From positions 82,858 to 146,857 of the forward strand of contig JBEKUB010000005.1 of the NCBI GenBank assembly GCA_049515455.1: a stretch of 64,000 bases of DNA. The letters are read 5' to 3'. A program made the translations under genes and the position numbers. The notes beneath the pieces were generated by a model. The model did not search any database and was not told the DNA's origin. It saw only the letters and a program-made list of their open reading frames with translations. This document shows, piece by piece, positions 1 through 64,000 of this stretch; positions within the stretch are counted from its first letter, which is position 1; each line of letters begins with the position of its first letter. This DNA is from Terracidiphilus sp. Lineage in GTDB: Bacteria > Acidobacteriota > Terriglobia > Terriglobales > Acidobacteriaceae.

Positions 1-136
1 GCTCGACCATTGTCACCGAAGTCTCACTCGATGGCAAGCAAAAGCTATCGCCTGATTCGTAATTTTTAAGGAAGCGCAGACCGGCATCAGGCACGCTGGA
101 TACCGTCTCGTTTGGCGAGAGCTCCGGCGAGTCCAA

Positions 137-1039
137 TCAGCTGTTCGCAGGAACGTTGAACGAAGCCCGCTTCCGCAACCACCTCGCACGTTCCCGCATC
201 TCGTGCTGAATCTCGTCACACTTTGCGTTCACGTATCCTGGACCTTCAAAGCAAACTCCTTGTGCATGACGCCCCATCGCTTCGACTGCAGCGACCATTG
301 TCTTTGCAGGTTGGCCCGAAACTTGAACAGGCAGAAACGGAATGGCATGGATGGCGGCGAAGATGCAGCCGTGAAAGCTGCTGGAGATCACGAATCGCGA
401 TGAGGCGATCATGCGGAACGACTCTTCCGCCGACCCGGATTTAGCAGTCTTCTTTCCGGAAAAGCGCGGATAAAAATCATTAGACAGCACGATACGCGAA
501 CATTTCAACTCGCGCGCCCAACGTCTAACCACGGAGTCCTCGGGCGGCTTGAGCCCGGAGCAAACCAGGAGCTGGTTCCTTCGCGCCGCCTGTGCTGGGG
601 CCGATAGAAAACTGCAATCCGCCGCGAGACGAGCTGAAATACCGTGCTGTGCAAGGTAGCCGAAGCTGGCGACGTCACGCACCGCAATGAAGTCGGCGTA
701 TTTGTACATCTCGATCAGCTCATCGCAATTCCAGCAGCCGTGGTTCACAATCCAGACACGAACGTTTCGCTCCCGCGCCATCTTGAGGGAATTAAGTAGA
801 GCAACGGCTGTAGGCGTTCCGGAATGAACGCTGCCCTCTCCATTGATGACCAGCATGCCGGCTTTTTCGATGCGCTTCCACACCGCTTCGACCGGCTTGA
901 GCCGTCCGAGCGGCAGACGATCGGCGATGGTAAGGCCAACGCGTGAGAGGAGCTGTTCCAGATTCGTTGTAGTCAGCCAGGAGCCCCAATGCTCTCCCCG
1001 CACAGATCCGCGCGTATCGTTTGCGAGCAGGAAATTCAT
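137..1039 (-). CDS. Polysaccharide pyruvyl transferase family protein
   Basis: 300-aa ORF with INGEGS, DFIAVRD and C-terminal VISSSFHGCIFA..AIPF motifs typical of the family; start overlaps the upstream stop (ATGA, 1036-1039). Confidence 0.75.
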   Translation of the reverse strand: MNFLLANDTRGSVRGEHWGSWLTTTNLEQLLSRVGLTIADRLPLGRLKPVEAVWKRIEKAGMLVINGEGSVHSGTPTAVALLNSLKMARERNVRVWIVNHGCWNCDELIEMYKYADFIAVRDVASFGYLAQHGISARLAADCSFLSAPAQAARRNQLLVCSGLKPPEDSVVRRWARELKCSRIVLSNDFYPRFSGKKTAKSGSAEESFRMIASSRFVISSSFHGCIFAAIHAIPFLPVQVSGQPAKTMVAAVEAMGRHAQGVCFEGPGYVNAKCDEIQHEMRERARWLRKRASFNVPANS

Positions 1040-1929
1040 AGCGTGGCGTACCTGGTATCCGGATGAAGATTGACCGGTGGAATGTCGAATTGCCCGGTCA
1101 GTCGAGCATAGTAAGAAAACCAGCTATTGTTATAGATCAGTGAGTTGCAGTGGGCGAGCAAATACATCTCCACCAAGGCATTCCGCGCGTTCTCCAGCCC
1201 CAGATCTCTCCGATGCAATCGCCCGCCGCCCGCCTCGTGAAACGCCTTGGGCCGGGTAAACAGGCTCGATAACAGCAGCTTCAATTGCTGCTCTGCCTCT
1301 TGAGAGTCCGTGGCAAGGAAGATGCGAAACCGGCCTCTGAGGGTGGGTTTCATCACTTTGTACATTTGTCTGCATGCCGCGGCGATTTGGATGCATGATT
1401 CGTGGAGACCCGCGTCCGGCCGGAACCCCAGATACTCTCCGTTGCCGTGACGAAAATGGACCCCGAGTACGGTTGCGTCGGCAAATTCTTTGTGCCTGAA
1501 CTCGTCAATCTCCTGTTGTACATCGTCGTGTAATTGCAATCTTGAGTAGAATCTCTTTTGCGCTTCGAGCTCAGGAAAGATATGCATCGGCCTTCTGCAC
1601 AGAAGCGTAGGTGCCGGCAGATCCGTGCCTGCGGTCAGCAATGCATCATATTCGCAGCCTTCCATTCGATGAAGGAAGACGACAGGCTTGGGAAATTTTA
1701 ACCTGCGCAATGAGTCGTCGCAAATGAGTTTAACGCCGTCGATTTCCTCAGGTTTCCGGAACAGGTAGGGAAAGGCATTCGCTTTCCGGTCGGCAAGGTA
1801 AAGAGAGCTTCGCCAGTCGACAACGAGGGTCCTCGAGGTCCGGTGGGCATAGTACCAGGCGCCAAGCATGGTCGCCATGTCTGATCCCAGACCGGTCTTC
1901 TTCTTCGAGATCAGGAATCGCTCGTCCAT
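1036..1929 (-). CDS. nodZ: NodZ-like alpha-1,6-fucosyltransferase (GT23-like)
   Basis: From ATG 1929 (GGAGG upstream): KKKTGLGSDM..AWYYAHRTSRTLVVDWRSS, GVHFRHGNGE, IFLATDS, ALVEMYLLAHC match NodZ fucosyltransferase motifs as I recall them. The ORF-track extension to 2259 is probably not translated. Confidence 0.8.
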   Translation of the reverse strand: MDERFLISKKKTGLGSDMATMLGAWYYAHRTSRTLVVDWRSSLYLADRKANAFPYLFRKPEEIDGVKLICDDSLRRLKFPKPVVFLHRMEGCEYDALLTAGTDLPAPTLLCRRPMHIFPELEAQKRFYSRLQLHDDVQQEIDEFRHKEFADATVLGVHFRHGNGEYLGFRPDAGLHESCIQIAAACRQMYKVMKPTLRGRFRIFLATDSQEAEQQLKLLLSSLFTRPKAFHEAGGGRLHRRDLGLENARNALVEMYLLAHCNSLIYNNSWFSYYARLTGQFDIPPVNLHPDTRYATL

Positions 1930-2200
1930 TTTTATTCTTCTCGTCCCTCCCAGCAGTGAACTCCTGGAAGGAGTCAACCTTGAAGTACAGGAGCCAAAAT
2001 ATAACACAACATGCAGCGATCGCAGTAACTGGTTCCCAGGAAAGTCTAGACGCTTGAACAGCACATTATTGGATGCACATCGAAGTGCTTTTCGAGTAAT
2101 ATGAGTACCTCCAGATTCCTCGTGCCCTTCGCACTGCCGGCGCGCGAGAACAATCTTACCGCCATTCCGCAACCAGAATGCAGAAAAGAGAGTTTTCCTC

Positions 2201-3361
2201 ATGGCGACAAATATCGGATCAGTATTGAAAAAACCGGCAAGAATCCCTATCACCAACATCTATATGGACGGCGATTACACCGGAGAAGTCATTGTGGGAT
2301 CGCAGGGAAAGATTGCAAACGTGAATCTCGATACCGGCAGCAGCACCCTGGCATTCGATGGCCAGTTCTACAATCCGAGCCAGGATACCAGCGCTCAATT
2401 GACCAACATCGCGCAGGAAGTCATATACGGCCGCGGAAGCTGGGTTGGCGCCGTAGTGAGCTCCGACGTCTGCATCGGTGGCACAACCGTGAAGGAGGTG
2501 AACTTTGCGGTCGCCTACGTTGAGTCGAAGGAAATGTTTGGCAAAGCAAACGGGATCATGGGTCTGGCCTACACTCGCCTTAACAGCGCTTTCACATTGC
2601 CCGGAAAAACATGGCCGCCTAAATACCATTACAACCAGATACAAAATGGCAGCGTCACGTTTGTGGATCCCTATTTCACGCAATTGGAGAAAAGCGGTAT
2701 CTTTGCAAACAAATTCGCCTTCTACACGAGGCGCTCAAAGATAAGCCATGCGAAGACAAACCCCTCTGCTGATCCTCTTAACCATGGATACCTGATTCTC
2801 GGCGGCGGGGAAGAGAGCACGGATCTGTACGATAGTTCGAAGCCATTTCAAATTGTGCGGGTTTTGGACGATGTTTGGTACAACACCAACTTGAAGGCGA
2901 TTGTCGTCGGCTCAAGTGACCCGATTACCGTGCCCCCGCCTACCAAGGGAAGCGGCAACCTGACGAACTCGATCATAGATAGCGGGACAAGCAGCATCAC
3001 TTTGAGTCAAGAACTTTTCGATGCTGTAATCGCCCGGTTATCAAGCGGAGACAACAAGCAGTTTGCTCATGCAATGCGCGCGGGTTATCTTCCCATGGGC
3101 AGCCTCAACCGGAAGTTGTGGCCTCAGTTGGATTTCATTCTTGAAGGAGTTGATGGCGATGTCAGGATTGAGGTGTCGCCCCAGAACTATTGGCAGGTGA
3201 ATTCGCCTGAACGCGGATATGCCACTGCACCACTTCGAGGAGACGGAGAACGGCTGAAAGGGCGATCCATCCTGGGACTCCCACTGATGAACGGCTATTT
3301 CACGATATTCGACCGTTCGGAAGACCGGACGGGCGTGGTCAAGTTCTCCCCCCGGCGTTAA
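2201..3361 (+). CDS. Pepsin-like aspartic protease (family A1), no signal peptide
   Basis: Two catalytic motifs (LDTGSS, IDSGTS), flap YGRGSW, GIMGLA and ILGLPLMNGYFTIFD: a complete bilobed pepsin fold. Confidence 0.9.
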   Translation: MATNIGSVLKKPARIPITNIYMDGDYTGEVIVGSQGKIANVNLDTGSSTLAFDGQFYNPSQDTSAQLTNIAQEVIYGRGSWVGAVVSSDVCIGGTTVKEVNFAVAYVESKEMFGKANGIMGLAYTRLNSAFTLPGKTWPPKYHYNQIQNGSVTFVDPYFTQLEKSGIFANKFAFYTRRSKISHAKTNPSADPLNHGYLILGGGEESTDLYDSSKPFQIVRVLDDVWYNTNLKAIVVGSSDPITVPPPTKGSGNLTNSIIDSGTSSITLSQELFDAVIARLSSGDNKQFAHAMRAGYLPMGSLNRKLWPQLDFILEGVDGDVRIEVSPQNYWQVNSPERGYATAPLRGDGERLKGRSILGLPLMNGYFTIFDRSEDRTGVVKFSPRR

Positions 3362-3456
3362 CGTCACAGCCTTGTGATCATGGTCGGTTCTCCAGAGAGC
3401 CCCTCAGGCGCGCGACAAGAGGCTCTAAACGGGATTTGAGCCAGGAGATAGAACGG

Positions 3457-3612
3457 TCATACAGATTGGCCGATCCTATGCTTGACTTCCCTGCCGGCAA
3501 TGATCGCCATATCTGGTTTAACGCGGCCATTCGCTGCGTAGGCCGCCGGAAAGTACTTCCACCCAGCGTCGGTCTTCACTCTGCGTACCAGACCCACTTT
3601 GATGTCTGCCAT
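3457..3612 (-). pseudogene. Probable truncated N-terminus of a tyrosine recombinase/phage integrase
   Basis: 51-aa MADIKVGLVRRVKTDAGWKYFPAAYAANGRVKP... resembles, from memory, the N-terminal arm of acidobacterial site-specific integrases; no catalytic domain follows. Confidence 0.45.
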
Positions 3613-4121
3613 GGCGCCCCACTGCCAAAAACAATGGGCACAACCATAGCACGGAGGACAGATGGACGATTTCATTAGGATTTTTATGTATAAGCTGAGA
3701 CTCCCATTCTCTCCGCCACTGATTTATCCAACTCCACTAAGATCAGATATCTACAATAGAATCAACTGCCTTGCTGCTATTTGTCAGGATCTGTACTGTC
3801 TGTAAAGATCCCTGTTTTTCCCAAAAAATCCCTTAATTAGCCGCAGCATGGAGAAAAATCCGTCATTCCTCCCCAAACATTAAAAGAGGCCTTCCCAGAG
3901 AATCCTACATCGCTTGACAGACATCCAACAGCGGAGAGTAGGCCACAATCGAACAACGCAGAATAGGGCCACGAATGTAGGATTGCGGTCCCCTCTAATT
4001 CTTACTCGCGCGTGTACCCAACCGGCTTCACCGAGGAGGCAATCGTTCGCGGGTGGAGGATGAACGCGATTCCCAAAGCAGCGGCGACGTCATCGCGTCA
4101 GTGTTTTTCTGGAATCCGACT

Positions 4122-6794
4122 ATGCCACGATCCCCTTCGTCGTCCTATCGACTGCAACTCCATCGCACGTTCAACTTCGATGATGCCGCGAGAATCGCCC
4201 GATACCTCAAGGATCTGGGAATATCGCACGTCTACTGCTCGCCTTATTTGCGTGCGGCAGCAGGTAGTATGCATGGATACGATGTCATAGACCCTCGGGC
4301 AGTGAACCCCGAGTTGGGTGGCGAGGATGGCCTCTTGCGATTCAGCAGTGCGCTCGAAACCCTCGATCTGGGCCAGGTCCTCGACATTGTTCCCAACCAC
4401 ATGGCCGCAGGCCAGGAAAACACGTACTGGTGGGACGTGTTGGAAAACGGGCCATCAAGCCGATTCGCTGCGTGGTTCGATATAGATTGGAATTCTGCAG
4501 AAGTGAAGCTCCAGAACAAGGTGCTGATCCCTGTTCTGGGCGATCAGTATGGACGGGTCCTGAGCGCCAATCAGATCAAAATCAACTATGACGGTCAATC
4601 GTTTCAGTTGCGCTACTTCGACAACTCTTTTCCCTTGGCGCCCCGTTCGCTGGCAATTCCGTTGAGCGTGGCTGCCAAGCATGTGAACGCGCCGACGCTG
4701 GGCTTTATTGCCGATAGCCTGGCGCGGCTCCCTTCACCGGATTCATCAGAGGAGGAAGTGCTAACCGCGCGCCATCGCGACAAGACCATTCTCTACGAGC
4801 TTTTAGAACGTGTCACAAAAGAGCAACCGGGAGTAGTAGCGGCGATTACGCGCGCGATCGATGATCTGAATGCAAACATCGATGCGCTCGATTCCCTGCT
4901 CAATTTGCAAAACTATAGATTGGCGTATTGGCGTACAGCCGATCAGGAGCTTGGTTATCGCCGCTTCTTCGACGTCAATACTCTCATCGGTGTGCGAATC
5001 GAACGGCCGCAGGTTTTCGCAGCAACCCACTTTTGGATTATGGAGTGGTTGAGGAAAGGCGTTCTCGATGGAGTGCGGGTCGATCATCCAGACGGTTTGC
5101 GAGATCCCCAACTGTATTTTGAGCGGCTGCGCGCCGGCTCGCCCCAGGCCTGGATTGTCGCGGAGAAGATCCTGCGGCCCGAAGAATCATTACGTTCGGG
5201 CTGGCCTATCGACGGCACCACAGGATACGACTTCCTGAATGCATGTAATGGCCTTCTTGTTTATGGCGAAGGGCTGAATGAGTTGACGGAAGTTTATACA
5301 AACTTCATTCGGCAACCAGTTCAATTCGAATCGATGGTGCATACCAAGAAGCTGAACGTAGAACATGAGGCTTTAGGCAGCGATGTGAACCGGCTGGCGC
5401 AAATGTTCGTCGAGATCTGCGAGAATAATCGTGATCGCCGCGATTACACACGTGCCGAGATAAGGCGAGCCATCCGCGAGGTTGCTGCGAGTTTTTCCGT
5501 CTACAGAACCTATGTTGCGCCGGTGCGTGACGAGGTTACGGAGGAGGATATAAAACAAATCTCCAGTGCGGTAGCCTTCGCGAAAACACAAAGATCTGAT
5601 ATTTACCCTGATCTTTACGATTTCATTTGCGATGTGCTTACAATGCGCGCGCGCGGCAAGCTTGAAACAGAGTTTCTGCTTCGCTTTCAGCAGTTCACAT
5701 CTGCCGTAATGGCGAAGGGTCTTGAGGACGCAGCATTCTATTGCTACAACCGAATGATCGGACTCAACGAGGTGGGTGGCGCGCCAGAGCGTAGCGGAAT
5801 CACTCTCGATGAATTCCACTCATATTGCGCGCGAGCGCACGCCGATCATCCGCAAACGATGAACACTCTTACAACACACGACACCAAGAGATCAGAAGAT
5901 GTGCGTGCGCGATTGGCAGTGCTGACCGAAATGCCCGGAAACTGGCGTTCGGCCCTGCACCGCTGGTCGCGACGGAACCAGCAATTTAAAACCAAAACAT
6001 TCCCTGATCGCAATACTGAATACTTTCTCTACCAGACGCTGATCGGCGCGTGGCCAATTACGGTCGAACGCATTCAAGGCTACATGGAAAAGGCCGTCCG
6101 GGAAGCTAAGGAGCAAACGAGCTGGACACAACCGAATCAAGAGTTTGAGGATGCACTGAAACTCTTTATCGAACGGATCCTGGCATCAACTGATTTCGTT
6201 TCCGAGCTCGAATCATTTGTCGGGAAGGTCCTGCTTCCTGGGCGAGTCAACAGCCTGACGCAAACACTTCTTAAATGCACGGCGCCCGGAGTTCCAGACA
6301 CATACCAAGGCAGCGAATTATGGGATTTGCGACTCGTCGATCCAGACAATCGCGGGCCAGTTGATTATGAAACAAGAAGGGCAATGCTCGCGGAACTCGA
6401 TGCCGGCATCAGCGTCGACGAGATTATGAAGCGCATGGACAGCGGAATGCCAAAGCTATGGATTCTCTATAAAGCGCTGCATCTGCGGCGGGAAAACCCT
6501 GAGTGGCTCGGCAAGAATGCCGCATATATTCCGCTTCCAGTAGAAGGGCCTAAGTGGGCGCATTTGATCGCATTTTCTCGAGGCGATTCAGTCGCTGTGA
6601 TAGCTCCTCGCTGGAATGTCAAGCTCGGCAGCGGGTTTGGTTCCATGACTGTCGATCTGCCGCCGGGAGACTGGACCAACCTCTTCACCGGAGAAGCAAG
6701 AAGCGGTGGACGTGTGCGCGCACAACAATTGTTTGGAAAGTTTCCGGTAGCGCTCCTTGTACGTGACAGAGGTGCAGGCGATGTATCGGTTTAG
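4122..6794 (+). CDS. treY: Malto-oligosyltrehalose synthase
   Basis: SSYRLQ, HGYDV, DIVPNHM, YRRFFDV, RVDHPDGL, EKIL, THDTKRSEDVRAR, LVDPDNR. Alternative GTG start at 4053. Confidence 0.95.
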   Translation: MPRSPSSSYRLQLHRTFNFDDAARIARYLKDLGISHVYCSPYLRAAAGSMHGYDVIDPRAVNPELGGEDGLLRFSSALETLDLGQVLDIVPNHMAAGQENTYWWDVLENGPSSRFAAWFDIDWNSAEVKLQNKVLIPVLGDQYGRVLSANQIKINYDGQSFQLRYFDNSFPLAPRSLAIPLSVAAKHVNAPTLGFIADSLARLPSPDSSEEEVLTARHRDKTILYELLERVTKEQPGVVAAITRAIDDLNANIDALDSLLNLQNYRLAYWRTADQELGYRRFFDVNTLIGVRIERPQVFAATHFWIMEWLRKGVLDGVRVDHPDGLRDPQLYFERLRAGSPQAWIVAEKILRPEESLRSGWPIDGTTGYDFLNACNGLLVYGEGLNELTEVYTNFIRQPVQFESMVHTKKLNVEHEALGSDVNRLAQMFVEICENNRDRRDYTRAEIRRAIREVAASFSVYRTYVAPVRDEVTEEDIKQISSAVAFAKTQRSDIYPDLYDFICDVLTMRARGKLETEFLLRFQQFTSAVMAKGLEDAAFYCYNRMIGLNEVGGAPERSGITLDEFHSYCARAHADHPQTMNTLTTHDTKRSEDVRARLAVLTEMPGNWRSALHRWSRRNQQFKTKTFPDRNTEYFLYQTLIGAWPITVERIQGYMEKAVREAKEQTSWTQPNQEFEDALKLFIERILASTDFVSELESFVGKVLLPGRVNSLTQTLLKCTAPGVPDTYQGSELWDLRLVDPDNRGPVDYETRRAMLAELDAGISVDEIMKRMDSGMPKLWILYKALHLRRENPEWLGKNAAYIPLPVEGPKWAHLIAFSRGDSVAVIAPRWNVKLGSGFGSMTVDLPPGDWTNLFTGEARSGGRVRAQQLFGKFPVALLVRDRGAGDVSV

Positions 6795-8535
6795 AGTTTG
6801 GGCGCCGCTTGCGCGGAACGTCTCGGTCAAGTCCGGCGGCGTCGCATACGCGACGCAAGGCCCTGATGACCGCGGCTGGTGGGAGCAGCAGGTTGAAGAG
6901 GCAGGACCTGGAACGGACTACGGCTACCTTCTCGATGACGATCCGAAGCCCTATCCCGATCCGCGCTCTGAGTGGCAACCTAACGGTGTGCACGGGCTAT
7001 CGCGTATCTACGATCAATCAGCTTTTGAATGGAGCGATGCGCGTTTTCAGGCGCCTCCGCTGCCAAGCGCGATCATCTATGAATTGCATATCGGAACTTT
7101 CACGCCGGAGGGCACGTTCGATGCTGCGGCTGGCAAGCTCGCATACCTGGCCGAGCTTGGCGTGACGCACGTCGAACTGATGCCTGTGAATGCTTTTGAA
7201 GGGCAACACGGCTGGGGCTATGACGGTGTAGCGCTCTTCTCCGTTCATAAACCATACGGAGGTCCGGACGGTCTTAAGCGATTTGTGAATGCGGCGCATC
7301 AGGCGAGGCTCGCCGTGCTGCTCGATGTGGTGTACAACCACTTTGGGCCGAGCGGAAACTACACCGGTAAATTCGGACCGTATACTGTCCCGTCGCATCG
7401 GACGCCCTGGGGCGGCGCAGTGAATCTTGAGGATGCAGGGTCCACTGAGGTTCGTCGGTTTTTTTGCGACAACGCGATGATGTGGCTTCGCGACTTCCAC
7501 GTCGATGGACTGCGCATCGATGCGGTACATGCGTTCGTCGATCGCTCCGCCATTCACTTTCTGGAGCAGCTGGCCGTTGAAGTAGATGCATTGGAGGCAA
7601 TCCTCGCGCGCCGGCTTGTTCTCATCGCCGAAAGCGATCTAAACGATCCTCGCGTAGTGACGCCGCATGAAGCGGGAGGATTCGGTATCGATGCACAGTG
7701 GAACGATGACTTTCATCATGCGCTTTCCACCGTACTGAACGCGAACGAGAGGCAAGGCTATTACGCGGACTTCGGCACATTTGAGCAGCTGGCAAAATCG
7801 CTTGAGCGGACTTTCGTGTATGACGGCATCTACTCCCGTTATCGACAACGCATCCATGGCCGCCCAACCTACGCGCTCCCGCAGCACCGCTTTCTCGGTT
7901 ACATTCAAACGCACGACCAGATAGGCAATCGCGCAGTGGGTGACCGGATCGGTCATATTGCAGGCCTGGAGCGCGTGAAAATCGCGGCCGCGCTGTACCT
8001 GCTCAGCCCATTTATTCCAATGCTTTTTCAGGGAGAAGAGTGGGCAGCATCAACTCCGTTTCTCTACTTCGCCGACCACGATGATCCGGAATTAGCGCAG
8101 GCAGTATCCGAGGGGAGAAAGAAAGAGTTTGTCGCGTTCGGATGGGATCCCGCTTCCATTCCCGATCCTGAAAGTCCGGGGACCTTTGAAGCTTCAAAAC
8201 TGAAATGGGAGGAACTCGAGGTCGGCCACCATGCCCAAATGCTGTCGTGGTATCAGGCATTGATTCACATGCGCCGGTCCACGCCATGTCTCAATGATGG
8301 AAGCATCGGCAATGTGCATGTAACATTCGATGAACAAAAAAAGTGGCTGCGAATGAGACGCGGAACCATAACGGTAATCTGCAATCTCGGCGAGCTGGAA
8401 CAGATCTTCGACGTTCTCCAGGAAAGCCGCGTCGTCCTCGCATCACGGAGCGCAATCCAAGTTAGTCGGGGCAAGCTGAGCATGCCGCCTGATTCCATTG
8501 CTGTCGTGAGCGAATTCCCTTCTAAAAATGCCTGA
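6781..8535 (+). CDS. treZ: Malto-oligosyltrehalose trehalohydrolase
   Basis: FRVWAP, PDPRS, YELHIGTF, WGYDGV, DVVYNH, RIDAVH, IAESDLND, HDQIGNR; overlaps the treY stop. Confidence 0.95.
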   Translation: MYRFRVWAPLARNVSVKSGGVAYATQGPDDRGWWEQQVEEAGPGTDYGYLLDDDPKPYPDPRSEWQPNGVHGLSRIYDQSAFEWSDARFQAPPLPSAIIYELHIGTFTPEGTFDAAAGKLAYLAELGVTHVELMPVNAFEGQHGWGYDGVALFSVHKPYGGPDGLKRFVNAAHQARLAVLLDVVYNHFGPSGNYTGKFGPYTVPSHRTPWGGAVNLEDAGSTEVRRFFCDNAMMWLRDFHVDGLRIDAVHAFVDRSAIHFLEQLAVEVDALEAILARRLVLIAESDLNDPRVVTPHEAGGFGIDAQWNDDFHHALSTVLNANERQGYYADFGTFEQLAKSLERTFVYDGIYSRYRQRIHGRPTYALPQHRFLGYIQTHDQIGNRAVGDRIGHIAGLERVKIAAALYLLSPFIPMLFQGEEWAASTPFLYFADHDDPELAQAVSEGRKKEFVAFGWDPASIPDPESPGTFEASKLKWEELEVGHHAQMLSWYQALIHMRRSTPCLNDGSIGNVHVTFDEQKKWLRMRRGTITVICNLGELEQIFDVLQESRVVLASRSAIQVSRGKLSMPPDSIAVVSEFPSKNA

Positions 8536-9328
8536 TTGATTGGCTCGCAGTTGTAGCTTCGTCCGGCATGTGCGTCCGCTCACCGGTGTGCTCGACGTGA
8601 CTCTCCAGAGAGCGGCTGACGAGATCGCGCAAGCCGAGGCCAACCGCGAGAGCAAGTGTAAGAACAATACCGCCGAACAAGATTCCAAACGCGAGTTCGA
8701 CGATATTCCCGCCTACCTGCAAATGGTCGAGGACCATGGCCCCTGTCAGAACAAGAACAAGCCACTTCACGCCCAGGGACAGAATTCTCGCGTATTGCAA
8801 CTGTGCGTTCACGGCGCTGATCAGGACCGAGCGGGCAAGAAATCTGGCGATCACAATACCCGCAATCAGCAGAAGGGCGGCACCAACGGCATGAGTCAGA
8901 TAGGGCAACAACGAAATGGGCAGAGCTACGCCGGTTGCGTACGACGTATCGAAGGCCGAAACACCAATGACGAGACCAAGCAACACGCAGATCCAGAATG
9001 AGGCGCGGGCCGCGATCTCGCTCGGTGAGCTGGCCGGCGCCCAATCTGTACCGCTCTTGCGGGCGACGCGAAGGTCGAATTTTGCCCATGTAAGACACCG
9101 GCGCAATATCCAGGAAATCAGCATGCCAGCCAAAGCGAAGACCAGGAGCGAAAGAAAGAACGCAAGAATCCCGGGTAGCACGGCAATAAGCAGAGTGAGC
9201 ACGCGGTAAAGCGACTGGTGCAAAGCATCAGACATGTGATGCCAGATCGACACGTCTTCGCTGTACAGCGGTGATGCGGTGATGTTTCGAGTTGCCTGTT
9301 GAATCGTGTTATCGACCAGGTTTTGCAT
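8522..9328 (-). CDS. Multi-pass membrane protein, MscS TM-helix-repeat/CmpX-like
   Basis: AAGGAGG RBS; several hydrophobic helices; AFGILFGGIVLTLALAVGLG motif; no soluble MscS beta-domain. Confidence 0.6.
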   Translation of the reverse strand: MQNLVDNTIQQATRNITASPLYSEDVSIWHHMSDALHQSLYRVLTLLIAVLPGILAFFLSLLVFALAGMLISWILRRCLTWAKFDLRVARKSGTDWAPASSPSEIAARASFWICVLLGLVIGVSAFDTSYATGVALPISLLPYLTHAVGAALLLIAGIVIARFLARSVLISAVNAQLQYARILSLGVKWLVLVLTGAMVLDHLQVGGNIVELAFGILFGGIVLTLALAVGLGLRDLVSRSLESHVEHTGERTHMPDEATTASQSIRHF

Positions 9329-9386
9329 CGGATTCCCTCCTTATTGGCGCACCAGATTGACGCCCAGCCCTTGGCGTGAAGAATGA

Positions 9387-10577
9387 TTACGAATTGAACC
9401 GGTCTGGCCAACGCCACCGCGCGACCAGGTATGGCTTGTCCGCTTCGAACGAGGCGGCAACAGCTTCAATGTGTCGCTCTGCTGGAATTCCGGATGCCGT
9501 CACGTTGATATGACCTGCGACCCAGGCCAGATAAAGTGGGATCAGTGCTCCTAAGAGGTGCCCGCGGTTGATCGTGCGCAGGCGGTAAGCGATGAGAAAG
9601 TCATAAACAATGCGTGCCCAAAGGCCGTCCGGCATGCGGAAGGCGGCGGGATCAAGCGTCGAGCAACGTTTAAGTCCAAGCAAGGAATTGGGCGGCAAGA
9701 CAAGCGACCAGATCTCCTGCAGGTTCGCGTTGGCTAGTTGAAATGCCGCAACCATGCGCGCAACATTCGCGGTTCCGTCGCTCAGTTCAGCCTCAACAAT
9801 CGGCCGGCGTATCGGCGGCGCCCTGCGAGGCCGCTGCCAAAGAGCCGCTTTCGCTTCGAGATCCGCAAAAAGCGATCCAGTTATCAAGGAAAGAATTGAA
9901 TTGATGTCGGGATCAGAGGGTTGGGGCATTGCACGCGATCCCACATCAACTTCATCCGCCGCGAAGCCGGCCGCAATAGCTTCGTTCACCGGCCACACAA
10001 GAACTTCACCTTGGTTGACAGCAGAAACTCGTTCAGCAGCCAAGCTAAGTTGCTCTGCCATTCTCAGCGACATGCCAAGATCAATTGACAACGGAAAGCG
10101 GACACGCGAAGCAAAGATCGCTCGTGTCAGAGGGTAAAGAATGGCTGAGTTGATCAGGCCGGCATTCGATGGCAGAGAATAATGTGGAACAGCCAGGTCA
10201 ATGGACGCTTTTGAAACAGCATCGTTCAGGCCGCGCAGCGCGAGCGGGCTAAGCGAATCGGCTTCTGGCCCGAGAATCAGAATTACCTGCGCTCCATGCT
10301 TGCGACCGAACTGCGCTGCATTCACAAAGTCGACCGGTTTAATCGACCATGCCGCATTTGACTGCGGCGTTGCGACGATTCGAAGGCTCGAGGGAACATC
10401 GGCAGGCAATTCATTCTGCGTCGCCACAATAAAGTTTTCGGGAGAGAATGCGGATGCGAGGTTCGCCAGAACTCCATTGAAATGCTCGGGAGCCATGGCC
10501 GTCACCAGCACGAGAAGCTCGGCCACCGTGTTGTCTGTAGCCAGCGTGTTATCGGGAATTGGATTCGCCGTTGCCAT
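9387..10577 (-). CDS. GT2-like protein related to glucosylglycerate synthase-type glycosyltransferases, catalytic motifs degenerate
   Basis: ILYPLTRAIF, WARIVYDF, LIPLYLAWV and FEADKPYLVARW resemble that family, but there is no DxD (GPEADSL at the expected site). Confidence 0.55.
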   Translation of the reverse strand: MATANPIPDNTLATDNTVAELLVLVTAMAPEHFNGVLANLASAFSPENFIVATQNELPADVPSSLRIVATPQSNAAWSIKPVDFVNAAQFGRKHGAQVILILGPEADSLSPLALRGLNDAVSKASIDLAVPHYSLPSNAGLINSAILYPLTRAIFASRVRFPLSIDLGMSLRMAEQLSLAAERVSAVNQGEVLVWPVNEAIAAGFAADEVDVGSRAMPQPSDPDINSILSLITGSLFADLEAKAALWQRPRRAPPIRRPIVEAELSDGTANVARMVAAFQLANANLQEIWSLVLPPNSLLGLKRCSTLDPAAFRMPDGLWARIVYDFLIAYRLRTINRGHLLGALIPLYLAWVAGHINVTASGIPAERHIEAVAASFEADKPYLVARWRWPDRFNS

Positions 10578-10643
10578 TATTCTCCGGAGGAAGCCGCAAG
10601 GAATTAAGTTCCCTCACTAGTAAAATTACTTTGTTGCAAAACC

Positions 10644-13600
10644 CTATAAAGCCAGAACGCCATCGAGCGGAATGCAGACCCAGGAGGGTCGGTTATTCAA
10701 CTCGTACAGCAACTCATACAAAGCCTTTTCAAGCAGGTAGGCGTCGAGCAGAATTTGGGCTTCTCTTGGCGGCGGCAACAGATCCGGATTCGCCGCGATG
10801 CCCTCGCGGTATGAAGAAAGGAAATAAGAGGTCGCCGAATCTTGCCAAAGCTGCGCCCACCCCATGAGCGTGGCGCGATCGATCAGGTGTTTCCCGCCTC
10901 CCTCGCCTGCAATACAAAGATCAACCGCGGCAAATGCGGCGTAAGCAAAGGATCGCATCATGCCGACAACGTCTTTCAACGGTGACTGTTTTCTTCGTCG
11001 TTCTTCAATTGACCGTGCAGGCTCACCTTCGAAGTCGATGATAACGAAATCTCCCTTTTGATTCTTCTCGGCAATAGAGCCGCCGCTGGTGCCAGCGATT
11101 CGCAATGTCTGCCCTAAATGATAGTCGCCGTGAATTCGGATCCGCTGCCCGGCAGCTGCAACTGTCTGAATCGTACGTGCCAGCTGAATGAGTTCGGGCC
11201 GACGGGATATAAGCAAGCCCGCACGATCAGAGGTCGCATCATCCAGCTCGGGGAGCTTGAATTTAAGCGCTTCGACGGTGGACTTTATTTGTAGCTCGAT
11301 GCGTTCTGCGTCGTGGGCAAGCTCGTCACTTGTAAGTGGCTCGGGAACGAACGCTGCGAGCGTCGAACTGCTCGAAAGTGCGAGGTGGAGTTCGGCAGTG
11401 CGCCTACCCAAGAGTGCTGCCGCCTCGAGCGTCGATCGAATCGGTTCCAGAGGTTCCAAGATCGGCTCGCGCTCGCTCAGCCAGCTGGGAGCAGTTGATC
11501 GTGGAGGGGCCACGTGCTCCCCAGCGGCGGAAAGCCAGCCGGCAAGTTCGTCAAGGTACCACTGCCATCCATTGCCCTGGTTGGCAACCATCCCCTGGAG
11601 CAGAGCGACCGTCGTTTTTGCCGCACTGTCTGAACTGATGGAGATTTCGCCGAGAAAAGGCGGAATTCTGTTGAAGTGAGCAACCTCCGTCAAAAAACGG
11701 CCAACTTCAACATCAGGATTTTCCCCCGGTTGCAGTCGGCGATAAATCTTGAGAAATAGTCGCTTGCCGAAGAGAATGGACGTGTTTGATTGCTCGGCAG
11801 AGCCGACGTGAGAAGGTAACCGCTGAGCGGCCAGGACGGATGGAAATGCGCCGGAAGGACGCGCATGAAGCCGGCCGCCCTCATAAAACGAGTCCCCTGC
11901 AGAAGGAGACTCGCGCGGCTCGAATCTTGACGCTCCAGCTGACTGGTTTGACGGGATGTCAGTTCGTGGCGGCATTGCTGTGTCGCCGGGCTGAGCGCTG
12001 AGTGGAGCTGGCGTGACCGCAGCGCCGACCGAGACCGCTTGCGCTTCATCGCCGATCGACGACGGCTGATTGAAGCCGCTCTCCGCCGCTTTCGTTGACT
12101 CTGTGCTTTCAAAAACAGGCAGGGTCGCGTCGCTCGCAATCAAGCTCAGGAGTTCATGCTGAAAATCCTCGCTGACAGTCGCGTCATGCAGAATTGCGGG
12201 CCCAGCACTCGTAGTCAGTTTGGCAACGATGCTATCGGGCTGACCTTCGACGATTTCCTCAAGAAGAGCGCCCGTCGTCACTGCGAGCGGGATCTGATAG
12301 ACATCCGGCGAACCATCGAAATACGTCACCTCAAAGAAGAACAGTGCACTTGGAACGGCCACCGGCTCTGATACGTTGTTCGTTGAAAGACCTTCAGGCT
12401 TCGCATCGGGCGCAAGTTCCACCCAGTTGCGGACACGCACGGACTCGATTTTGTGCGTCTTGGCGCCAAACCATCGCTTGCGCGGCAACCAGTCAAGGAG
12501 CGCCTGCTCACAAATTGCGGCGCCGCCGCCAGCGATGAATTGCGTCCATCCATTCGCAAAGACCGGTTGAACAGTCTCGGCTTCCTCTTGCACAGACTCT
12601 TGTGTGACCACTTCAACATCGGGCGGCATCTCCTCGACCTCACTGGCAGCCTGCAGTTCAAGCCAGATAAAGGAATACGGAGCCAGTGTGAGCGAGTATG
12701 GTTCGGGCGTGACGGCGGGAAACCGAACGTAGCCTAGCATCTCGACCGGTTCGTAGCCTGCATAGCTTGCGAGATCGAGCGAAACCGGCTGGGCAAATCG
12801 GCTGAGGTTGGCGACGCAGAGCACCGTTTCACAGAATCCGTCCCCATGGTCCAGTTCGCGAAGGTAAGCAAGAATCTTGCGATTCGATGGATTTAGAAAC
12901 GCGAGTGTTCCGCGGCCAAATACCTGAAAGAGCTTTCGCAGCGCAATCATGTTACGCGTCCAGTGCAGAAGGCTCGATTGATCGTCGAGCTGTGCTTCCA
13001 CATTCACAACCTGGTAGCCATAAATGGGGTCCATGACTACCGGCAAATAGAGCCGCGCCGGATCGCATTTGGAAAAGCCCGCATTCCGATCCGACGTCCA
13101 TTGCATCGGCGTCCGAACGCCATTGCGATCGCCGAGATAGATGTTGTCGCCCATCCCGATCTCATCGCCGTAATACAAAATTGGCGTGCCGGGGAAACTG
13201 AACAAAAGTGACTTCAATAGTTCAATACGGCGGCGATTATTGTCGACCAGCGGAGCCAGCCTGCGCCGTATGCCAACATTGATGCGCATCCGCGGGTCGG
13301 CCGAATAGGCGAAATACATATAGTCGCGCTCATCATCGGTGACCATCTCGAGCGTCAGTTCGTCGTGATTCCGCAGAAAGAGCCCCCACTGGCAGTTTTC
13401 GGGAATTGGCGGCGTCTGTGCCATGATGTCGGTGATCGGGAGCCGGTCTTCCTGGCGAAGTGCCATGTAGATGCGCGGCATGAGCGGAAAATGAAACGCC
13501 ATGTGACACTCGTCGCCGTCGCCAAAATACGGACGCACGTCCGCAGGCCACTGATTGGCTTCCGCAAGAATTAGACGATTTGCATACTCCGCATCAATCG

Positions 13601-14309
13601 CTGCGCGCAGAGTTTTTACTACTGCATGAGTCTCGGGCAGGTTTTCGCATGAAGTTCCATCCCGCTCGCAAAGATATGGAATCGCATCCATGCGAAGCCC
13701 ATCGACCCCCATATCAAGCCAAAATCGCATTGCCTTCAGCACTTCTTCCATCACCAGCGGGCTGTCGTAGTTGAGGTCCGGCTGGTGCGAAAAAAAACGA
13801 TGCCAATAGTAGGCCTTCGCCGCTTCGTCCCAGGTCCAGTTTGATTTTTCTGTGTCAGTGAAGATGATGCGCGCATCCTCATACCGTTCTTCATTGTCCG
13901 ACCAGACGTACATATCTCGTTCCGCCGAACCCGCAGGAGACTGGCGCGCTGCCTTGAACCATGGATGTTGATCGCTGGTGTGATTCACGACCAATTCGAT
14001 CATCACCTGCAGGCCGCGGTGATGAGCAGCGTCAAGAAACGCCTTGAAATCGCTCAGTGTTCCATACGACGGGTTGACGTCGATGTAATTGGAGATGTCG
14101 TACCCATCGTCGCGCATTGGCGACGGGAAAAATGGCAAGAGCCAGATGCAGGTGATTCCAAGATCCTTCAAATAATCAAGATGCGACATCAGGCCCGGAA
14201 AATCACCGATACCGTCGTTATTCGAATCCGCAAACGCGCGAACGTGCAGTTCATAGATGATCGCGTCTTTATACCAGAGGGGATCTGTTGTGCTTGCGAT
14301 CTTCTTCAC
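10644..14309 (-). CDS. treS: Trehalose synthase (maltose alpha-D-glucosyltransferase) fused to maltokinase
   Basis: WYKDAIIYE, DDGYDIS, HRFFSHQPDLN, RMDAIPY, FLRNHDELTLE; C-terminal Mak domain EQSNTS, RIHGDYHLGQ, IIDFEGEP, KALYEL.YE. Confidence 0.95.
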   Translation of the reverse strand: MKKIASTTDPLWYKDAIIYELHVRAFADSNNDGIGDFPGLMSHLDYLKDLGITCIWLLPFFPSPMRDDGYDISNYIDVNPSYGTLSDFKAFLDAAHHRGLQVMIELVVNHTSDQHPWFKAARQSPAGSAERDMYVWSDNEERYEDARIIFTDTEKSNWTWDEAAKAYYWHRFFSHQPDLNYDSPLVMEEVLKAMRFWLDMGVDGLRMDAIPYLCERDGTSCENLPETHAVVKTLRAAIDAEYANRLILAEANQWPADVRPYFGDGDECHMAFHFPLMPRIYMALRQEDRLPITDIMAQTPPIPENCQWGLFLRNHDELTLEMVTDDERDYMYFAYSADPRMRINVGIRRRLAPLVDNNRRRIELLKSLLFSFPGTPILYYGDEIGMGDNIYLGDRNGVRTPMQWTSDRNAGFSKCDPARLYLPVVMDPIYGYQVVNVEAQLDDQSSLLHWTRNMIALRKLFQVFGRGTLAFLNPSNRKILAYLRELDHGDGFCETVLCVANLSRFAQPVSLDLASYAGYEPVEMLGYVRFPAVTPEPYSLTLAPYSFIWLELQAASEVEEMPPDVEVVTQESVQEEAETVQPVFANGWTQFIAGGGAAICEQALLDWLPRKRWFGAKTHKIESVRVRNWVELAPDAKPEGLSTNNVSEPVAVPSALFFFEVTYFDGSPDVYQIPLAVTTGALLEEIVEGQPDSIVAKLTTSAGPAILHDATVSEDFQHELLSLIASDATLPVFESTESTKAAESGFNQPSSIGDEAQAVSVGAAVTPAPLSAQPGDTAMPPRTDIPSNQSAGASRFEPRESPSAGDSFYEGGRLHARPSGAFPSVLAAQRLPSHVGSAEQSNTSILFGKRLFLKIYRRLQPGENPDVEVGRFLTEVAHFNRIPPFLGEISISSDSAAKTTVALLQGMVANQGNGWQWYLDELAGWLSAAGEHVAPPRSTAPSWLSEREPILEPLEPIRSTLEAAALLGRRTAELHLALSSSSTLAAFVPEPLTSDELAHDAERIELQIKSTVEALKFKLPELDDATSDRAGLLISRRPELIQLARTIQTVAAAGQRIRIHGDYHLGQTLRIAGTSGGSIAEKNQKGDFVIIDFEGEPARSIEERRRKQSPLKDVVGMMRSFAYAAFAAVDLCIAGEGGGKHLIDRATLMGWAQLWQDSATSYFLSSYREGIAANPDLLPPPREAQILLDAYLLEKALYELLYELNNRPSWVCIPLDGVLAL

Positions 14310-14345
14310 GCTTTCACTCTCCCAAAAACCTCGGCCCTTGCTGCA

Positions 14346-16457
14346 TCATTGGATTCGGTTCACGCGAAAAATGTGTGCCGGTTGAACCCCCGGCCGCAGC
14401 GCCACATAATTGCGGACACGCCACGTGTACTGCACCCCGTTCAGCAGGTCGTCGACAAGAAAGCTCTCATCTGCGGAACAGCCGATCGCGTCCAGATCAA
14501 GATTCGTCCAGCCGGTCTGTTCGTTGAATGAATCGAGATTCACCACAACCAGAATCGTGTTATCGAATCCAGGCGTCGCTTTCGAATAGCAAATCAACTG
14601 CGGGTTGTCGATCGAGTGAAAATGCAGCGATGCGTTCGATTGAAGCGCGCGATTCGCATGACGAATACGATTGAGCTGCGTAATGAGTGGCACGAGTGAA
14701 TCCGGCGCGTTGCGGTCGCGCTGCCGGATCTCGTATTTCTCGCTGCTGAGATACTCCTCTGACTCAATTTTGCCGGTAGGCGGCGCGGCCGGAGCATTTT
14801 CTGCAAGTTCGTACGCCGGACCATAGATGCCGTAGCTCGAACTCAGGGTCGCGGCAAGAATCAAACGATACATGAACGCCGGACGCCCGCCTTCCTGAAG
14901 AGTTTTGTGCAGTATGTCAGGCGTATTCGGCCAGAAATTCGGCTGAAAGAATTCGCTCACCGGCGGACGAGTCAGCTCTTCGAGATAGCTTTGCAACTCG
15001 ATCTTCGAGTTACGCCACGTAAAGTACGTGTACGATTGCGTGAAGCCCCGCTTGGCCAGGGCGTACATTACGTGCGGCCGCGTAAATGCTTCGGCAAGGA
15101 AAATAGTGTCAGGATAACTCGCTCGCAAGGCACCGAGGCACCACTCCCAGAAAGGCAGCGCTTTTGTGTGCGGATTGTCGACGCGAAACACGCGCACGCC
15201 CCGGTGAATCCAGAATTCGAACACTGAATACAGCTCGTCCCAGAGGGCGCGCCAGTCAGGCGATTCAAGATTCAGCGGATAAATATCCTGGTATTTCTTG
15301 GGAGGATTCTCCGCATATTGAATCGATCCGTCAGGCCGGATAACAAACCAATCTGGATGTTCTGTGACCCATGGATGATCGGGCGAACACTGAAATGCAA
15401 TGTCCAGAGCAATTTCAACACCCTGCGACTTGGCCGCGGCAACCATGTTTTCAAAATCTGCGAACGTGCCGAGTTGCGGGTGAATCGATTTGTGGCCGCC
15501 CAAATCTCCAGCAGCCTGCGCACCCAGCGCCGAGCTCGCGATGGCCGCCCTGTCGCCGATCGCCCACGGACTCCCAGGCGCATTTGGCGGAGCATAGGTC
15601 GCGTTGTTTGGTCCTTTGCGGAACGAGCGTCCTATGGGATGAATCGGCGGCAGATAAACAATGTCAAACCCCATCGCCGAGATCTCGGGCAGTTGCATTT
15701 CGACATCGCGGAATGTCCCGTGCTGGCCCGGAATCGGCGACGCAGACCGAGGAAAGAGCTCGTACCACGATGAAAATCCTGCGCGTTCCCGATTCACCCA
15801 AACCGGCAACTCGGTCTCGTATCGCGTAGCGTTTGTCAGATCGGGATAATTCCTCATCAATTGAAGAAGTTCTTCATCGCATGGGTTGTCATAGTTCGAT
15901 CGATTCTCGACCGCAAGGTTTTCGAAGCTCTGTGCTATTTCGTGCAACCGCTTCGCGTCATTCGATCGCGCCCGCCGCGCGCCTTCGTGGATGAGCGCCG
16001 CTCCCGAGCGAAGCGCAAGCGCAACATCCTGCGCGCTGAAATCAAATCTAACGTTCAGCTTCGCATCCCTACCTGACACTTTACCCGGTGCCGTGCCCGT
16101 AATTTCAGGCTCCTTTTGTGCGGCGATCCGTTTCGCCAATTCGCCGGCCCATGTGGCGAAGTGATCCACCCAACCGAGAAGAGTGAAGCGCCAGTCACCG
16201 AGCTTGTCAACAACGAACGTGCCATTCCAGACATCATTGCCCATTGCGCGCATCGGCAGAAACGACCACCGGCGGTCGTTCGAATGACGATAAAGTAACC
16301 GCGCAGCCAGGTCATCCTTGCCGTCGGCAAAGACTGCTGCCGTAACGACAACTTCATCACCCGCAACCCGGCAGACAGGATGACGGCCCGCATCAATCTG
16401 AGGATTGACGTCCTCGATGACAACGCGTCTGCGACCATTAGAGGGTTTCAATGGCAT
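14346..16457 (-). CDS. glgE: Alpha-1,4-glucan:maltose-1-phosphate maltosyltransferase
   Basis: WYELFPRS, YLPPIHPIG, GSPWAIG, YAENPPKKYQDIYP, FRVDNPHTK, AEAFT, NFWPNTPDIL; ATG 16457 preferred over 16535. Confidence 0.95.
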   Translation of the reverse strand: MPLKPSNGRRRVVIEDVNPQIDAGRHPVCRVAGDEVVVTAAVFADGKDDLAARLLYRHSNDRRWSFLPMRAMGNDVWNGTFVVDKLGDWRFTLLGWVDHFATWAGELAKRIAAQKEPEITGTAPGKVSGRDAKLNVRFDFSAQDVALALRSGAALIHEGARRARSNDAKRLHEIAQSFENLAVENRSNYDNPCDEELLQLMRNYPDLTNATRYETELPVWVNRERAGFSSWYELFPRSASPIPGQHGTFRDVEMQLPEISAMGFDIVYLPPIHPIGRSFRKGPNNATYAPPNAPGSPWAIGDRAAIASSALGAQAAGDLGGHKSIHPQLGTFADFENMVAAAKSQGVEIALDIAFQCSPDHPWVTEHPDWFVIRPDGSIQYAENPPKKYQDIYPLNLESPDWRALWDELYSVFEFWIHRGVRVFRVDNPHTKALPFWEWCLGALRASYPDTIFLAEAFTRPHVMYALAKRGFTQSYTYFTWRNSKIELQSYLEELTRPPVSEFFQPNFWPNTPDILHKTLQEGGRPAFMYRLILAATLSSSYGIYGPAYELAENAPAAPPTGKIESEEYLSSEKYEIRQRDRNAPDSLVPLITQLNRIRHANRALQSNASLHFHSIDNPQLICYSKATPGFDNTILVVVNLDSFNEQTGWTNLDLDAIGCSADESFLVDDLLNGVQYTWRVRNYVALRPGVQPAHIFRVNRIQ

Positions 16458-16903
16458 GCGGGTCCTCAATAGAGAGCACCGCTGCCACGGGATCGGTCGA
16501 AGGAAAGCCGAAGTTGGCCGCACACCGAACGCCAAGCCGAGGGGATCGCCAATTGAGCAGCAGCAACCTTAAAGATGCTCCAGAAGGGAAGCAGGATGCT
16601 CGGCCCCCAAACCGAACACTCTTAAGCACCTCACCTTTTGGGGATTTCGCGCAAAACAAATCGTTGTTATCCCGGTTGGGATGAACACGCGCAACTCAGA
16701 TTTAGGTCGTCTTCTTGCTGAATGCTGACCGTCTCTATCGTGTTATATCGGGCAAGGAGCCTCGGAATTCACGGAATCCTATTCCAACCTTGCCATCGTG
16801 CTTTCTGCAACTTACAGGATTGAAAAGGGAGAAGAAAGAACGAATCAAACCCTACTTGGCATGAAGCGAAATATGCTTTTCGCCACTCCTGGGTTGCGTC
16901 AAA

Positions 16904-18175
16904 TCATGAAAACTGACTCATATCAATGTTTAGCTCGTATTTTTCGCCGTGCTCCAGCATTTCTTCCCAGGTAACTTCGCGACCCAGGCGACCAGCCATT
17001 CGACCTAGCACCGCGCTCAAAGCGGCTTCAACGCCGGCGGCGGCCTGGTTGTGGTAGTTCCCCGAGGTAATGCTATCAATGAAGCCGCGATCTTTCTCCC
17101 GGTCGGCCTGGGCCAGATTGTCACTGAACGCTCCATTGGCTGCAAAGGAAGCTTGAGTTGTCTCGCCCCCGGTGCCTTTATCGACCCAGGTCCATGGTTT
17201 CTGGCTCACGATTCGCAATGGGCCGGAGTACAGAGCCTCTGCAAGTCCGTCCGAGCCAAAGACGCTCACCCCAACGTTGAACCAGTCGTGGGGCCCGAAC
17301 TGTGTTGATGAGAAGCTCAAGTGAACGTTTTCAGGATAAATAAATAGAACCTGGTAATTGTCCCACATATCGCCGGGATGGGTGATTACGTTTCTTCCGC
17401 CGGTAGCTATTGCCTTGATGGGATGCGACTGAAGAATCCAGTTGCAGATATCGATCACGTGAATATTCTGCTCCACGATGATATCGCCCGATAGCGCGAG
17501 ATCCCAGAGCCAACGGCGAATTCGAAGTTCGTCGGCGGATACACCCGGCAGCGGAGGATAATTAACCCCCGGAGCGTTGTAATTTGCCGCGATGCTGGCA
17601 ATCTTGCCCAGCGCGCCCTCGTGGATACGCTGAACGATCTCAACGTATGGCGGCGCGCTGCGAATCTGAAAACCGACATCGAGGCTTACACGCCCCTGTG
17701 CCCGCTTCCCAATCTCCAGAACCTGTTGCGCCTGGGCCACATCGACTCCTACCGGCTTTTCGCAGTACGCGTGCTTGCCCGCCTTGACGGCGGCGTCGAG
17801 ATGCTGAACGTGAAACCACGGCGGAGTTGAAATCTGCACGGCGTCAACGCCCTGAGACGCGGCGATTTCCTCGAAGGCCTTATAGCCGCGAAACATCATC
17901 TTGGGATCCATGCGCGCGTAGCCCAGCTTATCCGCGATCTGATCGAAATGCGCCTTACCCGCCTCCAATTTGTCGGGAAACAGATCTGCGAGCGCAACAA
18001 AGCGCGCGCTGGTGTTGTTCGCAAAGGATGTCGCAACTGCGGTTCCACGTCCACCGCAACCCAATAACGCTAGCTGCACAGCCGAGTTAGCTTCGTAACC
18101 AAATGCAGTTTGTTGCCTCAACAGCATCAGTCCTGAAACCGCGGCCGAGCCTTCTACAAATAGCCTTCTATTCAC
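16904..18175 (-). CDS. Gfo/Idh/MocA family oxidoreductase, Tat signal
   Basis: NRRLF Tat motif, LGCGGRG, AYCEKP, DIIVEQNIHVID. Confidence 0.9.
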   Translation of the reverse strand: MNRRLFVEGSAAVSGLMLLRQQTAFGYEANSAVQLALLGCGGRGTAVATSFANNTSARFVALADLFPDKLEAGKAHFDQIADKLGYARMDPKMMFRGYKAFEEIAASQGVDAVQISTPPWFHVQHLDAAVKAGKHAYCEKPVGVDVAQAQQVLEIGKRAQGRVSLDVGFQIRSAPPYVEIVQRIHEGALGKIASIAANYNAPGVNYPPLPGVSADELRIRRWLWDLALSGDIIVEQNIHVIDICNWILQSHPIKAIATGGRNVITHPGDMWDNYQVLFIYPENVHLSFSSTQFGPHDWFNVGVSVFGSDGLAEALYSGPLRIVSQKPWTWVDKGTGGETTQASFAANGAFSDNLAQADREKDRGFIDSITSGNYHNQAAAGVEAALSAVLGRMAGRLGREVTWEEMLEHGEKYELNIDMSQFS

Positions 18176-18192
18176 AGCAAAACCTCCGTCGA

Positions 18193-19176
18193 TTACTTGT
18201 TGCCGGCCATTACCTGGCTGAGAATTCGCTCAAGATATACCTTCTCGTTTTTTACATCCTCAATCTGCTGGGGGCCTGAGGTCTCGCGTTCAATCGTGAT
18301 CGCTCCTTTATATCCAAGCTGATAAAGCCTGGTGAACACCTTGAGAAAATCGACGCGACCCGTGCCGATCAATACTTCCTGTCCCAGCCGCATCGGGTCG
18401 GTGGGCCACATTCCATCCTTTGCATGGACACTCTTGACGTACTGCCCGATGATTTCAACCGCGTCCACCGGGTTAGCTTTCCCATAGAGAATCAGGTTCG
18501 CCGTATCCAATCCCACGCCGAGGTTTGGCTGCTTGACGTCCAAAATCGTCCGCTTGATCGTCGTGGGCGTCTCCTGCCCTGTCTCCATCAAAAAGTCCTG
18601 GCCGTTGGCCCCGCAATGCATAGCGACCTCGCGGATTGCGAGAACCGTTTCCTCATAAAGCGGGTTCGCTGGATCCTCAGGAATAAAGCCACAATGCGTC
18701 TGGACGCTCGGCACGCCCAGCAATCTTGCGAAATCCGAGGTTTGTTTCAGTGCGTCCATTCTGGCTGTTCGTGTGGCGCGAGGCACCAGGCCGATGGTTG
18801 ACGGGCCTTCAGCAAAATCCCAAACCAGGCGTCCCGGTCCGACAACCTCGACGCAGGTTGCCGTCACCCCATACTTCTCAAAAAGAGCATTCAGTTTCTG
18901 AGCGCCTGATTCGCCGAACCTGCCTATCCAATCGTCGAAGCTAGGAAAGCAATTGGTCATTCCCAGCTCTTTAACGCGGGCGATTGCACTTTCCGGATTG
19001 TCATAGGAAGGCCCAATCTTCAACCCAATGGCCATCGGACGGACTAACTTTTGTCTATCCGCTACGTCTTGCGCTTCAACAATCGACGCGGCCAAGGCCG
19101 CCGGGGCGGCCGAAAGCACGCCGGATTGAATCACCGCCGTTCCAATCGCTTTACCGAGGAATTCTCTCCGACGCAT
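18193..19176 (-). CDS. Sugar phosphate isomerase/epimerase (xylose-isomerase-like TIM barrel), Tat-like signal
   Basis: RRREFL leader; metal ligands ETGQE, DTAN, HAKD, IERE. Confidence 0.85.
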   Translation of the reverse strand: MRRREFLGKAIGTAVIQSGVLSAAPAALAASIVEAQDVADRQKLVRPMAIGLKIGPSYDNPESAIARVKELGMTNCFPSFDDWIGRFGESGAQKLNALFEKYGVTATCVEVVGPGRLVWDFAEGPSTIGLVPRATRTARMDALKQTSDFARLLGVPSVQTHCGFIPEDPANPLYEETVLAIREVAMHCGANGQDFLMETGQETPTTIKRTILDVKQPNLGVGLDTANLILYGKANPVDAVEIIGQYVKSVHAKDGMWPTDPMRLGQEVLIGTGRVDFLKVFTRLYQLGYKGAITIERETSGPQQIEDVKNEKVYLERILSQVMAGNK

Positions 19177-19366
19177 GTACTCCCCTTTCGCACTTGGAGG
19201 TGGTCAGATTGCCAGCCTCCTGCTCTGTGACAGCTGAATTGCTAGTGTAGCGCGGCAGGCAAAAGGAAAGCTCCCGTTGCAGTGGGCTGGATGTGAATAA
19301 GAAGAAAGCGGGCTTCGTAGAAAAGGCTGCTAAAATGCGAATGATCTTCCACCCGAGCAGAAAAGA

Positions 19367-20998
19367 GTGATAATGCCAAAAATGAAGCCCACAAGAAGAT
19401 CATTCATCGGTAGCGCCGCAGTCGTTGGCGCTACAACCGTTTCACAAGCTGCCCTGGGAGGATTGTCGTCTTCCGGCCAAAGTGCAATTGGAGGACCCAA
19501 TTCAGCAAGTTCATCGAGCGATGAACAGCCGCTCCCTGTGACAATTCGAGTGGCGGCCGGGAGACCAATCCACACAATGCGTGGCGGGATGGGAGCGTCC
19601 TTTCATGCAATTTCTGCTACGCTGCCCGGGATGAGACCAGGTGGCGGCTCATATTCCGGCAGTGCCTGGGGGGGCAATCCTGATGCCGGAGACGACAAGC
19701 ACTGGCAGGAAATATTCAAACATGCGGAGTGGCTCGGATTGGATTGGTGCCGTGTCGAAATCGAGCAGCGCATCTATGAGTCCGACCGGCGCGTCTTCGA
19801 CTGGGACAATGACGAGATGAAGGTTTTGTATCGCATTCTCGACTGGGCAGAGCGACGGAACGTGGACGTCTTTTTGCAGCAGATGTGGAGCGACGTCGCG
19901 TGGAACGCTTACCCCGGCAATGCCGATGATCCCATCAGTCGTCTGCGCAGCGCACCGTACTCGATACCGGAATGGGCCTTCGGACTCGGGGAACTCCTCA
20001 ATCACCTGACTCAAGTCAAGGGGTACAAATGTATCCGGTGGGTTTCGATTTCGAACGAGCCAGGTCACGACGATTTCTCCTGGTGGCAGGATTCTAAAAT
20101 GAAGGCGCTTCCCATCACACCTGGGTTGAAGGCGGCGCGGGAGGAGTTCGACCGTCGCGGACTGGCCGTACCCATCTCCGGACCTGATTGGACCGATCTG
20201 CCGGAACTCAACCCTTCCCAAGTTGATTTCGACGCTTACATCGGAGCGTACGATCTGCACTCCTACAGCGCGGTATTTGATTCGATGGGCGGGGGCACCA
20301 AGCTCACTGCATCAGAGAAGATCCTGAGCCAATGGGCTGAGTGGGCGCACGCAAGAAACAAGCCCCTCTTCCTCTCCGAGTTCGGAACCATGGCCTACGG
20401 ATGGGGCCACATCGATGCAGCCCCGGCCTGCTATCAGTCCGGGCTCCAAAATGCCTCTCTCGTCGTTCGCGCCATCAACGCCGGTGTAGACGGCTTCAAT
20501 CGCTGGAGCTTTACCAATCGCGGCGATCTCGATGGACAATGGCAACTGCTCCGCACATGGGACGTTGACCACGACAGATTGCTCGAATCCTTCTCACCCC
20601 AGCCCAATGCCTACTATCAATACGCAATGTTCACGCGCTATCTGCCCAAGTACTCTGACGTGCTTGCCACGCAGGTGGAGGGGCCGTATCTCGCATGCGA
20701 TCGGAAGTTGGTAGCCGCCGCTCTCCGCACTCCGAAAGGAAACTACACTCTTTTATTGGTGAATGAAAGCCATCGCGCCGCCGACGTCCGTTTCGAGTTC
20801 AAGGATCTTCCCGCAGCGCTGCGCTTGCACAGGTATTCATTGACCAAAGAGACTGAGGACCGTAGCAAAGTGGATCTTCGCTCGGACCGGGCCTTAGATG
20901 TGAGCGAATCGTTCACTGACCGCGTTCCGCCCATGAGCATCGTCGTCTACTCGACCTACGATTTAATCGCCGACGAGCCAGGCATCATCGCCGAATAG
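19367..20998 (+). CDS. Clan GH-A glycoside hydrolase (GH30/GH5-like), Tat signal
   Basis: TRRSFI leader, Ser-rich linker, acid/base SNEPG, nucleophile LSEFG, C-terminal beta-sandwich (TLLLVNES). Confidence 0.75.
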   Translation: MIMPKMKPTRRSFIGSAAVVGATTVSQAALGGLSSSGQSAIGGPNSASSSSDEQPLPVTIRVAAGRPIHTMRGGMGASFHAISATLPGMRPGGGSYSGSAWGGNPDAGDDKHWQEIFKHAEWLGLDWCRVEIEQRIYESDRRVFDWDNDEMKVLYRILDWAERRNVDVFLQQMWSDVAWNAYPGNADDPISRLRSAPYSIPEWAFGLGELLNHLTQVKGYKCIRWVSISNEPGHDDFSWWQDSKMKALPITPGLKAAREEFDRRGLAVPISGPDWTDLPELNPSQVDFDAYIGAYDLHSYSAVFDSMGGGTKLTASEKILSQWAEWAHARNKPLFLSEFGTMAYGWGHIDAAPACYQSGLQNASLVVRAINAGVDGFNRWSFTNRGDLDGQWQLLRTWDVDHDRLLESFSPQPNAYYQYAMFTRYLPKYSDVLATQVEGPYLACDRKLVAAALRTPKGNYTLLLVNESHRAADVRFEFKDLPAALRLHRYSLTKETEDRSKVDLRSDRALDVSESFTDRVPPMSIVVYSTYDLIADEPGIIAE

Positions 20999-21059
20999 AC
21001 TCCGCTTCAATGAACAAGTCGGCAATCTGCAAATTCGTCCGCAGTTCACTTCTTTTCAA

Positions 21060-21146
21060 TGGTGCCCAGAGGGGGACTTGAACCCCCACGACCTTGCGGT
21101 CTGCGGATTTTAAGTCCGCTGCGTCTGCCAATTTCGCCATCCGGGC
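21060..21146 (-). tRNA. tRNA-Leu(TAA)
   Basis: 87 nt GCCCGGA...TGGGCACCA, anticodon loop CT-TAA-AA, long variable arm, TTCAAGT T-loop, encoded CCA. Confidence 0.97.
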
Positions 21147-21309
21147 TTGGAAGCACTGCCTCCTCATTATGGTAACTGAAGCAGCGACCTGGTTACCCGC
21201 AATTCCGTCCCCGCTTGACCGGCGGAAAGATAGCGACAGCCACCGCCAATATTTGCTCACGCAATTGGCGTTCCCTACCAGGCCGGTAAAGACTCTTGTT
21301 GAAGTGCTT

Positions 21310-21573
21310 TTATTGAACCTTGCGGAAGCAAATATCCTCGCCGTCCAACCGGTACTCGGCTGAACAAACATCGCCGCCGCAGATCATCGTTTCTCCGCCG
21401 CACAGTTGCCGGCGCGTAATGAGTCCCAAAGTCCCGCAGCGGGGGCAGGACATTACGGCCACAAACGGGTTTTGCGCCTGGCCCAGTTTTTCCTGGTTTT
21501 CCAGCACAAAAACCGTTCCTGGGTCCATCTTTTCGGGAATCCATTCTTCAAGAAACTGCAAGTCGGCTGACAT
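21310..21573 (-). CDS. Small Cys-rich putative zinc-ribbon protein
   Basis: GGAGG RBS before ATG 21573; CPRC and CGGDVC pairs in 87 aa. Confidence 0.65.
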   Translation of the reverse strand: MSADLQFLEEWIPEKMDPGTVFVLENQEKLGQAQNPFVAVMSCPRCGTLGLITRRQLCGGETMICGGDVCSAEYRLDGEDICFRKVQ

Positions 21574-21798
21574 CGTGCCCTCCAATGGGTTGATGTAACC
21601 GAGCCGCGCCCTTTTTATACTGGCCGGCTCCCTCGAACGAACAACTGCAGGCTGTGAATGGCATACGCGGAGGCTTGGATTCCTCCGGTCAAACTTATTG
21701 TCCTCCATGTTCCGGGGTGCGCGCCCCGGTGTCAACTATGAATCTGATGAGGGGAGTATCGAAAGGGATTCCCCGACCCACAGAGAGAAACCACCTCC

Positions 21799-24213
21799 TC
21801 ATTGGGAGGTTCCCGTTGACGCCCTGCCCTGAGGACCGGCCGAGGCATCGATCGCTTTGTAGGTCTCCTCGTTGCGAAGTATCCCCTGAACGTATTCACG
21901 GGTCTCGGTAAATGGAATGGATTCCACAAATTCATCGATGCCGTGATAAGGTCCGGCGGCCTGCCAGTCGAAAACGCGATCGTCGCCGGCGTTATAAGCT
22001 GCCAGTGCATACTCCACAACTCCGCCGAACTTATCCATGGTCTTGCGCAGGTCACGGGTGCCCAGGCGGATATTGGTCTCCGGGTCGAGCAGTTGATAGG
22101 TTTCGAAGTGGCTGATTCCCTCTTCACGCGCCATTGCTTTGCCCGTTGAAGGCAGCAGTTGCATCAGGCCGTAGGCATTAGCCTTGGAGATGGCCGAAGG
22201 ATTGAACTCCGACTCCTGTCGGATCAGCGAGGCAACCAGGTACGGGTCGAGATTGTTTTTAGCCGACTCAGCCTTGATCGTCTCCCACCACGGCTCGGGA
22301 AACAGAATCTGCCAGTAGATTAGCGGAATGGATTTGATGGAGGCCGAAGCTGCCGTGGGCAACGCGCGCTTGAGTGCACGCATGGCGCGGTAGTGTTCTC
22401 CATAGGTCGAATAGATCTGCGCCTCGGCCAGCGCGCTCCACGAAGAGGCGTCTGGATCGGCGGCAATCTCCTGGGAGATGTAGTCGTTCAAGCCTGCATT
22501 GGCCAGCAATCGGGCCTTGGCCAGGTGGGGACTGTCGGCGGGAAAGCTGTCTTCGAGCTGCGGTACCGGAGGAGCTTGAATGAGGTCCAGTTGCGGCTCC
22601 GCAGATGGCGACTCATTTGAAGCAGATACACCCAGCGCCGGGGTCCCCGGCAAGCGGTCTGTGCTTGCTGGGGTGGACAGTGCCGCCAGCCGTTGACGCG
22701 CCAGTTGGGCATAAAAGAAGTGCTGGTATGCGCGTACGATGGTGCGATAGCTAACCGCCGCCTGGGCGGGGTTGTGGTCCTGCAACTCGTAGAGGCGCCC
22801 CCGCCAGTAAATTGCGGCGACCGTCTCGGTGGCGCTGGGATAAAGCCGTATCTGCTCGACGAACAGCCGCTCCGCATCCGCATAAAGACCCTGCCGGTAA
22901 CTGAGCCAGCCGGCACGCCAGTGTGCCGCGGCGGCATTTTTACTGGTCGGGAAGTGAGTGGCCAGGTAGCTGTAGTACTCGACTGCCGTGGCATACTCGC
23001 GGCGCAGCAGATACATATTGCCGCTGGAGTAGAGCGCCTCGGCCAGCCACTGGCTCTGAGGGAATCGTGACTCCATCTCTGCGACGATCTGCTTCTGCTC
23101 GTCCAGATCGGTGCGGTTGCGTGCCAGTTCCATCAGCAGGTCGAGCCGCCGTGCGCCATTTTCGTCCTGCGTGTCGGGCAGAGCTTCAGCCTCAGCCCTG
23201 GTCAGACGTTTCAGTTTCAGGTCGCAGGCCGCCGCGGCCACGGCAAAACCGTTGCCGCTTTGGGCATCGAGACCGGACTCACGGGCGAGCGCGCGATATT
23301 GTTCCGCAGCCTCTGCGTAGCGCCCTCCGTTGTAGTAGGCATCGCCCAGGCTGCGTAACTCTGCCGTCGTCAGGCTGGTCTCGGCGCCCATCGCAGTCAG
23401 TTTGGCGCGCGCAGTCTCCGCCTCAGAACTCAGCGGATGGCCCAGCAACAGCTGCTTGAAGATCTGCTCTGCCGTCCGCGTCTCTCCCTGCGCGAGCGCA
23501 ACCTGCCCCTGCGCAAGCTGGAAGCCGGCGCGATTCGCAGCCGCAGTTCCTGCAGCTTGAGCCAACACTCGTTGCGCGCTCGCCGTCTCGTTCATGGCCA
23601 GCAGCACACTGGCCTCCAGTTCCGGCGCCTGACCATTGAAGATGCTGTCGGGATAGCGGTCGGAATAGCCATGCAACATGTCCTCGGCAGCGGAGTCATT
23701 GCCGGCCTCATGATTGGCATGTGCGCCTAGAAAATCTGCGTAGTCGGCCAGCACGTCTCCCGCCTGGCGAGCGAGTCGGAAATTGACCGCAGCATCGGAG
23801 TAGCGCTTATCGAGAAGATTGGCGTGCCCCAGGGCCAAGTAAGCCGCCGCGGCAGCCTCACCGCTGTGCGCGTGCGCATAATTGGTTACTCCCGCATAGG
23901 CCGCAGGTGTGCGCAGCGTGGCCAGCTGCTGGGCCATCGGCCTCAGCTCGGTTGAAGCCACAAAGGCCAGCTTGATGCGGGCTGTCCGCGCCGTTCGTTT
24001 CTTTCGGCTTCCGATCTTCTTGCCCTTCTTGCTGGCCTTGGCGGAAGCCTTTGTGGTCTTCGACCGGGACGAAGACGCGCCAGAGTTCCTGGCTGCTCCA
24101 ATGTCCGCAGTCTGCCCCGTTGCCGAAGCTGCAACGATCAGCAGAGACAACGAGACGGCCAGGAGTTGCCGCGACAGATTCAGTTTGAAAACCGGGGAAT
24201 TTCCGACCCGCAT
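21799..24213 (-). CDS. Soluble lytic transglycosylase with TPR scaffold (Slt70-like)
   Basis: Signal peptide, TPR-like repeats, IRQES, AYGLMQL, AAYNAG, ETREYV. Confidence 0.9.
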   Translation of the reverse strand: MRVGNSPVFKLNLSRQLLAVSLSLLIVAASATGQTADIGAARNSGASSSRSKTTKASAKASKKGKKIGSRKKRTARTARIKLAFVASTELRPMAQQLATLRTPAAYAGVTNYAHAHSGEAAAAAYLALGHANLLDKRYSDAAVNFRLARQAGDVLADYADFLGAHANHEAGNDSAAEDMLHGYSDRYPDSIFNGQAPELEASVLLAMNETASAQRVLAQAAGTAAANRAGFQLAQGQVALAQGETRTAEQIFKQLLLGHPLSSEAETARAKLTAMGAETSLTTAELRSLGDAYYNGGRYAEAAEQYRALARESGLDAQSGNGFAVAAAACDLKLKRLTRAEAEALPDTQDENGARRLDLLMELARNRTDLDEQKQIVAEMESRFPQSQWLAEALYSSGNMYLLRREYATAVEYYSYLATHFPTSKNAAAAHWRAGWLSYRQGLYADAERLFVEQIRLYPSATETVAAIYWRGRLYELQDHNPAQAAVSYRTIVRAYQHFFYAQLARQRLAALSTPASTDRLPGTPALGVSASNESPSAEPQLDLIQAPPVPQLEDSFPADSPHLAKARLLANAGLNDYISQEIAADPDASSWSALAEAQIYSTYGEHYRAMRALKRALPTAASASIKSIPLIYWQILFPEPWWETIKAESAKNNLDPYLVASLIRQESEFNPSAISKANAYGLMQLLPSTGKAMAREEGISHFETYQLLDPETNIRLGTRDLRKTMDKFGGVVEYALAAYNAGDDRVFDWQAAGPYHGIDEFVESIPFTETREYVQGILRNEETYKAIDASAGPQGRASTGTSQ

Positions 24214-24421
24214 ATCTCTACTTTATGCTGATTTGGCGCCGCCGTGGCCACAGGGAACCAGCGTTGTTACGAATGGTTTTTCCCAATTGTCCCATTCTCC
24301 ATGCCTGCGAACGAGACTGGCCCGGTTTGGTCCCGGGCGCCTGCGTCCTTTACACTCATCTTCTAGGACCTGTGGCGAATGCCATTGGCCTGTCTCAAAC
24401 GATTTCTCGCATCCAACCCCC

Positions 24422-25048
24422 ATGGCCATCATCCAACCAATTGCAGGAGAACTCGAACCGCATCCCGACGTCGCCCTGGTCGCCAGGGTACGCGGCGGGG
24501 ACGTTTCGGCGTACGACACGCTGGTCCGAAAGTATGACCGGCAGATCTTCAGAATTGCGCAGCACATTACGCAAAACCGTGAAGATGCCGAAGACGTGAT
24601 GCAGGACGCGTTTCTCAAGGCGTACGAGAAGCTCGATCAGTTCCAGGGGAATTCGAAATTCTACACATGGTTGGTGCGAATTGCAGTCAACGAAAGCCTG
24701 ATGCGGCTGCGCAAGCGGCGCACAGGCAAGATGGTCTCGATCGACGAGGAGATCGAGACCGACGAGGGCAGCGTCCCACGCGACCTGGCCGATTGGGCGC
24801 CCGACCCGGAGCAGAACTACAACCAGGCAGAACTTGCCGAAATCCTGAGAAAGACAATTCAGGGGCTGCCGCAAGGCTTTCGTATCGTTTTTGTCCTGCG
24901 GGACGTAGAGGGTCTTTCCACCGAAGAAACTGCGGAAACGCTGAATCTCAGCATTCCCGCCGTAAAGTCGCGCCTGTTGCGCGCCAGGCTGCAACTGCGC
25001 GAACGCCTGAGCCGTTACTTCCACCGGAAAAGAGGAAGTGAGAAGTGA
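24422..25048 (+). CDS. ECF RNA polymerase sigma factor
   Basis: DAEDVMQDAF, FYTWLVRIAVN, HTH with AVKSRLLRAR; ATG 24422. Confidence 0.92.
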   Translation: MAIIQPIAGELEPHPDVALVARVRGGDVSAYDTLVRKYDRQIFRIAQHITQNREDAEDVMQDAFLKAYEKLDQFQGNSKFYTWLVRIAVNESLMRLRKRRTGKMVSIDEEIETDEGSVPRDLADWAPDPEQNYNQAELAEILRKTIQGLPQGFRIVFVLRDVEGLSTEETAETLNLSIPAVKSRLLRARLQLRERLSRYFHRKRGSEK

Positions 25049-25281
25049 AATGCTCTGAGTTTCTCGCCCTGCTCGACGATCTGATCGACGACTCGCTCAC
25101 GCCCGAGGTGCGCGCCGACTTCGAACAGCACCTGCGCGGCTGCAGCCACTGCGAGGTCATCCTCAACACCACCAAGAAGACCATCGAAATCTACCGGTCT
25201 CACGAAATCTACGACCTCCCCAACGGCCTCCGCGAACGCCTTCACGCCGCCATCATGGCCCGCTGTAAAAAAGGCTGCTGA
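25045..25281 (+). CDS. Zinc-binding anti-sigma factor (zf-HC2/ZAS)
   Basis: MKC...FEQHLRGCSHC (HxxxCxxC); 4-bp overlap with the sigma stop; no TM. Confidence 0.85.
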   Translation: MKCSEFLALLDDLIDDSLTPEVRADFEQHLRGCSHCEVILNTTKKTIEIYRSHEIYDLPNGLRERLHAAIMARCKKGC

Positions 25282-25421
25282 GCGCGTCCCAGAAGCACTG
25301 CCGCAATGATCCTCGACTGATGGAATTCGCCCACACAACTTTGTAACCTATGCTGGGTTCCAACCATTGGGAAGCCCGCGCCGTACTCGCACCCCGGCCA
25401 CCTTCCGTAGGAGCGCTATTC

Positions 25422-27608
25422 ATGAAACGCTTCAGAGGAATCCTGGCCATACTTGTCTGCGCCAGCCTTTCGATCTCTTCCTCGCCCATGCTGGGGGAAA
25501 CGGCTCCATCACCAGCCGATCAATCCACAAGTCAGGGTTCTGCCAGGCCGTCCAACCAATCCGCCCAAATCCAGGGCGACGCCCGCATCTTGCACGCCCT
25601 CAACCGCTTTACCTTCGGACCGCGGCCGGGTGATCTCGAAGCTGTGCGAGCGATGGGCCTGGAAAAGTGGTTCAACCGGCAGTTGCACCCCGAAACCCTC
25701 GACCAGACTAATCTTGATGCCCGCCTCGCCCAGTTCCCCGCCATGCAAGGTAACCCGCAGGACCTGCTCTATCGTCTACCCAGCAACGCCGTCATTCGCC
25801 AGATAGCCGACGGCAAAGCATCGATCCCAGAAGGTCAGGGGCTGCGCCCAATCTATGACGACGAGCTTGCTCGCGTGGAATTGCGGAGACAGCAGCGAGA
25901 GCAGAAGAAGCAGGAACAGACTTCTATCGCCGCCAGCGGCGCAATGGACTCACAGGCTATGAACGGCTCAGCCATGAAGGATGGCGCCGGAGTGGCTACG
26001 GAACCAACGCAACCCCCTCAAGACCAGATGAGCATGAACTCCTCCATGAGCAAACCCGATCAACCGCCCTTTGACCCATCTCGAGTCCCCGGCATTCTCG
26101 CCCTAACCGCCCAACAGCGCATGAACCGTCTGGCAGCTATGACGCAGCCCGAGTTCGACGGTTTCCGCAATGCACTCAAGCCGAAGCAGCGCACCGCTCT
26201 GACCTCAGACCTAAGCCCCACGCAAAGAGAGTTTGTAGCAGCGCTCGAAAACCCTCAGCGAGTGATCATCGATGAGTTGGACGCCCAGCGCCTCACGCGC
26301 GACATCTATTCCAATGCCCAGCTCCAGGAAGTAATGACCGACTTCTGGCTCAACCACTTTAATGTATTTCTTCATAAAAATGAGGCAACTCCTTACTACC
26401 TCGTGGGTTATGAGCGGGACGTAATCCGCCCCCACGCTCTGGGCAAGTTCGAGGATCTGCTGGAGGCAACGGCGCACAGCCCGGCGATGCTCCTCTATCT
26501 GGACAACTCGAGCAGCATGGGTCCGGATTCTCCCTCTGCCGAGCGCACTAGGGCGCGGGAGCAAATCTCCGCTGTCCGCAACCCCACCGCAGCGAAGAAA
26601 GCACCCGAAGGCCTCAACGAAAACTATGCCCGCGAACTGATGGAGTTGCACACCCTCGGCGTCAGCGGCGGCTATACCCAGGCGGACGTGACCCAGGTGG
26701 CCCGCATCCTCACCGGCTGGACCGTCGATCGCCCCCAGCGCGGTGGCGGATTTAAATTCGACGAAACCCGCCATGAGCCTGGAATGAAAAAAGTCCTGGG
26801 CAAAAAGTTCAAGCAAAACGGCGAAGCGGAGGGCCGCGAGCTTCTGCATATGCTCGCAACTCGGCCGGCGACTGCCCAATTCATCTCCCACAAGCTAGCC
26901 GTTCGTTTCGTCGGCGACGATCCGCCGAAGAGCATGGTAGATCGCATGGCCAAGTCCTACCTGAAGAGCGGCGGCGATGTATCCGCAGTCCTCAAGACCC
27001 TCTTCCACTCCCCCGAATTCTGGTCGGCAGACGCTTACCGGGCCAAGGTGAAAACTCCAATCGAGTACGTAGTCTCCGCCGCGCGCGCCAGCAACGCGAA
27101 TTTTGACAACATGCAGCCGCTCGCCAATGCCCTGCGCGCCATGGGCATGCCGCTCTATGAATCGGTTCCTCCCACGGGCTATAGCTGGCAATCCTCCACC
27201 TGGGTCAGCACCGGCGCGCTGGTCAACCGCATGAACTTTGCGCTCTCCCTGGCCGCCAACAAGCTTCCCGGCATTACCGTCAACTGGCCGCCGCCCGCGG
27301 ATTACACGACCGCACAGCTCGATGAGGAAAACGCTGCTCACCAATCCGCTGCGAGCCCCACTCCCGATCCGGCAGCCGAAGAACAGCGCCTTGAATCCCT
27401 CCTCGTAGCGGGCGGTGTGAGCGAGACAACCCGGTCGGCCGTCTTACAACAATTGGACCAGCAGGGATCGGGGAATTTGATGCCGACCAAACCGGTAGCG
27501 GTAACCACCCGGCGAGTGACACCGGCGCAAGCAGTCGCTGCACTTGAAAAACAAGACCAACTGCTAGCCGGTCTACTGCTCGGCTCTCCGGAGTTTCAGC
27601 GCCGATAA
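25422..27608 (+). CDS. DUF1800 family exported protein
   Basis: LNRFTFGPRP, FWLNHFNV, HSPAMLLYLDN, NENYARELMELHTLG, KVKTP, SPEFQRR; signal peptide. Confidence 0.9.
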   Translation: MKRFRGILAILVCASLSISSSPMLGETAPSPADQSTSQGSARPSNQSAQIQGDARILHALNRFTFGPRPGDLEAVRAMGLEKWFNRQLHPETLDQTNLDARLAQFPAMQGNPQDLLYRLPSNAVIRQIADGKASIPEGQGLRPIYDDELARVELRRQQREQKKQEQTSIAASGAMDSQAMNGSAMKDGAGVATEPTQPPQDQMSMNSSMSKPDQPPFDPSRVPGILALTAQQRMNRLAAMTQPEFDGFRNALKPKQRTALTSDLSPTQREFVAALENPQRVIIDELDAQRLTRDIYSNAQLQEVMTDFWLNHFNVFLHKNEATPYYLVGYERDVIRPHALGKFEDLLEATAHSPAMLLYLDNSSSMGPDSPSAERTRAREQISAVRNPTAAKKAPEGLNENYARELMELHTLGVSGGYTQADVTQVARILTGWTVDRPQRGGGFKFDETRHEPGMKKVLGKKFKQNGEAEGRELLHMLATRPATAQFISHKLAVRFVGDDPPKSMVDRMAKSYLKSGGDVSAVLKTLFHSPEFWSADAYRAKVKTPIEYVVSAARASNANFDNMQPLANALRAMGMPLYESVPPTGYSWQSSTWVSTGALVNRMNFALSLAANKLPGITVNWPPPADYTTAQLDEENAAHQSAASPTPDPAAEEQRLESLLVAGGVSETTRSAVLQQLDQQGSGNLMPTKPVAVTTRRVTPAQAVAALEKQDQLLAGLLLGSPEFQRR

Positions 27609-27636
27609 CGAACCGCGACAGGTCATTGAGGTAAAC

Positions 27637-28881
27637 ATGCATACCAACCGCAGATTCTTCCTCCGCAACGGCGCACTGGCAATTGCCGGCACCGCGACCA
27701 TCCCCAGCTTCCTCGTTCGCTCCGTCATGGCCGAATCTGCAATCAATCCCGGCCGGCGGCTGGTGGTCATCTTCCAGCGCGGCGCGGCAGACGGCCTCAA
27801 CGTCGTAGTTCCCTACCGCGAGCCGAACTACTACGCCATGCGTCCCGGCATCGCGATACCCGCTGACAAGGTACTCGACCTCGATGGCTTCTTCGGCCTG
27901 CATCCTTCGCTGGCAACCTTCAAGCCGCTCTATGACCAGGGGCAACTTGCCGTGGTCCATGCGGCCGGCTCACCGGATATGTCTCGTTCCCACTTCGACG
28001 CGCAGGATTACATGGAGTCCGGCACGCCAGGCATCAAGAGCACTGAAGACGGCTGGCTCAACCGCGCGTTGCAATCGGAAGACCTGCGTCACAACCAGGA
28101 ACATACTGCCTTTCGCGCCCTGGCTCTCGGCTCCGCGGTTCCACGCACGTTGGCCGGCAAGATTCCCGCCATCGCGCTCACCAACGTCAACAACTTCACC
28201 GTCGGCGGACGCGGCCCCGCTCCCTCACCCGCCGCCAACGCCTTCGAGGCAATGTACGGTGAGAGCGGCGACAGCATTCTCCACTCCACCGGCGACGAGA
28301 CCTTTGAAGCCGTCAAGATGCTCCGCGCCGCCAATCCGGCGCAATACAAGCCCGGCCCCGGCGTCGACTATCCCACTTCAGAATTCGGCAACAACATGAA
28401 GCAGATTGCTCAACTGCTCAAGGCCAACCTCGGAGTTGAAGCTGCATTCACCGACGTTGGCGGATGGGATACGCATCAGAACCAGGGCGGAGTGAACGGC
28501 CAGCTTGCAGACCGCCTGCGCGACTTTTCATCGAGCATCGCCGCCTTCTGGCGCGACCTGGGCGATGGCGCTGAATCCGTCACCCTGGTCACCATGTCAG
28601 AATTCGGCCGCACCGCCCGCCAGAACGGCACCGGCGGCACCGACCACGGCCACGCCAACGCAATGTTTGTTCTCGGTGGACAGGTGAAAGGCGGCAAAGT
28701 CTACGGCCACTGGCCCGGCCTCGCCAACGAGCAACTGAACGAAGGCCGCGACCTGGCCGTCACCACAGACTTTCGCCAGGTGCTGGGAGAAGCAGTCGCC
28801 AAAACCATCGGCGCCAACAATCTTGAACAGGTCTTCCCCGGCGCACGCCTGCGATCCGACCGCTTCCTGCGCCTGATTTAG
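27637..28881 (+). CDS. DUF1501 family Tat-exported protein
   Basis: RRFFL, QRGAADGLN, RSHFDAQ, GGWDTH, SEFGRT, GTDHG. Confidence 0.9.
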   Translation: MHTNRRFFLRNGALAIAGTATIPSFLVRSVMAESAINPGRRLVVIFQRGAADGLNVVVPYREPNYYAMRPGIAIPADKVLDLDGFFGLHPSLATFKPLYDQGQLAVVHAAGSPDMSRSHFDAQDYMESGTPGIKSTEDGWLNRALQSEDLRHNQEHTAFRALALGSAVPRTLAGKIPAIALTNVNNFTVGGRGPAPSPAANAFEAMYGESGDSILHSTGDETFEAVKMLRAANPAQYKPGPGVDYPTSEFGNNMKQIAQLLKANLGVEAAFTDVGGWDTHQNQGGVNGQLADRLRDFSSSIAAFWRDLGDGAESVTLVTMSEFGRTARQNGTGGTDHGHANAMFVLGGQVKGGKVYGHWPGLANEQLNEGRDLAVTTDFRQVLGEAVAKTIGANNLEQVFPGARLRSDRFLRLI

Positions 28882-28890
28882 CGTCAAGCT

Positions 28891-30453
28891 TCAGTGCTTG
28901 CCGTACATCTCCATCGCATCCTTGCGCAGTTCCGCTCGGCTCTCCGCGCGCGTATAGAACATATGCCCGCCTGGATACTCATGCACTGAGACCCGCGTAG
29001 GATCGCCCATCACCGGCATCTGATCCACAATCAGGATCGAGCCCATAAACGGGCAGGAGAGATCGTTCCATCCATGCACGATCATCACCCTCAGTTTGGG
29101 GTCGGCGGCCACGGCCTCACGCAAATCCGGCACCGAGCCCTTGCGCAAATCTTCGCCGCGATCCCAAAGCCGATTCACTTCTCCTGAGAGCGCGTTATAG
29201 CGCGCATCCACCTTCCAACCCACCGTGCGCGTGACAAAATCCACCATCGCCGTGGTCATGGGAGCAATCATGGCGGCCAGAATCGGATCGTTCGCCCTCT
29301 GCTCAGGCGAAAACGGAAATGGATCGAAAGAGGTCACGTTGGAGTCGTACACCGAGCCCAGCTTGCCCTGCTCGCGGAAGACCTCGCGCAGATACGCACC
29401 CGTCTCCAACCGCCCGCCTGAGTACTTCACAAAGGCCGGGTCCAGCCCGCTAAGCTCAGTCACACGCTGAATCATCTTCTGCGAGGCATCCGGATCGGAT
29501 CGCCCTTTGAGCAGCGTGGTCGCGTATTCCCCGCGCGTATACGCAATCACATCAGCCATCGCTTGCTGCGTGAGCTTGTTTTCGCGCTCCAGGTGCGCCG
29601 CGGTAATCGAGGGCAACGTCAGCATCCACGGCAGCGGCGATAGATCACTGTCTTCCCGGTTCGACGGATTCAGATAGGGCGACACCAGCACCACCCCATT
29701 CATGGCCACACCCAGTTGCGACTGCAGGTAGTGCGTCACCCGCGGCCCGCGAAATCCCCCATAACTCTCGCCCACCAGGTACTTCTTCGATCCCAGCCGG
29801 TCGTTCTTAACCAGCCAGTCGTAGATAATGCGCGAAAGATACTCAATATCAGGGGTAGTGGAGTAGAAGAGCTTCTTGGCGTCGGCCTCCGGCACTTCGG
29901 CCCGGCTAAAGCCCGTACCCACGGGATCAATAAAAACCAGGTCAGTAAAATCCAGCCAGGTCCCAGGATTGTCGGTCAGCACCGCAGGGTCCGACGGACT
30001 GTCGCCTTCGTTGCCGGCCTGCAAGTGCTTGGGTCCGATAGCGCCAAAGTTCAAATAGACTGAAGCAGCGCCCGGTCCGCCATTCATGGCAAAGGTCACC
30101 GGCCGATTCTCACCCTCGACGGTATAGGCGGTCAGAACCACCTCGCCGGCTGTCTTGCCGTCCTTATCGCGCACCGGCAACGCGCCCACCGTGACGGTAT
30201 AGTGCAGCGTCTTGCCGTTAATCTCCATTGATTGCTGCACGTACGCTGGAGCAGGCAGCGGGGGCAGCGCGGACTTGTCAGCGGCCGCCTTATCAGTTCC
30301 CGCGGTCTTGTCAGCAGTCGCGGATTTGTCAGCGGCCGCCGGTTCCTTCTCTGCCTGCGCCCGAGCTTGCGCGGCAAAAATTCCGACGCAGAAAATCGCG
30401 CACAAGGCCGGGGCCAAGTGCCTTAAAGAGAGCTGAATCCGAGCAATCCTCAT
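28891..30453 (-). CDS. Serine carboxypeptidase, family S10
   Basis: NGGPG, FIDPVGTGFS, GESYGG, DLSCP, GGHMFY; signal peptide. Confidence 0.9.
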   Translation of the reverse strand: MRIARIQLSLRHLAPALCAIFCVGIFAAQARAQAEKEPAAADKSATADKTAGTDKAAADKSALPPLPAPAYVQQSMEINGKTLHYTVTVGALPVRDKDGKTAGEVVLTAYTVEGENRPVTFAMNGGPGAASVYLNFGAIGPKHLQAGNEGDSPSDPAVLTDNPGTWLDFTDLVFIDPVGTGFSRAEVPEADAKKLFYSTTPDIEYLSRIIYDWLVKNDRLGSKKYLVGESYGGFRGPRVTHYLQSQLGVAMNGVVLVSPYLNPSNREDSDLSPLPWMLTLPSITAAHLERENKLTQQAMADVIAYTRGEYATTLLKGRSDPDASQKMIQRVTELSGLDPAFVKYSGGRLETGAYLREVFREQGKLGSVYDSNVTSFDPFPFSPEQRANDPILAAMIAPMTTAMVDFVTRTVGWKVDARYNALSGEVNRLWDRGEDLRKGSVPDLREAVAADPKLRVMIVHGWNDLSCPFMGSILIVDQMPVMGDPTRVSVHEYPGGHMFYTRAESRAELRKDAMEMYGKH

Positions 30454-30481
30454 TCCGATAAGATACTACCTTCAGATGACG

Positions 30482-30522
30482 CTCTCCACCCCAGCGACCA
30501 GGACCTGTCGCTGGGGACCCCG
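30482..30522. repeat. REP-like hairpin, family B
   Basis: CCCCAGCGAC-loop-GTCGCTGGGG; its reverse complement aligns with 56901-56940. Confidence 0.75.
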
Positions 30523-30568
30523 GGGCTCTGGCACCCTACCCGTCCTTTGATTTACCCTCAAACACGTT

Positions 30569-31219
30569 ATGAAACTCCAACCTATTCTTCTCTATTCTGC
30601 CCTGGCCGTGGCCGTTGCCGCGTTTGCCTTTGCCCAAACCTCCAACCTGCCCGACTCGCCCGGCGCCACTGCTACGAATCTTCCCAATGGCCCCACCGTC
30701 ATTATGGATACCTCCATGGGCCCCATCACCTGCCAGTTCTATCAGCGGCAAGCGCCCAAGGCTGTGGCCAACTTCATCGCCCTGGCTGAAGGCACAAAAG
30801 ACTGGACTGACCCGGCCACCAGGACCGTGCAGCATCACAAGACTTTCTTCAACGGCACCACATTCCATCGCGTGATTCCCAACTTCATGATCCAGGGCGG
30901 CGACCCTACCGGAACCGGCATGGGAGATCCCGGCTACAAATTCGCGGATGAGTTCGATGCCAATCTAAACTTTGACAGGCCGGGCAAACTGGCCATGGCC
31001 AACTCCGGCCCCAACACGAACGGCAGCCAATTCTTTATCACCGAGGTACCCACTCCGTTTCTCAACCAGCACTACACGCTCTTCGGCCAGTGCGACGACG
31101 CCAGCGTCGAGGTGGTTAAGGCCATCGCCCGCGTTCCCCGCAACAGCAGCGACAAGCCGAACACTCCGGTGGTGCTCAAGAAGGTCACCATCGTCCGCAA
31201 CGGCCAGCCCAAACAATAA
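30569..31219 (+). CDS. Cyclophilin-type peptidyl-prolyl isomerase with signal peptide
   Basis: FHRVIPNFMIQGGDP, AMANSGPNTNGSQFFI. Confidence 0.95.
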   Translation: MKLQPILLYSALAVAVAAFAFAQTSNLPDSPGATATNLPNGPTVIMDTSMGPITCQFYQRQAPKAVANFIALAEGTKDWTDPATRTVQHHKTFFNGTTFHRVIPNFMIQGGDPTGTGMGDPGYKFADEFDANLNFDRPGKLAMANSGPNTNGSQFFITEVPTPFLNQHYTLFGQCDDASVEVVKAIARVPRNSSDKPNTPVVLKKVTIVRNGQPKQ

Positions 31220-31247
31220 TTCCGACTTAACAAATCAGAATGTCCCC

Positions 31248-31290
31248 GGGTGCCCCAGGTCTCGCTTTTGAGACCTGGGAATCCACAAAC
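31248..31290. repeat. REP-like hairpin, family A
   Basis: GGGTG-CCCAGGTCTC-gctttt-GAGACCTGGG-aatccacaaac; related copies at 39947, 56887, 62947. Confidence 0.85.
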
Positions 31291-31313
31291 CCCAATCGAA
31301 CACAGGAGCATCC

Positions 31314-31844
31314 ATGGCACTCGCAGCAGGAACCTACGCCGTCTTATCCACCACCGAAGGCAAGATCACCGTCCGCCTCTTTGAGGCCGAAGCGCCCATC
31401 ACCGTAAAGAATTTTATCGAACTGGCCGAGGGCGCCAAAGAGTGGACCCACCCCACCAGCCGCGCAAAATCCAGCGAAAAGCTCTACGACGGCACCATCT
31501 TCCACCGCGTCATTCCCGACTTCATGATCCAGGGCGGCGATCCGGCCGGCAATGGTATGGGAGGCCCCGGCTATCGCTTCGCAGATGAAGCCAAGGGCTC
31601 ACCGCACAAGTTCGACAAGCCCGGCAAGCTGGCCATGGCCAACTCCGGCCCCAATACCAACGGCAGTCAGTTCTTCATCACCGTCGCTCCCACTGACTGG
31701 CTCACCGGCAAGCACACCATCTTCGGCGAAGTGGTCGAAGGCATGGATATTGTAAAAAAAATCTCCCTCGTCTCTCGCAACTCGCTCGACAAACCCCACA
31801 AGCCCGTAGTGCTTGAGTCGGTTGTGATCGAGCGCGTTGCCTAA
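31314..31844 (+). CDS. Cytoplasmic cyclophilin-type peptidyl-prolyl isomerase
   Basis: FHRVIPDFMIQGGDP, AMANSGPNTNGSQFFIT, HTIFGEV; AGGAG RBS. Confidence 0.95.
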   Translation: MALAAGTYAVLSTTEGKITVRLFEAEAPITVKNFIELAEGAKEWTHPTSRAKSSEKLYDGTIFHRVIPDFMIQGGDPAGNGMGGPGYRFADEAKGSPHKFDKPGKLAMANSGPNTNGSQFFITVAPTDWLTGKHTIFGEVVEGMDIVKKISLVSRNSLDKPHKPVVLESVVIERVA

Positions 31845-31869
31845 GGAAGCTCAGATCAAATTGCAGTTT

Positions 31870-32008
31870 TGAAAGGGCGCGACCTGGCACACACTGGGTC
31901 GCGTGCCGCATGCGCAACAAGACAATTGTGGGCTTTAGCTGTAAGGTTTCAACACGTTGTTTACTCTTTCAGGCGTTGTTTTGAAAGGGCACGGCTTCAG
32001 CCGCGCCG
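31870..32008. repeat. Two REP-like elements, family D
   Basis: GAAAGGGCGCGACC..GGTCGCGTGCC then GGGCTTTAG, and TTGAAAGGGCACGGCTTCAGCCGCGCC. Confidence 0.7.
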
Positions 32009-32208
32009 ATGAACGCCCCACGGTGCCTTGAAGGCCAAAACGCTTTTGAGGCTCGGGCAAGAGGAGAGCAAAGCAAGCTGTTCAGGGTTGTTTTTTGGCA
32101 TTAAAGCGAAAATCCCGCAATCTTATTCCCATCGCGGGTCGGATTGCGGGTTGAACTTTATCCTACTACTGATGTCACATCCATAAACCACTAATTCCTA
32201 TTGGTTTA

Positions 32209-32285
<77 letters not shown>

Positions 32286-32535
32286 GGATGTACTCGATAC
32301 TTTAATCACTATCGCAAGCCAATGAAACTGTATCCCCAACAGCAGGAAACGTCAGTTTTCATCTGCTCACCGTTCTCAGCCGTATCCAAATCCGGCTGAG
32401 AGACTTTTATTTGTGGCCCATGAAAGAGTGTATCAGAAGCATCGAGACTTCGGGCCGGTCCTGACCAGTTTACGTTCTCTTGTTTTCAAAAAATCTGCGG
32501 CGTGCAGCAACAAGTTCCATCCGGTTTGAAGACCC

Positions 32536-33348
32536 CTACGCCGACCAGGTAGCGCTCCTGCCACGCCCAAGTGAGCTGTACCCCATATCCGCCGAAATGC
32601 CCCTTACACACTGCAGGAGATGATTCGCGATCGAAGGTAGCTTCTGCGCCGTCACCCGAAACGACGGACCGGAAACGCTTACCGCCGCCACCGGCAGGCG
32701 TTGCGCATCCAGCAGCGGCACTGCGATGCAGCGCAACCCTTCTTCGTACTCCTCGTCGTCCACAGCGTAACCACGGCGGCGAGTCTTCTCCATCTCCGTG
32801 CGCAGCGCCTCGGGAGTAGTGATCGTATGGTTGGTGAAACGCTCAAAGCGCAGGCGTCCCACAATATCCGTAGCCCGCTCCTCAGGCAAAAAAGCCAGAA
32901 TCGCCTTTCCCACCGAGGTGCAATGCACCGGGTTACTGGCACCGATCCGCGTGATCATGCGAACCGAGCGAGCTGGCTCGATCTTGTCGATATAGATGAC
33001 GCGCGCGGCTTCCAAGATGCACAGGTGCGCCGTCTCCTCGGTCTCCGCAACCAGGCGGCGAAGGTGGGGCTGAGCGCGGTCGCGCAGATCGTATTGCTCG
33101 ATTGCCCGATTGCCAAAGTCGAATAGTCGCAGCCCCAGCCGGAACTTGCCCGCACCGGTGCGTTCTACCATCCGATGACGCTCCAGTACCATCAGAAATC
33201 GGTGCGCGGTACTCTTGTGCAGTTGCAGAGACGACGCAACCTGCGCCAATCCCAGCGGCGTATCGCTTTCTCCAAGCAGATCAAGTACAGCAAACGCCCG
33301 ATCCAGGGCCTGAACTTTATAGCTTCCTTGCGGGGCTGTGTCTCGCAT
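32536..33348 (-). CDS. IclR family transcriptional regulator
   Basis: HTH LHKSTAHRFL; HCTSVGKAILA, GYAVDDEE, GLRCIAVP. Confidence 0.93.
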   Translation of the reverse strand: MRDTAPQGSYKVQALDRAFAVLDLLGESDTPLGLAQVASSLQLHKSTAHRFLMVLERHRMVERTGAGKFRLGLRLFDFGNRAIEQYDLRDRAQPHLRRLVAETEETAHLCILEAARVIYIDKIEPARSVRMITRIGASNPVHCTSVGKAILAFLPEERATDIVGRLRFERFTNHTITTPEALRTEMEKTRRRGYAVDDEEYEEGLRCIAVPLLDAQRLPVAAVSVSGPSFRVTAQKLPSIANHLLQCVRGISADMGYSSLGRGRSATWSA

Positions 33349-33572
33349 ATTGGTCCTTTATTCCGCTTCGTGGCTCATATCCCAGTTTGAAGGGAATGGG
33401 ACTTCATGTCAAGCTCTGATACCTGATTTCTCGCTGCGGGACACAAACACGGCCTGACGCTATCCAAGCCATGATCCCGAAACTGTTCCCCATCAAAGCG
33501 TTGACGAATTGTCTATCTCCTGCGACAAATGAAGGTACGCGGGCAAAATACTGAAACGGATAGGAAACACGT

Positions 33573-34334
33573 ATGCGTCAGGCAAAATTGGCATTTGCGC
33601 TTCTGGCGCTTTCGGCCACTGGCCTTTGGGCTCAGAATGCAACTTCCCTCTTTCAGCAGGTTCACCAGGCATCTGACAACGATGGCGTTTACTATACGGG
33701 CCCCGAAGTCACCGCGCCCAAAATGGTAAGCACCTTCTCGGTCCCGTACCCATCCGATGGATCGGATAAAGGAGCTCAGGGCATGACCGTGCTTGCCATG
33801 GTCATTGGCGCCGACGGCGTCCCCGCGAACATTCAGATTGTGCACACTCATGGCGACTCCTATGATCAGGCCTCCATCGCGGCTGTGAAGCAGTCAAGCT
33901 TCGAGCCCGGCAAGCTGGGATCGAAGCCCGTCCCCGTCTGGATTGATGTACGGGTAGTCTTCCACGCCGACCGCAGCCAGGCCGTTCCCCAGATCCTCAT
34001 CGCCGAGCGTGATTTGCCTCCTCCCGATCAATCAAAGTTGGAGGACAAACATCACAACCCTCGCTCCTACACGCCTCCCTACCCCATCCACACCGTAGAT
34101 GCGGATTTCGTAGATCCGTTTGCCGTCCACCCCTATGTGCAGATCGCCGTGGTCTCGGTGTTGGTAGGCGTTGACGGTCTGCCCAAAGAAGTTCGCATCC
34201 GCCGCGGTCTCGGCTTTGGAATGGATCAGAAGGCAGTCGCAGCAGTCCAGCACTACAGGTTTCTGCCCGCTACCAGCAAGGGCAAACCTATTGAGGCGCG
34301 CAGAGAGATCCAGGTCCCCTTTGTCAAGTTTTGA
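33573..34334 (+). CDS. Exported protein with two TonB C-terminal domains
   Basis: Signal peptide; two repeats of the V.VLIG.DG.P...I..G.G..D..A..AV.Q..F.P..G.P pattern. Confidence 0.8.
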   Translation: MRQAKLAFALLALSATGLWAQNATSLFQQVHQASDNDGVYYTGPEVTAPKMVSTFSVPYPSDGSDKGAQGMTVLAMVIGADGVPANIQIVHTHGDSYDQASIAAVKQSSFEPGKLGSKPVPVWIDVRVVFHADRSQAVPQILIAERDLPPPDQSKLEDKHHNPRSYTPPYPIHTVDADFVDPFAVHPYVQIAVVSVLVGVDGLPKEVRIRRGLGFGMDQKAVAAVQHYRFLPATSKGKPIEARREIQVPFVKF

Positions 34335-34351
34335 TTTCGAGGAATGCCCGA

Positions 34352-36253
34352 TCAGGCTTCAGACTCCGTCTCCACCACGTCCCCTTCGCCCGGCGCAAGA
34401 AACAGATTCGCTTCCAGCCCATGCTGGCGCGTATAGAGGTCGTAGTAGCGCCCGCCCATCGCGAACAGTTCCGCGTGAGTGCCGCGCTCCACGATAAGCC
34501 CCTGCTCCACCACTAAAATCTGATCGGCGCGGCGGATGGTCGAGAGCCGGTGGGCAATCACAAACGTCGTCCGTCCCTGCATGAGTTGGACCAGCCCCGC
34601 CTGAATCATGGATTCAGACTCTGAATCGAGTGAACTCGTAGCCTCATCAAGGATCAGAATGCGTGGCTCGGCCAGCAGCGCACGCGCAATCGAGAGTCGT
34701 TGCCGCTGCCCTCCTGAGAGCTTCACGCCCCGCTCGCCCACAATCGTGTCGTATGCATCCGGATAGCGCTCGGCAAACTCATCCACGCGCGCCGTGCGGC
34801 AGGCAGAAAGGAACTGTTCCTCGCTGGCATCCGGCCGCGAAAACATGATGTTCTCCCGAATCGTCCCGTCAAACAGAAACGATTCCTGCAGCACCACGCC
34901 CAACTGCGAACGGTAGGTATTCAGATCAACATGTGCAAGATCAATATCGTCCACCAGCACGCGTCCCCTGGTCGGCGTGTGAAATGCGCACAGCAGGCTG
35001 ATGATCGTTGACTTCCCCGATCCCGACGATCCCACCAGCGCGCTCACCGTTCCCGGCTGGGCAAGAAAACTAATACCGTGCAGTACCGGTTTGTCAGCCT
35101 CGTAGGCAAACTCCACATCGTCGAAGCGGACCCTGCCCTGGATAGGCGGCATCTTCACCGTGCGCTCGGGGCTCTTGTTTTCCTCAAGCTCCGACATAAT
35201 CTCATTCGTGCGGTCCAGTCCCGCGAAAGCCTCTGTCAACTGTGTCCCGATATTCACGATCTGAAAGACAGGCGCGATCATCAAAGCAAGAAACATGTTG
35301 TATTGAAAATACGAACCTACCGTCCAGGTGTTGTTTAACACCAGATGGCCGCCTAGCCACATCACCAAAGCAGACACAATGCCCAGTACCGTCGTGGAAG
35401 CGGAGCCAAGCACGCTGGTCATGGTCAACGACTTCATCACATTGGCTAGCAGCCTGTCCACGCCGACGCCAAAAACCCGGGACTCGCGTTCCTCTGCGTG
35501 ATAACCTTTGATGACCCGCACGCCGCCTAGTGACTCTGTAAGCCTCCCTGTAACTTCGGCGTTGATCTTACCCCGTTCGCGGAAGATGGGGCGAATCCTC
35601 TTGAAGCCAAATTGCAGCACAAAAACAAATACACCAACCACGGCAAAGACAGTGAGCGTGACCGTAGCGCTGCGATGGAGCAAAAAGAAGAAAACCATAA
35701 AAGCAGTCAGCATGCCGCCCACAAAATCTACCAGCCCGGTGCCCACCAGGTTACGCACGCCTTCCACATCGGTCATAATTCGCGCCACCAGTGTGCCGGT
35801 GCGGTTCTGATCATAGTAGGCGACGGACAACAGCCCCACGTGCCGCTGCACCTGCCGCCGCATTTCGGCAATCAGCCGCTGGCCCTCCTTCGAGAGCAAT
35901 TGCGTGAGAGAGAAAGAGGTGATGGCCTGCAGAATCGTAGCCAAAAGAACAATCGCAATGATGCGGGGCAGCAGATCGGCACGTGGATGTTGCGGAGAAA
36001 GTACCGTGTCCAGAAGCGGCTTAGAAATAAGAGGCAATATCAAGCCTGCAAGGCGGTTGATCGCCATCAGGAACAGCCCGATCAACAGCAGCCCTTTACG
36101 TGGCGCCACCAGCGACCACACCTGCGGCCACAGTTTTTTCAAATCCGGTTTGCGCTTGGGAAGATCCGTTTGCCCCGCTCGCGCACCGCGCCCCTGCGGC
36201 GTGCGCTCGGCGCGCATACCCATCCCCATTCCACCGCCGCGAAAGCCTCCCAA
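34352..36253 (-). CDS. ABC exporter, fused permease/ATP-binding (MsbA-like)
   Basis: TM domain plus GSSGSGKST, LSGGQRQR, ILDEATS, IAHRLST. Confidence 0.95.
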   Translation of the reverse strand: MGGFRGGGMGMGMRAERTPQGRGARAGQTDLPKRKPDLKKLWPQVWSLVAPRKGLLLIGLFLMAINRLAGLILPLISKPLLDTVLSPQHPRADLLPRIIAIVLLATILQAITSFSLTQLLSKEGQRLIAEMRRQVQRHVGLLSVAYYDQNRTGTLVARIMTDVEGVRNLVGTGLVDFVGGMLTAFMVFFFLLHRSATVTLTVFAVVGVFVFVLQFGFKRIRPIFRERGKINAEVTGRLTESLGGVRVIKGYHAEERESRVFGVGVDRLLANVMKSLTMTSVLGSASTTVLGIVSALVMWLGGHLVLNNTWTVGSYFQYNMFLALMIAPVFQIVNIGTQLTEAFAGLDRTNEIMSELEENKSPERTVKMPPIQGRVRFDDVEFAYEADKPVLHGISFLAQPGTVSALVGSSGSGKSTIISLLCAFHTPTRGRVLVDDIDLAHVDLNTYRSQLGVVLQESFLFDGTIRENIMFSRPDASEEQFLSACRTARVDEFAERYPDAYDTIVGERGVKLSGGQRQRLSIARALLAEPRILILDEATSSLDSESESMIQAGLVQLMQGRTTFVIAHRLSTIRRADQILVVEQGLIVERGTHAELFAMGGRYYDLYTRQHGLEANLFLAPGEGDVVETESEA

Positions 36254-36256
36254 GCT

Positions 36257-36637
36257 CTAGACCTTCCCCGTTCGTCGCGCGGCAACAAACGACCGAACGC
36301 ACAAGAGAATGTAAATAATTAAAATCAGAGCCAACGATTGCTTTGAGTACATCGCGATAGGGTCCGCCGACTTGCCCACCGCATGCGCGGCCATGACGCT
36401 GCGAGTGATTTCAACGCACGTGCCGATCCAACCCAGCAGCGCAATCGTCACATTGATGTGCATGAACACTTTGCGCCGGCGTTCGTCGGGACTGATCGCC
36501 AAAAATCCGAAGATCCCCAGTGCCAGCCCGATCCATGTAGGAATCAGAGCTGTCGGATGCACACTGCCCGTGCTGATGTATCCAAGCAGACCCAACGCAA
36601 CCAGGAGAAGCGCAAATATCAGTGATATCTTTGCCAT
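36257..36637 (-). CDS. Small 4-TM membrane protein
   Basis: Hydrophobic 126 aa, GGAGG RBS, ends 3 bp before the ABC start. Confidence 0.75.
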   Translation of the reverse strand: MAKISLIFALLLVALGLLGYISTGSVHPTALIPTWIGLALGIFGFLAISPDERRRKVFMHINVTIALLGWIGTCVEITRSVMAAHAVGKSADPIAMYSKQSLALILIIYILLCVRSFVAARRTGKV

Positions 36638-36729
36638 GCGAGACCTCCGTCTCTGCTTATGGCAAGGATATCAGGTGCCCGCACCCGCATCCCCATGCTG
36701 CGCGCCGGCGTCGTTCACTGTTCGAAATC

Positions 36730-37557
36730 CTATTTTTTCGTTATCTGGTAGTTAGAAAAAGTAAGCTTCACCGCAAACGGTGTGCCGCCGTAAGTTCCGC
36801 TCAGGTTCAGCGTCTTGGGCACTTGCAACCCCTGCACCTGCTGGTACTCCATATTCACCGTCAGAACCGTCTTTTCAGCCGCATTCTGCGAAGTATAAGT
36901 TGCGTCGTATGCGGTAAGAACATAGCCCGACCTGTCCTTATTGAAGGTTGGCTGGATCGCGCTGTCGTAGTCTTTTGTCGTCACCTGCAAGTTAGTGATG
37001 GAGTAGTCGTGGCCCATGGAGGTGGCAACATCGGCGCCGCTCTCCTTATAGGTGAGCCGGTAACGCTGCCCGAGGTTTTCCACTTGATAGTCGCTGTCGA
37101 CAGCCGGGAACGGCGTGTTCAGCATGAACAGCTTCCACGTATCGAAGAAACCTGAAGTCATCTGTTCCATGCCGCCGTAAATCTGGCTCAGAGCGTTCAT
37201 CATCTCCTGGCTCTGCCCGGTGAGCTCATTGTGAGAGAGCTTGACGCTGTCGTCGGCAGCTAGATTCACAGTAAAGCGCAGTTGATTCAGCAACTGAATC
37301 GCGGTATCGGCAGCCGCCGGATTCTGTTTGCGCTGATCCTGCAACAGCAAATTCCAGTCCGGCGTTATATCGCACTGGTAGCTAACCAGCCCCTGGTTAC
37401 GCAGATTGTAATAGGACTTAGTGGCCGCCCCAAGAACGTTTTTCCGATTGGTTACCCCAAAAGTTGGTTTGGTCGTTTGTGCTTGAGCAACAGCACAAAC
37501 AACAGCACAGCAAAGAAGGATGGGAATACACTTCCGTTGTACAGATGCTCTTGTCAT
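36730..37557 (-). CDS. Exported hypothetical protein
   Basis: Signal-peptide-like N-terminus (AVAQA|Q), beta-rich Thr/Tyr/Gln composition. Confidence 0.7.
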   Translation of the reverse strand: MTRASVQRKCIPILLCCAVVCAVAQAQTTKPTFGVTNRKNVLGAATKSYYNLRNQGLVSYQCDITPDWNLLLQDQRKQNPAAADTAIQLLNQLRFTVNLAADDSVKLSHNELTGQSQEMMNALSQIYGGMEQMTSGFFDTWKLFMLNTPFPAVDSDYQVENLGQRYRLTYKESGADVATSMGHDYSITNLQVTTKDYDSAIQPTFNKDRSGYVLTAYDATYTSQNAAEKTVLTVNMEYQQVQGLQVPKTLNLSGTYGGTPFAVKLTFSNYQITKK

Positions 37558-37696
37558 CAGGGGCGAACCTCTGCTCTGCGAAGATGCACCAGCATAGCAC
37601 AACTGAAAAACTGGTGTAACACGGCGGCCCGCCTTAAAATCACGGGTCGCCTGGCCAATGCATCGCAATCAATCAAAGATTCGCTAATCGCTGTGC

Positions 37697-38779
37697 CTAC
37701 CGCTGGATCCGCGCCGATCCGCCTTTGGCAAAAGCCCGCACCTGATCCACAGTGGCCATGGTCGTGTCGCCCGGATAGGTCGTCAGCAGTGCGCCATGCG
37801 CCCAACCCAGCTTCACCGCTTCCTCCGGCGATTCCCCGTTCAGCAGCCCATAAATAAAACCGGCCGCAAAGCCATCCCCCCCGCCTACGCGATCCACCAC
37901 GTCCAGCTCAGCCGTCGGCGCGGTATACGTCTTTCCATCCACCCAAGCAACCGCGCTCCAGCTGTGATGGTTCGTGGAGTGGACCTCGCGCAGCGTAGTC
38001 GCCACGACTTTCGCTTGCGGAAGCTTCTTCACCACCTGGTCGATCATGCCGAAAAATACGCTGGGATCCAGTTTCGATTTGGCCTTAAGCTCCGGTCCCG
38101 GAATGCCCAGCCCCATCTGCAGATCCTCTTCGTTACCCACCAGCACATCCACGTTCTCCACAATCTTGCCAATAGTTTCAATAGCCTCGGTATTGCCGCC
38201 CTGAATGTTCCACAGCTTTTCGCGGTAATTCAGATCGTACGAAGTCACCGCCCCCGCAGCCTTGGCTTCTTTCATCATCTCCGCGGCCAGCGCGGCCGTA
38301 GTAGGCGAGAGCGATGCGAAAAGTCCGCCGCAGTGCACCCAGCGAACGCCCCCGGCAAAGATCGCCTTCCAGTCAAAATCCCCCGGCTTCAGTTGCGCTC
38401 CCGCTTCATTGCAACGGTTATAGAAAACGACGGGAGGCCGCACGCCGTGCCCGCGGTCGCTATACACCGCCGCCATATTCGGCCCGGTCACGCCGTTGTG
38501 TTTGAAGTGCTTGTAGATCGGCTTCACGCCCATGGCGCGAACTCGCTCGGCGATCAGATCTCCAATGGGATAGTCAACCATGGCCGAGACGATTGCCGTC
38601 CTCATTCCAAAGCAGTCCGAGAGGTTGGCAGACACATTAAACTCGCCGCCGCTGACGTGAATTTTGCACTCTGTCGCCTTCCGGAACGGAATAATCCCCG
38701 GATCAAGCCTGTGCACCAACGCTCCCAACGACAGAAAATCCAGCTCGCCATCCTTGCGGATATTCAAACCATCACTCAT
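37697..38779 (-). CDS. kdgK: PfkB sugar kinase, 2-keto-3-deoxygluconate kinase-like
   Basis: GGEFNV, SYDLNYRE.LW, DRVGGGDGFAAG. Confidence 0.85.
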   Translation of the reverse strand: MSDGLNIRKDGELDFLSLGALVHRLDPGIIPFRKATECKIHVSGGEFNVSANLSDCFGMRTAIVSAMVDYPIGDLIAERVRAMGVKPIYKHFKHNGVTGPNMAAVYSDRGHGVRPPVVFYNRCNEAGAQLKPGDFDWKAIFAGGVRWVHCGGLFASLSPTTAALAAEMMKEAKAAGAVTSYDLNYREKLWNIQGGNTEAIETIGKIVENVDVLVGNEEDLQMGLGIPGPELKAKSKLDPSVFFGMIDQVVKKLPQAKVVATTLREVHSTNHHSWSAVAWVDGKTYTAPTAELDVVDRVGGGDGFAAGFIYGLLNGESPEEAVKLGWAHGALLTTYPGDTTMATVDQVRAFAKGGSARIQR

Positions 38780-38891
38780 CGGCAGTTATCCTCGTCCTCT
38801 ATAGAAATTGAAATGAAAGAAATTCGAAGCTCGAACTATCTCACTATTTATCTTACCGCGCTCAGACCGCCTGTCGGCCCCGGCAAGCATC

Positions 38892-38941
38892 GGTAGCGCT
38901 GGCCTCCTGGCCGGCTGTAGCGTGGACCCCCGGTCCACGCT
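38892..38941. repeat. GC-rich double hairpin upstream of kdgK
   Basis: GCTGGCC-tcct-GGCCGGC followed by perfect AGCGTGGACC-ccc-GGTCCACGCT. Confidence 0.5.
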
Positions 38942-39006
38942 CAATCTACGCCTTCAGGAGAACACTAATCTATCCCCAGTGAAAGCGATCCTTTCAAGCT
39001 GGTCTA

Positions 39007-39903
39007 CTACCCATTCAACTGCTTCACATCCGCCAGAATCTGCTCCGCCGTCCACTCGTTGCCGGGATAGAAGCGCACAACTTTGCCGTCCGGCCCAATC
39101 AACGTGGTTGAAAGCGTGTGCGTAATCGTCTCGTCCGCTCCGTACGTAATACCCACATCAAAGAACTTCGCCATTTCCAGCAGCTCAGCCTTGCCCGCCA
39201 CGGCAAAATCCCAGTGCGCAAAAGCACGGCTCGCATCGCCGCCGATATAGGTAGCCCCATAGGCCCGCAACCTCTCCGGCGTATCGTGTTCCGGATCGAA
39301 GCTGATGCAAATCAGGTGCGTCTTCCCATAGAGGGCCGGAGTGGCCGCCAGCTCCTTGTCGATCACCGCAAAGTTCCGCGTCACACGTGGACAGAAATCA
39401 GGCAACGGGCAATGAGTATAGATAAAAGTAATCAGCACCGCCTTGCCCTTGAACTGCCCCAGGTGGATCGCCCGCCCGTCTTGATTCCTCAGCTTGAAAT
39501 CCGGCACCACATCTCCCGCTGCCGGCACATGATAGCTGACTACTGGCCGATAATCCGCCCTGGCCTGCCCCACCACAACAATATGATCCAGAAGATAGTC
39601 CGCATTCGGGTCCGGCGAAACCAGCACGTCCGCCGTAATTACGTCCCCCGGATGCAGTTCACTCAGAATGCTCGCGTCCTTCAATTTGTAAGGCATAGTC
39701 ATCGCGTCCATGAAGCCTGGAATGGCTTCATGATTCAGCGTAACCTCGCCTCTGGCGGAATCTGTTGAAACCACCTTGCCGCGAAGTTTATATACCTTGA
39801 AATTCTGCCCGGCGGCTGACTGTGTAGCCGCATTTTGTCCCGAACGGCACCCCGCAAGCGCAACCAACGCAAGCAACGAAATTGCAAAAATCCAGCGAAT
39901 CAC
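39007..39903 (-). CDS. Lipoprotein: CusF-like Cu-binding domain fused to SCO1/SenC domain
   Basis: Lipobox LAGC; HEAIPGFMDAMTMPY; FIYTHCPLPDFCP, SFDPEHDT, ITHT. Confidence 0.85.
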   Translation of the reverse strand: MIRWIFAISLLALVALAGCRSGQNAATQSAAGQNFKVYKLRGKVVSTDSARGEVTLNHEAIPGFMDAMTMPYKLKDASILSELHPGDVITADVLVSPDPNADYLLDHIVVVGQARADYRPVVSYHVPAAGDVVPDFKLRNQDGRAIHLGQFKGKAVLITFIYTHCPLPDFCPRVTRNFAVIDKELAATPALYGKTHLICISFDPEHDTPERLRAYGATYIGGDASRAFAHWDFAVAGKAELLEMAKFFDVGITYGADETITHTLSTTLIGPDGKVVRFYPGNEWTAEQILADVKQLNG

Positions 39904-39946
39904 GAGTCCAGTGTACAACCTGTGAATAGACCAATGCCGGAGAAGC

Positions 39947-39992
39947 GGGTGCCCCAGGTCCCTCGCTTTTGGGGACCTGGGAAACCACAAAC
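39947..39992. repeat. REP-like hairpin, family A
   Basis: GGGTG-CCCAGGTCCC-tcgcttttg-GGGACCTGGG-aaaccacaaac. Confidence 0.85.
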
Positions 39993-40007
39993 TGCGCGGT
40001 CACGCTT

Positions 40008-40895
40008 CTAGCAATAAACCTCCGGAATAAAATTCTGCTCGCTCTTGGGCGGCCTTACGTACTTCGATTTTTCCAGCTTGGGCAGAACCAGATGCTCCGG
40101 CGTCAGATCGCGATAAGGAATCATCGACAGCAAATGACGAATCACGTTGAGCCGTGCGCACTTTTTATTCTCGGCATCCACCACATACCACGGTGCCTGC
40201 TTGGTGTCAGTTACCGCCAGCATCTCGTCCTTGGCGCGCGAGTACTCCGCCCAATGCTTGCGCGACTCCAAATCCATGGGGCTCAGCTTCCATCGCTTGG
40301 TCGGCTTATCCATCCGATCCTGAAAGCGCCGTTCCTGCTCCGCATCGCTCACTGAGAACCAATACTTGAGCAGAATAATTCCCGATCGCAGCAGCATGCG
40401 CTCGAACTCCGGGCAGCTCTGCATAAACTCCAGATACTGCTTATCGGTGCAAAATCCCATCACGTGCTCTACCCCGGCGCGGTTATACCAACTGCGATCG
40501 AAGAGCACCATCTCGCCCGCCGCCGGCAGATGCGCAACATATCTCTGAAAATACCACTGCGTCTTTTCGCGCTCGGTCGGCGTGGTGAGCGCGACGACCC
40601 GGCAGACGCGCGGGTTGAGCGATTCGGTGATCCGTTTGATAGCCCCGCCCTTGCCAGCCGCATCCCGCCCTTCAAAAAGCACCACCACGCGCAGATTCTC
40701 GTGCCGAACCCATTCCTGGAGCTTCACCAGCTCCACCTGCAGGCGGCGCAGTTCGCGCTCGTAGTCGCAGTCTTTGCCCAAATGCAAAATCGTGCCCTTG
40801 GTTGACCCCGGTAATTTGGTAGCGTGATGATCTCCCTTTAAAGGGTGTCCTGACTCTTCCGCGCGATGGTGGTTCTGTCTGTTCTTGCCGCCCAC
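40008..40895 (-). CDS. ppk2: Polyphosphate kinase 2
   Basis: FEGRDAAGKGG, FDRSWYNR, WKLSPMD. Confidence 0.95.
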   Translation of the reverse strand: MGGKNRQNHHRAEESGHPLKGDHHATKLPGSTKGTILHLGKDCDYERELRRLQVELVKLQEWVRHENLRVVVLFEGRDAAGKGGAIKRITESLNPRVCRVVALTTPTEREKTQWYFQRYVAHLPAAGEMVLFDRSWYNRAGVEHVMGFCTDKQYLEFMQSCPEFERMLLRSGIILLKYWFSVSDAEQERRFQDRMDKPTKRWKLSPMDLESRKHWAEYSRAKDEMLAVTDTKQAPWYVVDAENKKCARLNVIRHLLSMIPYRDLTPEHLVLPKLEKSKYVRPPKSEQNFIPEVYC

Positions 40896-41412
40896 TTGCC
40901 TGCCTCCACTCCTGAATCAATTGATTAGAACGAATTCGCAATAACCATAGCCCCTGAAAACTCGGAGCTAACATATTGATATTTAAGGAAATCAACACCT
41001 CAGGGCTGTGACTTTGGATACAACGCGTGAATGGGCCACCGGCTAAGAAACCGCGCCCAACTCCATCATCCGTAGCACACACCCGCCAGTCTGCCATCTC
41101 ACATATCGGCAAAATTCAAATCTTTATTACAATAAATGCGGCAACTTATACTCTGACGAGGAGTTAGCTAACCAGCTGGTTATTTGAAATCTTCTTTTTA
41201 GAACGTCGGAAGAACGAGGCGTTTAATTAAAAATCTCGTTCTAACGGATTGAAGTGCGGAACTGTCCGCCGCTTCGTTCAATGAAATCAATCATCCTGGG
41301 ATGTCCATAGAAATCTAAATAAGTCGATGCTACTCTACGTGGTATAGGGCGCAGATCCCCTTGCAAGCGAACCGGACCCAACCTGAGACCGACCCCCATC
41401 AAAGGAGGAACC

Positions 41413-43215
41413 ATGGTTCGTAAATCAGTTTTATTTTCCCTCGCAATCGTCGCGCTTGGGATCGTGACCATCTATTCCCAGGCGCAGTCCGTGCTCACTC
41501 ATCACGTCCGTGAAGCGACGCGCAACGGCCGGGCAAAGTCGCTCAGGCGCCTTCCGGCGGATCAGGTTTTGCAGTTGAACATTGTGCTCCCGCTCAGCGA
41601 TCAAGCCGGCCTGGATGCCTTCCTGAAAGATGTGTACAACCCCTCCAGCCCTCACTACCGGCATTTCCTCACCGTGGCGGAGTTCACCTCCCGCTTTGGT
41701 CCAAGCCAAAAGAACTATAAGGCCGTGCTTCATTTCGCGAAAAACAGCAACCTCACGGTCGTTGGCGGATCCCGCGATGCCATGGACGTGCAGGTCAAAG
41801 GCACGGTTTCGGCCATTGAGAAGGCGTTCCACGTGAAAATGCGCACCTACCAGCACCCCACCGAGAACCGCACCTTCTACGCCCCGGACCGCGAACCCAC
41901 TACAAACCTGAAATTCTCGCTCTGGCACATCTCCGGCCTTGACAACGACTCCATCCCCCATCCTCTTTTCGTCAAGAGGAGCGACTACGCCAAGGCCCAC
42001 AACCTGAAGCCGGCCGACGTCGTCACCCATGCCACCACTGGCTCCGGCCCCTCAGCTTCGTTCCTGGGCAGCGATATGCGCGCGGCCTACTATGGTGGAA
42101 CCGCACTCACCGGCGCCGGCCAGAACCTCGGATTATTCGAGTACGCGGGCACCGACCTGGCAGACCTGTCCAGCTACTTCAGCAGCATCGGCCAAACCAA
42201 CAATGTTCCCGTCACCCTCTACTCCGTGGACGGCACCAGCACCGCCTGCGAGGATTCGAGCGCCGGCGGCAGCTGCGACGACACTGAGCAAACCCTTGAC
42301 ATGACCCAGGCCATCGGCATGGCTCCCGACCTGGCCAGCCTGGTCATGTACGTCGGCGCCACCGATACGGCCATCATCGGCGCCATGACCACCCACAGCC
42401 CTCTGCCCACCACCATCGGTTGTTCGTGGGGCTGGACGCCGGCCGATAACACCACCCTTGACCCCTACTTCCAAAAGATGGCCGCCCAGGGCCAAAATTT
42501 CTTTGCAGCCTCCGGAGATAACTCCAACTGGTCGGCGAGCAATGAGGCGTGGCCGGCCGACGATGCCAATGTCGTTTCTGTCGGCGGCACGGACTTGGTC
42601 ACCGCCAGCGCGGCCGGCCCCTGGAAGTCGGAAACCGCATGGTCCGATAGCGGCGGCGGCATCTCTCCTGACCAAATCCCCATCCCCGCCTGGCAGCAGC
42701 TCCCGGACGTCATCAACTCCAGCAACCAGGGTTCCACAACTCTGCGCAACGGTCCCGACGTTTCGGCCAATGCGGATTTCACCTTCTATACCTGCGCCGA
42801 CCAGACCGCCTGCCAGGCAAATCAGTACGGCGGCACCAGCTTTGCCGCGCCCATGTGGGCCGGTTACATTGCGCTCGTCAACCAGCAGTTGGCGAACCTC
42901 GGCCAGCCGCCCATCGGCTTCCTCAACCCCACCATCTACGCGCAAAATGTGACGTCGGCTTACAAAGCCGACTTCCACGACATCACCAGCGGCACATCCG
43001 GCAGCTATTCCGCAGTCACCGGCTACGATCTGGTCACCGGATGGGGCAGTCCGAACGGCGCCGCCCTGATCAACGCCCTTGCGCCACAACCCGCAACATC
43101 GCCCACCTTTGGCTTCCTCGCCTCGCCCGGATCCAGCTCTGGGACAGAGGGGAGCAATGGAGAATCCACCAATACCACAACGGAGACGAGCGGCTCAGGC
43201 CCGGCGGTGGACTGA
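41413..43215 (+). CDS. Sedolisin/kumamolisin-like S53 protease with pro-domain
   Basis: Signal peptide, pro-kumamolisin region, EQTLD, AASGD, GGTSFAAP, Ca-site GYDLVTGWGSP; AAGGAGG RBS. Confidence 0.93.
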   Translation: MVRKSVLFSLAIVALGIVTIYSQAQSVLTHHVREATRNGRAKSLRRLPADQVLQLNIVLPLSDQAGLDAFLKDVYNPSSPHYRHFLTVAEFTSRFGPSQKNYKAVLHFAKNSNLTVVGGSRDAMDVQVKGTVSAIEKAFHVKMRTYQHPTENRTFYAPDREPTTNLKFSLWHISGLDNDSIPHPLFVKRSDYAKAHNLKPADVVTHATTGSGPSASFLGSDMRAAYYGGTALTGAGQNLGLFEYAGTDLADLSSYFSSIGQTNNVPVTLYSVDGTSTACEDSSAGGSCDDTEQTLDMTQAIGMAPDLASLVMYVGATDTAIIGAMTTHSPLPTTIGCSWGWTPADNTTLDPYFQKMAAQGQNFFAASGDNSNWSASNEAWPADDANVVSVGGTDLVTASAAGPWKSETAWSDSGGGISPDQIPIPAWQQLPDVINSSNQGSTTLRNGPDVSANADFTFYTCADQTACQANQYGGTSFAAPMWAGYIALVNQQLANLGQPPIGFLNPTIYAQNVTSAYKADFHDITSGTSGSYSAVTGYDLVTGWGSPNGAALINALAPQPATSPTFGFLASPGSSSGTEGSNGESTNTTTETSGSGPAVD

Positions 43216-43259
43216 AGAGTCCGGGCCCTTTTCGTTGTCAACGCTGAAATCCAGATGCA

Positions 43260-44627
43260 TCAATTGTGAACAGCAGGCAACTTCGCTTCTACCGGTTCCA
43301 CGCGAACTTTAGCAATGCGTCGGCCTTCCATTTCGACCACGGTAAGTCGCCGTCCGTCGTAGACGATGTTCTCGCCCGGCTCTGGGATGTGACCCAATCG
43401 CATCAGGACGAAACCGGCCAGAGTCTCCACCCCTCCGTCGCGGGGCAGGCTCCATTGCATCTGCGTTTCCAGATCGCGCAGGTTCACGCCTCCGTCCATC
43501 AGCAGCGCACCGCTCGCAGTGGTAAGAACAGGGACGGCAGGCGAGTCAAACTCATCTTCCAGCTCCCCGGTGAGCTGCTCGATTGCGTCCTCGGCCGTCA
43601 CCAGGCCGACGGTCGAGCCGTATTCGTCCACCACAATGGCCAAATGGCGCCGTCGCTGTTGAAAGTCGCCGATCAGGTCAAGGACAGACTTGGTCTCCGG
43701 TACAACCATCACGTCGCGCATCACCTGGTTGAGTTTCAATTCCACAAAGGACGGAGCGGCAGGCAGCGCCGTGGATCGGAAGTACATAAGCCGCGCCAGG
43801 TCCTTGGAATAAACAACTCCGACAATGTGCTCCGGACCGCGAGTCTCGTCGTAGACCGGCACTCGGGAGTGTTTGCGCTCAATCACTTTGGCGCTGGCTT
43901 CTTCAACCAGCATGTTAGAAGGCAGAGAAAAAATCTTCTGCCGCGGGGTCATGATCTCGCGAATGGAAACATCTTCCAGTTCCAGCGCGCGATGGATAAG
44001 CGTCTCCTGAAAACGAGGCAGCAGCCCCATACGGCGGGCTGAGGTGGCAATCAACTTGAGTTCCTCAGGAGAGTGCACAGTGCCCTTCTGCGTCATGGGA
44101 ATATCAAACCCGCGCAGGATCACCGCGGCCGATCCACTGAGGAAGCGAACAGCGGGTCGAGCCAGCGTCATGAAGACCAGCATAGGCTGGGCAACGGCGA
44201 CCGCCAGAGCCTCCGCCCTCCGCAGGGCCAGCGACTTGGGCACCAGTTCGCCCACCACCACGTGGAAGTAAGTGATAACAGCAAAGCCCAGTGTGATGGC
44301 AACAATGTGGGCGTAGATGCGCACATAAGCCTGGCTCAGCGGCAGAACTCCCATCCAGCCCATCAGAACTGAAGCGGCCAATGGTTCGCCCAGCCAGCCG
44401 AGGGCCAGCGAGCAAAGGGTAACGCCGAGTTGGACGGCAGGCAGAAAGTCGCCCAGATCCTGTTGCAGGCGGCGGACGGCGCGCGCGCCAGGAACTCGGT
44501 TGGTGAGCATCTGTTCAATGCGGGTATCGCGAATGGAAACCAGCGCGAACTCCGCCGCAACAAAAAACGCGTTGGCCAGGATGAGCATGGCCACGGCAAC
44601 AAATTGCATCAGGGGCAGACCGTGCAT
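43260..44627 (-). CDS. HlyC/CorC family transporter-associated protein (DUF21-CBS-CorC)
   Basis: NAFFVAAEFAL, GELVPK, HSRVPV, VDEYGSTVGLVT, ETLAGFV. Confidence 0.93.
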   Translation of the reverse strand: MHGLPLMQFVAVAMLILANAFFVAAEFALVSIRDTRIEQMLTNRVPGARAVRRLQQDLGDFLPAVQLGVTLCSLALGWLGEPLAASVLMGWMGVLPLSQAYVRIYAHIVAITLGFAVITYFHVVVGELVPKSLALRRAEALAVAVAQPMLVFMTLARPAVRFLSGSAAVILRGFDIPMTQKGTVHSPEELKLIATSARRMGLLPRFQETLIHRALELEDVSIREIMTPRQKIFSLPSNMLVEEASAKVIERKHSRVPVYDETRGPEHIVGVVYSKDLARLMYFRSTALPAAPSFVELKLNQVMRDVMVVPETKSVLDLIGDFQQRRRHLAIVVDEYGSTVGLVTAEDAIEQLTGELEDEFDSPAVPVLTTASGALLMDGGVNLRDLETQMQWSLPRDGGVETLAGFVLMRLGHIPEPGENIVYDGRRLTVVEMEGRRIAKVRVEPVEAKLPAVHN

Positions 44628-44743
44628 CTCGATCTGCAGAATAGCATTGAATAGGGCTCAGAGATCAGAATCGGTTTAGCCCTCGCCAGCCCCATGGAAC
44701 CAAAACGCGCCGGTTTTCGTACGATGGAACAGGAGTAGAGGCG

Positions 44744-45586
44744 ATGACCAGGATCAACCAACTTTGGATTGCAGCAACAGCCGCTTTGGCCCTGGCTGCG
44801 ATTCCGGCACTGGCCTCAGAGGCCACCTTCGAGCGCAACCTGACTGTGAATGGCCGTGTCGAGCTTTCGGTCGCGACCGGCTCCGGCTATATCCACTTGA
44901 CCCATGGCTCGGGCAATCAGGTGCATGTGGTCGGCCATGTAAAGTCCGGCTGGGGCGCGAGCGATGAGCAGGTCAAGCAGATCGCGGCCAACCCCCCGAT
45001 CGATCAGACGGGCAATATCATCCGCATCGGCGCTCGCCACCAGAACCTGCACAATATCAGCATCGACTATGAAATCCAAGCACCGGCCGACGCCTACCTG
45101 GATGCCGGAACCGGCTCAGGCGACGTGAACGATGACGGCGTAGGAGAAAATGCCAAACTGAATACCGGCTCGGGAAGTATTCACGCCACGGGGCTGCACG
45201 GTGGAATTCAGGTGGAGACAGGCTCCGGCGACATCTACGCCGAGCAGACCGGGCAGGGTAACGTGAAGGCCAGTACTGGTTCCGGCAGCATCGAGTTGCG
45301 CAACCTCAACGGCGGCCTGAAAGCAGAGACGGGCTCAGGCAGCATCAAACTGGGCGGAGTGCCAACCGCATCCTGGAACATTCAAACGGGCTCCGGCAGC
45401 GTGGACTACTGGCCCGGCAACGCCGCGCTCACTCTGGACGCAGAAACCGGATCGGGCAGCGTTCACTCCGACCATGAAGTCACAACCCAAGGCGATTCGG
45501 ACCGGCATCACTTGACCGGTAAGTTGAACGGTGGCGGCCCGACCGTGCACATCGAAACCGGCTCCGGCAACATTCGGATTTACTAG
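44744..45586 (+). CDS. DUF4097-like beta-strand repeat exported protein
   Basis: Signal peptide; about nine xTGSG(S/D)(I/V) repeats at ~19-aa spacing. Confidence 0.85.
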   Translation: MTRINQLWIAATAALALAAIPALASEATFERNLTVNGRVELSVATGSGYIHLTHGSGNQVHVVGHVKSGWGASDEQVKQIAANPPIDQTGNIIRIGARHQNLHNISIDYEIQAPADAYLDAGTGSGDVNDDGVGENAKLNTGSGSIHATGLHGGIQVETGSGDIYAEQTGQGNVKASTGSGSIELRNLNGGLKAETGSGSIKLGGVPTASWNIQTGSGSVDYWPGNAALTLDAETGSGSVHSDHEVTTQGDSDRHHLTGKLNGGGPTVHIETGSGNIRIY

Positions 45587-45607
45587 AAGCCGTTTCATAG
45601 CCTGCTC

Positions 45608-45674
45608 TTGAAAGAGCACGGCTTCAGCCGTGCCACCACAGAGAGGGATAATCGCGGGCTTTAGCCCCTGAGGG
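45608..45674. repeat. REP-like element, family D
   Basis: TTGAAAGAGCACGGCTTCAGCCGTGCC ... GGGCTTTAGCCCCTGAGGG. Confidence 0.85.
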
Positions 45675-45694
45675 AAAAAACTTAAATATCAGAA

Positions 45695-45756
45695 CTGTCA
45701 TCCTGAGCGAAGCCTTTCGCAGCTTCATCGCGAGAGGCGCAGTCGAAGGACCTGCT
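45695..45756. repeat. REP-like element, family C
   Basis: CTGTCATCCTGAGCG...AGTCGAAGGACCTGC; related to 47194-47298. Confidence 0.8.
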
Positions 45757-45786
45757 TTTGCTTTTTCCGCCGCCGATTCCCTTCCT

Positions 45787-47163
45787 CTACTCGTCGCTTG
45801 CCCGGCTAACAATAGCAACTCGAAAATACGGCTTTGTCTTTTCCACCGGGTCCGCCGCAAACTCCTGTTCAGTCTTCGCAGCATCGTAATCGCGCCACAG
45901 CCAGATCATCGACTCAGGAAATTCCGCCGCCCCCTGCGCGCCGTTGTGCGTCCCTCTGCCGAACGCAAAGTGAAAATCGTAATCCTTGGTCTTCAGAGAG
46001 TTGGCCATGCGAATGTTAGCCAGCGGCCAGCTCCCCCAGCGCGGATTCTCCATATCCTCCGCCCCATCCTGCAACCACACGCGAATATTGCGCTTCGGCT
46101 CGCGCAGAATCTTGTCGGGATAATCCTGTCCGCCGTCATGAATCGCCGGATTTTCCTTCCATTGAATATTGGTAAAGCTGCCGATCAGCGAGAGAACGCG
46201 GCTGAAATAATCCGGCATCTGCCAGGCCGCGTTGAAACTGCAAATCCCGCCTGAAGAAGCGCCCGTAATGGCGTGGCTGTAAGCGTCCTGGCGCAAATTG
46301 TATTTGGCGCCCACCTCCGCCAGCACCTCCTCGCGTAGGAAGTGTGCGTACCGGTTGCTCACCGTGTCGTAAAGCGTACTGCGCATGGCATCCTTGAGTG
46401 TGCGCCCCCACCTATCCGCATGGCCTTTCACAAAGTCATAGGTAGGCGTGCCCGGCGAACCGGAAATATCTCCGGGATTGATAAATACGCAGATCATCAC
46501 CGGAATTTTCTTTTGCGCGATCAGATTGTCGATCACATTCAGTGCGGGGTTGTCTCCATCGCGGTGAATGGAACCGCCTCCATCCTGAAAAACCATCACG
46601 GCGGCGGGAACCTTCGGATCGTATTGCGCAGGCACATAGATCCAATACTCGCTTTTCATTCCGTCGTAGATCTTGCTGGTGTGGATGAGCTTCTCAGAAA
46701 GCTTGCCTGAAGGAACCCCGGGCTGAAGATACGAGAGCGGCCCGAAGACCGGCAAATCGAGCGATCCGCCAAACTTCGCCCCATCCACCAGAAAATAAAA
46801 CTGGTGCGCTCTGCCCACCTGATCGATGTGCGCGGTTGCATACCAGAGAGCCGGACCCGCCGCTGAATTCTCCGCCGCAACCTGCTGCATCGCCGAAGTC
46901 ATGTTTGCATCGATGATCAGCGTCGGCGCAGTAGCCGCCTCAACAGCAAAAAAGAACGCCGGCCCTTGCCCAGCCCATGCCGTGCCATTCTTCAAATCCT
47001 TCGCATCAAAGTTGCCCTCAATCGCCGCGCGCAGACCAGGATTGTGTGTTTGAGACAGCGCAATCAGTTCCGACGCTGACAACTTGCCCACAGTTTGGCT
47101 GTCCGCCACACAGGCGGCCAAAGTAAGCATCAGACCAAGCACTAACAAGAATGATTTACTCAT
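45787..47163 (-). CDS. Exported alpha/beta-hydrolase, Fes/enterochelin-esterase-like, paralog 1
   Basis: WIYVPAQY, MVFQDG, ITGASSGG, QDGAED, GTHN; signal peptide. Confidence 0.88.
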   Translation of the reverse strand: MSKSFLLVLGLMLTLAACVADSQTVGKLSASELIALSQTHNPGLRAAIEGNFDAKDLKNGTAWAGQGPAFFFAVEAATAPTLIIDANMTSAMQQVAAENSAAGPALWYATAHIDQVGRAHQFYFLVDGAKFGGSLDLPVFGPLSYLQPGVPSGKLSEKLIHTSKIYDGMKSEYWIYVPAQYDPKVPAAVMVFQDGGGSIHRDGDNPALNVIDNLIAQKKIPVMICVFINPGDISGSPGTPTYDFVKGHADRWGRTLKDAMRSTLYDTVSNRYAHFLREEVLAEVGAKYNLRQDAYSHAITGASSGGICSFNAAWQMPDYFSRVLSLIGSFTNIQWKENPAIHDGGQDYPDKILREPKRNIRVWLQDGAEDMENPRWGSWPLANIRMANSLKTKDYDFHFAFGRGTHNGAQGAAEFPESMIWLWRDYDAAKTEQEFAADPVEKTKPYFRVAIVSRASDE

Positions 47164-47189
47164 GCTGCTGATGGTATACGGCAGGGAAT

Positions 47190-47300
47190 AAAGCTGTCAC
47201 CCTGAGCGTCAACGAAAGCCTGTCATCCTGAGCGCCAGTTAAAGCCTGTCATCCTGAGCGACCCTGAGCACAGCGAAGGGGAGTCGAAGGATCTGCGGTT
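47190..47300. repeat. Family C element with 26-bp tandem triplication of its 5' arm
   Basis: TGTCA(C/T)CCTGAGCG at 47195, 47221, 47247, then GAGTCGAAGGATCTGC. Confidence 0.85.
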
Positions 47301-47387
47301 GCTTTTCTCTGCCTCAGTCTCACCCTTTCATGTCTGATCAATAATCTGATCATTTCAGTCGTTTGCCGCCAGCCAAGTTGCCTAGCC

Positions 47388-48755
47388 CTACTCATCGCTA
47401 TCCCGATTGATAATCGCTACCCTGAACAAAGGTTTACCCTTCTCCTCCGGGTCCGGCTTGAACTCATCGGAGGTCTTCGCCGGATCGTAGTCCCGCCAAA
47501 GCCAGATCATCTCCTTGGGAAATTCCGCCGCTCCCTGCGCCCAACTGTGCACGCCTTTGCCAAAGCTGAAGTGAAAGTCATAATCTCTGGTCTTCAGCGC
47601 ATTGGCCACGCGAATATTGTTCAGCGGCAAGCTGCCCCAGTGCTCGTTCTCCAAATCATCTGATGCATCGCGCAGCCAAATGCGCAGGTTACGCTTTGGC
47701 TCGCGCAAAATCTTGTCGGGATAATCCTGCCCGCCGTCGGGAAACGCCAGATTCTCCTTCCATTCCCGGCTGGCGAAGGCGGGCACTAGCGCAATCACCC
47801 GGCTGAACGTATCCGGCAGTTGCCAGGCCGCATTGAAGCTGCAAATGCCGCCTGAAGAAGCCCCGGTGATGGCGTGGCTATAAGCATCTTTGCGCAGGTT
47901 GTATTTGGCGCCCACCTCTACCAGCACCTCATCCCGCAGGAAGCGCGCATACCGGTCGCTCACCGTGTCGTAAAGCATGCTGCGCGTGGCGTCCTTCACA
48001 GGACCGCCCCACCGATCTGCTTGGCCTTTCACAAGGTCATAGGTAGGCGTGCCCGGCGATCCGGAAATATCGCCAGGGTCGATGAATACGCAAATCATCA
48101 CCGGGATTTTCTTCTGCGCAATCAGATTGTCGATCACGTTCAGCGTGTTGTTGTTCCCCTGGCGGCTCAAATAATCGCCCCCATCCTGAAAAACCATCAC
48201 GGCCGCGGGGACCTTCGGATCGTATTCCGCGGGAACATAAATCCAGTAATTGCTCTTCATCTCATCGTAAATTTTGCTGGTATGGACGATCGTTTCAGAA
48301 AGCTTGCCCGTGGGAACGCCTGGCAGCCGATAAGAGAGCGGGCCGAATACCGGCAGGTTCGGATGCTCACCGAGCTTCACCCCGTTCACCAGAAAGTAAA
48401 ACTGGTGCAGCCTACCGACCGGCTCAACATGCGCAATGGCATACCAGAGCGATGGCTCCTTCGCCGAGCCCTGAGCCGCCAGCATCGGCCGCCGCGCCCC
48501 TTCATCGATCACCAGCAACGGCGCCGTAGCCGCCTCGACGGCAAAAAAGAACTCCGGCCCTTCGCCCACCCACGCCGTACCATCCTTCAAAGACTGCGTG
48601 CCAAAACAGAATTCGATCGAAGAGCGCAACTTGGGACTGTGCGCCTGAGCCAGCGCAATCATCTCCGGCGCCGGAATCTTCCCCACAGGCGGGTTGTCTG
48701 CCGCACAAGGCAGGGCGAAGGTCACAACGATCAGAAATAAAAGCGACTTTTTCAT
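47388..48755 (-). CDS. Exported alpha/beta-hydrolase, Fes-like, paralog 2
   Basis: Same architecture as 45787-47163 with long identical blocks (VIDNLIAQKKIPVMICVFI, ITGASSGGICSFNAAWQ). Confidence 0.88.
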   Translation of the reverse strand: MKKSLLFLIVVTFALPCAADNPPVGKIPAPEMIALAQAHSPKLRSSIEFCFGTQSLKDGTAWVGEGPEFFFAVEAATAPLLVIDEGARRPMLAAQGSAKEPSLWYAIAHVEPVGRLHQFYFLVNGVKLGEHPNLPVFGPLSYRLPGVPTGKLSETIVHTSKIYDEMKSNYWIYVPAEYDPKVPAAVMVFQDGGDYLSRQGNNNTLNVIDNLIAQKKIPVMICVFIDPGDISGSPGTPTYDLVKGQADRWGGPVKDATRSMLYDTVSDRYARFLRDEVLVEVGAKYNLRKDAYSHAITGASSGGICSFNAAWQLPDTFSRVIALVPAFASREWKENLAFPDGGQDYPDKILREPKRNLRIWLRDASDDLENEHWGSLPLNNIRVANALKTRDYDFHFSFGKGVHSWAQGAAEFPKEMIWLWRDYDPAKTSDEFKPDPEEKGKPLFRVAIINRDSDE

Positions 48756-48815
48756 GAGGCCCATGGTAAACGGCAGATGAACCGCGCGGCAATCCGCACC
48801 CATTACACTGGAATC

Positions 48816-49541
48816 ATGATTCGCGTATTTCGACCCCTGCCCCATGAACGGCTCAAGCTGCTAGTCTTCGACCTCGACGGCACTCTGATCGACTCCGCGC
48901 AGGATTTGTGCAACAGTATCAACGCCGCGCTCGCCCATGTCGACTACGAGCCGCTTCCTGACCCCGTGATCTCCGGATTCGTCGGCAACGGCGTGCCGAT
49001 GATGGTGCGCCGCTCACTGGCCTATAAAGATGGCGGCAATCTTGACCGATTAGACGAATCGTTGGTCGCCAAAATGCAGGCATTTTTCCTGGATTTCTAC
49101 CGCGAGCACAAGCTCGACTTCACTTACGCCTACGAAGGAGTTCTCGAGTCGCTCAAAGCCCTGCGCGATCTGCACGATTCGCCCGGAGGAAATCCGAGAA
49201 TCATGGCGGTTCTTACCAACAAACCCGTTCGCCCGTCCAGGGGCATCTGCGAAGGCCTCGGTCTGGCCGATTACTTCCTGCACATCTATGGAGGCGACAG
49301 CTTCCAGACCAAAAAGCCTGACCCGCTCGGACTCCGCACCCTCATGAGCGAAGCCGGTGCGCTGCCGGAAGAAACAGTGATGATCGGTGACAGCAAAGTG
49401 GATGTGCAAACCGCGCGCAATGCGGGAGCGTGGTCGATTGGCTGCGCCTTCGGATTCGGCCCGCAGAACCTGATGGAGACCCCACCCGACGTGCTGGTGG
49501 ATTCTCCGGCGGAATGGGCTGCCGCGCTCACCTCCGCATAG
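48816..49541 (+). CDS. HAD hydrolase, phosphoglycolate phosphatase-like
   Basis: FDLDGTL, LTNK, KKPDP, MIGDS.VD. Confidence 0.88.
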   Translation: MIRVFRPLPHERLKLLVFDLDGTLIDSAQDLCNSINAALAHVDYEPLPDPVISGFVGNGVPMMVRRSLAYKDGGNLDRLDESLVAKMQAFFLDFYREHKLDFTYAYEGVLESLKALRDLHDSPGGNPRIMAVLTNKPVRPSRGICEGLGLADYFLHIYGGDSFQTKKPDPLGLRTLMSEAGALPEETVMIGDSKVDVQTARNAGAWSIGCAFGFGPQNLMETPPDVLVDSPAEWAAALTSA

Positions 49542-49580
49542 TTTCCTTCTCCCTTCATCGAAACGCAGTACCCTGAACTC

Positions 49581-50606
49581 ATGGAGATTGTCCCTGCGAT
49601 AAGTCAGCGAGCCCTGCGCATCGTCCTCCCCGGCGGCAGCGGGCAGATTGGTCAGTTTCTGGCGCGGCATTTTCAGGAGCGCGGCCACCACGTGACCGTG
49701 TTGACTCGCGGACCCTACACCGCACCCTGGCAGACAGTTCACTGGGACAGCGATAAAGACGGCCCGTGGATAGAATCCCTGGAAGGCGCCGACGTTTGCA
49801 TTAATCTCTCCGGCCGCAGCGTGAACTGCCGTTATCACGCCGGCAATCGTGCCGCAATCTACAACTCACGCATTCGCACCACACAACTGCTCAATCAAGT
49901 GTTCACATCACTCGCCAATCCGCCGCGAGTGTGGCTGAATGCATCGGCGGCGTCCATCTATCAGCGCTCCCTTGATGCGCACGGAATCGATCTGCCTCTC
50001 GATGAAGTCGCTGGAAAATTGGCCTGCAACGAATCGCCTGTCAAATCGAAGCCGTTCGAAGAACGATGGGCCGACCGCCGTGACTTTATCTCCCGCGTAG
50101 CCAGAGATTGGGAAGCCGCTTTTTTTGAAACCGAAACCCCGCGAACCCGCAAGATAGCCTTGCGCAGCGGCATTGTTCTCAGCCCCGCGCCCGGCGCCGT
50201 CTTCGCCGTGCTCTCAAATCTGGTAAGGCTGGGGTTGGGCGGCACGCAAGGCAGTGGACGGCAATTCGTCTCCTGGATTCACGAATCTGACTTTGCCCGC
50301 GCCGTCGAATTCCTAATCGAGCAAGAGGAGATCAATGGACCGGTAAATATGGTCGCCCCCAATCCGCTCCCCAACCGCGAATTCATGGCCTCGTTGCGCT
50401 GGGCGTGGGACGTCCCCAACGGCCTTCCCGCTCCCTCGCTGCTCATCAAGCTAGGCGCATTCTTTCTCCGCACCGAACCCGAACTCGTTCTCCAAAGTAG
50501 CCGCATAGTTCCGCGCCGCCTTCTCGATGCCGGATTCGAATTCGAATTTCCCCAATGGCCAGAAGCCGCAGAGGATCTGGTGCGGCAATGGAAAAACAGG
50601 GACTAA
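49581..50606 (+). CDS. TIGR01777/YfcH-like NAD-dependent epimerase
   Basis: GGSGQIG, INLSG, DWEAA, LRSGIVL, QFVSWIH. Confidence 0.88.
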   Translation: MEIVPAISQRALRIVLPGGSGQIGQFLARHFQERGHHVTVLTRGPYTAPWQTVHWDSDKDGPWIESLEGADVCINLSGRSVNCRYHAGNRAAIYNSRIRTTQLLNQVFTSLANPPRVWLNASAASIYQRSLDAHGIDLPLDEVAGKLACNESPVKSKPFEERWADRRDFISRVARDWEAAFFETETPRTRKIALRSGIVLSPAPGAVFAVLSNLVRLGLGGTQGSGRQFVSWIHESDFARAVEFLIEQEEINGPVNMVAPNPLPNREFMASLRWAWDVPNGLPAPSLLIKLGAFFLRTEPELVLQSSRIVPRRLLDAGFEFEFPQWPEAAEDLVRQWKNRD

Positions 50607-50611
50607 CGGAT

Positions 50612-50641
50612 TAGGGAATAGGGAATAGGGAATAGGGGAAC
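50612..50641. repeat. AGGGAAT heptamer tandem repeat
   Basis: AGGGAAT x3 + AGGGGAA directly after the stop at 50606. Confidence 0.9.
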
Positions 50642-50712
50642 AGCTAGAATGCGGGCCTTCGCGCTAGAGTTGGTCGAACCGATATCGATCTTAGTTCCTT
50701 GGTCCCCGCCTC

Positions 50713-51171
50713 TCACTTCGCAGGAGTAATATCAGTAACCGGCAAATCCCAGTGGCCCAGGAGAATCTCAAACCGCCGCTGTTCTTCTTTCTTATATCTC
50801 TCTTGGTCCGGCCACAACTCTTTGATGAGTGCCTCTTCGTCGGGATTCGAGGTAGTGGCGACCGTCGAGTTCTTATAGCGAATCGTTACGCGATAGTCCC
50901 AGCGCCCGTCTTCCGTAGTGTGGTAGGCCGGTGACTCGATCTTCAATGAGAGTATGCGCCCCGTAGCCTGAATCTTCTCAAGAAGCGGGTAATGGTTCTT
51001 GAGAAAGAGTTGCAAAAACTCCTGCTGATGGCCCCACTGACACTTGTAGTAGTACTCGACGGTATAGGGCTGGTCAGCCCCACCCTGCGGCGGCGCTCCC
51101 TGAGCCAGCAGAGGAGCAACCAGCGAAGCGGCAAAGCCTGCGGCGAGAACAGCGAAAAGAATCCTGCGCAT
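50713..51171 (-). CDS. Exported small protein, possibly NIPSNAP/dimeric alpha-beta barrel-like
   Basis: GGAGG RBS, signal peptide MRRILFAVLAAGFAA... Confidence 0.7.
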   Translation of the reverse strand: MRRILFAVLAAGFAASLVAPLLAQGAPPQGGADQPYTVEYYYKCQWGHQQEFLQLFLKNHYPLLEKIQATGRILSLKIESPAYHTTEDGRWDYRVTIRYKNSTVATTSNPDEEALIKELWPDQERYKKEEQRRFEILLGHWDLPVTDITPAK

Positions 51172-51560
51172 TGTGCCTCCATTCAGCGATTGAATGCATT
51201 GTACCGCGAAGGTCATCTGTTCATTCAACTTGAGAATCCAAAAATAGGTTTTGTGTTTCTCATCGGGCTGTTGTATTCTCATCCCATGAATCAGTCGCAT
51301 CATGCCGCTAGGCATCTCGCTTGCATCTGTTGTCGTTGATGCGTTCCACCTCCTGCGACTGATCATCCACGCTGCTACAGAAAATTCAATGTAGATAGTT
51401 GCCTGTGTCTCCGCGTCTCGCGGAGGTCAAGGTGCCCCGCGCGTATTACTGCCGCAGGAGGGATGCATCCGCCGCACGATTTTTCCTTCTTTTTAACCCC
51501 GGTACCAAGGAGAAAATCTTTATGCGCGTATTTGCTTCTATTTTCCATTCGCCAGTCTCA

Positions 51561-52601
51561 ATGAAAAACTGGGCCGCAATCGCCCTGATCCTCGCTCTTT
51601 CCCTTGCCGCACGCGCCACGCAGGCACAGAGCCTGGGCTGGGAAGGCCCCACCGGCGTATTCGTCACGCCGCTGGCTCAGGTCTCCGCCTCGCCCGCCAA
51701 GGGCCTGGGCGAGCCCTCCGTCTCCTATCACTTCCTCGCCGGCGGCCCGATCATCGGCGACTGGAGCACCGTCTCCGTCACTGAAGGCTTCGCCAAACGC
51801 TTCGAGTTCGGCTACACCCATGAAATCCACAGCGAGGAAGGCGGCAGCAAGGCCCCGCTCGGACCTGCCCTAACACCGCTGTGGAACTCCGGCATCGACG
51901 TCGTGCATGGCAAAGTAAACCTCATCCCTGACGGTTTCGGGAAGCAGAAGTGGGTTCCGGCTATCTCCGTAGGCGGAATCTACCGCTCCGGCGACAACAT
52001 CGGCGTTAACATCAACAATCTCGCCACAAAGTTGCTCTATAGCGACTACTACACCGGAGATGGCGATGGTGTGACTCCCATCAAAGGTATTCAGAAGACC
52101 ACCAACGGCGACGTCTACGTGGTAGCCACCAAACTCATCACCCAGATCAAGAATCTTCCCATCCTGGCAAGCGCCGGGATCCGCGGCACCAATGCCTCGC
52201 TGTGGGGCCTGGGCGGCAACGCTCCCGGATTCGAGGGCAAAGCCTTCGGTTCTACGGCCTTTGTCATCAAGGGACCCTACAAAAGCACCATCATTCCAGC
52301 CTTCGAAATCTCCGAGCAGCCCCAGCACATCTCCCTGGCCACGGCCACCAATACCGTGGACTCCTCCAGGGCGGCCACGCTCTTCGATATTCCCACCTCT
52401 GAGGTTTACGCCGTCCGCATTGTGCCGCTAGCCAAACGCAAGCTGAACCTCGACGCCGGCGTTCTGCACGCGGGCGGCTACATTGACAATCCGCTGCTGA
52501 ACGAGGTCATCACCGACAACTTCAGCGGTCCCACGGCTGCCGGCAAGGTAAACCTGAACATTCGCGCCCGCGTTGCCTTTGGCGTCTCCTACGGGTTCTA
52601 A
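51561..52601 (+). CDS. Putative outer-membrane beta-barrel protein
   Basis: Signal peptide, amphipathic beta-strands, terminal GVSYGF motif. Confidence 0.65.
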   Translation: MKNWAAIALILALSLAARATQAQSLGWEGPTGVFVTPLAQVSASPAKGLGEPSVSYHFLAGGPIIGDWSTVSVTEGFAKRFEFGYTHEIHSEEGGSKAPLGPALTPLWNSGIDVVHGKVNLIPDGFGKQKWVPAISVGGIYRSGDNIGVNINNLATKLLYSDYYTGDGDGVTPIKGIQKTTNGDVYVVATKLITQIKNLPILASAGIRGTNASLWGLGGNAPGFEGKAFGSTAFVIKGPYKSTIIPAFEISEQPQHISLATATNTVDSSRAATLFDIPTSEVYAVRIVPLAKRKLNLDAGVLHAGGYIDNPLLNEVITDNFSGPTAAGKVNLNIRARVAFGVSYGF

Positions 52602-52605
52602 GAAC

Positions 52606-52688
52606 AGGGGTCAGAGATCAGCTATCAGTCTTCGGTGTTCAGATGAATTGCGTCGTTCAAGCGGCGCTCTTTCTGATCCCTGACCCCT
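52606..52688. repeat. 16-bp inverted repeat (1 mismatch) after the barrel gene
   Basis: AGGGGTCAGAGATCAG (52606-52621) and CTGATCCCTGACCCCT (52673-52688); partial copy at 44653. Confidence 0.65.
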
Positions 52689-52795
52689 AACCCCTGCTTC
52701 CCGAGCGTATCATTTCCCTTCCGCGTCTGAAAGTTGTAGCATTCTCTCGGGCAGGCCTGTCACCTCCGGCCTGCTCCTTCGAGGCACTGGAAACC

Positions 52796-53338
52796 ATGAA
52801 TCACAATTCTTCACTCTGTCGCGGCCGCCGCGGCGCCCGTAACGGAAGGCAGCCCAACGGCTTCACGCTGATGGAACTGCTGATCGTCATTGCCATCATC
52901 CTGATCCTCATGCTCATGGCCATCCCCACCATCGGCAGCTTGAAGAAAAAGGCCAACGAGACCTCGGCGATCAACTCCGTCCAGGTCATCTCCAAGGCGG
53001 AGCTGCAGTACGAATCGACTTACCCCATGAACGGCTACTCCTGCACGCTTGCAGGCCTGGGCGGCGATCCCAACTCCGGCGCCGCCCCATCGGCTGCCAG
53101 CGCCCAGATCCTGCAGAGCGACCTCTCCGGGGGCTACAAGTCCGGCTATATCTTCAGCATCGCCAACTGCTCCAAGGTAACCGTCAACAGCGTCGACCGC
53201 TATACCGGTTACAAGATCACTGCCGTTCCGCAAACTGTCCACACAACTGGAGATCGCGGCTTCTGCAGTGACCAGTTCGGCGCCATCAGTTTCGATCCCG
53301 CCGGCGGCACAAACTGCACTCAGCCCCTCAGCCAATGA
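52796..53338 (+). CDS. Type IV pilin-like protein
   Basis: Prepilin cleavage site G|FTLMELLIVIAII; four Cys in the globular domain. Confidence 0.9.
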   Translation: MNHNSSLCRGRRGARNGRQPNGFTLMELLIVIAIILILMLMAIPTIGSLKKKANETSAINSVQVISKAELQYESTYPMNGYSCTLAGLGGDPNSGAAPSAASAQILQSDLSGGYKSGYIFSIANCSKVTVNSVDRYTGYKITAVPQTVHTTGDRGFCSDQFGAISFDPAGGTNCTQPLSQ

Positions 53339-54015
53339 GCCCGGGTACCTTCTTCAGACGCGGCGGTCCCATTGCGGCCGCCGCATTGCTGATCTGTGCG
53401 TTCCTGGCAAATGCCCAGCCTGCCGCTTCGCCGGATGCAGCGCACCGCCTCGCGCGCAAGGTCGACCAACATTACAACGAGCTGCATTCGCTTCAGGCTG
53501 GCTTTACTGAGAGTTATGAAGGGCTGGGAATCAGGCGTTCCGAGAGTGGAACACTCCAATTGCTCAAGCCCGGCCGCATGAGGTGGGATTACAACTCCCC
53601 GGCCGGCAAGCTCTGCCTCATCGACGGCAGATACGCTTGGTTCTACTCGCGCGGCGACTCTCAAGTCCAGCGCATCCCGGCCAGTCAGCTCGACGACCTG
53701 CGTTCCCCGCTGCGTTTCCTACTGGGTCGCACAAAACTTGAAAAGGAAATGAACAATCTGGCGCTGGCTCCCGCCCCTGGCGGCCTCTTCACCCTCACCG
53801 GCCAGCCCAAAGGCCAGGAAAAGCGCGTCGCGCGCCTCACTCTCACCGTAACGGCCGAAGGAATCATCACTGGAATAGAAATCGAAGAAACCGACGGCGC
53901 TCTAACCCGTTTCACCTTCACCGGCGAAGTGCCCAACAAGCCGATTCCGCCCCAGACTTTCCACTTCACCCCACCCCTCGGCGTGCCAGTGGTAGACGCA
54001 CTACCCCCCGTCTAA
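53335..54015 (+). CDS. lolA: Outer-membrane lipoprotein carrier protein
   Basis: LQAGFTE, GTLQLLKPGRMRWDY, SPLRFLLG, F.FTPP.GV; ATGA overlap with the pilin. Confidence 0.85.
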   Translation: MSPGTFFRRGGPIAAAALLICAFLANAQPAASPDAAHRLARKVDQHYNELHSLQAGFTESYEGLGIRRSESGTLQLLKPGRMRWDYNSPAGKLCLIDGRYAWFYSRGDSQVQRIPASQLDDLRSPLRFLLGRTKLEKEMNNLALAPAPGGLFTLTGQPKGQEKRVARLTLTVTAEGIITGIEIEETDGALTRFTFTGEVPNKPIPPQTFHFTPPLGVPVVDALPPV

Positions 54016-54143
54016 ACAATAGAACGAATGCGCGAGAAACCTATTTTGTATATGAGAGTGGATCGCTTCCTTTTCGTCACAAAAGCGGAAAAAGCAGCAC
54101 CAGTCAGCTGACTCGCTGACTTGCAAACCCGTCAAACCCCAAT

Positions 54144-55130
54144 CTAGTTCACACTTGCTTCTGGCACCACATTCTCCGCAGGAGCTGCATTCTGCGTGGG
54201 CACCACATTCTCCGCAGGAGCCACATTCTCCGCCGGAACTAGATCCAGAGGTTCAGTCAGCGTAAACAGCAGCGGTGCTCCCTCTTCCAGCGTAGCCTGC
54301 GGATGGTCCACCATCAGGTGTACCGTAATCGCCCCAGCGCCAATCAAACCGCCGGTAACAGCGCCCGCCGGTCCGCCGAGAACAGCCCCGGTAACCACGC
54401 CCGCGCCCACTGCGCCGCCGTATTCCACCTCGTCTTTCCTCACCCGCGATCCAGGGTTAATTCCGCCCTCGTCGCCAATTCGGGTATGCGATCCGGGAGT
54501 TCCACTGATCTCGGCATGCAGATTGTAGCGCGTGCCGTCGGGCAGAATCACGACCTCTGGATTCAGATGCATGGTGCCGTGACCGCCAAGGTGGCCGGTT
54601 GAAACCTGCGTCACCCGCCCGTCAATCTCCGCTCCGGCAGGAATCAGCACTTGCCCATCCTGCAACACATCGGAGGCTACCTTGGTACGGAACTTCTCAC
54701 CCACCTCGCTGTCTGAGGTCGAAAGCCGTTCCTGCAGCCGCACGCGAATGCTCGTTCCCTCAACAATCTCTCCCGGCCGCCGCGCATGCAAATGCACAAT
54801 ATCTCCGTCCGGATCGTTCGCATAGGCCCGATTCTGCAACGCTCGCTCAGAGGGAACACCCACCACGCCGGAGTCTGGGTCCGGGTTGTTGGAAGAAGGA
54901 TTCACAAAAGCAGGCCGCGGCTGGATCTGCACTTGAGCAGGCGCAACCGGTTGACTATAAGCAGGTTTCCCTGCCGGCGGCTTCTGAGAAGGTGCATCGC
55001 TGGTCGTAATCTGGTCATCCGAGGGGGGATTCGAAGTCCCCTGAAAGGCGTTCGACTGGCTTGCCTCCTGTGCTCCCACGACCATAGCGGCTGCAGTAAA
55101 CATCGCGCATATAAAAATTGGACGATTCAT
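54144..55130 (-). CDS. Exported TrbI/VirB10-like domain protein with C-terminal hexapeptide repeats
   Basis: GTSIRVRLQERLST..GEKF...IPAGAEIDGRV; Gly-zipper; (A/V)PAENV repeats. Confidence 0.7.
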   Translation of the reverse strand: MNRPIFICAMFTAAAMVVGAQEASQSNAFQGTSNPPSDDQITTSDAPSQKPPAGKPAYSQPVAPAQVQIQPRPAFVNPSSNNPDPDSGVVGVPSERALQNRAYANDPDGDIVHLHARRPGEIVEGTSIRVRLQERLSTSDSEVGEKFRTKVASDVLQDGQVLIPAGAEIDGRVTQVSTGHLGGHGTMHLNPEVVILPDGTRYNLHAEISGTPGSHTRIGDEGGINPGSRVRKDEVEYGGAVGAGVVTGAVLGGPAGAVTGGLIGAGAITVHLMVDHPQATLEEGAPLLFTLTEPLDLVPAENVAPAENVVPTQNAAPAENVVPEASVN

Positions 55131-55428
55131 CCAGGACTCCTTTTCGCGGACACACATCCCCACTAAGTTAGACCCCGGCAAGGCCAAAGAGTTTCGTTTG
55201 AACTGCCGCTTACCGGCTGTGCCCACTCTTCCAATTTAAGGTTAGCGCGAATCGGAAACTGAGATCGCGCCTCCCGCCCGCCAGGTGCCTCCCACGGCAC
55301 GAATCAAAACAGGAAACACTGGAGCCCTGGTTGCTTCATATTTGCGATGCTTTCGCCCCAGTGCCCGCCACCACACGTACGCAGTCGCCTGGTTTGTTAG
55401 AATTTGTAGCGTATAACAGCACATGTGA

Positions 55429-56856
<1,428 letters not shown>

Positions 56857-56886
56857 AGACCGGGACAGTCGTCGTGAACAAACTAT

Positions 56887-56964
56887 GGGTGGCCCAGGTT
56901 CGGGTCCCCACGGACAGGTCTTAGTCCGTGGGGTGGAGATCTCGCTTTTGAGACCTGGGCCACC
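56887..56964. repeat. Family A element interrupted by a family B hairpin
   Basis: GGGTGGCCCAGGT [41-nt insert 56900-56940] CTCGCTTTTGAGACCTGGG. Confidence 0.8.
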
Positions 56965-57041
56965 AAAAACTCCACAACATGCGTTCTTCATGCATTTTTT
57001 CTTCATTCACAACACCGAAACCCACGAAAGAGAGTATTGAA

Positions 57042-57791
57042 ATGTACAAAGTCGTTTTGATTCGCCACGGAGAGAGCATCTGGAATAAGGAAAACCTGTT
57101 TACCGGTTGGACGGATGTTGACCTCTCAGAGAAAGGCCGTGAAGAGGCCACGCAGGCTGGCCGGATGCTGAAGGAGCAGGAATTCCACTTCGATCTCGCC
57201 TACACATCGGTGTTGAAGCGCGCGATTCGCACTCTGTGGACTGTGCTGGACGAGATGGACCAGATGTGGATTCCCGTCGCGCGCGACTGGCGGTTGAACG
57301 AACGTCATTATGGGGCGCTCCAAGGCCTCAACAAGGCTGAAACCACCGCAAAGTATGGGGCGGAACAGGTGAAGATCTGGCGCCGCAGTTACGACGTTCC
57401 CCCTCCGGCACTGGAAGAATCAGACCCGCGTTATCCGGGCAAGGACCCGCGCTATCACAGCCTCACGAAACAACAGCTTCCCCTGACCGAATGCCTTAAG
57501 GACACCGTAGTCCGCGTTCTGCCGTGCTGGCACAATGTGATCGCTCCCCAAATCCGGTCAGGCAAGCAGGTGTTGATCGCGGCCCATGGCAACAGCCTGC
57601 GCGCACTGGTGAAGTACCTCGAAGACGTGCCCGACGATAAGATTGTCGATCTCAACATTCCCACCGGCGTGCCGATGGTGCAAGAACTCGATGAGAACCT
57701 GAAATCGATTCGTCATTATTATCTGGGAGACGCCGCGCAAATCGAAGCGGCAGTGAATAAAGCTGCGAGCACGGGCGCAGCGAGTCACTAA
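57042..57791 (+). CDS. gpmA: 2,3-bisphosphoglycerate-dependent phosphoglycerate mutase
   Basis: [35 protein letters not shown]. Confidence 0.97.
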
Positions 57792-57868
57792 TGGACCAAT
57801 AGAACGCGTGTTCTTCGGTTCAACTTCGCCAATGCCGGCAACGCAAGGCCTGATCTGGAAAAGTGTCT

Positions 57869-60241
57869 CTACTCGATACGGAGTTGGGTAAAAAGGGGAA
57901 TCTTTGCCACATCCAGAACCACACCGAACGCGATGGCAGCCGCAAATTCACATGCAATAAGCGCAATCGGCAATGGCGCCATGGCGATTCCCAGCGTCGC
58001 AAGAGTAGAAATGATCAGCACGTCGGCCACTGAAGAGAGCACCAGCAAGGCGCTGGGGCGCAATCCCCACAAGTGTTGGCGCCCGCGAATTACGTACGTC
58101 GTAACCTGGCTGCCAAACACAATACTGACTACGGTGAGGGTTTGGAGCGCCTCAATGCCGAGATGCAATTGAAATTTGCCCACCGCCAGAATCGTCGTGG
58201 AGAATGCAAGAAAGCAGAATCCAAGAATAACTCCGGCGCTCGTGATTCGGCCGATTTGCCATGTGTTGGGCATCTTTGATGGACGCACCCTGTCGGTGGT
58301 CAACGACATGGCCAGAAAGTCCCCGGTGATCATAACGATGACCATCAGCATGGGCGTAAGCACGGCATGACCGGTCATAACCAGGCCCACCGCCAGCAGA
58401 AGCACCTGAAAGATCTTCTTTTCAACCGAGTTGAGCGTGTAAGTGAGAATACGTTGAAATGTGACTCTGCCTTCTTTGACAGCCGCCACGATCCCACCAA
58501 GACCAGCTTTAGTCAAAACTACACCGGCAGCCGATTTCGCTACATCGGTCGCTGTCGAGACCGCAATTCCAATCTGCGCCTGGCGAAGCGCAGGCGCGTC
58601 ATTGGCGCCATCGCCGCACATTCCCACGGTATGCCCGTTCTTCTGAAAAGCCTTGACCAGGTCATACTTGCCTTCCGGCAAAATGCCTGCGAAAACGGCG
58701 TAAGTCTCAGGTTCAATTCCCGCGGGCAGCCTTCCAGACGGGCAAACGGACCCGGTCAACCCGACGTCGTGAGCGACGATTGCCGCCGTGGCCGGAGCAT
58801 CCCCCGTCACCATGACCGTGCGCACGCCGAGACTCCTCAATTCCGTGATAAGTGAGATCGAGTCCGTCCGCGGAGGATCGCTGAGCGCGATCAACCCAAT
58901 GATCTGCATCGATGCCGCTGGTCCCATGCCAACCGCCAAAACTCTATAGCCCTTCCTCTCGAGTTCATCAGCGATAGCAGCAGCGGCCGCAGAGGGAGAG
59001 GTTCGAGCGACAACCGCGGTGAATGCGCCTTTGATGATTTGCCCTGGCGCACCCTTTCCATCTGTCGTGGTTGCTTCCGATGTCTTCTTCGCTGGGTCGA
59101 ACGGCACAAACGTCACCAGCTTTGGCAAGTCCTGCGCAGGCTTGTGCGAGGCCGCGGAACGAATCGCCGCATCCACAGAGTCCTCGCCTCCATCAGAACT
59201 CGCCAGCGATGCCATCCCCAGAACGTGTGCTTCGTCAAACCCGGGCAATGGTCGAACACTGGTGACTGAAAGCGCATTGAGGGTTAGAGTTCCGGTTTTA
59301 TCTGAGCACAAAACATCAATCGATGCTGCTTCGTCCACGGCGGAAAGCCGCGTCGGCAGCACGCTCAACTTCGCAAGCGCACGAGCTCCAACCGCCGCAG
59401 CAAGCGTGAATGTTGCCGGCAATGCCACGGGGATGACGGCAAGAACCGATGTCAGTAATAAGGGAACAATTTCGCTCCACGGCATCACATGAGAATAAGC
59501 ATAGAAGCCCATGGCCAGAATCACGGCGCTATTGAAGATGGCCAGATTACGCACGATCTTGAGCACAGCCTTCTGCTGCGTGCTTTCAACGCGCGCGGTA
59601 CGAACAAGTTCCGCCGTGCGACCAAATTTAGTACGGGCGCCGGTAGCTGTTACGACTGCCGTAGCTTCACCGCGCTGAACGAGAGCTCCTGCGTAGGTGT
59701 CCACACCCGCACCGGCCTCAATAGGCAAGGATTCGCCCGTGAGCATCGATTGATCGAGCTGCACCGAGCCATCAGACAGATGCACATCGGCGGCAACCAC
59801 GCCGCCCAGTGACAGCTTCACCAGGTCTCCACGTACCAACTCTGCCGCCGGAACAGTCTTCCACACGCCGTCGCGTTGGACACAGGCATTGAGGGCGAGA
59901 CGCGACTTCAGGGCCGCCAGGGTTGCCTGGGCGCGGCTCTCCTGAAAGTAGGCAAGCGCGGCATTGAAGACCAGCAAAGCCGCGATGACCAATGCCTCAT
60001 AATACTTATGCAGTGCAAGCTCGAGCACAATGGAAGCTTCGAGCAGCCACGGAACCGGCGCCCAGAACTTGGCCAATGCGTTGCGCAGCGGATGCGCGGA
60101 GATATCCGGCATTGAATTGGGCCCGTCTTTTTCAAGGCGAGCGCGCGCCTCATCGCTCGTAAGCCCTTTCGAAGCGATTTCTTCGACCGGTTTTGTCAGC
60201 TGATTGGCCGAGGCGGGAGCGATAGCAACCGTTGCAATCAT
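57869..60241 (-). CDS. P-type ATPase, P3A plasma-membrane H+-ATPase-like
   Basis: TGES, IPVALPA, DKTGTLT, DPPR, MVTGD, GDGANDAPAL, TM6 GDF. Confidence 0.88.
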   Translation of the reverse strand: MIATVAIAPASANQLTKPVEEIASKGLTSDEARARLEKDGPNSMPDISAHPLRNALAKFWAPVPWLLEASIVLELALHKYYEALVIAALLVFNAALAYFQESRAQATLAALKSRLALNACVQRDGVWKTVPAAELVRGDLVKLSLGGVVAADVHLSDGSVQLDQSMLTGESLPIEAGAGVDTYAGALVQRGEATAVVTATGARTKFGRTAELVRTARVESTQQKAVLKIVRNLAIFNSAVILAMGFYAYSHVMPWSEIVPLLLTSVLAVIPVALPATFTLAAAVGARALAKLSVLPTRLSAVDEAASIDVLCSDKTGTLTLNALSVTSVRPLPGFDEAHVLGMASLASSDGGEDSVDAAIRSAASHKPAQDLPKLVTFVPFDPAKKTSEATTTDGKGAPGQIIKGAFTAVVARTSPSAAAAAIADELERKGYRVLAVGMGPAASMQIIGLIALSDPPRTDSISLITELRSLGVRTVMVTGDAPATAAIVAHDVGLTGSVCPSGRLPAGIEPETYAVFAGILPEGKYDLVKAFQKNGHTVGMCGDGANDAPALRQAQIGIAVSTATDVAKSAAGVVLTKAGLGGIVAAVKEGRVTFQRILTYTLNSVEKKIFQVLLLAVGLVMTGHAVLTPMLMVIVMITGDFLAMSLTTDRVRPSKMPNTWQIGRITSAGVILGFCFLAFSTTILAVGKFQLHLGIEALQTLTVVSIVFGSQVTTYVIRGRQHLWGLRPSALLVLSSVADVLIISTLATLGIAMAPLPIALIACEFAAAIAFGVVLDVAKIPLFTQLRIE

Positions 60242-60268
60242 AACGTTCCCTCTGAAACGCTGATCTCG

Positions 60269-60865
60269 CTACCACCACTCCGATGCGCGAGCGGATGGAG
60301 TCTTCGCGCCGGTCTCAGCCTTGGCTGAGCGAAGAAGCAAAAGCGGGCATTGAGCCAGCTTCACTACCTTCTCGGCGATCGATCCGAAGACCAGCGGACG
60401 CCAGCCGGAGATGCCGTGCGTGGAGATTACGATCAGGTCGATATGTTCGCGATCGACCACCTCCATGATGTTCCCTACTACGTCATTGCCAACTTCGACC
60501 AGAGAAGTTGACTTCACCCCCCTGTTAGCAAGAACCGCATGGCACTTCGCCAATTGGCCCTCTGCAAATGCTTGTGTCTCTTGAATGAATTCGTTTTCGG
60601 GAGCCAGATCAGGAAGAGTCGTGGTGGGAAATATCGGGATCACGTTCACAAGCAAAAGTTCGGCATGAAAATGCTCAGCTAGATCGGCTGCCATATCCAG
60701 AGCCGCTTGGGAGGACGAGCTGAAGTCGATGGGCAACAGTATCTTCGTAGGAATGGAAGCAGTAGCTAGATCTTTAGACAAGACGTTCTCCTCGCCGAGT
60801 AATGCAAGCGGCTGTGATTTATCTTCCTCTGCTCGCAAGAGCAAAAGCTGTGCACTTTTGGTCAT
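60269..60865 (-). CDS. Universal stress protein
   Basis: ILLPIDFS, DLIVISTHG, FGSIAEKVV..AQCPLL. Confidence 0.9.
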   Translation of the reverse strand: MTKSAQLLLLRAEEDKSQPLALLGEENVLSKDLATASIPTKILLPIDFSSSSQAALDMAADLAEHFHAELLLVNVIPIFPTTTLPDLAPENEFIQETQAFAEGQLAKCHAVLANRGVKSTSLVEVGNDVVGNIMEVVDREHIDLIVISTHGISGWRPLVFGSIAEKVVKLAQCPLLLLRSAKAETGAKTPSARASEWW

Positions 60866-60974
60866 GAGCCGGAAGGTCTGGCATGGGTTTTCTAATCAGA
60901 ACGAAAGCTGCTGCGGAACTGTCGTAAATTGGCTAGGTTCCGTTCGCACAGAGAACAACTACATCAAATACACA

Positions 60975-60999
60975 AGGGCCTCCCGAGTAGGGAGGCCCT
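60975..60999 (-). terminator. Probable intrinsic terminator
   Basis: Perfect 10-bp stem AGGGCCTCCC/GGGAGGCCCT with a T-rich tail on the - strand, 25 bp after the 61024 stop. Confidence 0.6.
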
Positions 61000-61023
61000 G
61001 AGATTTGAAACACTAAACCCTGC

Positions 61024-61485
61024 TTACCGCAGTCGCATCGCCTTGATAGCCGCGGGCAGCCGCTCCTCGATCAGCTTAGCGCGCTCAACCGCAATGCCGC
61101 CCAGGTACGATGGAACAGGCGTAGCCGTAAGCACCAGCACAAAGGCGATCACTGAGAAGCAAAGCCCTGCAATGCCGGCTGAAACGAACATGTGGTACAT
61201 GTCGAAGACGTCCAGCCCGAAGACCTTGAAGGCCACGTGCTCCAGCGCCTTGATATGATGAAGCACCGCCAGCGCAAAGAGAAAGAAGAAGACCGCCAAC
61301 GAAGTAAGAACAGCCAGGGTTACATCGAGGCCGCGGTGAAACTTCTGCCGGCCTCGGCAGTGTGCGCATTCGACAAAATGCTGCTCGTAGTCCTTGCGCA
61401 TCTCCGGGTAGATCCCTGAGATGTCATAACGCCAGCTTGCCAGAATGGCGCCTACGACTCTGTCTGTACAATTTGTTCTTGCCAT
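61024..61485 (-). CDS. Membrane protein with N-terminal ZAS-like HxxxCxxC motif
   Basis: NC...QHFVECAHC followed by two TM helices. Confidence 0.7.
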   Translation of the reverse strand: MARTNCTDRVVGAILASWRYDISGIYPEMRKDYEQHFVECAHCRGRQKFHRGLDVTLAVLTSLAVFFFLFALAVLHHIKALEHVAFKVFGLDVFDMYHMFVSAGIAGLCFSVIAFVLVLTATPVPSYLGGIAVERAKLIEERLPAAIKAMRLR

Positions 61486-61696
61486 ATACGTAAAGACTCA
61501 CTTTGCGAAGGATTTGCTGTTCCGCCCTATCTGATGCGGTTCATGTTGCAACAGTAAGCAAGAGATTTTCAAGGTGCTCCACCGTCCTTTATCTTGTTTC
61601 GGTGGATCTTCGCCTTGCCGCGCCTAAATGATATCGGCGCTCCCTGCCAATCTACCTACAGAGTGATGCCCGTACATCCATTGTAGTTCAATTTTC

Positions 61697-62815
61697 TTAA
61701 AACTGAATGCCTGATAGGCCCTCGTACTGCATCGCCAGCAGCAGCCGGTTGGCCAGCAGGCTGGCCCGTCCGCTCAGCGCGCGTTCAGCTGTCACCCTCG
61801 CCAAATCTGGAAGGTTATTGCTTTCAGAGAGATGCGCCAGAATCACATAGGCAGCCTGGCCGTCGTAACCCTCCTCAAGGAACGCCGCCGCAGCCTCGTT
61901 CGATAAGTGCCCCACCCTGGAAAGTACCCTTTGTTTCACCTGCCAGGGGTAGGGTCCGTCGCGCAGCATCTCTAGGTCGTGGTTCGATTCCAGCATCAAC
62001 AAGTCCACGCCCTTCAGTTGCTCCTTGACATTCGGCGGTATATATCCCAGGTCGGTCGCGTAGCCCATCCTCACCCCCTCAGCCTGGAAAACAAAACCCA
62101 CCGGGTCGGCCGCATCGTGTGGGATCGTAAACGGGCTGATTGCGATGTCGCCAATCTCAAATGGCTTTCCAGCCTCAAAGTACTCCACCGTCGGCAGCCA
62201 GGTGGGATCTTCTTTCCGCGACGGCGTCGCTGGTTGAGTATCCAACTCTGGTTCAGAGCTCGACTCCAGCTTCGGTTCTGAGCTCGAGTCCAGCCCTGGT
62301 TCAGAACTCGACTCCAGCTTTGTGTCAGGGCACGACTTTAGTCGTGCCGTAGATGCTGTTTGATCGACTCGGGCTTTAGCCCCTGCGGCATGTTCTTCGC
62401 CCAGTTCACCCACAGCCTCCACCAGATCGCTTTCGTCCGGCTCACACTCCAGACCCGCAGCATCGGTCTCCGCCTGCCGCTCCGCCGCCTGCTTCCTGCA
62501 TTGTTCCAGCCACTGCGCATAGGTCATCTGCCGCCGAGGAGTCAGCCATCGCATCCAGGCGCGATGCGTGCCCTCGGTAAAGTACACCGGAATCCCCAGC
62601 TTCCGCGCCGTCACCGCCAGCCCGTTCACGTGGTCAGAATGCTCGTGGGTAATGATGACCGCATCCAGCGTCTCCGGCTCCTCGCCGGCCAGCCGCATGC
62701 GCCGGAACAGCTCCCTGCAGCTCAGCCCGGCATCCAGAAGAATCCGCGTCCGCCCGCCGGAGATAACCGTGCAGTTGCCCTTGGAGCCCGAAGCCAGCAC
62801 TGTGAAGCGCACCAT
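61697..62815 (-). CDS. MBL-fold metallo-hydrolase (YycJ/WalJ-like) with internal insertion
   Basis: LASGSKGN, THEHSDH, HDAADP, TDLG, ESNHD, GHLSN, HLSESNN. Confidence 0.92.
   Translation of the reverse strand: MVRFTVLASGSKGNCTVISGGRTRILLDAGLSCRELFRRMRLAGEEPETLDAVIITHEHSDHVNGLAVTARKLGIPVYFTEGTHRAWMRWLTPRRQMTYAQWLEQCRKQAAERQAETDAAGLECEPDESDLVEAVGELGEEHAAGAKARVDQTASTARLKSCPDTKLESSSEPGLDSSSEPKLESSSEPELDTQPATPSRKEDPTWLPTVEYFEAGKPFEIGDIAISPFTIPHDAADPVGFVFQAEGVRMGYATDLGYIPPNVKEQLKGVDLLMLESNHDLEMLRDGPYPWQVKQRVLSRVGHLSNEAAAAFLEEGYDGQAAYVILAHLSESNNLPDLARVTAERALSGRASLLANRLLLAMQYEGLSGIQF
62250..62321. repeat. Three 24-bp tandem repeats inside the MBL CDS
   Basis: GGTTC(A/T)GA(G/A)CTCGA(C/G)TCCAGC.. x3, encoding (K/G)L(E/D)SSSEP. 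Confidence 0.9.
62319..62388. repeat. Family D element inside the MBL CDS
   Basis: GGGCACGACTTTAGTCGTGCC ... GGGCTTTAGCCCCTG, read in frame as AAGAKAR...TARLKSCPDT. Confidence 0.85.
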
Positions 62816-62855
62816 AGTTTGAGAATACAGCCAAGGGCTGTGCATATCGGGACGC

Positions 62856-63044
62856 TTTGGAAGGGCGCGGCTTTAGACGCGCCACTTGATAGGCAATAGA
62901 ATCGTGGGGCTTTAGCCCCGGAGGGGTATCCTATCGACAATTTGCCGGGTGCCCCACCCTCGCGACGCTTTTGTTTTTGTCGCTAGGGTGGGATACCACA
63001 AAACTCAACCATCGAAGCATGGAAGGCGCGGCTTTAAAACCCGC
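62856..63044. repeat. Cluster of family D, family A and degenerate D elements
   Basis: GGAAGGGCGCGGCTTTAGACGCGCC..GGGGCTTTAGCCCC (62856-62925); GGGTGCCCCACCCT..AGGGTGGGATACCAC (62947-63004); GGAAGGCGCGGCTTTA (63021). Confidence 0.75.
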
Positions 63045-63098
63045 TCCCCCTGCGGCTAGGGCATACCATTTCAAAACCTTGATCTCTTCGATTTTCCT

Positions 63099-63230
63099 CT
63101 AAACCGCATCCGGCAGATGCGTCGGAATCTCGATTGAAACCAGCGTCCCCCGCCCCGGATTGCTGACCACGCTGAACCGCATCTGGCTGCCATAGAGCAC
63201 TTCCAGCCGCTCCTGCACGTTCTTCATGCC
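63099..63230 (-). pseudogene. Orphan 3' fragment of a LytS/YehU-type sensor histidine kinase
   Basis: GMKNVQERLEVLYGSQMRFSVVSNPGRGTLVSIEIPTHLPDAV* matches the HATPase tail; upstream in-frame residues lose similarity. Below the ORF-track cutoff. Confidence 0.75.
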
Positions 63231-63331
63231 ATGCCGGCGCCAAGACCAGGAACGCAGCTTCTCATGGTGGTATCCAGGCTTATCGCACTATAGGATGAAA
63301 TGATCCCGTGCAAACACGGAAGGTGGAAGTT

Positions 63332-63961
63332 ATGAGCAAGATTTCAATTAAGGGTGTGTTGATTGGCGCGATCACCAACGAAGTTGGAGGAATGACCTTC
63401 TATGTTCTAGTATCTTTGCTTCTTATCCTGCCTGCCTCTCTGGATGGTTCTTTAGCTACCAAAGGTTGGATAGATATTCTAATGACGATGGCTTACCCCG
63501 CTTTTGCATTGCTTGGCGGATTCGTTGCAGCCCGGATTGCTAAGCGCAACGAAATGATCAATGGCGCTCTATCTTCTTTCATCGGTGTTGCGCTTTGTGT
63601 ATTAACCCTGGTCCGCGGCCAGAGCGGCAACCCGAGTTTTCAGATGGCACTTATTGTGATCTTGCCTTTGTTTGGGTTTCTGGGTGGTTTGCTGGAATTT
63701 GGTCTTTTCAGCCGGGGCAGGAAGACGAACGAAGCCGCGATCGACCTTCCTATTTCTGCCGTCGTCAGCACAGCCAACACGACCACCTTCACAACGCCCA
63801 TCACTACCGCCGTCGTTACTGGCATTGTCGATGACGAAGAGGCGTGGCTCCATTATCTCGCCCATCGAGACTCCTCATCCCGGAATCCCGGAACCACCGT
63901 CAAAGACGAATACGATCAATTTATGGCCGCCCGTGCCAAGAACCGGCCCACCGTTTCATAA
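63332..63961 (+). CDS. Hypothetical 4-TM membrane protein with Thr-rich tail
   Basis: Hydrophobic helices (GGFVAARIAKR), GGAAG upstream, A/T-rich codon usage. Confidence 0.65.
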   Translation: MSKISIKGVLIGAITNEVGGMTFYVLVSLLLILPASLDGSLATKGWIDILMTMAYPAFALLGGFVAARIAKRNEMINGALSSFIGVALCVLTLVRGQSGNPSFQMALIVILPLFGFLGGLLEFGLFSRGRKTNEAAIDLPISAVVSTANTTTFTTPITTAVVTGIVDDEEAWLHYLAHRDSSSRNPGTTVKDEYDQFMAARAKNRPTVS

Positions 63962-64000
63962 AATCGGAAATTCGTCTACTGCTCCGCCGGCAAATGCGTC

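Follow-up and report, generated by a model that had tools for sequence, protein, structure and literature searches.

The characterised fucosyltransferases of family GT23 that are known to us are rhizobial NodZ and FUT8, whose acceptors are chitooligosaccharides or N-glycan cores. Here, we describe a NodZ-like gene of Terracidiphilus (Acidobacteriaceae), from a metagenome-assembled genome (MAG) of acidic peat/wetland soil, within a 64-kb stretch of DNA that we analysed and refer to as the window. The encoded protein resembles rhizobial NodZ (Bradyrhizobium sp. WM9; 2HHC/3SIW/3SIX) in its Pfam family, near full-length alignment, motifs I-III, and the sequence RHGNGE, and by analogy its donor is presumably GDP-fucose and its reaction presumably inverting. 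It differs from rhizobial NodZ in sequence (~35% identity) and in clade (separate in a rough neighbor-joining tree), and the Terracidiphilus gene has no nod/sym cluster or chitooligosaccharide synthase around it, lying instead in an operon with hydroxylases, glycosyltransferases (GTs), and a repeat protein. FUT8 is also a GT23 enzyme and acts on a protein-proximal GlcNAc, which is the kind of acceptor that we propose here; however, the Terracidiphilus protein lacks the SH3 domain and coiled coil, and its motif I is of the NodZ and not of the FUT8 type. FUT8 works on N-glycans inside the Golgi lumen, whereas the NodZ-like protein looks cytoplasmic.

The adjoining gene encodes a protein of the polysaccharide pyruvyl transferase family (PvT; PF04230), to which CsaB, WcaK, PssM, and Schizosaccharomyces pombe Pvg1p also belong. 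Pvg1p pyruvylates Gal on N-glycans, an example of a family member that modifies the glycans of glycoproteins, and the PvT model matches it at the level of a generic GT-B-like fold. PvT is unlike CsaB, as it fails the CsaB equivalog model TIGR03609 (38.5 bits vs. an NCBIfam cutoff of 213.1) and belongs to a tight, Acidobacteriaceae-only clade (~20 clusters at at least 57% identity).

The NodZ-like protein matches the Pfam NodZ model PF05830 at 167.5 bits (cutoff 28.3; E 4.4e-49), and in a phmmer search of the PDB, residues 3-278 matched Bradyrhizobium NodZ 2HHC (E 6e-46). This HMM search, which the preliminary description of the locus had called for, agrees with its identification of a NodZ-like fucosyltransferase, and the three alpha-6-fucosyltransferase motifs that it listed are all intact and aligned to 2HHC (Table 1). 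Residues H158, R160, H161, G162, N163, G164, E165, D208, S209, E254, and M255 are invariant in the clade alignment. With a score above the curated PF05830 gathering threshold and all three motifs in place, the protein is a member of GT23, and we predict it to be a GDP-fucose-dependent fucosyltransferase-like enzyme. Motif I is the predicted counterpart of the His/Arg motif with which alpha-1,6-fucosyltransferases bind GDP; bioRxiv 10.1101/2020.02.14.949818 describes what the corresponding FUT8 residues, His363 and Arg365, do. The mechanical open reading frame reaches position 2259, and homologues and gene calls begin at MDERF.

PvT matches PF04230 (PS_pyruv_trans) at 73.6 bits (cutoff 25.3; E 3.2e-20). 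The scores of the NodZ-like protein and PvT far exceed chance, and both genes are real. A PDB sequence search with PvT gave no meaningful matches. Its AF2 model (pLDDT 91.2) shows a GT-B-like fold, with Pvg1p 5AX7 among the matches (E 5e-6, TM 0.57), but UDP-GlcNAc 2-epimerases match equally well or better (E 1.6e-7), so the fold match reflects a generic GT-B-like fold. The NodZ-like and PvT genes are predicted to be translationally coupled via their ATGA overlap; the same coupling had been proposed beforehand, and the overlap can be read at the expected place. An identical ATGA junction is found in the related loci L008, L011, and L091.

Table 1. Features of the NodZ-like/PvT locus in the window, with operon genes to its left and matching RNA-derived contigs.
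Feature	Position	Strand	Residues	Description
Intergenic between PvT and next cistron	1..136	-		Rest of operon beyond window
PvT gene (polysaccharide pyruvyl transferase family)	137..1039	-	300 aa	Second cistron
ATGA overlap	1036..1039	-		NodZ-like stop and PvT start; read from sequence
NodZ-like gene (GT23)	1036..1929	-	297 aa	Start ATG at 1929; first cistron of operon
Motif III VEMYLLA	1153..1173	-	aa 253-259	Aligns to IDMYLLA of NodZ 2HHC
Motif II FLATDS	1303..1320	-	aa 204-209	Aligns to FLCTDS of NodZ 2HHC
Motif I GVHFRHGNGE	1435..1464	-	aa 156-165	Aligns to GVHVRHGNGE of NodZ 2HHC
Divergent intergenic, 271 bp	1930..2200	.		Between NodZ-like and pepsin-like protease genes; presumed candidate promoter region
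Pepsin-like (A1) aspartic protease	2201..3361	+	386 aa	No signal peptide; PF00026 78.9 bits
Cistrons 3-4	left of window			P4H-like 2OG oxygenase; SDR
Cistron 5	left of window		~390 aa	Repeat protein, (YPP)n/(PGT)n/(TPTPTSKP)n/(GS)n
Cistrons 6-8	left of window			JMJD5-like JmjC hydroxylase; 617-aa GT; POFUT-like GT with CBM6-like domain
Metatranscriptome contigs over PvT	55-445, 644-947			
Metatranscriptome contigs over NodZ-like gene	1029-1199, 1467-1678			1029-1199 spans ATGA junction

The two genes had been described as a two-enzyme module, with the advice to inspect the sequence left of the window. Six further operon genes lie there, so the pair does not stand alone: it forms cistrons 1-2 of an eight-gene operon (~9.5 kb) that crosses the left window edge, as seen in metagenome contigs encoding an identical NodZ-like protein (L001-L006, L092). 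All genes are on one strand in the order NodZ, PvT, 2OG, SDR, repeat protein, JmjC, GT2, and O-FucT, with ATGA overlaps at NodZ/PvT, 2OG/SDR, and JmjC/GT2. The start of the gene for the P4H-like 2OG oxygenase lies 56 nt past window position 1 (position 1 is L001 11929; the start is L001 11985). A promoter/terminator scan found no terminator-like site on the coding (minus) strand downstream of PvT and no convincing sigma-70 match in the divergent intergenic region that we presume to hold the operon promoter; across window positions 1-2300, match counts were not above those of shuffled sequence. Wetland metatranscriptome contigs with 100% identity cover the NodZ-like gene, PvT, and their junction, and the RNA-derived contig at 55-260 crosses the PvT stop; these contigs are low-depth and may include DNA carry-over. 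By hydropathy, none of the operon proteins has a transmembrane segment or signal peptide.

The partner enzymes are predicted to be of protein-modifying types. The JmjC protein matches human JMJD5 (E 8e-39) as well as FIH, JMJD7, and JMJD6, while a PDB sequence search with the P4H-like protein gave no match. For the 617-aa GT, the best 14 PDB matches by phmmer are all ppGalNAc-Ts (top E 6.5e-6), as are the top 50 Foldseek PDB matches of its model (pLDDT 89.6; best E 4.6e-17), which suggests that the resemblance is one of fold, the sequences being only weakly similar. In GT27, the metal motif is DxH; the 617-aa GT has FTDSN (L001) or FCDAN (L009), not DxH, and it has an N-terminal domain of ~300 aa instead of a C-terminal ricin-type lectin domain. 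The O-FucT-like protein has weak POFUT2 and CBM6 matches, and its O-FucT Pfam score is under the gathering cutoff (28.6 vs. 31.5). Weak NCBIfam matches, far under cutoffs, connect the GT with mycofactocin MftF (68.7 bits) and the 2OG enzyme with the peptide-maturation oxygenase YhhC. Related loci additionally encode a hydroxylase of the AspH type (173 bits) and a KRE2/MNT1-like GT of family GT15.

The fifth cistron encodes a repeat protein that begins MPQSPPPYPP... and continues with (YPP)n, a Cys/Pro patch, (PGTGPGT)n, (TPTPTSKP)n, (GS)n, and a basic tail. It is predicted to be intrinsically disordered and is the proposed substrate of the operon. Its gene is present in all eight GT2-family loci with readable DNA, namely L008, L011, L009, L093, L094, L096 (two copies), and L097, where its strand and the order of its domains are kept while the repeat units have diverged. 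The start codon (ATG/GTG) is conserved, and a GGAGG-like Shine-Dalgarno sequence precedes it by 6-9 nt; judging from these features, the coding sequence looks real. Some gene callers chose a 333-aa minus-strand ORF over the repeat region; we rejected it in favor of the operon-strand (plus) frame because start, Shine-Dalgarno sequence, and domain order are kept across lineages whose repeat units have diverged. Among contigs with an identical NodZ-like protein, the repeat protein is length-polymorphic (360-403 aa).

Conservation of the NodZ-like/PvT pair, which the preliminary description had named as a check, holds in part. The ATGA-coupled pair is kept at at least 61% identity in four of the six NodZ contexts, which are L001, L008, L011, and L091 only (61-100% identity), while L007 (57%) and L009 (53%) have the NodZ-like gene without an adjoining PvT. 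Conversely, L093 and L099 have PvT homologues without NodZ, the latter (64% identity) in an unrelated context beside a GH125 glycosidase, and the clusters of L094, L096, and L097 contain neither gene. The pair is accessory and dispensable for the core cluster. In every context that is long enough (six lineages), the NodZ-like gene is within ~1-9 kb of JmjC/GT2/O-FucT.

The cluster is flanked by trehalose/GlgE genes on one side and by Cys-rich lipoproteins on the other. We considered a functional tie to the trehalose/alpha-glucan genes (TreY, TreZ, TreS-Pep2, GlgE) and rejected it because L008, an 89%-identical relative, has other genes upstream of the Asp protease. This pepsin-like protease has an intact DTG/DSG pair (DTGS at aa 44, DSGT at aa 260) and is kept beside the cluster in L001, L008, L011, L091, and L093 (69-100% identity); in L009 a sedolisin occupies its place. 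A Pfam survey of the 64-kb window (ORFs taken to be genes, 200 aa or longer) found no NodA/B/C, gmd/fcl, or Wzx/Wzy/Wza, in line with the earlier remark that no nod genes are nearby. Neither the window ORFs judged to be genes nor the L001 flanks gave nodABC or chitin-synthase-type Pfam matches, and the surveyed window ORFs and L001 flanks contained no genes for Wzx/Wzy or an ABC exporter, a priming transferase, chain-length or export proteins, or sugar-nucleotide synthesis.

The NodZ-like protein shares 32-36% identity with rhizobial NodZ (E 1e-37 to 1e-51), with motif I RHGNGE conserved. In the NJ tree, which is rough and without support values, it is placed outside rhizobial NodZ among environmental proteins, so the phylogeny that had been proposed as a check does not group it with the rhizobial enzymes. 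The environmental protein P0107 outscores rhizobial NodZ as a relative (220 bits). P0107, the closest homologue outside the clade, sits on a contig of only 1 kb.

What the two enzymes act on can be read in several ways. The preliminary description had suggested EPS, a glycolipid, or a GlcNAc oligomer as acceptor, and possibly a host-interaction signal. A Nod-factor-like product, in which chitin oligomers or lipo-chitooligosaccharides are fucosylated on their reducing-end GlcNAc to give such a signal, would fit the similarity to rhizobial NodZ and its fully kept motif I, but nodA/B/C and chitin synthase are absent from the window and flanks, the rough NJ tree puts the clade with environmental proteins apart from the rhizobial clade, and the habitat records (peat/wetland) indicate no host association; we regard this as very improbable. 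The enzymes might instead add fucose and pyruvate to EPS, LPS, or a glycolipid assembled by genes elsewhere, their adjacency to the other cistrons having no direct bearing on the acceptor. Most annotations of PF04230 proteins are in polysaccharide pathways (hence the family name), the core cluster can do without the pair, a PvT homologue is found outside the cluster beside GH125, and GDP-fucose genes are absent locally. Against this, neither the window nor the flanks contain genes for a flippase, a polymerase, an exporter, a priming transferase, or sugar nucleotides, and the locus is not the O-antigen locus that was named beforehand as part of a finding that would overturn the initial interpretation. 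Moreover, the pair is co-oriented with the next genes, with no terminator-like site after PvT and RNA contigs across the PvT stop, and the NodZ-like gene is near JmjC/GT2/O-FucT in six of the six lineages examined. On balance, polysaccharide decoration seems unlikely.

A third possibility is a glycopeptide or RiPP-like product, with the repeat protein as a precursor that is hydroxylated, glycosylated (fucose and pyruvate included), and cut by the acid protease, so that glycopeptides and not an intact glycoprotein would result. The association of the A1 protease with the cluster in five lineages (and of a sedolisin in L009) and the MftF and YhhC matches are consistent with this. However, the precursor would be very long and length-polymorphic, with no recognisable leader/core organisation, the NCBIfam scores are far under cutoffs, and the cluster has no exporter, which makes the idea rather improbable. 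The hydroxylases, the ppGalNAc-T-like GT, and the Pro/Thr/Ser/Gly repeat protein are consistent partners, and they point to a protein-linked glycan as the acceptor, in place of those first suggested. Most likely, therefore, the NodZ-like protein and PvT decorate sugars on the repeat protein rather than a Nod-factor-like signal or a polysaccharide, and they are best read as accessory tailoring enzymes of a putative protein hydroxylation/O-glycosylation system. That the operon as a whole is a cytoplasmic system of this kind, acting on its own cluster-encoded repeat protein, we consider an evenly balanced proposition. It counts against this that a signal peptide is missing from the repeat protein and that no genes for GDP-fucose synthesis were seen in the window; in addition, with the NodZ-like gene and PvT being accessory and a 64%-identical PvT occurring elsewhere, the acceptor could be another cell product.

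Starting from what was observed directly (gene identities, intact motifs, the layout of the operon, a conserved gene set and repeat gene, absence of polysaccharide and nod machinery, and RNA-derived contigs), we infer an acceptor, linkage, step order, and biological role for the modification system. Residues of the repeat protein would be hydroxylated by the P4H-like 2OG oxygenase and the JMJD5-like JmjC enzyme. O-glycans would then be begun on Thr/Ser or on the hydroxylated residues by the two-domain GT, whose C-terminal half is ppGalNAc-T-like, while its N-terminal domain, together with the POFUT-like GT, may extend the glycan or add a second type. The NodZ-like enzyme would fucosylate a HexNAc of the repeat-protein glycan from GDP-L-fucose, by analogy with NodZ and FUT8 in alpha-1,6 linkage to the aglycone-proximal HexNAc, and the coupled PvT would add a pyruvate ketal from PEP, giving a negatively charged glycan. 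More tentatively, and with some doubt, the Acidobacteriaceae may possess a cytoplasmic system that builds a densely hydroxylated, O-glycosylated mucin/extensin-like protein, with NodZ/FUT8-family core fucosylation of the peptide-proximal HexNAc and a PvT cap; its enzyme set might comprise P4H-like and JMJD5-like hydroxylases (in some relatives also an AspH-like one), a ppGalNAc-T-like initiator, and a POFUT-like GT.

Among described systems, the serine-rich repeat loci of Gram-positive cocci (GspB/Fap1, GtfA/GtfB) likewise pair a low-complexity repeat protein with dedicated soluble cytoplasmic GTs, and their accessory tailoring GTs vary between strains, as in the Terracidiphilus cluster. Both elements, a cluster-encoded repeat protein (here the predicted substrate) and cytoplasmic GTs, are found in our operon. 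Unlike those loci, the cluster has no GtfA/GtfB-type GT-B initiator, SecA2/SecY2, signal peptide, or LPXTG (no GtfA/GtfB or accessory Sec Pfam families were found in any examined locus), it adds 2OG/JmjC hydroxylases, an SDR, and a pyruvyltransferase, and its host is an acidobacterium. Eukaryotic mucin-type (GT27) and hydroxyproline-rich pathways appear similar in their Pro/Thr/Ser-rich tandem repeats, in the ppGalNAc-T-like GT model, and in the predicted P4H-family oxygenase, and the Skp1 pathway also has a cytoplasmic hydroxylase and several GTs including a fucosyltransferase. The cluster differs from the GT27/hydroxyproline pathways in having no lectin domain, DSN/DAN for DxH, and no GT60, GT74, or GT77, and it adds a JMJD5-like hydroxylase, an SDR, a POFUT-like GT with a CBM6-like domain, and a pyruvyltransferase. 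In the literature searched, we found no description of such an acidobacterial cluster or of a bacterial GT27-type system.

If correct, family GT23 would gain an acceptor class from an enzyme encoded in a bacterial operon for protein modification, and mucin-type and hydroxyproline-type glycosylation would have a bacterial parallel in this system. The operon would join eukaryote-associated types (a pepsin-like protease and ppGalNAc-T-like, POFUT-like, P4H-/JMJD5-/AspH-like, and GT15 enzymes), grouped about a mucin/extensin-like protein that is dedicated to the system and varies in length. The origin of mucin-type and hydroxy-amino-acid glycosylation would then become testable, as would the use of the polymer by peat Acidobacteria, which are abundant but little understood (for example, in water retention, acid/metal tolerance, or aggregation).

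A genome survey counted an Acidobacteriota "NodZ" match as a nodulation/plant-interaction trait. At this locus, such a reading of a NodZ match is not warranted, which is a warning about annotation transfer, and the host-interaction signal first suggested finds no support in a peat/wetland MAG whose protein falls outside rhizobial NodZ in the rough NJ tree. A metagenome-wide scan for further NodZ-clade loci yielded two loci only. A scan of GTDB representatives recovered one close genome, and the 79 other loci were all rhizobial.

The NodZ-like gene and the pyruvyl transferase (PvT) gene are the first two genes of an operon that continues beyond the window, which ends 136 nt past the PvT stop codon. 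Position 1 of the window corresponds to position 11929 of L001, a metagenome contig encoding an identical NodZ-like protein; therefore, the next gene, for a 2OG-Fe(II) oxygenase (2OG), starts 56 nt left of the window. We read the rest of the operon from L001-L006, found by exact-protein look-up, and L092, found by a metagenome scan, all from peat and wetland samples. Inspection of this sequence, as proposed in the preliminary description, revealed six further same-strand genes, giving the order NodZ-like, PvT, 2OG, SDR, repeat region, JmjC, large GT (GT2), and O-FucT-like. ATGA overlaps occur at three junctions (NodZ/PvT, 2OG/SDR, and JmjC/GT2), and the remaining gaps are 16-226 nt. Convergent to the operon end are genes for two paralogous predicted lipoproteins, ~85% identical in their C-terminal parts.

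Features of the NodZ-like/PvT operon, its surroundings, and related loci
Feature	Locus	Coordinates	Strand	Remarks
NodZ-like gene	window	1929..1036	-	297 aa
PvT gene	window	1039..137	-	300 aa
2OG-Fe(II) oxygenase			operon	third; 272 aa; P4H-type families PF13640/PF13661
SDR			operon	fourth; 246 aa, classical
Repeat-protein gene	L001	13767-14945	operon	fifth; 392 aa; left of window
Cupin_8/JmjC protein			operon	sixth; 338 aa
Large GT	L001	16115-17968	operon	seventh; 617 aa, GT2-type
O-FucT-like protein			operon	eighth; 513 aa; weak O-FucT (PF10250) and CBM6-like matches
Lipoprotein paralogues	L001	19615-20894	-	Cys-rich; no Pfam match
A1 protease	window	2201-3361	+	PF00026 "eukaryotic aspartyl protease"; DTGS/DSGT intact; no signal peptide
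TreY-like	window	4053-6794		
TreZ-like	window	6757-8535		
TreS-maltokinase fusion	window	10644-14309	-	
GlgE	window	14346-16535	-	
DUF1800/DUF1501 pair	window	25350-28881	+	
S10 serine carboxypeptidase	window	28891-30453	-	
Sedolisin	window	41413-43215	+	Pro-kumamolisin activation domain and S8/S53
Transcript contigs, PvT	window	55-445, 644-947		
Transcript contig, NodZ/PvT junction	window	1029-1199		
Transcript contig, NodZ-like gene	window	1467-1678		
Transcript contig, protease gene start	window	2159-2366		
GT15	L011	9029-9907	-	equivalents in L008, L091, L093
DUF6817-AspH fusion	L011	11841-13622	-	equivalents in L008, L091, L093
Large proteins	L094	2192-9470		752-1383 aa across the three loci; no Pfam match
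Large proteins	L096	7166-9424		
Large proteins	L097	8306-11482		
CHAT protease, DUF7362, DUF7363, DUF7379	L007	11140-15006		

The preliminary description placed the NodZ-like protein in its family on three motifs and proposed an HMM check, and both agree. The protein matches Pfam NodZ (PF05830) with 167.5 bits (E = 4.4e-49), and in a search of PDB sequences, Bradyrhizobium NodZ 2HHC aligns to residues 3-278 (E = 6e-46). GVHFRHGNGE lies opposite GVHVRHGNGE of 2HHC, FLATDS opposite FLCTDS, and VEMYLLA opposite IDMYLLA, with the aligned motif residues invariant in ten clade members. Identity to rhizobial NodZ is 32-36%. An exhaustive HMMER search returned 545 family members (18 at E ≤ 1e-30), and the top places outside the clade are taken by unnamed environmental proteins, with scores higher than those of rhizobial NodZ. 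The suggested phylogeny set the window protein apart from its rhizobial namesake: in a rough neighbor-joining tree, its clade groups with these environmental proteins, outside the rhizobial clade. The protein belongs to the NodZ/GT23 family but is not orthologous to the enzyme that modifies Nod factors. Neither the NodZ-like nor the PvT family is new, and NodZ homologues are also known outside rhizobia. The clade itself is small: it numbers 10 clusters at ≥51% identity among 5.8 billion proteins, the metagenome scan gave two loci, and a single genome of the 185,579 GTDB species representatives, an Acidobacteriaceae MAG, carries a member.

PvT matches PS_pyruv_trans (PF04230, 73.6 bits), and the NodZ-like stop codon and PvT ATG overlap as ATGA at 1036-1039, both as previously described. 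Among window ORFs ≥200 aa regarded as genes, a Pfam survey detected no nod, GDP-fucose, or polysaccharide export genes, in line with the earlier remark that no nod genes are nearby. Wetland metatranscriptome assemblies, with low depth and possible DNA carry-over, contain contigs 100% identical to the window that are consistent with transcription and read-through across the NodZ/PvT junction and past the PvT stop.

The repeat region appears to be a real gene, encoding MPQSPPPYPPLTPNPPNPPYPP-(G)n-(YPP)7-Cys/Pro patch-(PGTGPGT)n-(TPTPTSKP)13-(GS)n-(PGSGSG)n-basic tail (in L001, 28% Pro, 24% Gly, 15% Thr, and 14% Ser). Some gene callers choose an opposite-strand gene here, which we rejected because the operon-strand domain order is kept in L008, L011, L009, L093, L094, L096 (two copies), and L097 despite diverged repeat units (STGPGP, PGYPT, PGPTPGP, TPTPTTKP); because the start (ATG, or GTG in L011) and a GGAGG-like Shine-Dalgarno sequence 6-9 nt before it are conserved; and because the gene occurs together with the large GT (605-618 aa) in each of the eight loci of this GT family with DNA available, at GT identities down to 46%. 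Among contigs with the identical NodZ-like protein (also L002-L005 and L092), the repeat protein varies from 360 to 403 aa, reflecting either real tandem-repeat copy-number polymorphism or assembly noise/collapse.

The large GT resembles polypeptide GalNAc-transferases (ppGalNAc-Ts), which make up all of its best 14 PDB sequence matches (best E = 6.5e-6). Its AlphaFold model (pLDDT 89.6, built from 37 homologues) retrieves only ppGalNAc-Ts among the top 50 Foldseek matches (best E = 4.6e-17, ~315 columns of the C-terminal half). However, it departs from the usual GT27 pattern: its metal motif is DSN/DAN, the lectin domain is missing, and there is an N-terminal domain of ~300 aa without Pfam assignment. 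Other environmental proteins carry this domain in fusion with a NodH-like sulfotransferase, an SAM methyltransferase, or a GT1 module, which would suit a common module for substrate docking or for a second catalytic activity. The JmjC protein is closest to human JMJD5 (E = 8e-39), with further matches to FIH, JMJD7, TYW5, and JMJD6; JMJD5 is a protein arginyl hydroxylase. Clusters of relatives additionally contain a DUF6817-AspH-type hydroxylase (PF05118, 173 bits) and a KRE2/MNT1-like GT15 (an alpha-mannosyltransferase family), neither of which the window organism has. A pepsin-like A1 protease, a type to our knowledge uncommon in bacteria, lies divergently upstream of the cluster in five lineages, and L009 has a sedolisin in its place.

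The NodZ/PvT pair is partly conserved: it is ATGA-coupled in L001, L008, L011, and L091 (NodZ identity 100, 89, 61, and 61%) but absent as a pair in two loci. In L007 (57%), the NodZ-like gene stands alone ~8 kb from O-FucT/GT2, with a PvT homologue elsewhere on the contig; in L009 (53%), it adjoins sedolisin, GT2, JmjC, and repeat genes, without PvT. NodZ is missing from L093, which has the whole cluster including PvT; from L094, L096, and L097, which have only 2OG-SDR, repeat protein, and GT plus large proteins without Pfam match; and from L099, where a PvT of 64% identity has an unrelated context. Given this presence/absence pattern, the 2OG-SDR pair, the repeat protein, and the ppGalNAc-T-like GT form the conserved core; the other genes become more and more accessory in the order JmjC, O-FucT, Asp protease, PvT, NodZ-like. 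The large proteins of L094, L096, and L097, whose clusters also lack JmjC and O-FucT, have the repeat-protein/2OG-SDR genes on one side and the GT gene on the other. In L007, the CHAT/DUF genes lie directly beside the NodZ-like gene, with O-FucT/GT2 on their far side and toxin-antitoxin-like genes (RHH_1, PIN7, Zeta_toxin) upstream of it; these genes look like an inserted island.

The pair probably belongs functionally to this operon rather than to Nod-factor or O-antigen synthesis. The best-supported reading, to which we give about an even chance, is that the NodZ-like protein and PvT tailor an O-glycan built on the repeat protein. The characterized GT23 enzymes add fucose to O-6 of the GlcNAc nearest the aglycone, which for NodZ is the reducing end of chitooligosaccharides and for FUT8 the Asn-linked GlcNAc. 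The ppGalNAc-T-like initiator could supply an equivalent protein-proximal HexNAc, and the resulting O-glycan would then be decorated by the NodZ-like enzyme and PvT; Pvg1p is a precedent for glycan pyruvylation on a glycoprotein. Hydropathy gave no TM segment or signal peptide for any operon protein. Among bacterial systems, the nearest analogue is that of the serine-rich repeat adhesins of Gram-positive cocci, in which dedicated enzymes glycosylate a repeat protein in the cytoplasm. In the literature searched, we found no description of an enzyme set combining hydroxylases, ppGalNAc-T-like GT, POFUT-like GT, GT23, and pyruvyltransferase, nor of this type of repeat-protein substrate.

It is unlikely that the acceptor is instead a polysaccharide or glycolipid made elsewhere. 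A processed glycopeptide product is somewhat more doubtful. A chitooligosaccharide signal, as made with rhizobial NodZ, is very improbable.

A trehalose/alpha-glucan gene set (window 4053-16535) adjoins the operon and is not kept in L008. The window also includes a DUF1800/DUF1501 gene pair, and its sedolisin and S10 carboxypeptidase are both acid-active protease types.

What the first reader, a model, noticed from the sequence alone, without database searches (positions are those of the whole stretch)
2201..3361. Eukaryote-type bilobed pepsin with no signal peptide or propeptide
Seen: DTG and DSG catalytic motifs, flap Tyr, both hydrophobic-hydrophobic-Gly motifs and a polar N-terminus. Known: A1 pepsins are mainly eukaryotic and patchy in bacteria (e.g. 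Shewanella shewasins, also leaderless). It is divergent from the NodZ-like operon across a ~270-bp spacer, so the two may be co-regulated as one accessory module.
Basis: partly seen in the sequence, partly recalled or inferred. Interest (0 to 1): 0.62.

Follow-up and report, generated by a model that had tools for sequence, protein, structure and literature searches.

The report
Leaderless bacterial pepsin beside glycoprotein operon
A peat-soil acidobacterium encodes an intact, signal-less relative of stomach pepsin, a known but little-understood kind of bacterial enzyme, and it sits at the head of an operon that appears to hydroxylate and glycosylate a proline/threonine-rich repeat protein, which hints at what such proteases cut.

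Summary
ORF 2201-3361 (+) encodes a 386-aa family-A1 (pepsin-fold) aspartic peptidase with both catalytic motifs, the flap Tyr and both psi-loop motifs. It has no signal peptide, no prosegment and one Cys.

It is not an isolated eukaryote-like oddity. It belongs to a large, mostly acidobacterial family: more than 1,300 homologues, and 173 clusters at 50% identity. All members are leaderless. The closest described relatives are the Shewanella shewasins.

The link to the NodZ-like gene is real but narrower and deeper than proposed. In six lineages (pepsin identity 67% or more) the pepsin stays divergent from one roughly 10-kb operon while its other flank changes every time. The operon order is (NodZ-like), pyruvyltransferase, P4H-like oxygenase, SDR, Pro/Thr-rich repeat protein, JmjC/Cupin_8, GT2, O-FucT-like.

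Two other pepsin sub-clades head related glycosyltransferase and repeat-protein clusters. Pepsins linked to such clusters are not monophyletic (AU p = 5e-6).

Most other family members instead pair with an MTA/SAH-nucleosidase-like gene, which is twice fused to the pepsin.

Best reading: a cytoplasmic, dedicated processing protease tied to this protein-glycosylation module. The link is inferred, not shown.

The parts
2201..3361 (+). CDS of the 386-aa leaderless pepsin-family (A1) aspartic peptidase homologue
   Evidence: ORF; Pfam PF00026 E 6.2e-22 over the full length; AF2 pLDDT 90.5; Foldseek best hit BACE1, E 1.5e-23, TM 0.74
2330..2344 (+). First catalytic motif D44-T-G-S-S (pepsin Asp32 equivalent)
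   Evidence: D44, T45, G46, S47 and S48 invariant in 42 relatives
2426..2428 (+). Flap tyrosine Y76 (pepsin Tyr75 equivalent)
   Evidence: aligned with the BACE2 flap Tyr; invariant
2555..2563 (+). First psi-loop hydrophobic-hydrophobic-Gly motif I119-M120-G121
   Evidence: aligned with NGILGLAY of BACE2; I119 and G121 invariant
2978..2992 (+). Second catalytic motif D260-S-G-T-S (pepsin Asp215; Thr218 equivalent T263 retained)
3269..3280 (+). Second psi-loop motif I357-L358-G359, followed by L360 at the position of pepsin Asp303
   Evidence: position assignment by alignment with the pepsin motif ILGD (own knowledge)
1930..2200 (.). 271-bp divergent spacer between the pepsin gene and the NodZ-like operon. 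It holds a block conserved in three species (about 2074-2106) with a -10-like TAATAT at 2097-2102
   Evidence: alignment of the spacers of the window, L014 and L022. Promoter role is inferred; the consensus promoter scan found nothing here. An RNA contig covers 2159-2366
1036..1929 (-). NodZ-like (GT23) fucosyltransferase gene, first gene of the divergent operon in this lineage
   Evidence: Pfam PF05830 E 1.6e-48; gene aa
137..1039 (-). Polysaccharide pyruvyl transferase gene, overlaps the NodZ-like gene by 4 nt. It is the operon gene that neighbours the pepsin in all six lineages
   Evidence: Pfam PF04230 E 3.2e-20; synteny

Best explanation
The gene encodes a catalytically competent aspartic endopeptidase of the pepsin family (MEROPS A1 type). 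It has no signal peptide, zymogen prosegment or disulfides, so it folds and works in the cytoplasm like the Shewanella shewasins. It is one member of a large, mainly acidobacterial family. In this lineage it is the divergently transcribed head gene of a roughly 10-kb operon whose products all lack leader sequences. The operon order is NodZ-like fucosyltransferase, pyruvyltransferase, P4H-like 2OG oxygenase, SDR, a 400-560-aa Pro/Thr/Gly/Ser-rich repeat protein, JmjC/Cupin_8 hydroxylase, GT2, O-FucT-like. The most likely role is a dedicated, site-specific processing protease of this module. It would cut the repeat protein, or another protein the module has hydroxylated or glycosylated. The analogy is SamP/shewasin A, which cuts its precursor only after that precursor has been modified. 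Shown here: family membership, intact active-site residues, lack of leader and prosegment, predicted fold, conserved and recurrent gene linkage, and weak in-situ transcription. Inferred: proteolytic activity, cytoplasmic location, the identity of the substrate, and co-regulation.
For: Identity. Family: 1,321 homologues, and all 120 listed keep DTGSS and D-[ST]-G-T-x, have 0-2 Cys (apart from one 471-aa call with a probably spurious N-terminal extension) and no leader. Linkage: in six lineages with pepsin identity 100, 89, 72, 70, 69 and 67% the pepsin is divergent from the same operon, while the gene on its other side differs in all six (TreY; hydrolase fragment; an unannotated 381-aa ORF; DUF3142; PD40-like; ParB-like). 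Operon content, including the repeat protein conserved in L008, L014, L015, L108 and L109. Two other pepsin sub-clades (L018/L036/L038 and L079) start co-directional clusters of O-FucT/GT10/GT15/DUF6625/GT2 genes plus Pro/Ser/Thr-rich proteins. L109 bridges the cluster types. On the pepsin tree the module-linked genes need at least 3 changes on well-supported branches, and holding them as one clade is rejected (p-AU 4.6e-6). A related cluster carries a different leaderless acid-type protease, a sedolisin. All operon products lack leader or TM segments. RNA contigs at 100% identity from one wetland metatranscriptome lie on the pyruvyltransferase gene, the NodZ-like gene and the pepsin 5' end. 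Precedent: shewasin D is cytoplasmic and pepstatin-sensitive (PMC4814920). Shewasin A is a modification-dependent RiPP peptidase active near neutral pH (bioRxiv 10.1101/2024.01.09.574750).
Against: No biochemical data exist for any member of this family. Most family members are not next to glycosyltransferases. About 27 of 101 loci have a PNP_UDP_1-like gene upstream and many have no recurrent neighbour. One module variant (L109) shows no pepsin within 10 kb upstream of its Cupin_8 gene; its contig ends about 2.7 kb downstream. Conserved synteny among six lineages of one clade could be inheritance alone. The repeat protein is almost devoid of the bulky hydrophobic residues that pepsin-type enzymes prefer at P1/P1'. 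The Thr218 equivalent is retained, which is typical of acid-active enzymes, and that is odd for a cytoplasmic enzyme. The RNA evidence is thin: contigs of depth 2-5, with DNA carry-over possible.
Confidence: 0.5

Rival explanations
1. It is a stand-alone cytoplasmic protease used for general or regulated protein turnover. Its position next to the glycosylation operon is inherited synteny with no functional meaning.
For: Most family members have other neighbours or none that recur. The six syntenic lineages form one clade. L109 has the module without an adjacent pepsin.
Against: The non-operon flank differs in all six lineages while the operon flank never does. Linkage to related clusters recurs in two further sub-clades, and monophyly is rejected. 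A sedolisin occupies a related cluster.
Confidence: 0.3
2. It is a RiPP maturase of the SamP (shewasin A) type. It serves a borosin or other peptide gene cluster encoded elsewhere in the genome.
For: The only bacterial pepsin with a known native substrate is a borosin peptidase, and 56 such peptidases are encoded away from their cluster. The family's commonest partner resembles MTA/SAH nucleosidases, which would fit a SAM-using pathway.
Against: No tetrapyrrole-methylase-type gene appears in the precomputed Pfam lists within about 8-10 kb either side of the gene. None recurs among 119 immediate neighbours of 74 relatives. The PNP-like partner is absent from the 64-kb window. Thr218 is retained, unlike in the shewasins (PMC2761423).
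Confidence: 0.08
3. It is exported by a non-classical route and works outside the cell as an acid protease that feeds the bacterium in acidic peat.
For: The organism is found in peat and wetland metagenomes. The Thr218 equivalent typical of acid-active pepsins is retained. At least one distant family member has a clear signal peptide (P0193).
Against: There is no signal peptide or TM segment and only one Cys. All 120 close relatives are leaderless. Shewasin D was shown not to be secreted.
Confidence: 0.07
4. It is a non-catalytic pepsin-fold protein, a binding or inhibitor protein like the plant TAXI xylanase inhibitors.
For: Weak sub-threshold Pfam hits to TAXi_N and TAXi_C.
Against: Both catalytic Asp, the flap Tyr and the psi-loops are invariant across the family. 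The TAXi scores are below their cut-offs and lie under the stronger Asp match.
Confidence: 0.03

Closest known systems
Shewasin A (SamP) and shewasin D of Shewanella (bacterial family-A1 pepsin homologues)
   Same: Single-domain bilobed pepsin homologue. No signal peptide, no prosegment and no conserved disulfides. The nearest eukaryotic relatives are the memapsins (BACE). Encoded next to genes that modify a protein or peptide.
   Different: Thr218 is retained here (it is replaced in the oceanic bacterial homologues, PMC2761423). No borosin N-methyltransferase is nearby. The neighbours are hydroxylases, glycosyltransferases and a repeat protein. The host is an acidobacterium and the family is far larger.
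BACE1 / BACE2 (memapsins), the closest solved structures
   Same: Best sequence hits in the PDB (E 4e-10) and best fold hits (E 1.5e-23, TM 0.74). Same DTGS/DSGT motifs, flap Tyr and psi-loops. A non-acidic residue sits at the pepsin Asp303 position.
   Different: About 19-21% identity. BACE enzymes are secreted-pathway, membrane-anchored and disulfide-bonded, and are made as proenzymes. This protein has none of those features.
Bacterial pepsin homologues of Rawlings & Bateman 2009 (Colwellia, Shewanella, Marinomonas, Sinorhizobium)
   Same: Predicted intracellular, bilobed, with all active-site elements kept.
   Different: That study found seven species among more than 900 genomes and none in Acidobacteria. 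Here the family has more than 1,300 members, mostly from soil and peat Acidobacteriota.
Cytoplasmic Skp1 prolyl-hydroxylation and glycosylation pathway of Dictyostelium/Toxoplasma (own knowledge; an analogue for the operon, not for the protease)
   Same: A P4H-type oxygenase plus soluble glycosyltransferases, including fucosyltransferase activity, acting on a protein in the cytoplasm.
   Different: No protease belongs to that pathway and its substrate is a folded protein with one modified proline. No homology was tested here.

Membership tests
Peptidase family A1 (pepsin family; Pfam PF00026) | Profile match above the curated threshold over the whole domain | tested here: met
   78.9 bits against a cut-off of 19.9, model positions 2-312 of 315
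Peptidase family A1 (pepsin family; Pfam PF00026) | Two catalytic Asp, one per lobe, in D-T/S-G-T/S motifs | tested here: met
   D44-TGSS and D260-SGTS, aligned with the BACE2 motifs; invariant in the family
Peptidase family A1 (pepsin family; Pfam PF00026) | Flap Tyr75 and two hydrophobic-hydrophobic-Gly psi-loop motifs | tested here: met
   Y76; I119-M120-G121; I357-L358-G359
Peptidase family A1 (pepsin family; Pfam PF00026) | Bilobed pepsin fold | tested here: met
   Prediction only: AF2 pLDDT 90.5, pTM 0.89; Foldseek hits to BACE1, plasmepsin X and proteinase A, E about 1e-23, TM 0.66-0.75
Peptidase family A1 (pepsin family; Pfam PF00026) | Pepstatin-sensitive endopeptidase activity that depends on both Asp | not testable with these tools
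   Needs the recombinant enzyme
Leaderless bacterial pepsins (shewasin type) | No signal peptide, no prosegment, no conserved disulfides | tested here: met
   Hydropathy; 25 residues before the domain and the first strand at residues 13-22; one Cys
Leaderless bacterial pepsins (shewasin type) | Thr218 replaced (Ala in the shewasins), proposed to allow activity near neutral pH | tested here: not met
   T263 is retained here, and the equivalent Thr is retained in all 120 close homologues; literature
Leaderless bacterial pepsins (shewasin type) | Encoded in, or in a genome with, a borosin (alpha-N-methyltransferase) gene cluster | tested here: not met
   No such gene within about 8-10 kb either side of the gene, and none recurs beside 74 relatives. 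Genome-wide presence could not be tested because the genome search was shut
Secreted eukaryotic pepsin zymogens (subfamily A1A) | Signal peptide, basic prosegment of about 40-50 residues, three disulfides | tested here: not met

The most novel reading that the evidence does not exclude
The pepsin is the maturation protease of an undescribed bacterial cytoplasmic pathway. That pathway hydroxylates, fucosylates, pyruvylates and otherwise glycosylates an extensin- or mucin-like Pro/Thr-rich repeat protein and then cleaves it. The enzyme would be a modification-dependent protease like SamP, but acting on a glycoprotein. Bacterial 'pepsins' in general would then be dedicated processing enzymes recruited repeatedly to different protein-modification clusters (borosin, PNP-like partner, glyco-module).
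Probability: 0.25. Interest if true: 0.8.

Novelty: new variant of a known kind. Interest (0 to 1): 0.5.

Why it matters
Bacterial pepsin homologues have been treated as rarities. Their only known job is the maturation of borosin peptides in Shewanella. This work shows a family of more than a thousand leaderless pepsins in soil and peat Acidobacteriota. It gives that family two testable genomic partners. One is an MTA/SAH-nucleosidase-like protein, which is sometimes fused to the pepsin. The other, in this genome, is an operon that looks like a cytoplasmic protein hydroxylation and glycosylation line built around a Pro/Thr-rich repeat protein.

If the link is functional, it names a candidate substrate for a bacterial pepsin. 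It also points to an extensin- or mucin-like glycoprotein pathway in bacteria. If the link is not functional, the gene is simply one more member of a described family.

Tried and rejected
- **Recent transfer from a eukaryote:** rejected. GC3 is 0.62, against 0.57-0.65 for neighbouring genes. The best PDB identity is only about 20%. The family is deep and broad.
- **NCBIfam and PADLOC:** neither has a model for the protein, so there is no support for a defence-system role.
- **Integrase remnant:** the minus-strand ORF at 3457-3675 looked to me like an integrase N-terminal remnant, which would have marked an island border. It has no Pfam match, so I dropped the idea.
- **Regulatory elements:** there are no Rfam matches in 1-4200. 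The consensus promoter and terminator scan was no better than shuffled sequence.
- **Family partner or paralogue in the window:** neither the PNP-like partner nor a pepsin paralogue is present in the 64-kb window.
- **Borosin link:** no evidence locally.
- **Whole-genome searches:** The genome search and the fetch from genomes were shut. I therefore could not test paralogues, a distal borosin cluster, or phyletic co-occurrence across genomes.
- **Shewasin sequences:** these were not available to any tool, so no direct identity or joint tree with them was made.

Full report
**1. Observation**

The ORF at 2201-3361 (+) exists as described. It was called as the same 386-aa product on six independent metagenome contigs.

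- **Family match.** It matches Pfam PF00026 (eukaryotic aspartyl protease) end to end at E 6.2e-22. No NCBIfam model matches.
- **Active-site elements.** Against solved structures the best sequence hits are BACE2 and BACE1 (E 4e-10). D44-TGSS, the flap Y76, the GIMGLAY psi-loop, D260-SGTS and the C-terminal ILGL psi-loop are all aligned with their counterparts.
- **Predicted fold.** An AlphaFold2 model built on 42 relatives is confident (pLDDT 90.5, pTM 0.89). Foldseek returns BACE1, plasmepsin X and yeast proteinase A at E about 1e-23 and TM 0.66-0.75.
- **No extension possible.** The ORF cannot be extended upstream. A stop lies at 2102-2104 and no start codon follows it before 2201.
- **No leader or prosegment.** The first 50 residues contain no hydrophobic stretch and the protein has no TM-like segment. 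It has one Cys. Residues 13-22 already form the first strand of the fold, so there is no room for a leader or a prosegment.
- **Spacer.** The NodZ-like gene really starts at window 1929, which leaves a 271-bp divergent spacer.

**2. The family**

The protein is not an isolated eukaryote-like gene.

- A word-seeded search found 1,321 homologues. The best 120 are all at least 54% identical. The named ones are 'pepsin-like aspartic protease' from Acidobacteriaceae, Terracidiphilus and Terriglobales MAGs.
- A full HMM search of 1.84 billion 50%-identity representatives gave 173 clusters at E 1e-30 or better.
- Relatives at 44-47% identity occur in Stellaceae, an uncultured alphaproteobacterium, Pelomonas candidula and an Opitutaceae MAG.
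- All 120 close homologues keep DTGSS and D-[ST]-G-T-x. They have 0-2 Cys, apart from one 471-aa call whose long N-terminal extension is probably spurious. All have polar N-termini.
- The gene's GC3 (0.62) is like its neighbours'.
- The organism is abundant in peat and wetland metagenomes.

This is a long-resident bacterial lineage of the kind first described by Rawlings & Bateman in 2009 (PMC2761423). It is exemplified by shewasin D, which is cytoplasmic, pepstatin-sensitive and has an optimum at pH 3.5-4 (PMC4814920). It is also exemplified by shewasin A/SamP.

One difference from those enzymes is that the Thr218 equivalent (T263) is kept here. The residue at the pepsin Asp303 position is Leu360, which is invariant in the family. 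By established knowledge of renin and BACE, loss of Asp303 goes with activity at higher pH. That is inference only.

**3. The neighbourhood**

The window starts inside the operon, so I fetched the same locus from metagenome contigs.

On the strand opposite to the pepsin, eight co-directional genes follow the spacer:

- a NodZ-like gene (GT23);
- a pyruvyltransferase;
- a 2OG-Fe(II) oxygenase of the P4H type;
- an SDR;
- a 397-aa ORF made of YPP, GPGT, PTPTPTSK and GSG repeats with a basic tail;
- a JmjC/Cupin_8 hydroxylase;
- a 617-aa GT2;
- a 513-aa O-FucT-like protein.

Gene callers mostly missed the repeat ORF. The same protein, with the same N-terminal segment and the same order of repeat blocks, is nevertheless encoded on the operon strand in four other lineages (L014, L015, L108, L109). 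None of the operon products has a leader or a TM helix.

I reached that reading independently from the sequences.

**4. Is the pepsin part of it?**

I compared 109 loci. After dereplication at 90% identity these represent 74 pepsin lineages.

1. **Conserved on one side only.** In six lineages, with pepsin identity 100, 89, 72, 70, 69 and 67%, the pepsin lies divergent from this operon. The gene on its other side is different in all six.
2. **NodZ is not the constant.** It is absent beside the pepsin in L015 and L108, and in L108's contig it sits about 20 kb away. NodZ-like orthologues number only about ten clusters.
3. **Two further sub-clades head related clusters.** In L018/L036/L038 the order is pepsin, O-FucT, GT10, then GT15 (on the opposite strand), two Pro/Ser/Thr-rich proteins, GT2 and two large unknown proteins. 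In L079 the order is pepsin, DUF6625, two unknown proteins, a Pro/Ser-rich protein, GT2 and the same two large proteins.
4. **The cluster types are related.** L109 joins them. It has a YPP-repeat protein, then the two large proteins, then Cupin_8 and the 617-aa-type GT2.
5. **The linked pepsins are not one clade.** On a maximum-likelihood tree the module-linked pepsins fall in three places, each sister to pepsins with another partner. Forcing them into one clade is rejected (p-AU 4.6e-6).
6. **Specificity control.** No Pro/Thr/Ser-rich ORF occurs in the rest of the 64-kb window, or near the other long-flank relatives, apart from two probably spurious ones.
7. **A different protease in the same setting.** A related cluster (L105, L107) carries a leaderless sedolisin next to its GT2, Cupin_8 and NodZ-like genes.
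8. **Transcription.** One wetland metatranscriptome holds 100%-identical contigs on the pyruvyltransferase gene, the NodZ-like gene and the pepsin 5' end at 2159-2366.

Points against a functional link:

- L109 shows no pepsin within 10 kb upstream of its Cupin_8 gene, and its contig ends about 2.7 kb downstream.
- The majority partner in the family is something else (section 5).

**5. The family's commonest partner**

About 27 of the 101 loci in the first set compared carry, directly upstream and co-oriented, a gene of 370-405 aa with a weak PNP_UDP_1 match. Its profile finds MTA/SAH nucleosidases in the PDB (E 8e-7). It is fused to the pepsin domain in L063 (795 aa) and in P0146 (850 aa). 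It is absent from this window.

The family therefore seems to be a portable protease that has been paired with different partners.

**6. Mechanism**

Shewasin A is the only bacterial pepsin with a known native substrate. It is a RiPP peptidase that cleaves its precursor efficiently only after alpha-N-methylation, and it works near neutral pH (bioRxiv 10.1101/2024.01.09.574750).

By analogy, and from the linkage above, I propose that this enzyme is a cytoplasmic, zymogen-free processing protease. Its specificity would depend on modifications installed by the divergent operon, and its most likely substrate would be the repeat protein.

The catalytic mechanism is the standard A1 one: two Asp activate a water molecule, and a flap closes over the substrate. 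It follows from family membership. Activity, location, substrate and co-regulation are all inferred.

A conserved block with a -10-like TAATAT at 2097-2102 in the spacer is a candidate promoter. The consensus scan did not support it.

**7. Novelty and verdict**

The protein is a new member of a described kind, the leaderless bacterial A1 pepsin homologues, and public annotation already names its relatives. What I did not find in the searched literature is:

- the size of the acidobacterial family;
- its PNP-like partner and the fusions with it;
- the recurrent linkage to glycosyltransferase, hydroxylase and repeat-protein clusters.

I therefore rate it a new variant of a known kind, of moderate interest. 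It is downgraded in generality: it holds for some sub-clades, not for the whole family.

The genome search was shut, so genome-wide questions remain open.

Noticed in passing
L008:2785-3978 (minus strand), about 1.8-3.0 kb left of the window's first base; also L014:821-2323(-), L015:810-2495(-), L109:772-2154(+): A 400-560-aa ORF made almost only of YPP, GPGT/PGYPT, PTPTPTSK, GSG/GSS and DGP repeats with a Lys/Arg-rich tail. It is co-directional with the hydroxylase and glycosyltransferase operon and conserved in five lineages. The repeat region's length differs by multiples of 3 nt between strains of the window's own species. Gene callers mostly call other frames.
   Followed up: partly
L019:8770-9960, L001:3680-4867, L033:3010-4125 and about 24 other loci; fusions in L063:5565-7952 and protein P0146: A 370-405-aa PNP_UDP_1-like (distant MTA/SAH-nucleosidase-like) gene sits directly upstream of most acidobacterial pepsin homologues and is twice fused to the pepsin domain. 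It is absent from this window.
   Followed up: partly
homologues P0033-P0120 (e.g. P0080, P0069, P0102): About half of the close homologues carry a conserved N-terminal extension: a Lys/Arg-rich stretch followed by (R)(I/L/F)(L/V)SAAAALGGK(M)S. It could be a mini-prosegment or a partner-binding tag. The window's protein lacks it.
   Followed up: no
L018:14147-14962 and 15142-16293; L079:13212-14198 and 14232-15125: Pro/Ser/Thr-rich proteins downstream of pepsin homologues share three features: an N-terminal helical segment, a mucin-like linker, and a C-terminal Cys cluster (CxCC/CCC) followed by a Thr/Ala/Ile-rich hydrophobic tail (TAITAITAIA).
   Followed up: no
L105:1627-3402(-), L107:2106-3014(-), L057:5093-6790(-): Leaderless sedolisin-type (Pro-kuma_activ + Peptidase_S8) proteases lie convergent with NodZ-like genes and next to GT2/Cupin_8 in a related cluster. 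A third copy lies 3.5 kb from a pepsin homologue.
   Followed up: partly
L109:2168-9067; L018:17351-21179; L079:16102-21149; L105:7189-9123: Two large proteins (about 1,000-1,300 aa) with no Pfam match recur in the repeat-protein clusters. The first has 3-4 hydrophobic segments near its C-terminus.
   Followed up: no
window 3362-4052: A 690-bp stretch between the pepsin gene and treY has no convincing gene, only small ORFs specific to this species. It holds a 25-bp unit repeated twice at about 3923-3972, and there are no Rfam matches.
   Followed up: partly
L104:11140-15006: In one relative a CHAT-protease gene with DUF7363, DUF7379 and DUF7362 genes lies between the relocated NodZ-like gene and the rest of the operon.
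   Followed up: no
window 4053-16535: A trehalose and alpha-glucan gene set (TreY-like 4053-6794, TreZ-like 6757-8535, a 1,221-aa TreS/Mak-like gene at 10644-14309) follows the pepsin only in this species. It is not part of the conserved block.
   Followed up: partly

Follow-up and report, generated by a model that had tools for sequence, protein, structure and literature searches.

Palindromic repeats that lie in frame within bacterial genes are known from several phyla. Rickettsia palindromic elements (RPEs), which are 100–150 bp long, sit in frame in dozens of genes per genome (PMC10969869), and the bacterial MITEs with intragenic copies include Nezha, ERIC, Correia/NEMIS and YPAL (PMC10969869). 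REPs are marked at one end by a conserved tetranucleotide, GTAG or CGTC (Di Nocera et al. 2013, PMC3733652), and intragenic REPs are on record for Opitutus, Thauera and Thioalkalivibrio, among others (PMC3733652). An earlier note on the DNA analysed here had likened a palindrome inside a hydrolase gene to the RPEs. The comparison holds, but as the intragenic REPs show, such insertions reach beyond Rickettsia. Literature searches covering part of the journals found no such elements or in-frame copies described for Acidobacteria. The case presented here is a known type of event (RPE or intragenic REP) in a new phylum, and it adds Acidobacteriota, a dominant soil phylum that has been little studied, to those in which palindromic repeats "decorate" proteins in frame.

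The window, by which we mean the whole stretch of 64,000 nucleotides of Terracidiphilus DNA that was analysed, carries on its minus strand an uninterrupted open reading frame from 61697 to 62845 (ORF listing), and one copy of a palindromic repeat, here called family D, lies wholly inside it. The parts of this locus are given below in window coordinates, with a strand where the part has one:

61697–62815, minus strand: gene for an MBL-fold metallo-hydrolase of 372 aa, with the probable start MVRFTVL at 62815 and the frame open back to 62845
62219–62434, minus strand: DNA for a predicted disordered linker, residues 128–199 (AlphaFold2 pLDDT <50, no secondary structure)
62245–62316: three 24-bp tandem units (SSSEP-K/G/E-L-E/D), which stem from the element's 5' end and the adjacent flank
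62321–62387, canonical orientation plus, antisense to the gene: family D core, read as residues 144–165, AGAKARVDQTASTARLKSCPDT (nhmmer, translation)
62329–62348: hairpin 1, GGCACGAC-TTTA-GTCGTGCC, 8-bp stem, codons 156–163 (TARLKSCP)
62349–62370: variable spacer between the hairpins, codons 149–156 (RVDQTAS)
62371–62382: hairpin 2, GGGC-TTTA-GCCC, 4-bp stem, codons 145–149 (GAKA)
62388–62399: possible continuation of the element on its 3' side, GCATGTTCTTCG, encoding EEH, of weak information content

With an nhmmer profile that started from the three full copies in the window and was iterated over related DNA, the element was placed at 62321–62386 (E = 6e-15), and both hairpins were found where the earlier note, which had reported the palindrome at 62319–62388, put them. 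Hairpin 1 has the sequence GGGCACGACTTTAGTCGTGCC (62328–62348), and its pattern has five matches within the window against 0.00 expected from shuffles. Hairpin 2, GGGCTTTAGCCCC (62371–62383), is weaker when taken alone, with five matches against 1.6 expected. The core of ~66–72 nt adds about 22–27 residues. A weakly conserved stretch beyond it, GGCATGTTCTTCG (62387–62399), may also be part of the element; a GGATGnTCTTC-like tail of weak information content follows a subset of the intergenic copies. The in-frame translation had been written out correctly, as AAGAKARVDQTASTARLKSCPDT, and as claimed it leaves the metal motifs unbroken: the HEHSDH motif and the C-terminal half of the MBL domain are still in frame despite the element.

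The host protein is a generic MBL-fold hydrolase. It matches Pfam Lactamase_B_2 (PF12706; 5.8e-28) and Lactamase_B (1.1e-14), and has both the HxHxDH motif and the alpha-beta/beta-alpha fold that define membership, with HEHSDH at residues 57–62 invariant across 119 sequences. A Foldseek search with the hydrolase core returned PqqB, ElaC-like, YhfI and PhnP-family MBL structures (E down to 3e-8, probability 1.00), and a PDB sequence search gave no match at 1e-5. The earlier note had called the gene YycJ-like; the fold assignment stood, while the narrower name did not, as none of the NCBIfam models reached its cut-off (TIGR03307 PhnP scored 34.6 bits against a cut-off of 272). A specific YycJ-type or PhnP-type identity was set aside because the scores fall below the curated equivalog cut-offs. 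The JGI label for the protein is "phosphoribosyl 1,2-cyclic phosphodiesterase", a name for which the PhnP equivalog cut-off is not reached. Orthologs are 314–443 aa long and 75–90% identical.

One could argue that the element marks a break or split in the gene, be it a pseudogene, two polypeptides or an assembly chimera. The element lies in an unusual 110-aa interruption of the MBL domain, hence the two Pfam stretches, and nothing else speaks for such a break. A split at this place, which the earlier note had named as evidence that would count against its reading, was not seen: a single frame is open in the window and in every ortholog, and the differences in linker length are all multiples of three. 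Both halves of the protein are strongly conserved among the orthologs and the catalytic motifs are invariant, and metatranscriptome contigs (Logan) cover the parts of the gene that flank the element to either side, breaking at the repeat itself. The identical 372-aa protein was found on contigs of 69 blocks of independent metagenome assemblies, and the arrangement of element in gene is therefore not an assembly artefact. The metagenomes in which the gene occurs include those of peat and wetland. We regard a broken gene as very improbable.

The four other family D copies in the window, which the earlier note had placed at 31870, 31980, 45608 and 62856, are also real, and all of them lie between genes, as had been claimed, by profile and rough ORF-based gene calls:

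62856–62922, plus strand: intergenic copy just upstream of the hydrolase start, full copy (profile match)
45608–45672, plus strand: intergenic copy between convergent genes, full copy (patterns and profile)
31866–32040, plus strand: two adjacent diverged copies, ~170 nt beyond the 3' end of a tRNA gene
32212–32285, minus strand: the tRNA gene near the diverged pair

Of the diverged pair, the copy at 31866–31945 has a 12-nt insertion in the loop of hairpin 1, and the one at 31980–32040 has a variant second hairpin, GGCCTTGAAGGCC.

Family D is a dispersed repeat well beyond the window. In 1.77 Mb of Terracidiphilus and related DNA, made up of the window, 80 GTDB species-representative loci, 80 metagenome loci and 8 ortholog loci, the profile matched about 55 copies, nearly all of them in peat or wetland MAGs of Terracidiphilus or Acidobacteriaceae. 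Fourteen are in orthologous hydrolase genes and 41 are elsewhere; by rough ORF-based gene calls the latter are intergenic, except for one (L009) in a short and probably spurious call. That call is a 120-aa ORF from the rough gene caller and was not credited as a gene. Six further candidates for in-gene copies (L080, L052, L056, L021, L060 and L078) were rejected as well: the frames in question are antisense junk rich in R, A and G, and the element lies at their ends. The rough gene calls place 20 of 37 classified intergenic copies between convergent genes, 13 between co-directional genes and four between divergent genes; among the co-directional copies, element orientation was split 9 to 4, which is not significant.

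The copies share one architecture, which we read as a conserved 5' flank (T(G/T)TGAAAG or TGTnTCAG), the 8-bp hairpin 1, a variable spacer of ~22 nt, the 4-bp hairpin 2 and a conserved 3' flank (CTGAG). Both loops are TTYA closed by C-G; the family alignment reads G-(C/T/A)-A-(A/G) after hairpin 1 and AAAG or TCAG in the 5' flank. Pairing holds in 94.7% of the stem cells when 46 copies are aligned, and none of 500 shuffles reached any of the measures. Compensatory changes were observed in 8 of the 12 stem pairs (5 of 8 in hairpin 1, 3 of 4 in hairpin 2), the stem variants including GAC/GTC versus GGC/GCC, GCGCG, GGATTTATCC, GGGTTTTAACCC and GGCCTTCAGGCC, and folding z-scores ranged from -1.5 to -2.8. 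This family-wide covariation supports both predicted stems. Compensatory change in DNA palindromes can also come from template-switch correction without selection, so covariation alone is no proof of function. Hairpin 1 has abundant matches among metatranscriptome contigs of other loci, and many family D copies are therefore transcribed.

The comparison with RPEs holds in outline: a short dispersed palindrome has entered a housekeeping-type gene in frame, adds a stretch of peptide where the fold can accommodate it, and has passed to related species. The copy spares the protein fold as an RPE does, falling in a segment predicted at pLDDT <50. The two differ in that family D is ~70 nt long and unrelated in sequence, RPEs being Rickettsia-specific sequence families, and in that family D shows no sign of built-in coding capacity, with only one of the six frames of the in-gene copy free of stop codons. 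RPEs also occupy many unrelated genes, whereas in the ~1.77 Mb sampled family D is in frame in this gene only, with 0 of the 41 other copies in a credible gene.

Family D resembles REPs in its short imperfect palindromes, covarying stems and high copy number, and in occasional in-frame intragenic copies encoding 20–30 residues. Its hairpins, of 20 nt and 12 nt, have maintained stems and compare with the 20–40 bp hairpin-forming palindromes of REPs, and its 41 copies outside the hydrolase gene are dispersed as REPs are, with a preference for positions downstream of coding regions and most often in convergent or co-directional settings (PMC3733652). The family consensus lacks a GTAG or CGTC tag; GTAG occurs in the in-gene subfamily only. 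Family D also differs from REPs in being a fixed, direct-order pair of different hairpins with identical loop motifs, a unit that is neither a single REP nor an inverted REP dimer (REPIN). REPs are targets of the IS110 family, members of which are also found near family D. The genes adjoining the densest cluster of copies (L052) encode a GTP cyclohydrolase II, a GNAT protein, a histidine kinase and an IS110 transposase; no RAYT or Y1 transposase is among them.

With MITEs, family D has in common that these are small non-autonomous repeats with stable folds, co-transcribed with neighbouring genes and capable of in-frame fusions. Its size is at the lower MITE limit, and terminal inverted repeats of 15–30 bp are absent; the sole terminal inverted repeat, CAGGG...CCCTG (5–6 bp), belongs to the TGTnTCAG subfamily and overlaps both hairpins. 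MITE-like target-site duplication is absent too, as the best flanking direct repeat averaged 1.79 nt against 2.01 +/- 0.17 in shuffled pairings. Beyond the new phylum, the interest of the case lies in the long vertical persistence of the insertion, the conservation of hairpins within coding sequence and a linker that collects repeats along with tandem duplications seeded by hairpins.

The element sits between the two halves of the MBL core, in a part of the protein that appears to have no fixed structure. The earlier note had proposed placing the peptide on an AlphaFold model. AlphaFold2, run on the alignment of 119 sequences, gave the MBL core plus a long helix (residues 99–122), and put the element's residues 144–165 inside a disordered segment, residues 128–199, with pLDDT 32–42 and no secondary structure. 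In the ortholog alignment this segment corresponds to a hypervariable linker of 34–96 aa bounded by ...ERQAE and DPTWLP. Distant Acidobacteria orthologs match over 795 nt only (~265 aa), and judged by that match length they appear to lack the long linker.

The DNA next to the element carries traces of its further evolution. TRF reported an array at 62241–62337 with 4.0 copies of a 24-bp unit, and the three tandem units match the unit at the element's end (62317–62340) at 15–16 of 24 positions, where the background averaged 5.9 and peaked at 13. By this sequence match, the neighbouring 24-bp array (LESSSEP units) was seeded by the element end, SCPDTKLE having become SSSEPKLE three times over. 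Independent repeats of the same element end were observed in other orthologs, as CPDTK...CPDTK, PDTNQ/ADTNQ and (A)DTNQ repeated n times. In other orthologs this linker also holds in-frame copies of two further palindromic repeat families, which are intergenic elsewhere. The first is translated as ENEPQVLRLAALAQDD and the second as GGRASRFPTLAP or CPILDAASSRQGWE; of the second, the window has a copy at 62940–63000. The linker is a safe harbour for repeats, because these other palindromic families occupy it and some proteins (P0025, P0029 and P0067) carry two families at once. Three repeat families in one linker, together with duplications seeded by hairpins, trace a route from selfish repeats to variation in linker length.

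Family D was found at the same site, in the same frame and in the same orientation in 14 loci of one Terracidiphilus subclade, in which at least 12 species-level lineages keep the in-gene element. On a neighbour-joining tree of ~260 residues of the conserved halves, which carries no support values, the element-bearing orthologs fall in this subclade, interspersed with decayed or empty ones. In the closest relative of the window (L092, P0005), hairpin 2 is kept and the spacer and hairpin 1 are lost; the copy at L012 is eroded. The element is dispensable, because it has repeatedly been lost or has decayed within the subclade. The ortholog alignment suggested by the earlier note revealed outgroup orthologs without the element, their linkers being too divergent for a base-by-base alignment of the precise empty site.

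The in-gene copies form a subfamily of their own, with the flank TGTGTCAG, the GAC/GTC stem variant and GTAG after hairpin 1. Intergenic family D copies are present across Terracidiphilus, in genomes with and without the in-gene copy, and most of those in the same genomes are other variants. The shared signature, unlike that of most intergenic copies, argues for one ancestral insertion, and its distinctness argues against recurrent insertion and against homogenisation by other copies. Recurrent insertion would make the linker a hotspot that family D entered several times in different lineages. The patchy distribution on the tree would fit this, as would the three repeat families in the same linker of different orthologs and their joint presence in three proteins. 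The in-gene copies, however, share junctions, frame, orientation and subfamily signature, same-genome intergenic copies are mostly other variants, and the spacer has diverged like neutral sites, as expected of old orthologous copies. We consider recurrent insertion improbable. An old insertion, with one event and many losses, is the parsimonious account of these sequences, although it is not proven.

We hold it to be probable that a REP-like copy of family D was inserted once, in frame, in the linker, was inherited vertically and had its hairpins conserved. Family D is on this account a REP-like repeat of ~70 nt belonging to Terracidiphilus and related Acidobacteriaceae, of which a copy, presumably mobilised in the ancestor of one Terracidiphilus subclade, landed in the DNA for a long, acidic, disordered linker. 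The insertion would have survived because it lay in its sole open frame and in a segment without structural constraint, which makes the locus a clean example of how such an insertion can survive. Afterwards the copy would have been passed on vertically and read through as part of the protein, decaying or being deleted in several lineages, while its hairpin-forming end repeatedly seeded local tandem duplications that lengthened the linker. In other lineages, the same linker would have independently taken up the two other palindromic families.

A synonymous-site test was applied to 12 intact, partly related orthologous copies, whose gene cores differ at 34% of third positions. The third position was invariant in 11 of 14 hairpin codons, compared to 60 of 274 (22%) in the gene core (binomial 1e-5) and one of seven in the spacer, and the maximum in any 14-codon window of the core was 7. 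Mean pairwise third-position difference was 0.021 in the stems, 0.217 in the loops, 0.407 in the spacer and 0.336 in the core. The sole variable four-fold site of hairpin 1 is a loop base (CTN) that is also variable family-wide. The spacer between the hairpins evolves freely among the orthologs. In one ortholog (L005), hairpin 1 has been remodelled by two compensatory double substitutions, with 7 of 8 pairs kept, and the peptide now reads AGTKVQAYQ; P0004 and P0007 have similar peptides there.

From these patterns, the peptide itself appears to be unconstrained, and it is the DNA or RNA of the hairpins that is conserved. The low synonymous substitution rate of the stems argues for purifying selection on the nucleotide sequence, beyond what template-switch correction would produce, and suggests that selection on the nucleic acid maintains the hairpins, even within coding sequence. 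Hairpins selected in this way would most likely act as protein-recognised sites. Conserved hairpin nucleotides amid drifting codons offer a direct test of whether REP-like sequences are selected as nucleic-acid structure.

The peptide ARLKSCPDT is itself strongly conserved in many orthologs, as it would be if an ancestral functional protein motif stood here and its likeness to the intergenic repeats were secondary, with the repeats derived from the gene or alike by chance. The conservation, however, reaches synonymous positions and tracks stem versus loop rather than residue, and the remodelling in L005 alters the peptide with pairing kept. Family D is moreover numerous, intergenic and variable, and the segment that holds the peptide is predicted to be disordered. 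The earlier note had named a peptide ancestral in orthologs without family D as a second objection to its reading; the peptide proved to be confined to one Terracidiphilus subclade, being absent from the outgroup and from the distant ~265-aa orthologs, and an ancestral motif is hardly credible.

Rather than being a passenger that the gene tolerates, the hairpins may have been exapted for it, as a signal for mRNA processing or pausing, as an antisense terminator or as a binding site for a protein, and be conserved for that reason. Strongly conserved stem third positions beside a free loop and spacer would be expected in that case, and so would the compensatory remodelling in L005 and persistence in at least 12 species-level lineages, whereas the nearby intergenic copy at 62856 is species-specific. 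Repeated loss or decay within the same subclade weighs against exaptation, and persistence is not special to the in-gene copy, as some intergenic copies are also kept at orthologous sites between species (e.g., L007 and L096). Further, G-T and A-C mismatches number 8 and 8, with no sign of a selected strand or of RNA versus DNA, and Rfam searches at gathering and E-value thresholds found no family for the element. Exaptation for this gene is thus possible but doubtful. As a tentative proposal, less likely than not, the hairpins could be a functional nucleic-acid element that remained under purifying selection throughout the radiation of the subclade, with the peptide as a tolerated by-product. 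If so, family D would not be plain selfish DNA but a structural motif, with two identical C-TTYA-G loops, that a protein recognises in the genomes or transcripts of Acidobacteriaceae, and the hydrolase gene would serve as a natural experiment in which constraint on the nucleic acid can be told apart from constraint on coding.

At the protein level, we infer from the maintained reading frame that the element segment is read through into the hydrolase. A duplicated-profile peptide search missed the hydrolase orthologs despite a perfect match, apparently being blind to insertions in long proteins, and returned only proteins of 31–77 aa, all of them domain-less hypothetical ORFs. Family D accounts for hundreds of such spurious "hypothetical protein" calls of 31–77 aa in peat metagenomes. 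The predicted tryptic peptides of the in-gene segment are VDQTASTAR, SCPDTK and LESSSEPGLDSSSEPK.

Besides family D, the dispersed two-hairpin repeat, two further repeat families were found in frame in the predicted disordered linker of hydrolase orthologs. The palindromic family GGGTGCCCCACCCTCGCGACGC...GTCGCTAGGGTGGGATACC, which is intergenic in the window, was observed in frame in the linker of orthologs P0012, P0015 and P0045 and of those at related loci L013 and L134, where it is read as GGRASRFPTLAP and CPILDAASSRQGWE. A third family, read as ENEPQVLRLAALAQDDSK, lies in frame in the hydrolase linker of other Terracidiphilus species and also has intergenic copies. The end of family D itself has been multiplied within the hydrolase gene: a 24-bp tandem repeat there is this end, together with 11 nt of flank, in triplicated and diverged form. 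Independent tandem repeats of this same end were found in other hydrolase orthologs (PDTNQ/ADTNQ and CPDTK).

Repeats in and near the hydrolase gene and its orthologs
Window 62245-62316 (array 62241-62337): 24-bp tandem repeat, read as SSSEP(K/G/E)L(E/D)
Window 62940-63000: GGGTGCCCCACCCTCGCGACGC...GTCGCTAGGGTGGGATACC family, intergenic, upstream of the hydrolase gene
L025:5499-5570, L055:10403-10470, L119:3411-3465: ENEPQVLRLAALAQDDSK family, in-frame linker copies
L066:233-272, L096:6647-6690: ENEPQVLRLAALAQDDSK family, intergenic copies

Outside the hydrolase gene, family D can be locally dense. One 21-kb related locus, L052, carries nine copies (L052:5493-7207 and L052:15099-15519). A minus-strand gene for an IS110-family transposase (15585-16952) has three of these copies immediately downstream of it; REP-like palindromes are known targets of IS110-family elements. 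Intergenic copies in the window include a pair, one member having a 12-nt insertion in the hairpin-1 loop and the other the hairpin 2 variant GGCCTTGAAGGCC.

Window 31866-32040: two family D copies, head to tail, ~170 nt past the 3' end of a minus-strand tRNA gene (32212-32285)

Another intergenic copy (L007:11760-11825 and L096:4803-4868) sits downstream of the conserved 153-aa gene adjoining the hydrolase gene. Both this copy and its unusual GGATTTATCC stem are common to species of different subclades, so long persistence is possible for intergenic copies too.

Among metatranscriptome contigs from other loci, dozens (runs X25-X28) match hairpin 1 (compared over window 62317-62356), with a high summed depth (~3200 in run X28), so peat communities transcribe family D copies in abundance. 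Public metagenomes also contain translated copies, listed as "hypothetical proteins" 31-77 aa long and numbering in the hundreds (P0121-P0240); they are assigned to Terracidiphilus wherever the organism is named, and the gene calls behind them are probably spurious.

Upstream of the hydrolase gene, GGAAGGCGCGGCTTTAAAACCCGCTCCCCCTGCGGC (window 63018-63056) resembles a disrupted hairpin 1 of family D; if it is counted as a repeat element, the 250-bp spacer at 62846-63098 would hold three. A 42-aa minus-strand ORF beyond it (MKNVQERLEVLYGSQMRFSVVSNPGRGTLVSIEIP..., window 63099-63227) had no Pfam match, is similar to the C-terminus of the ATPase domain of histidine kinases and may be a histidine kinase relic. 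The intact kinase gene is located farther upstream, past a gene for a DUF3792-like membrane protein (63308-63961).
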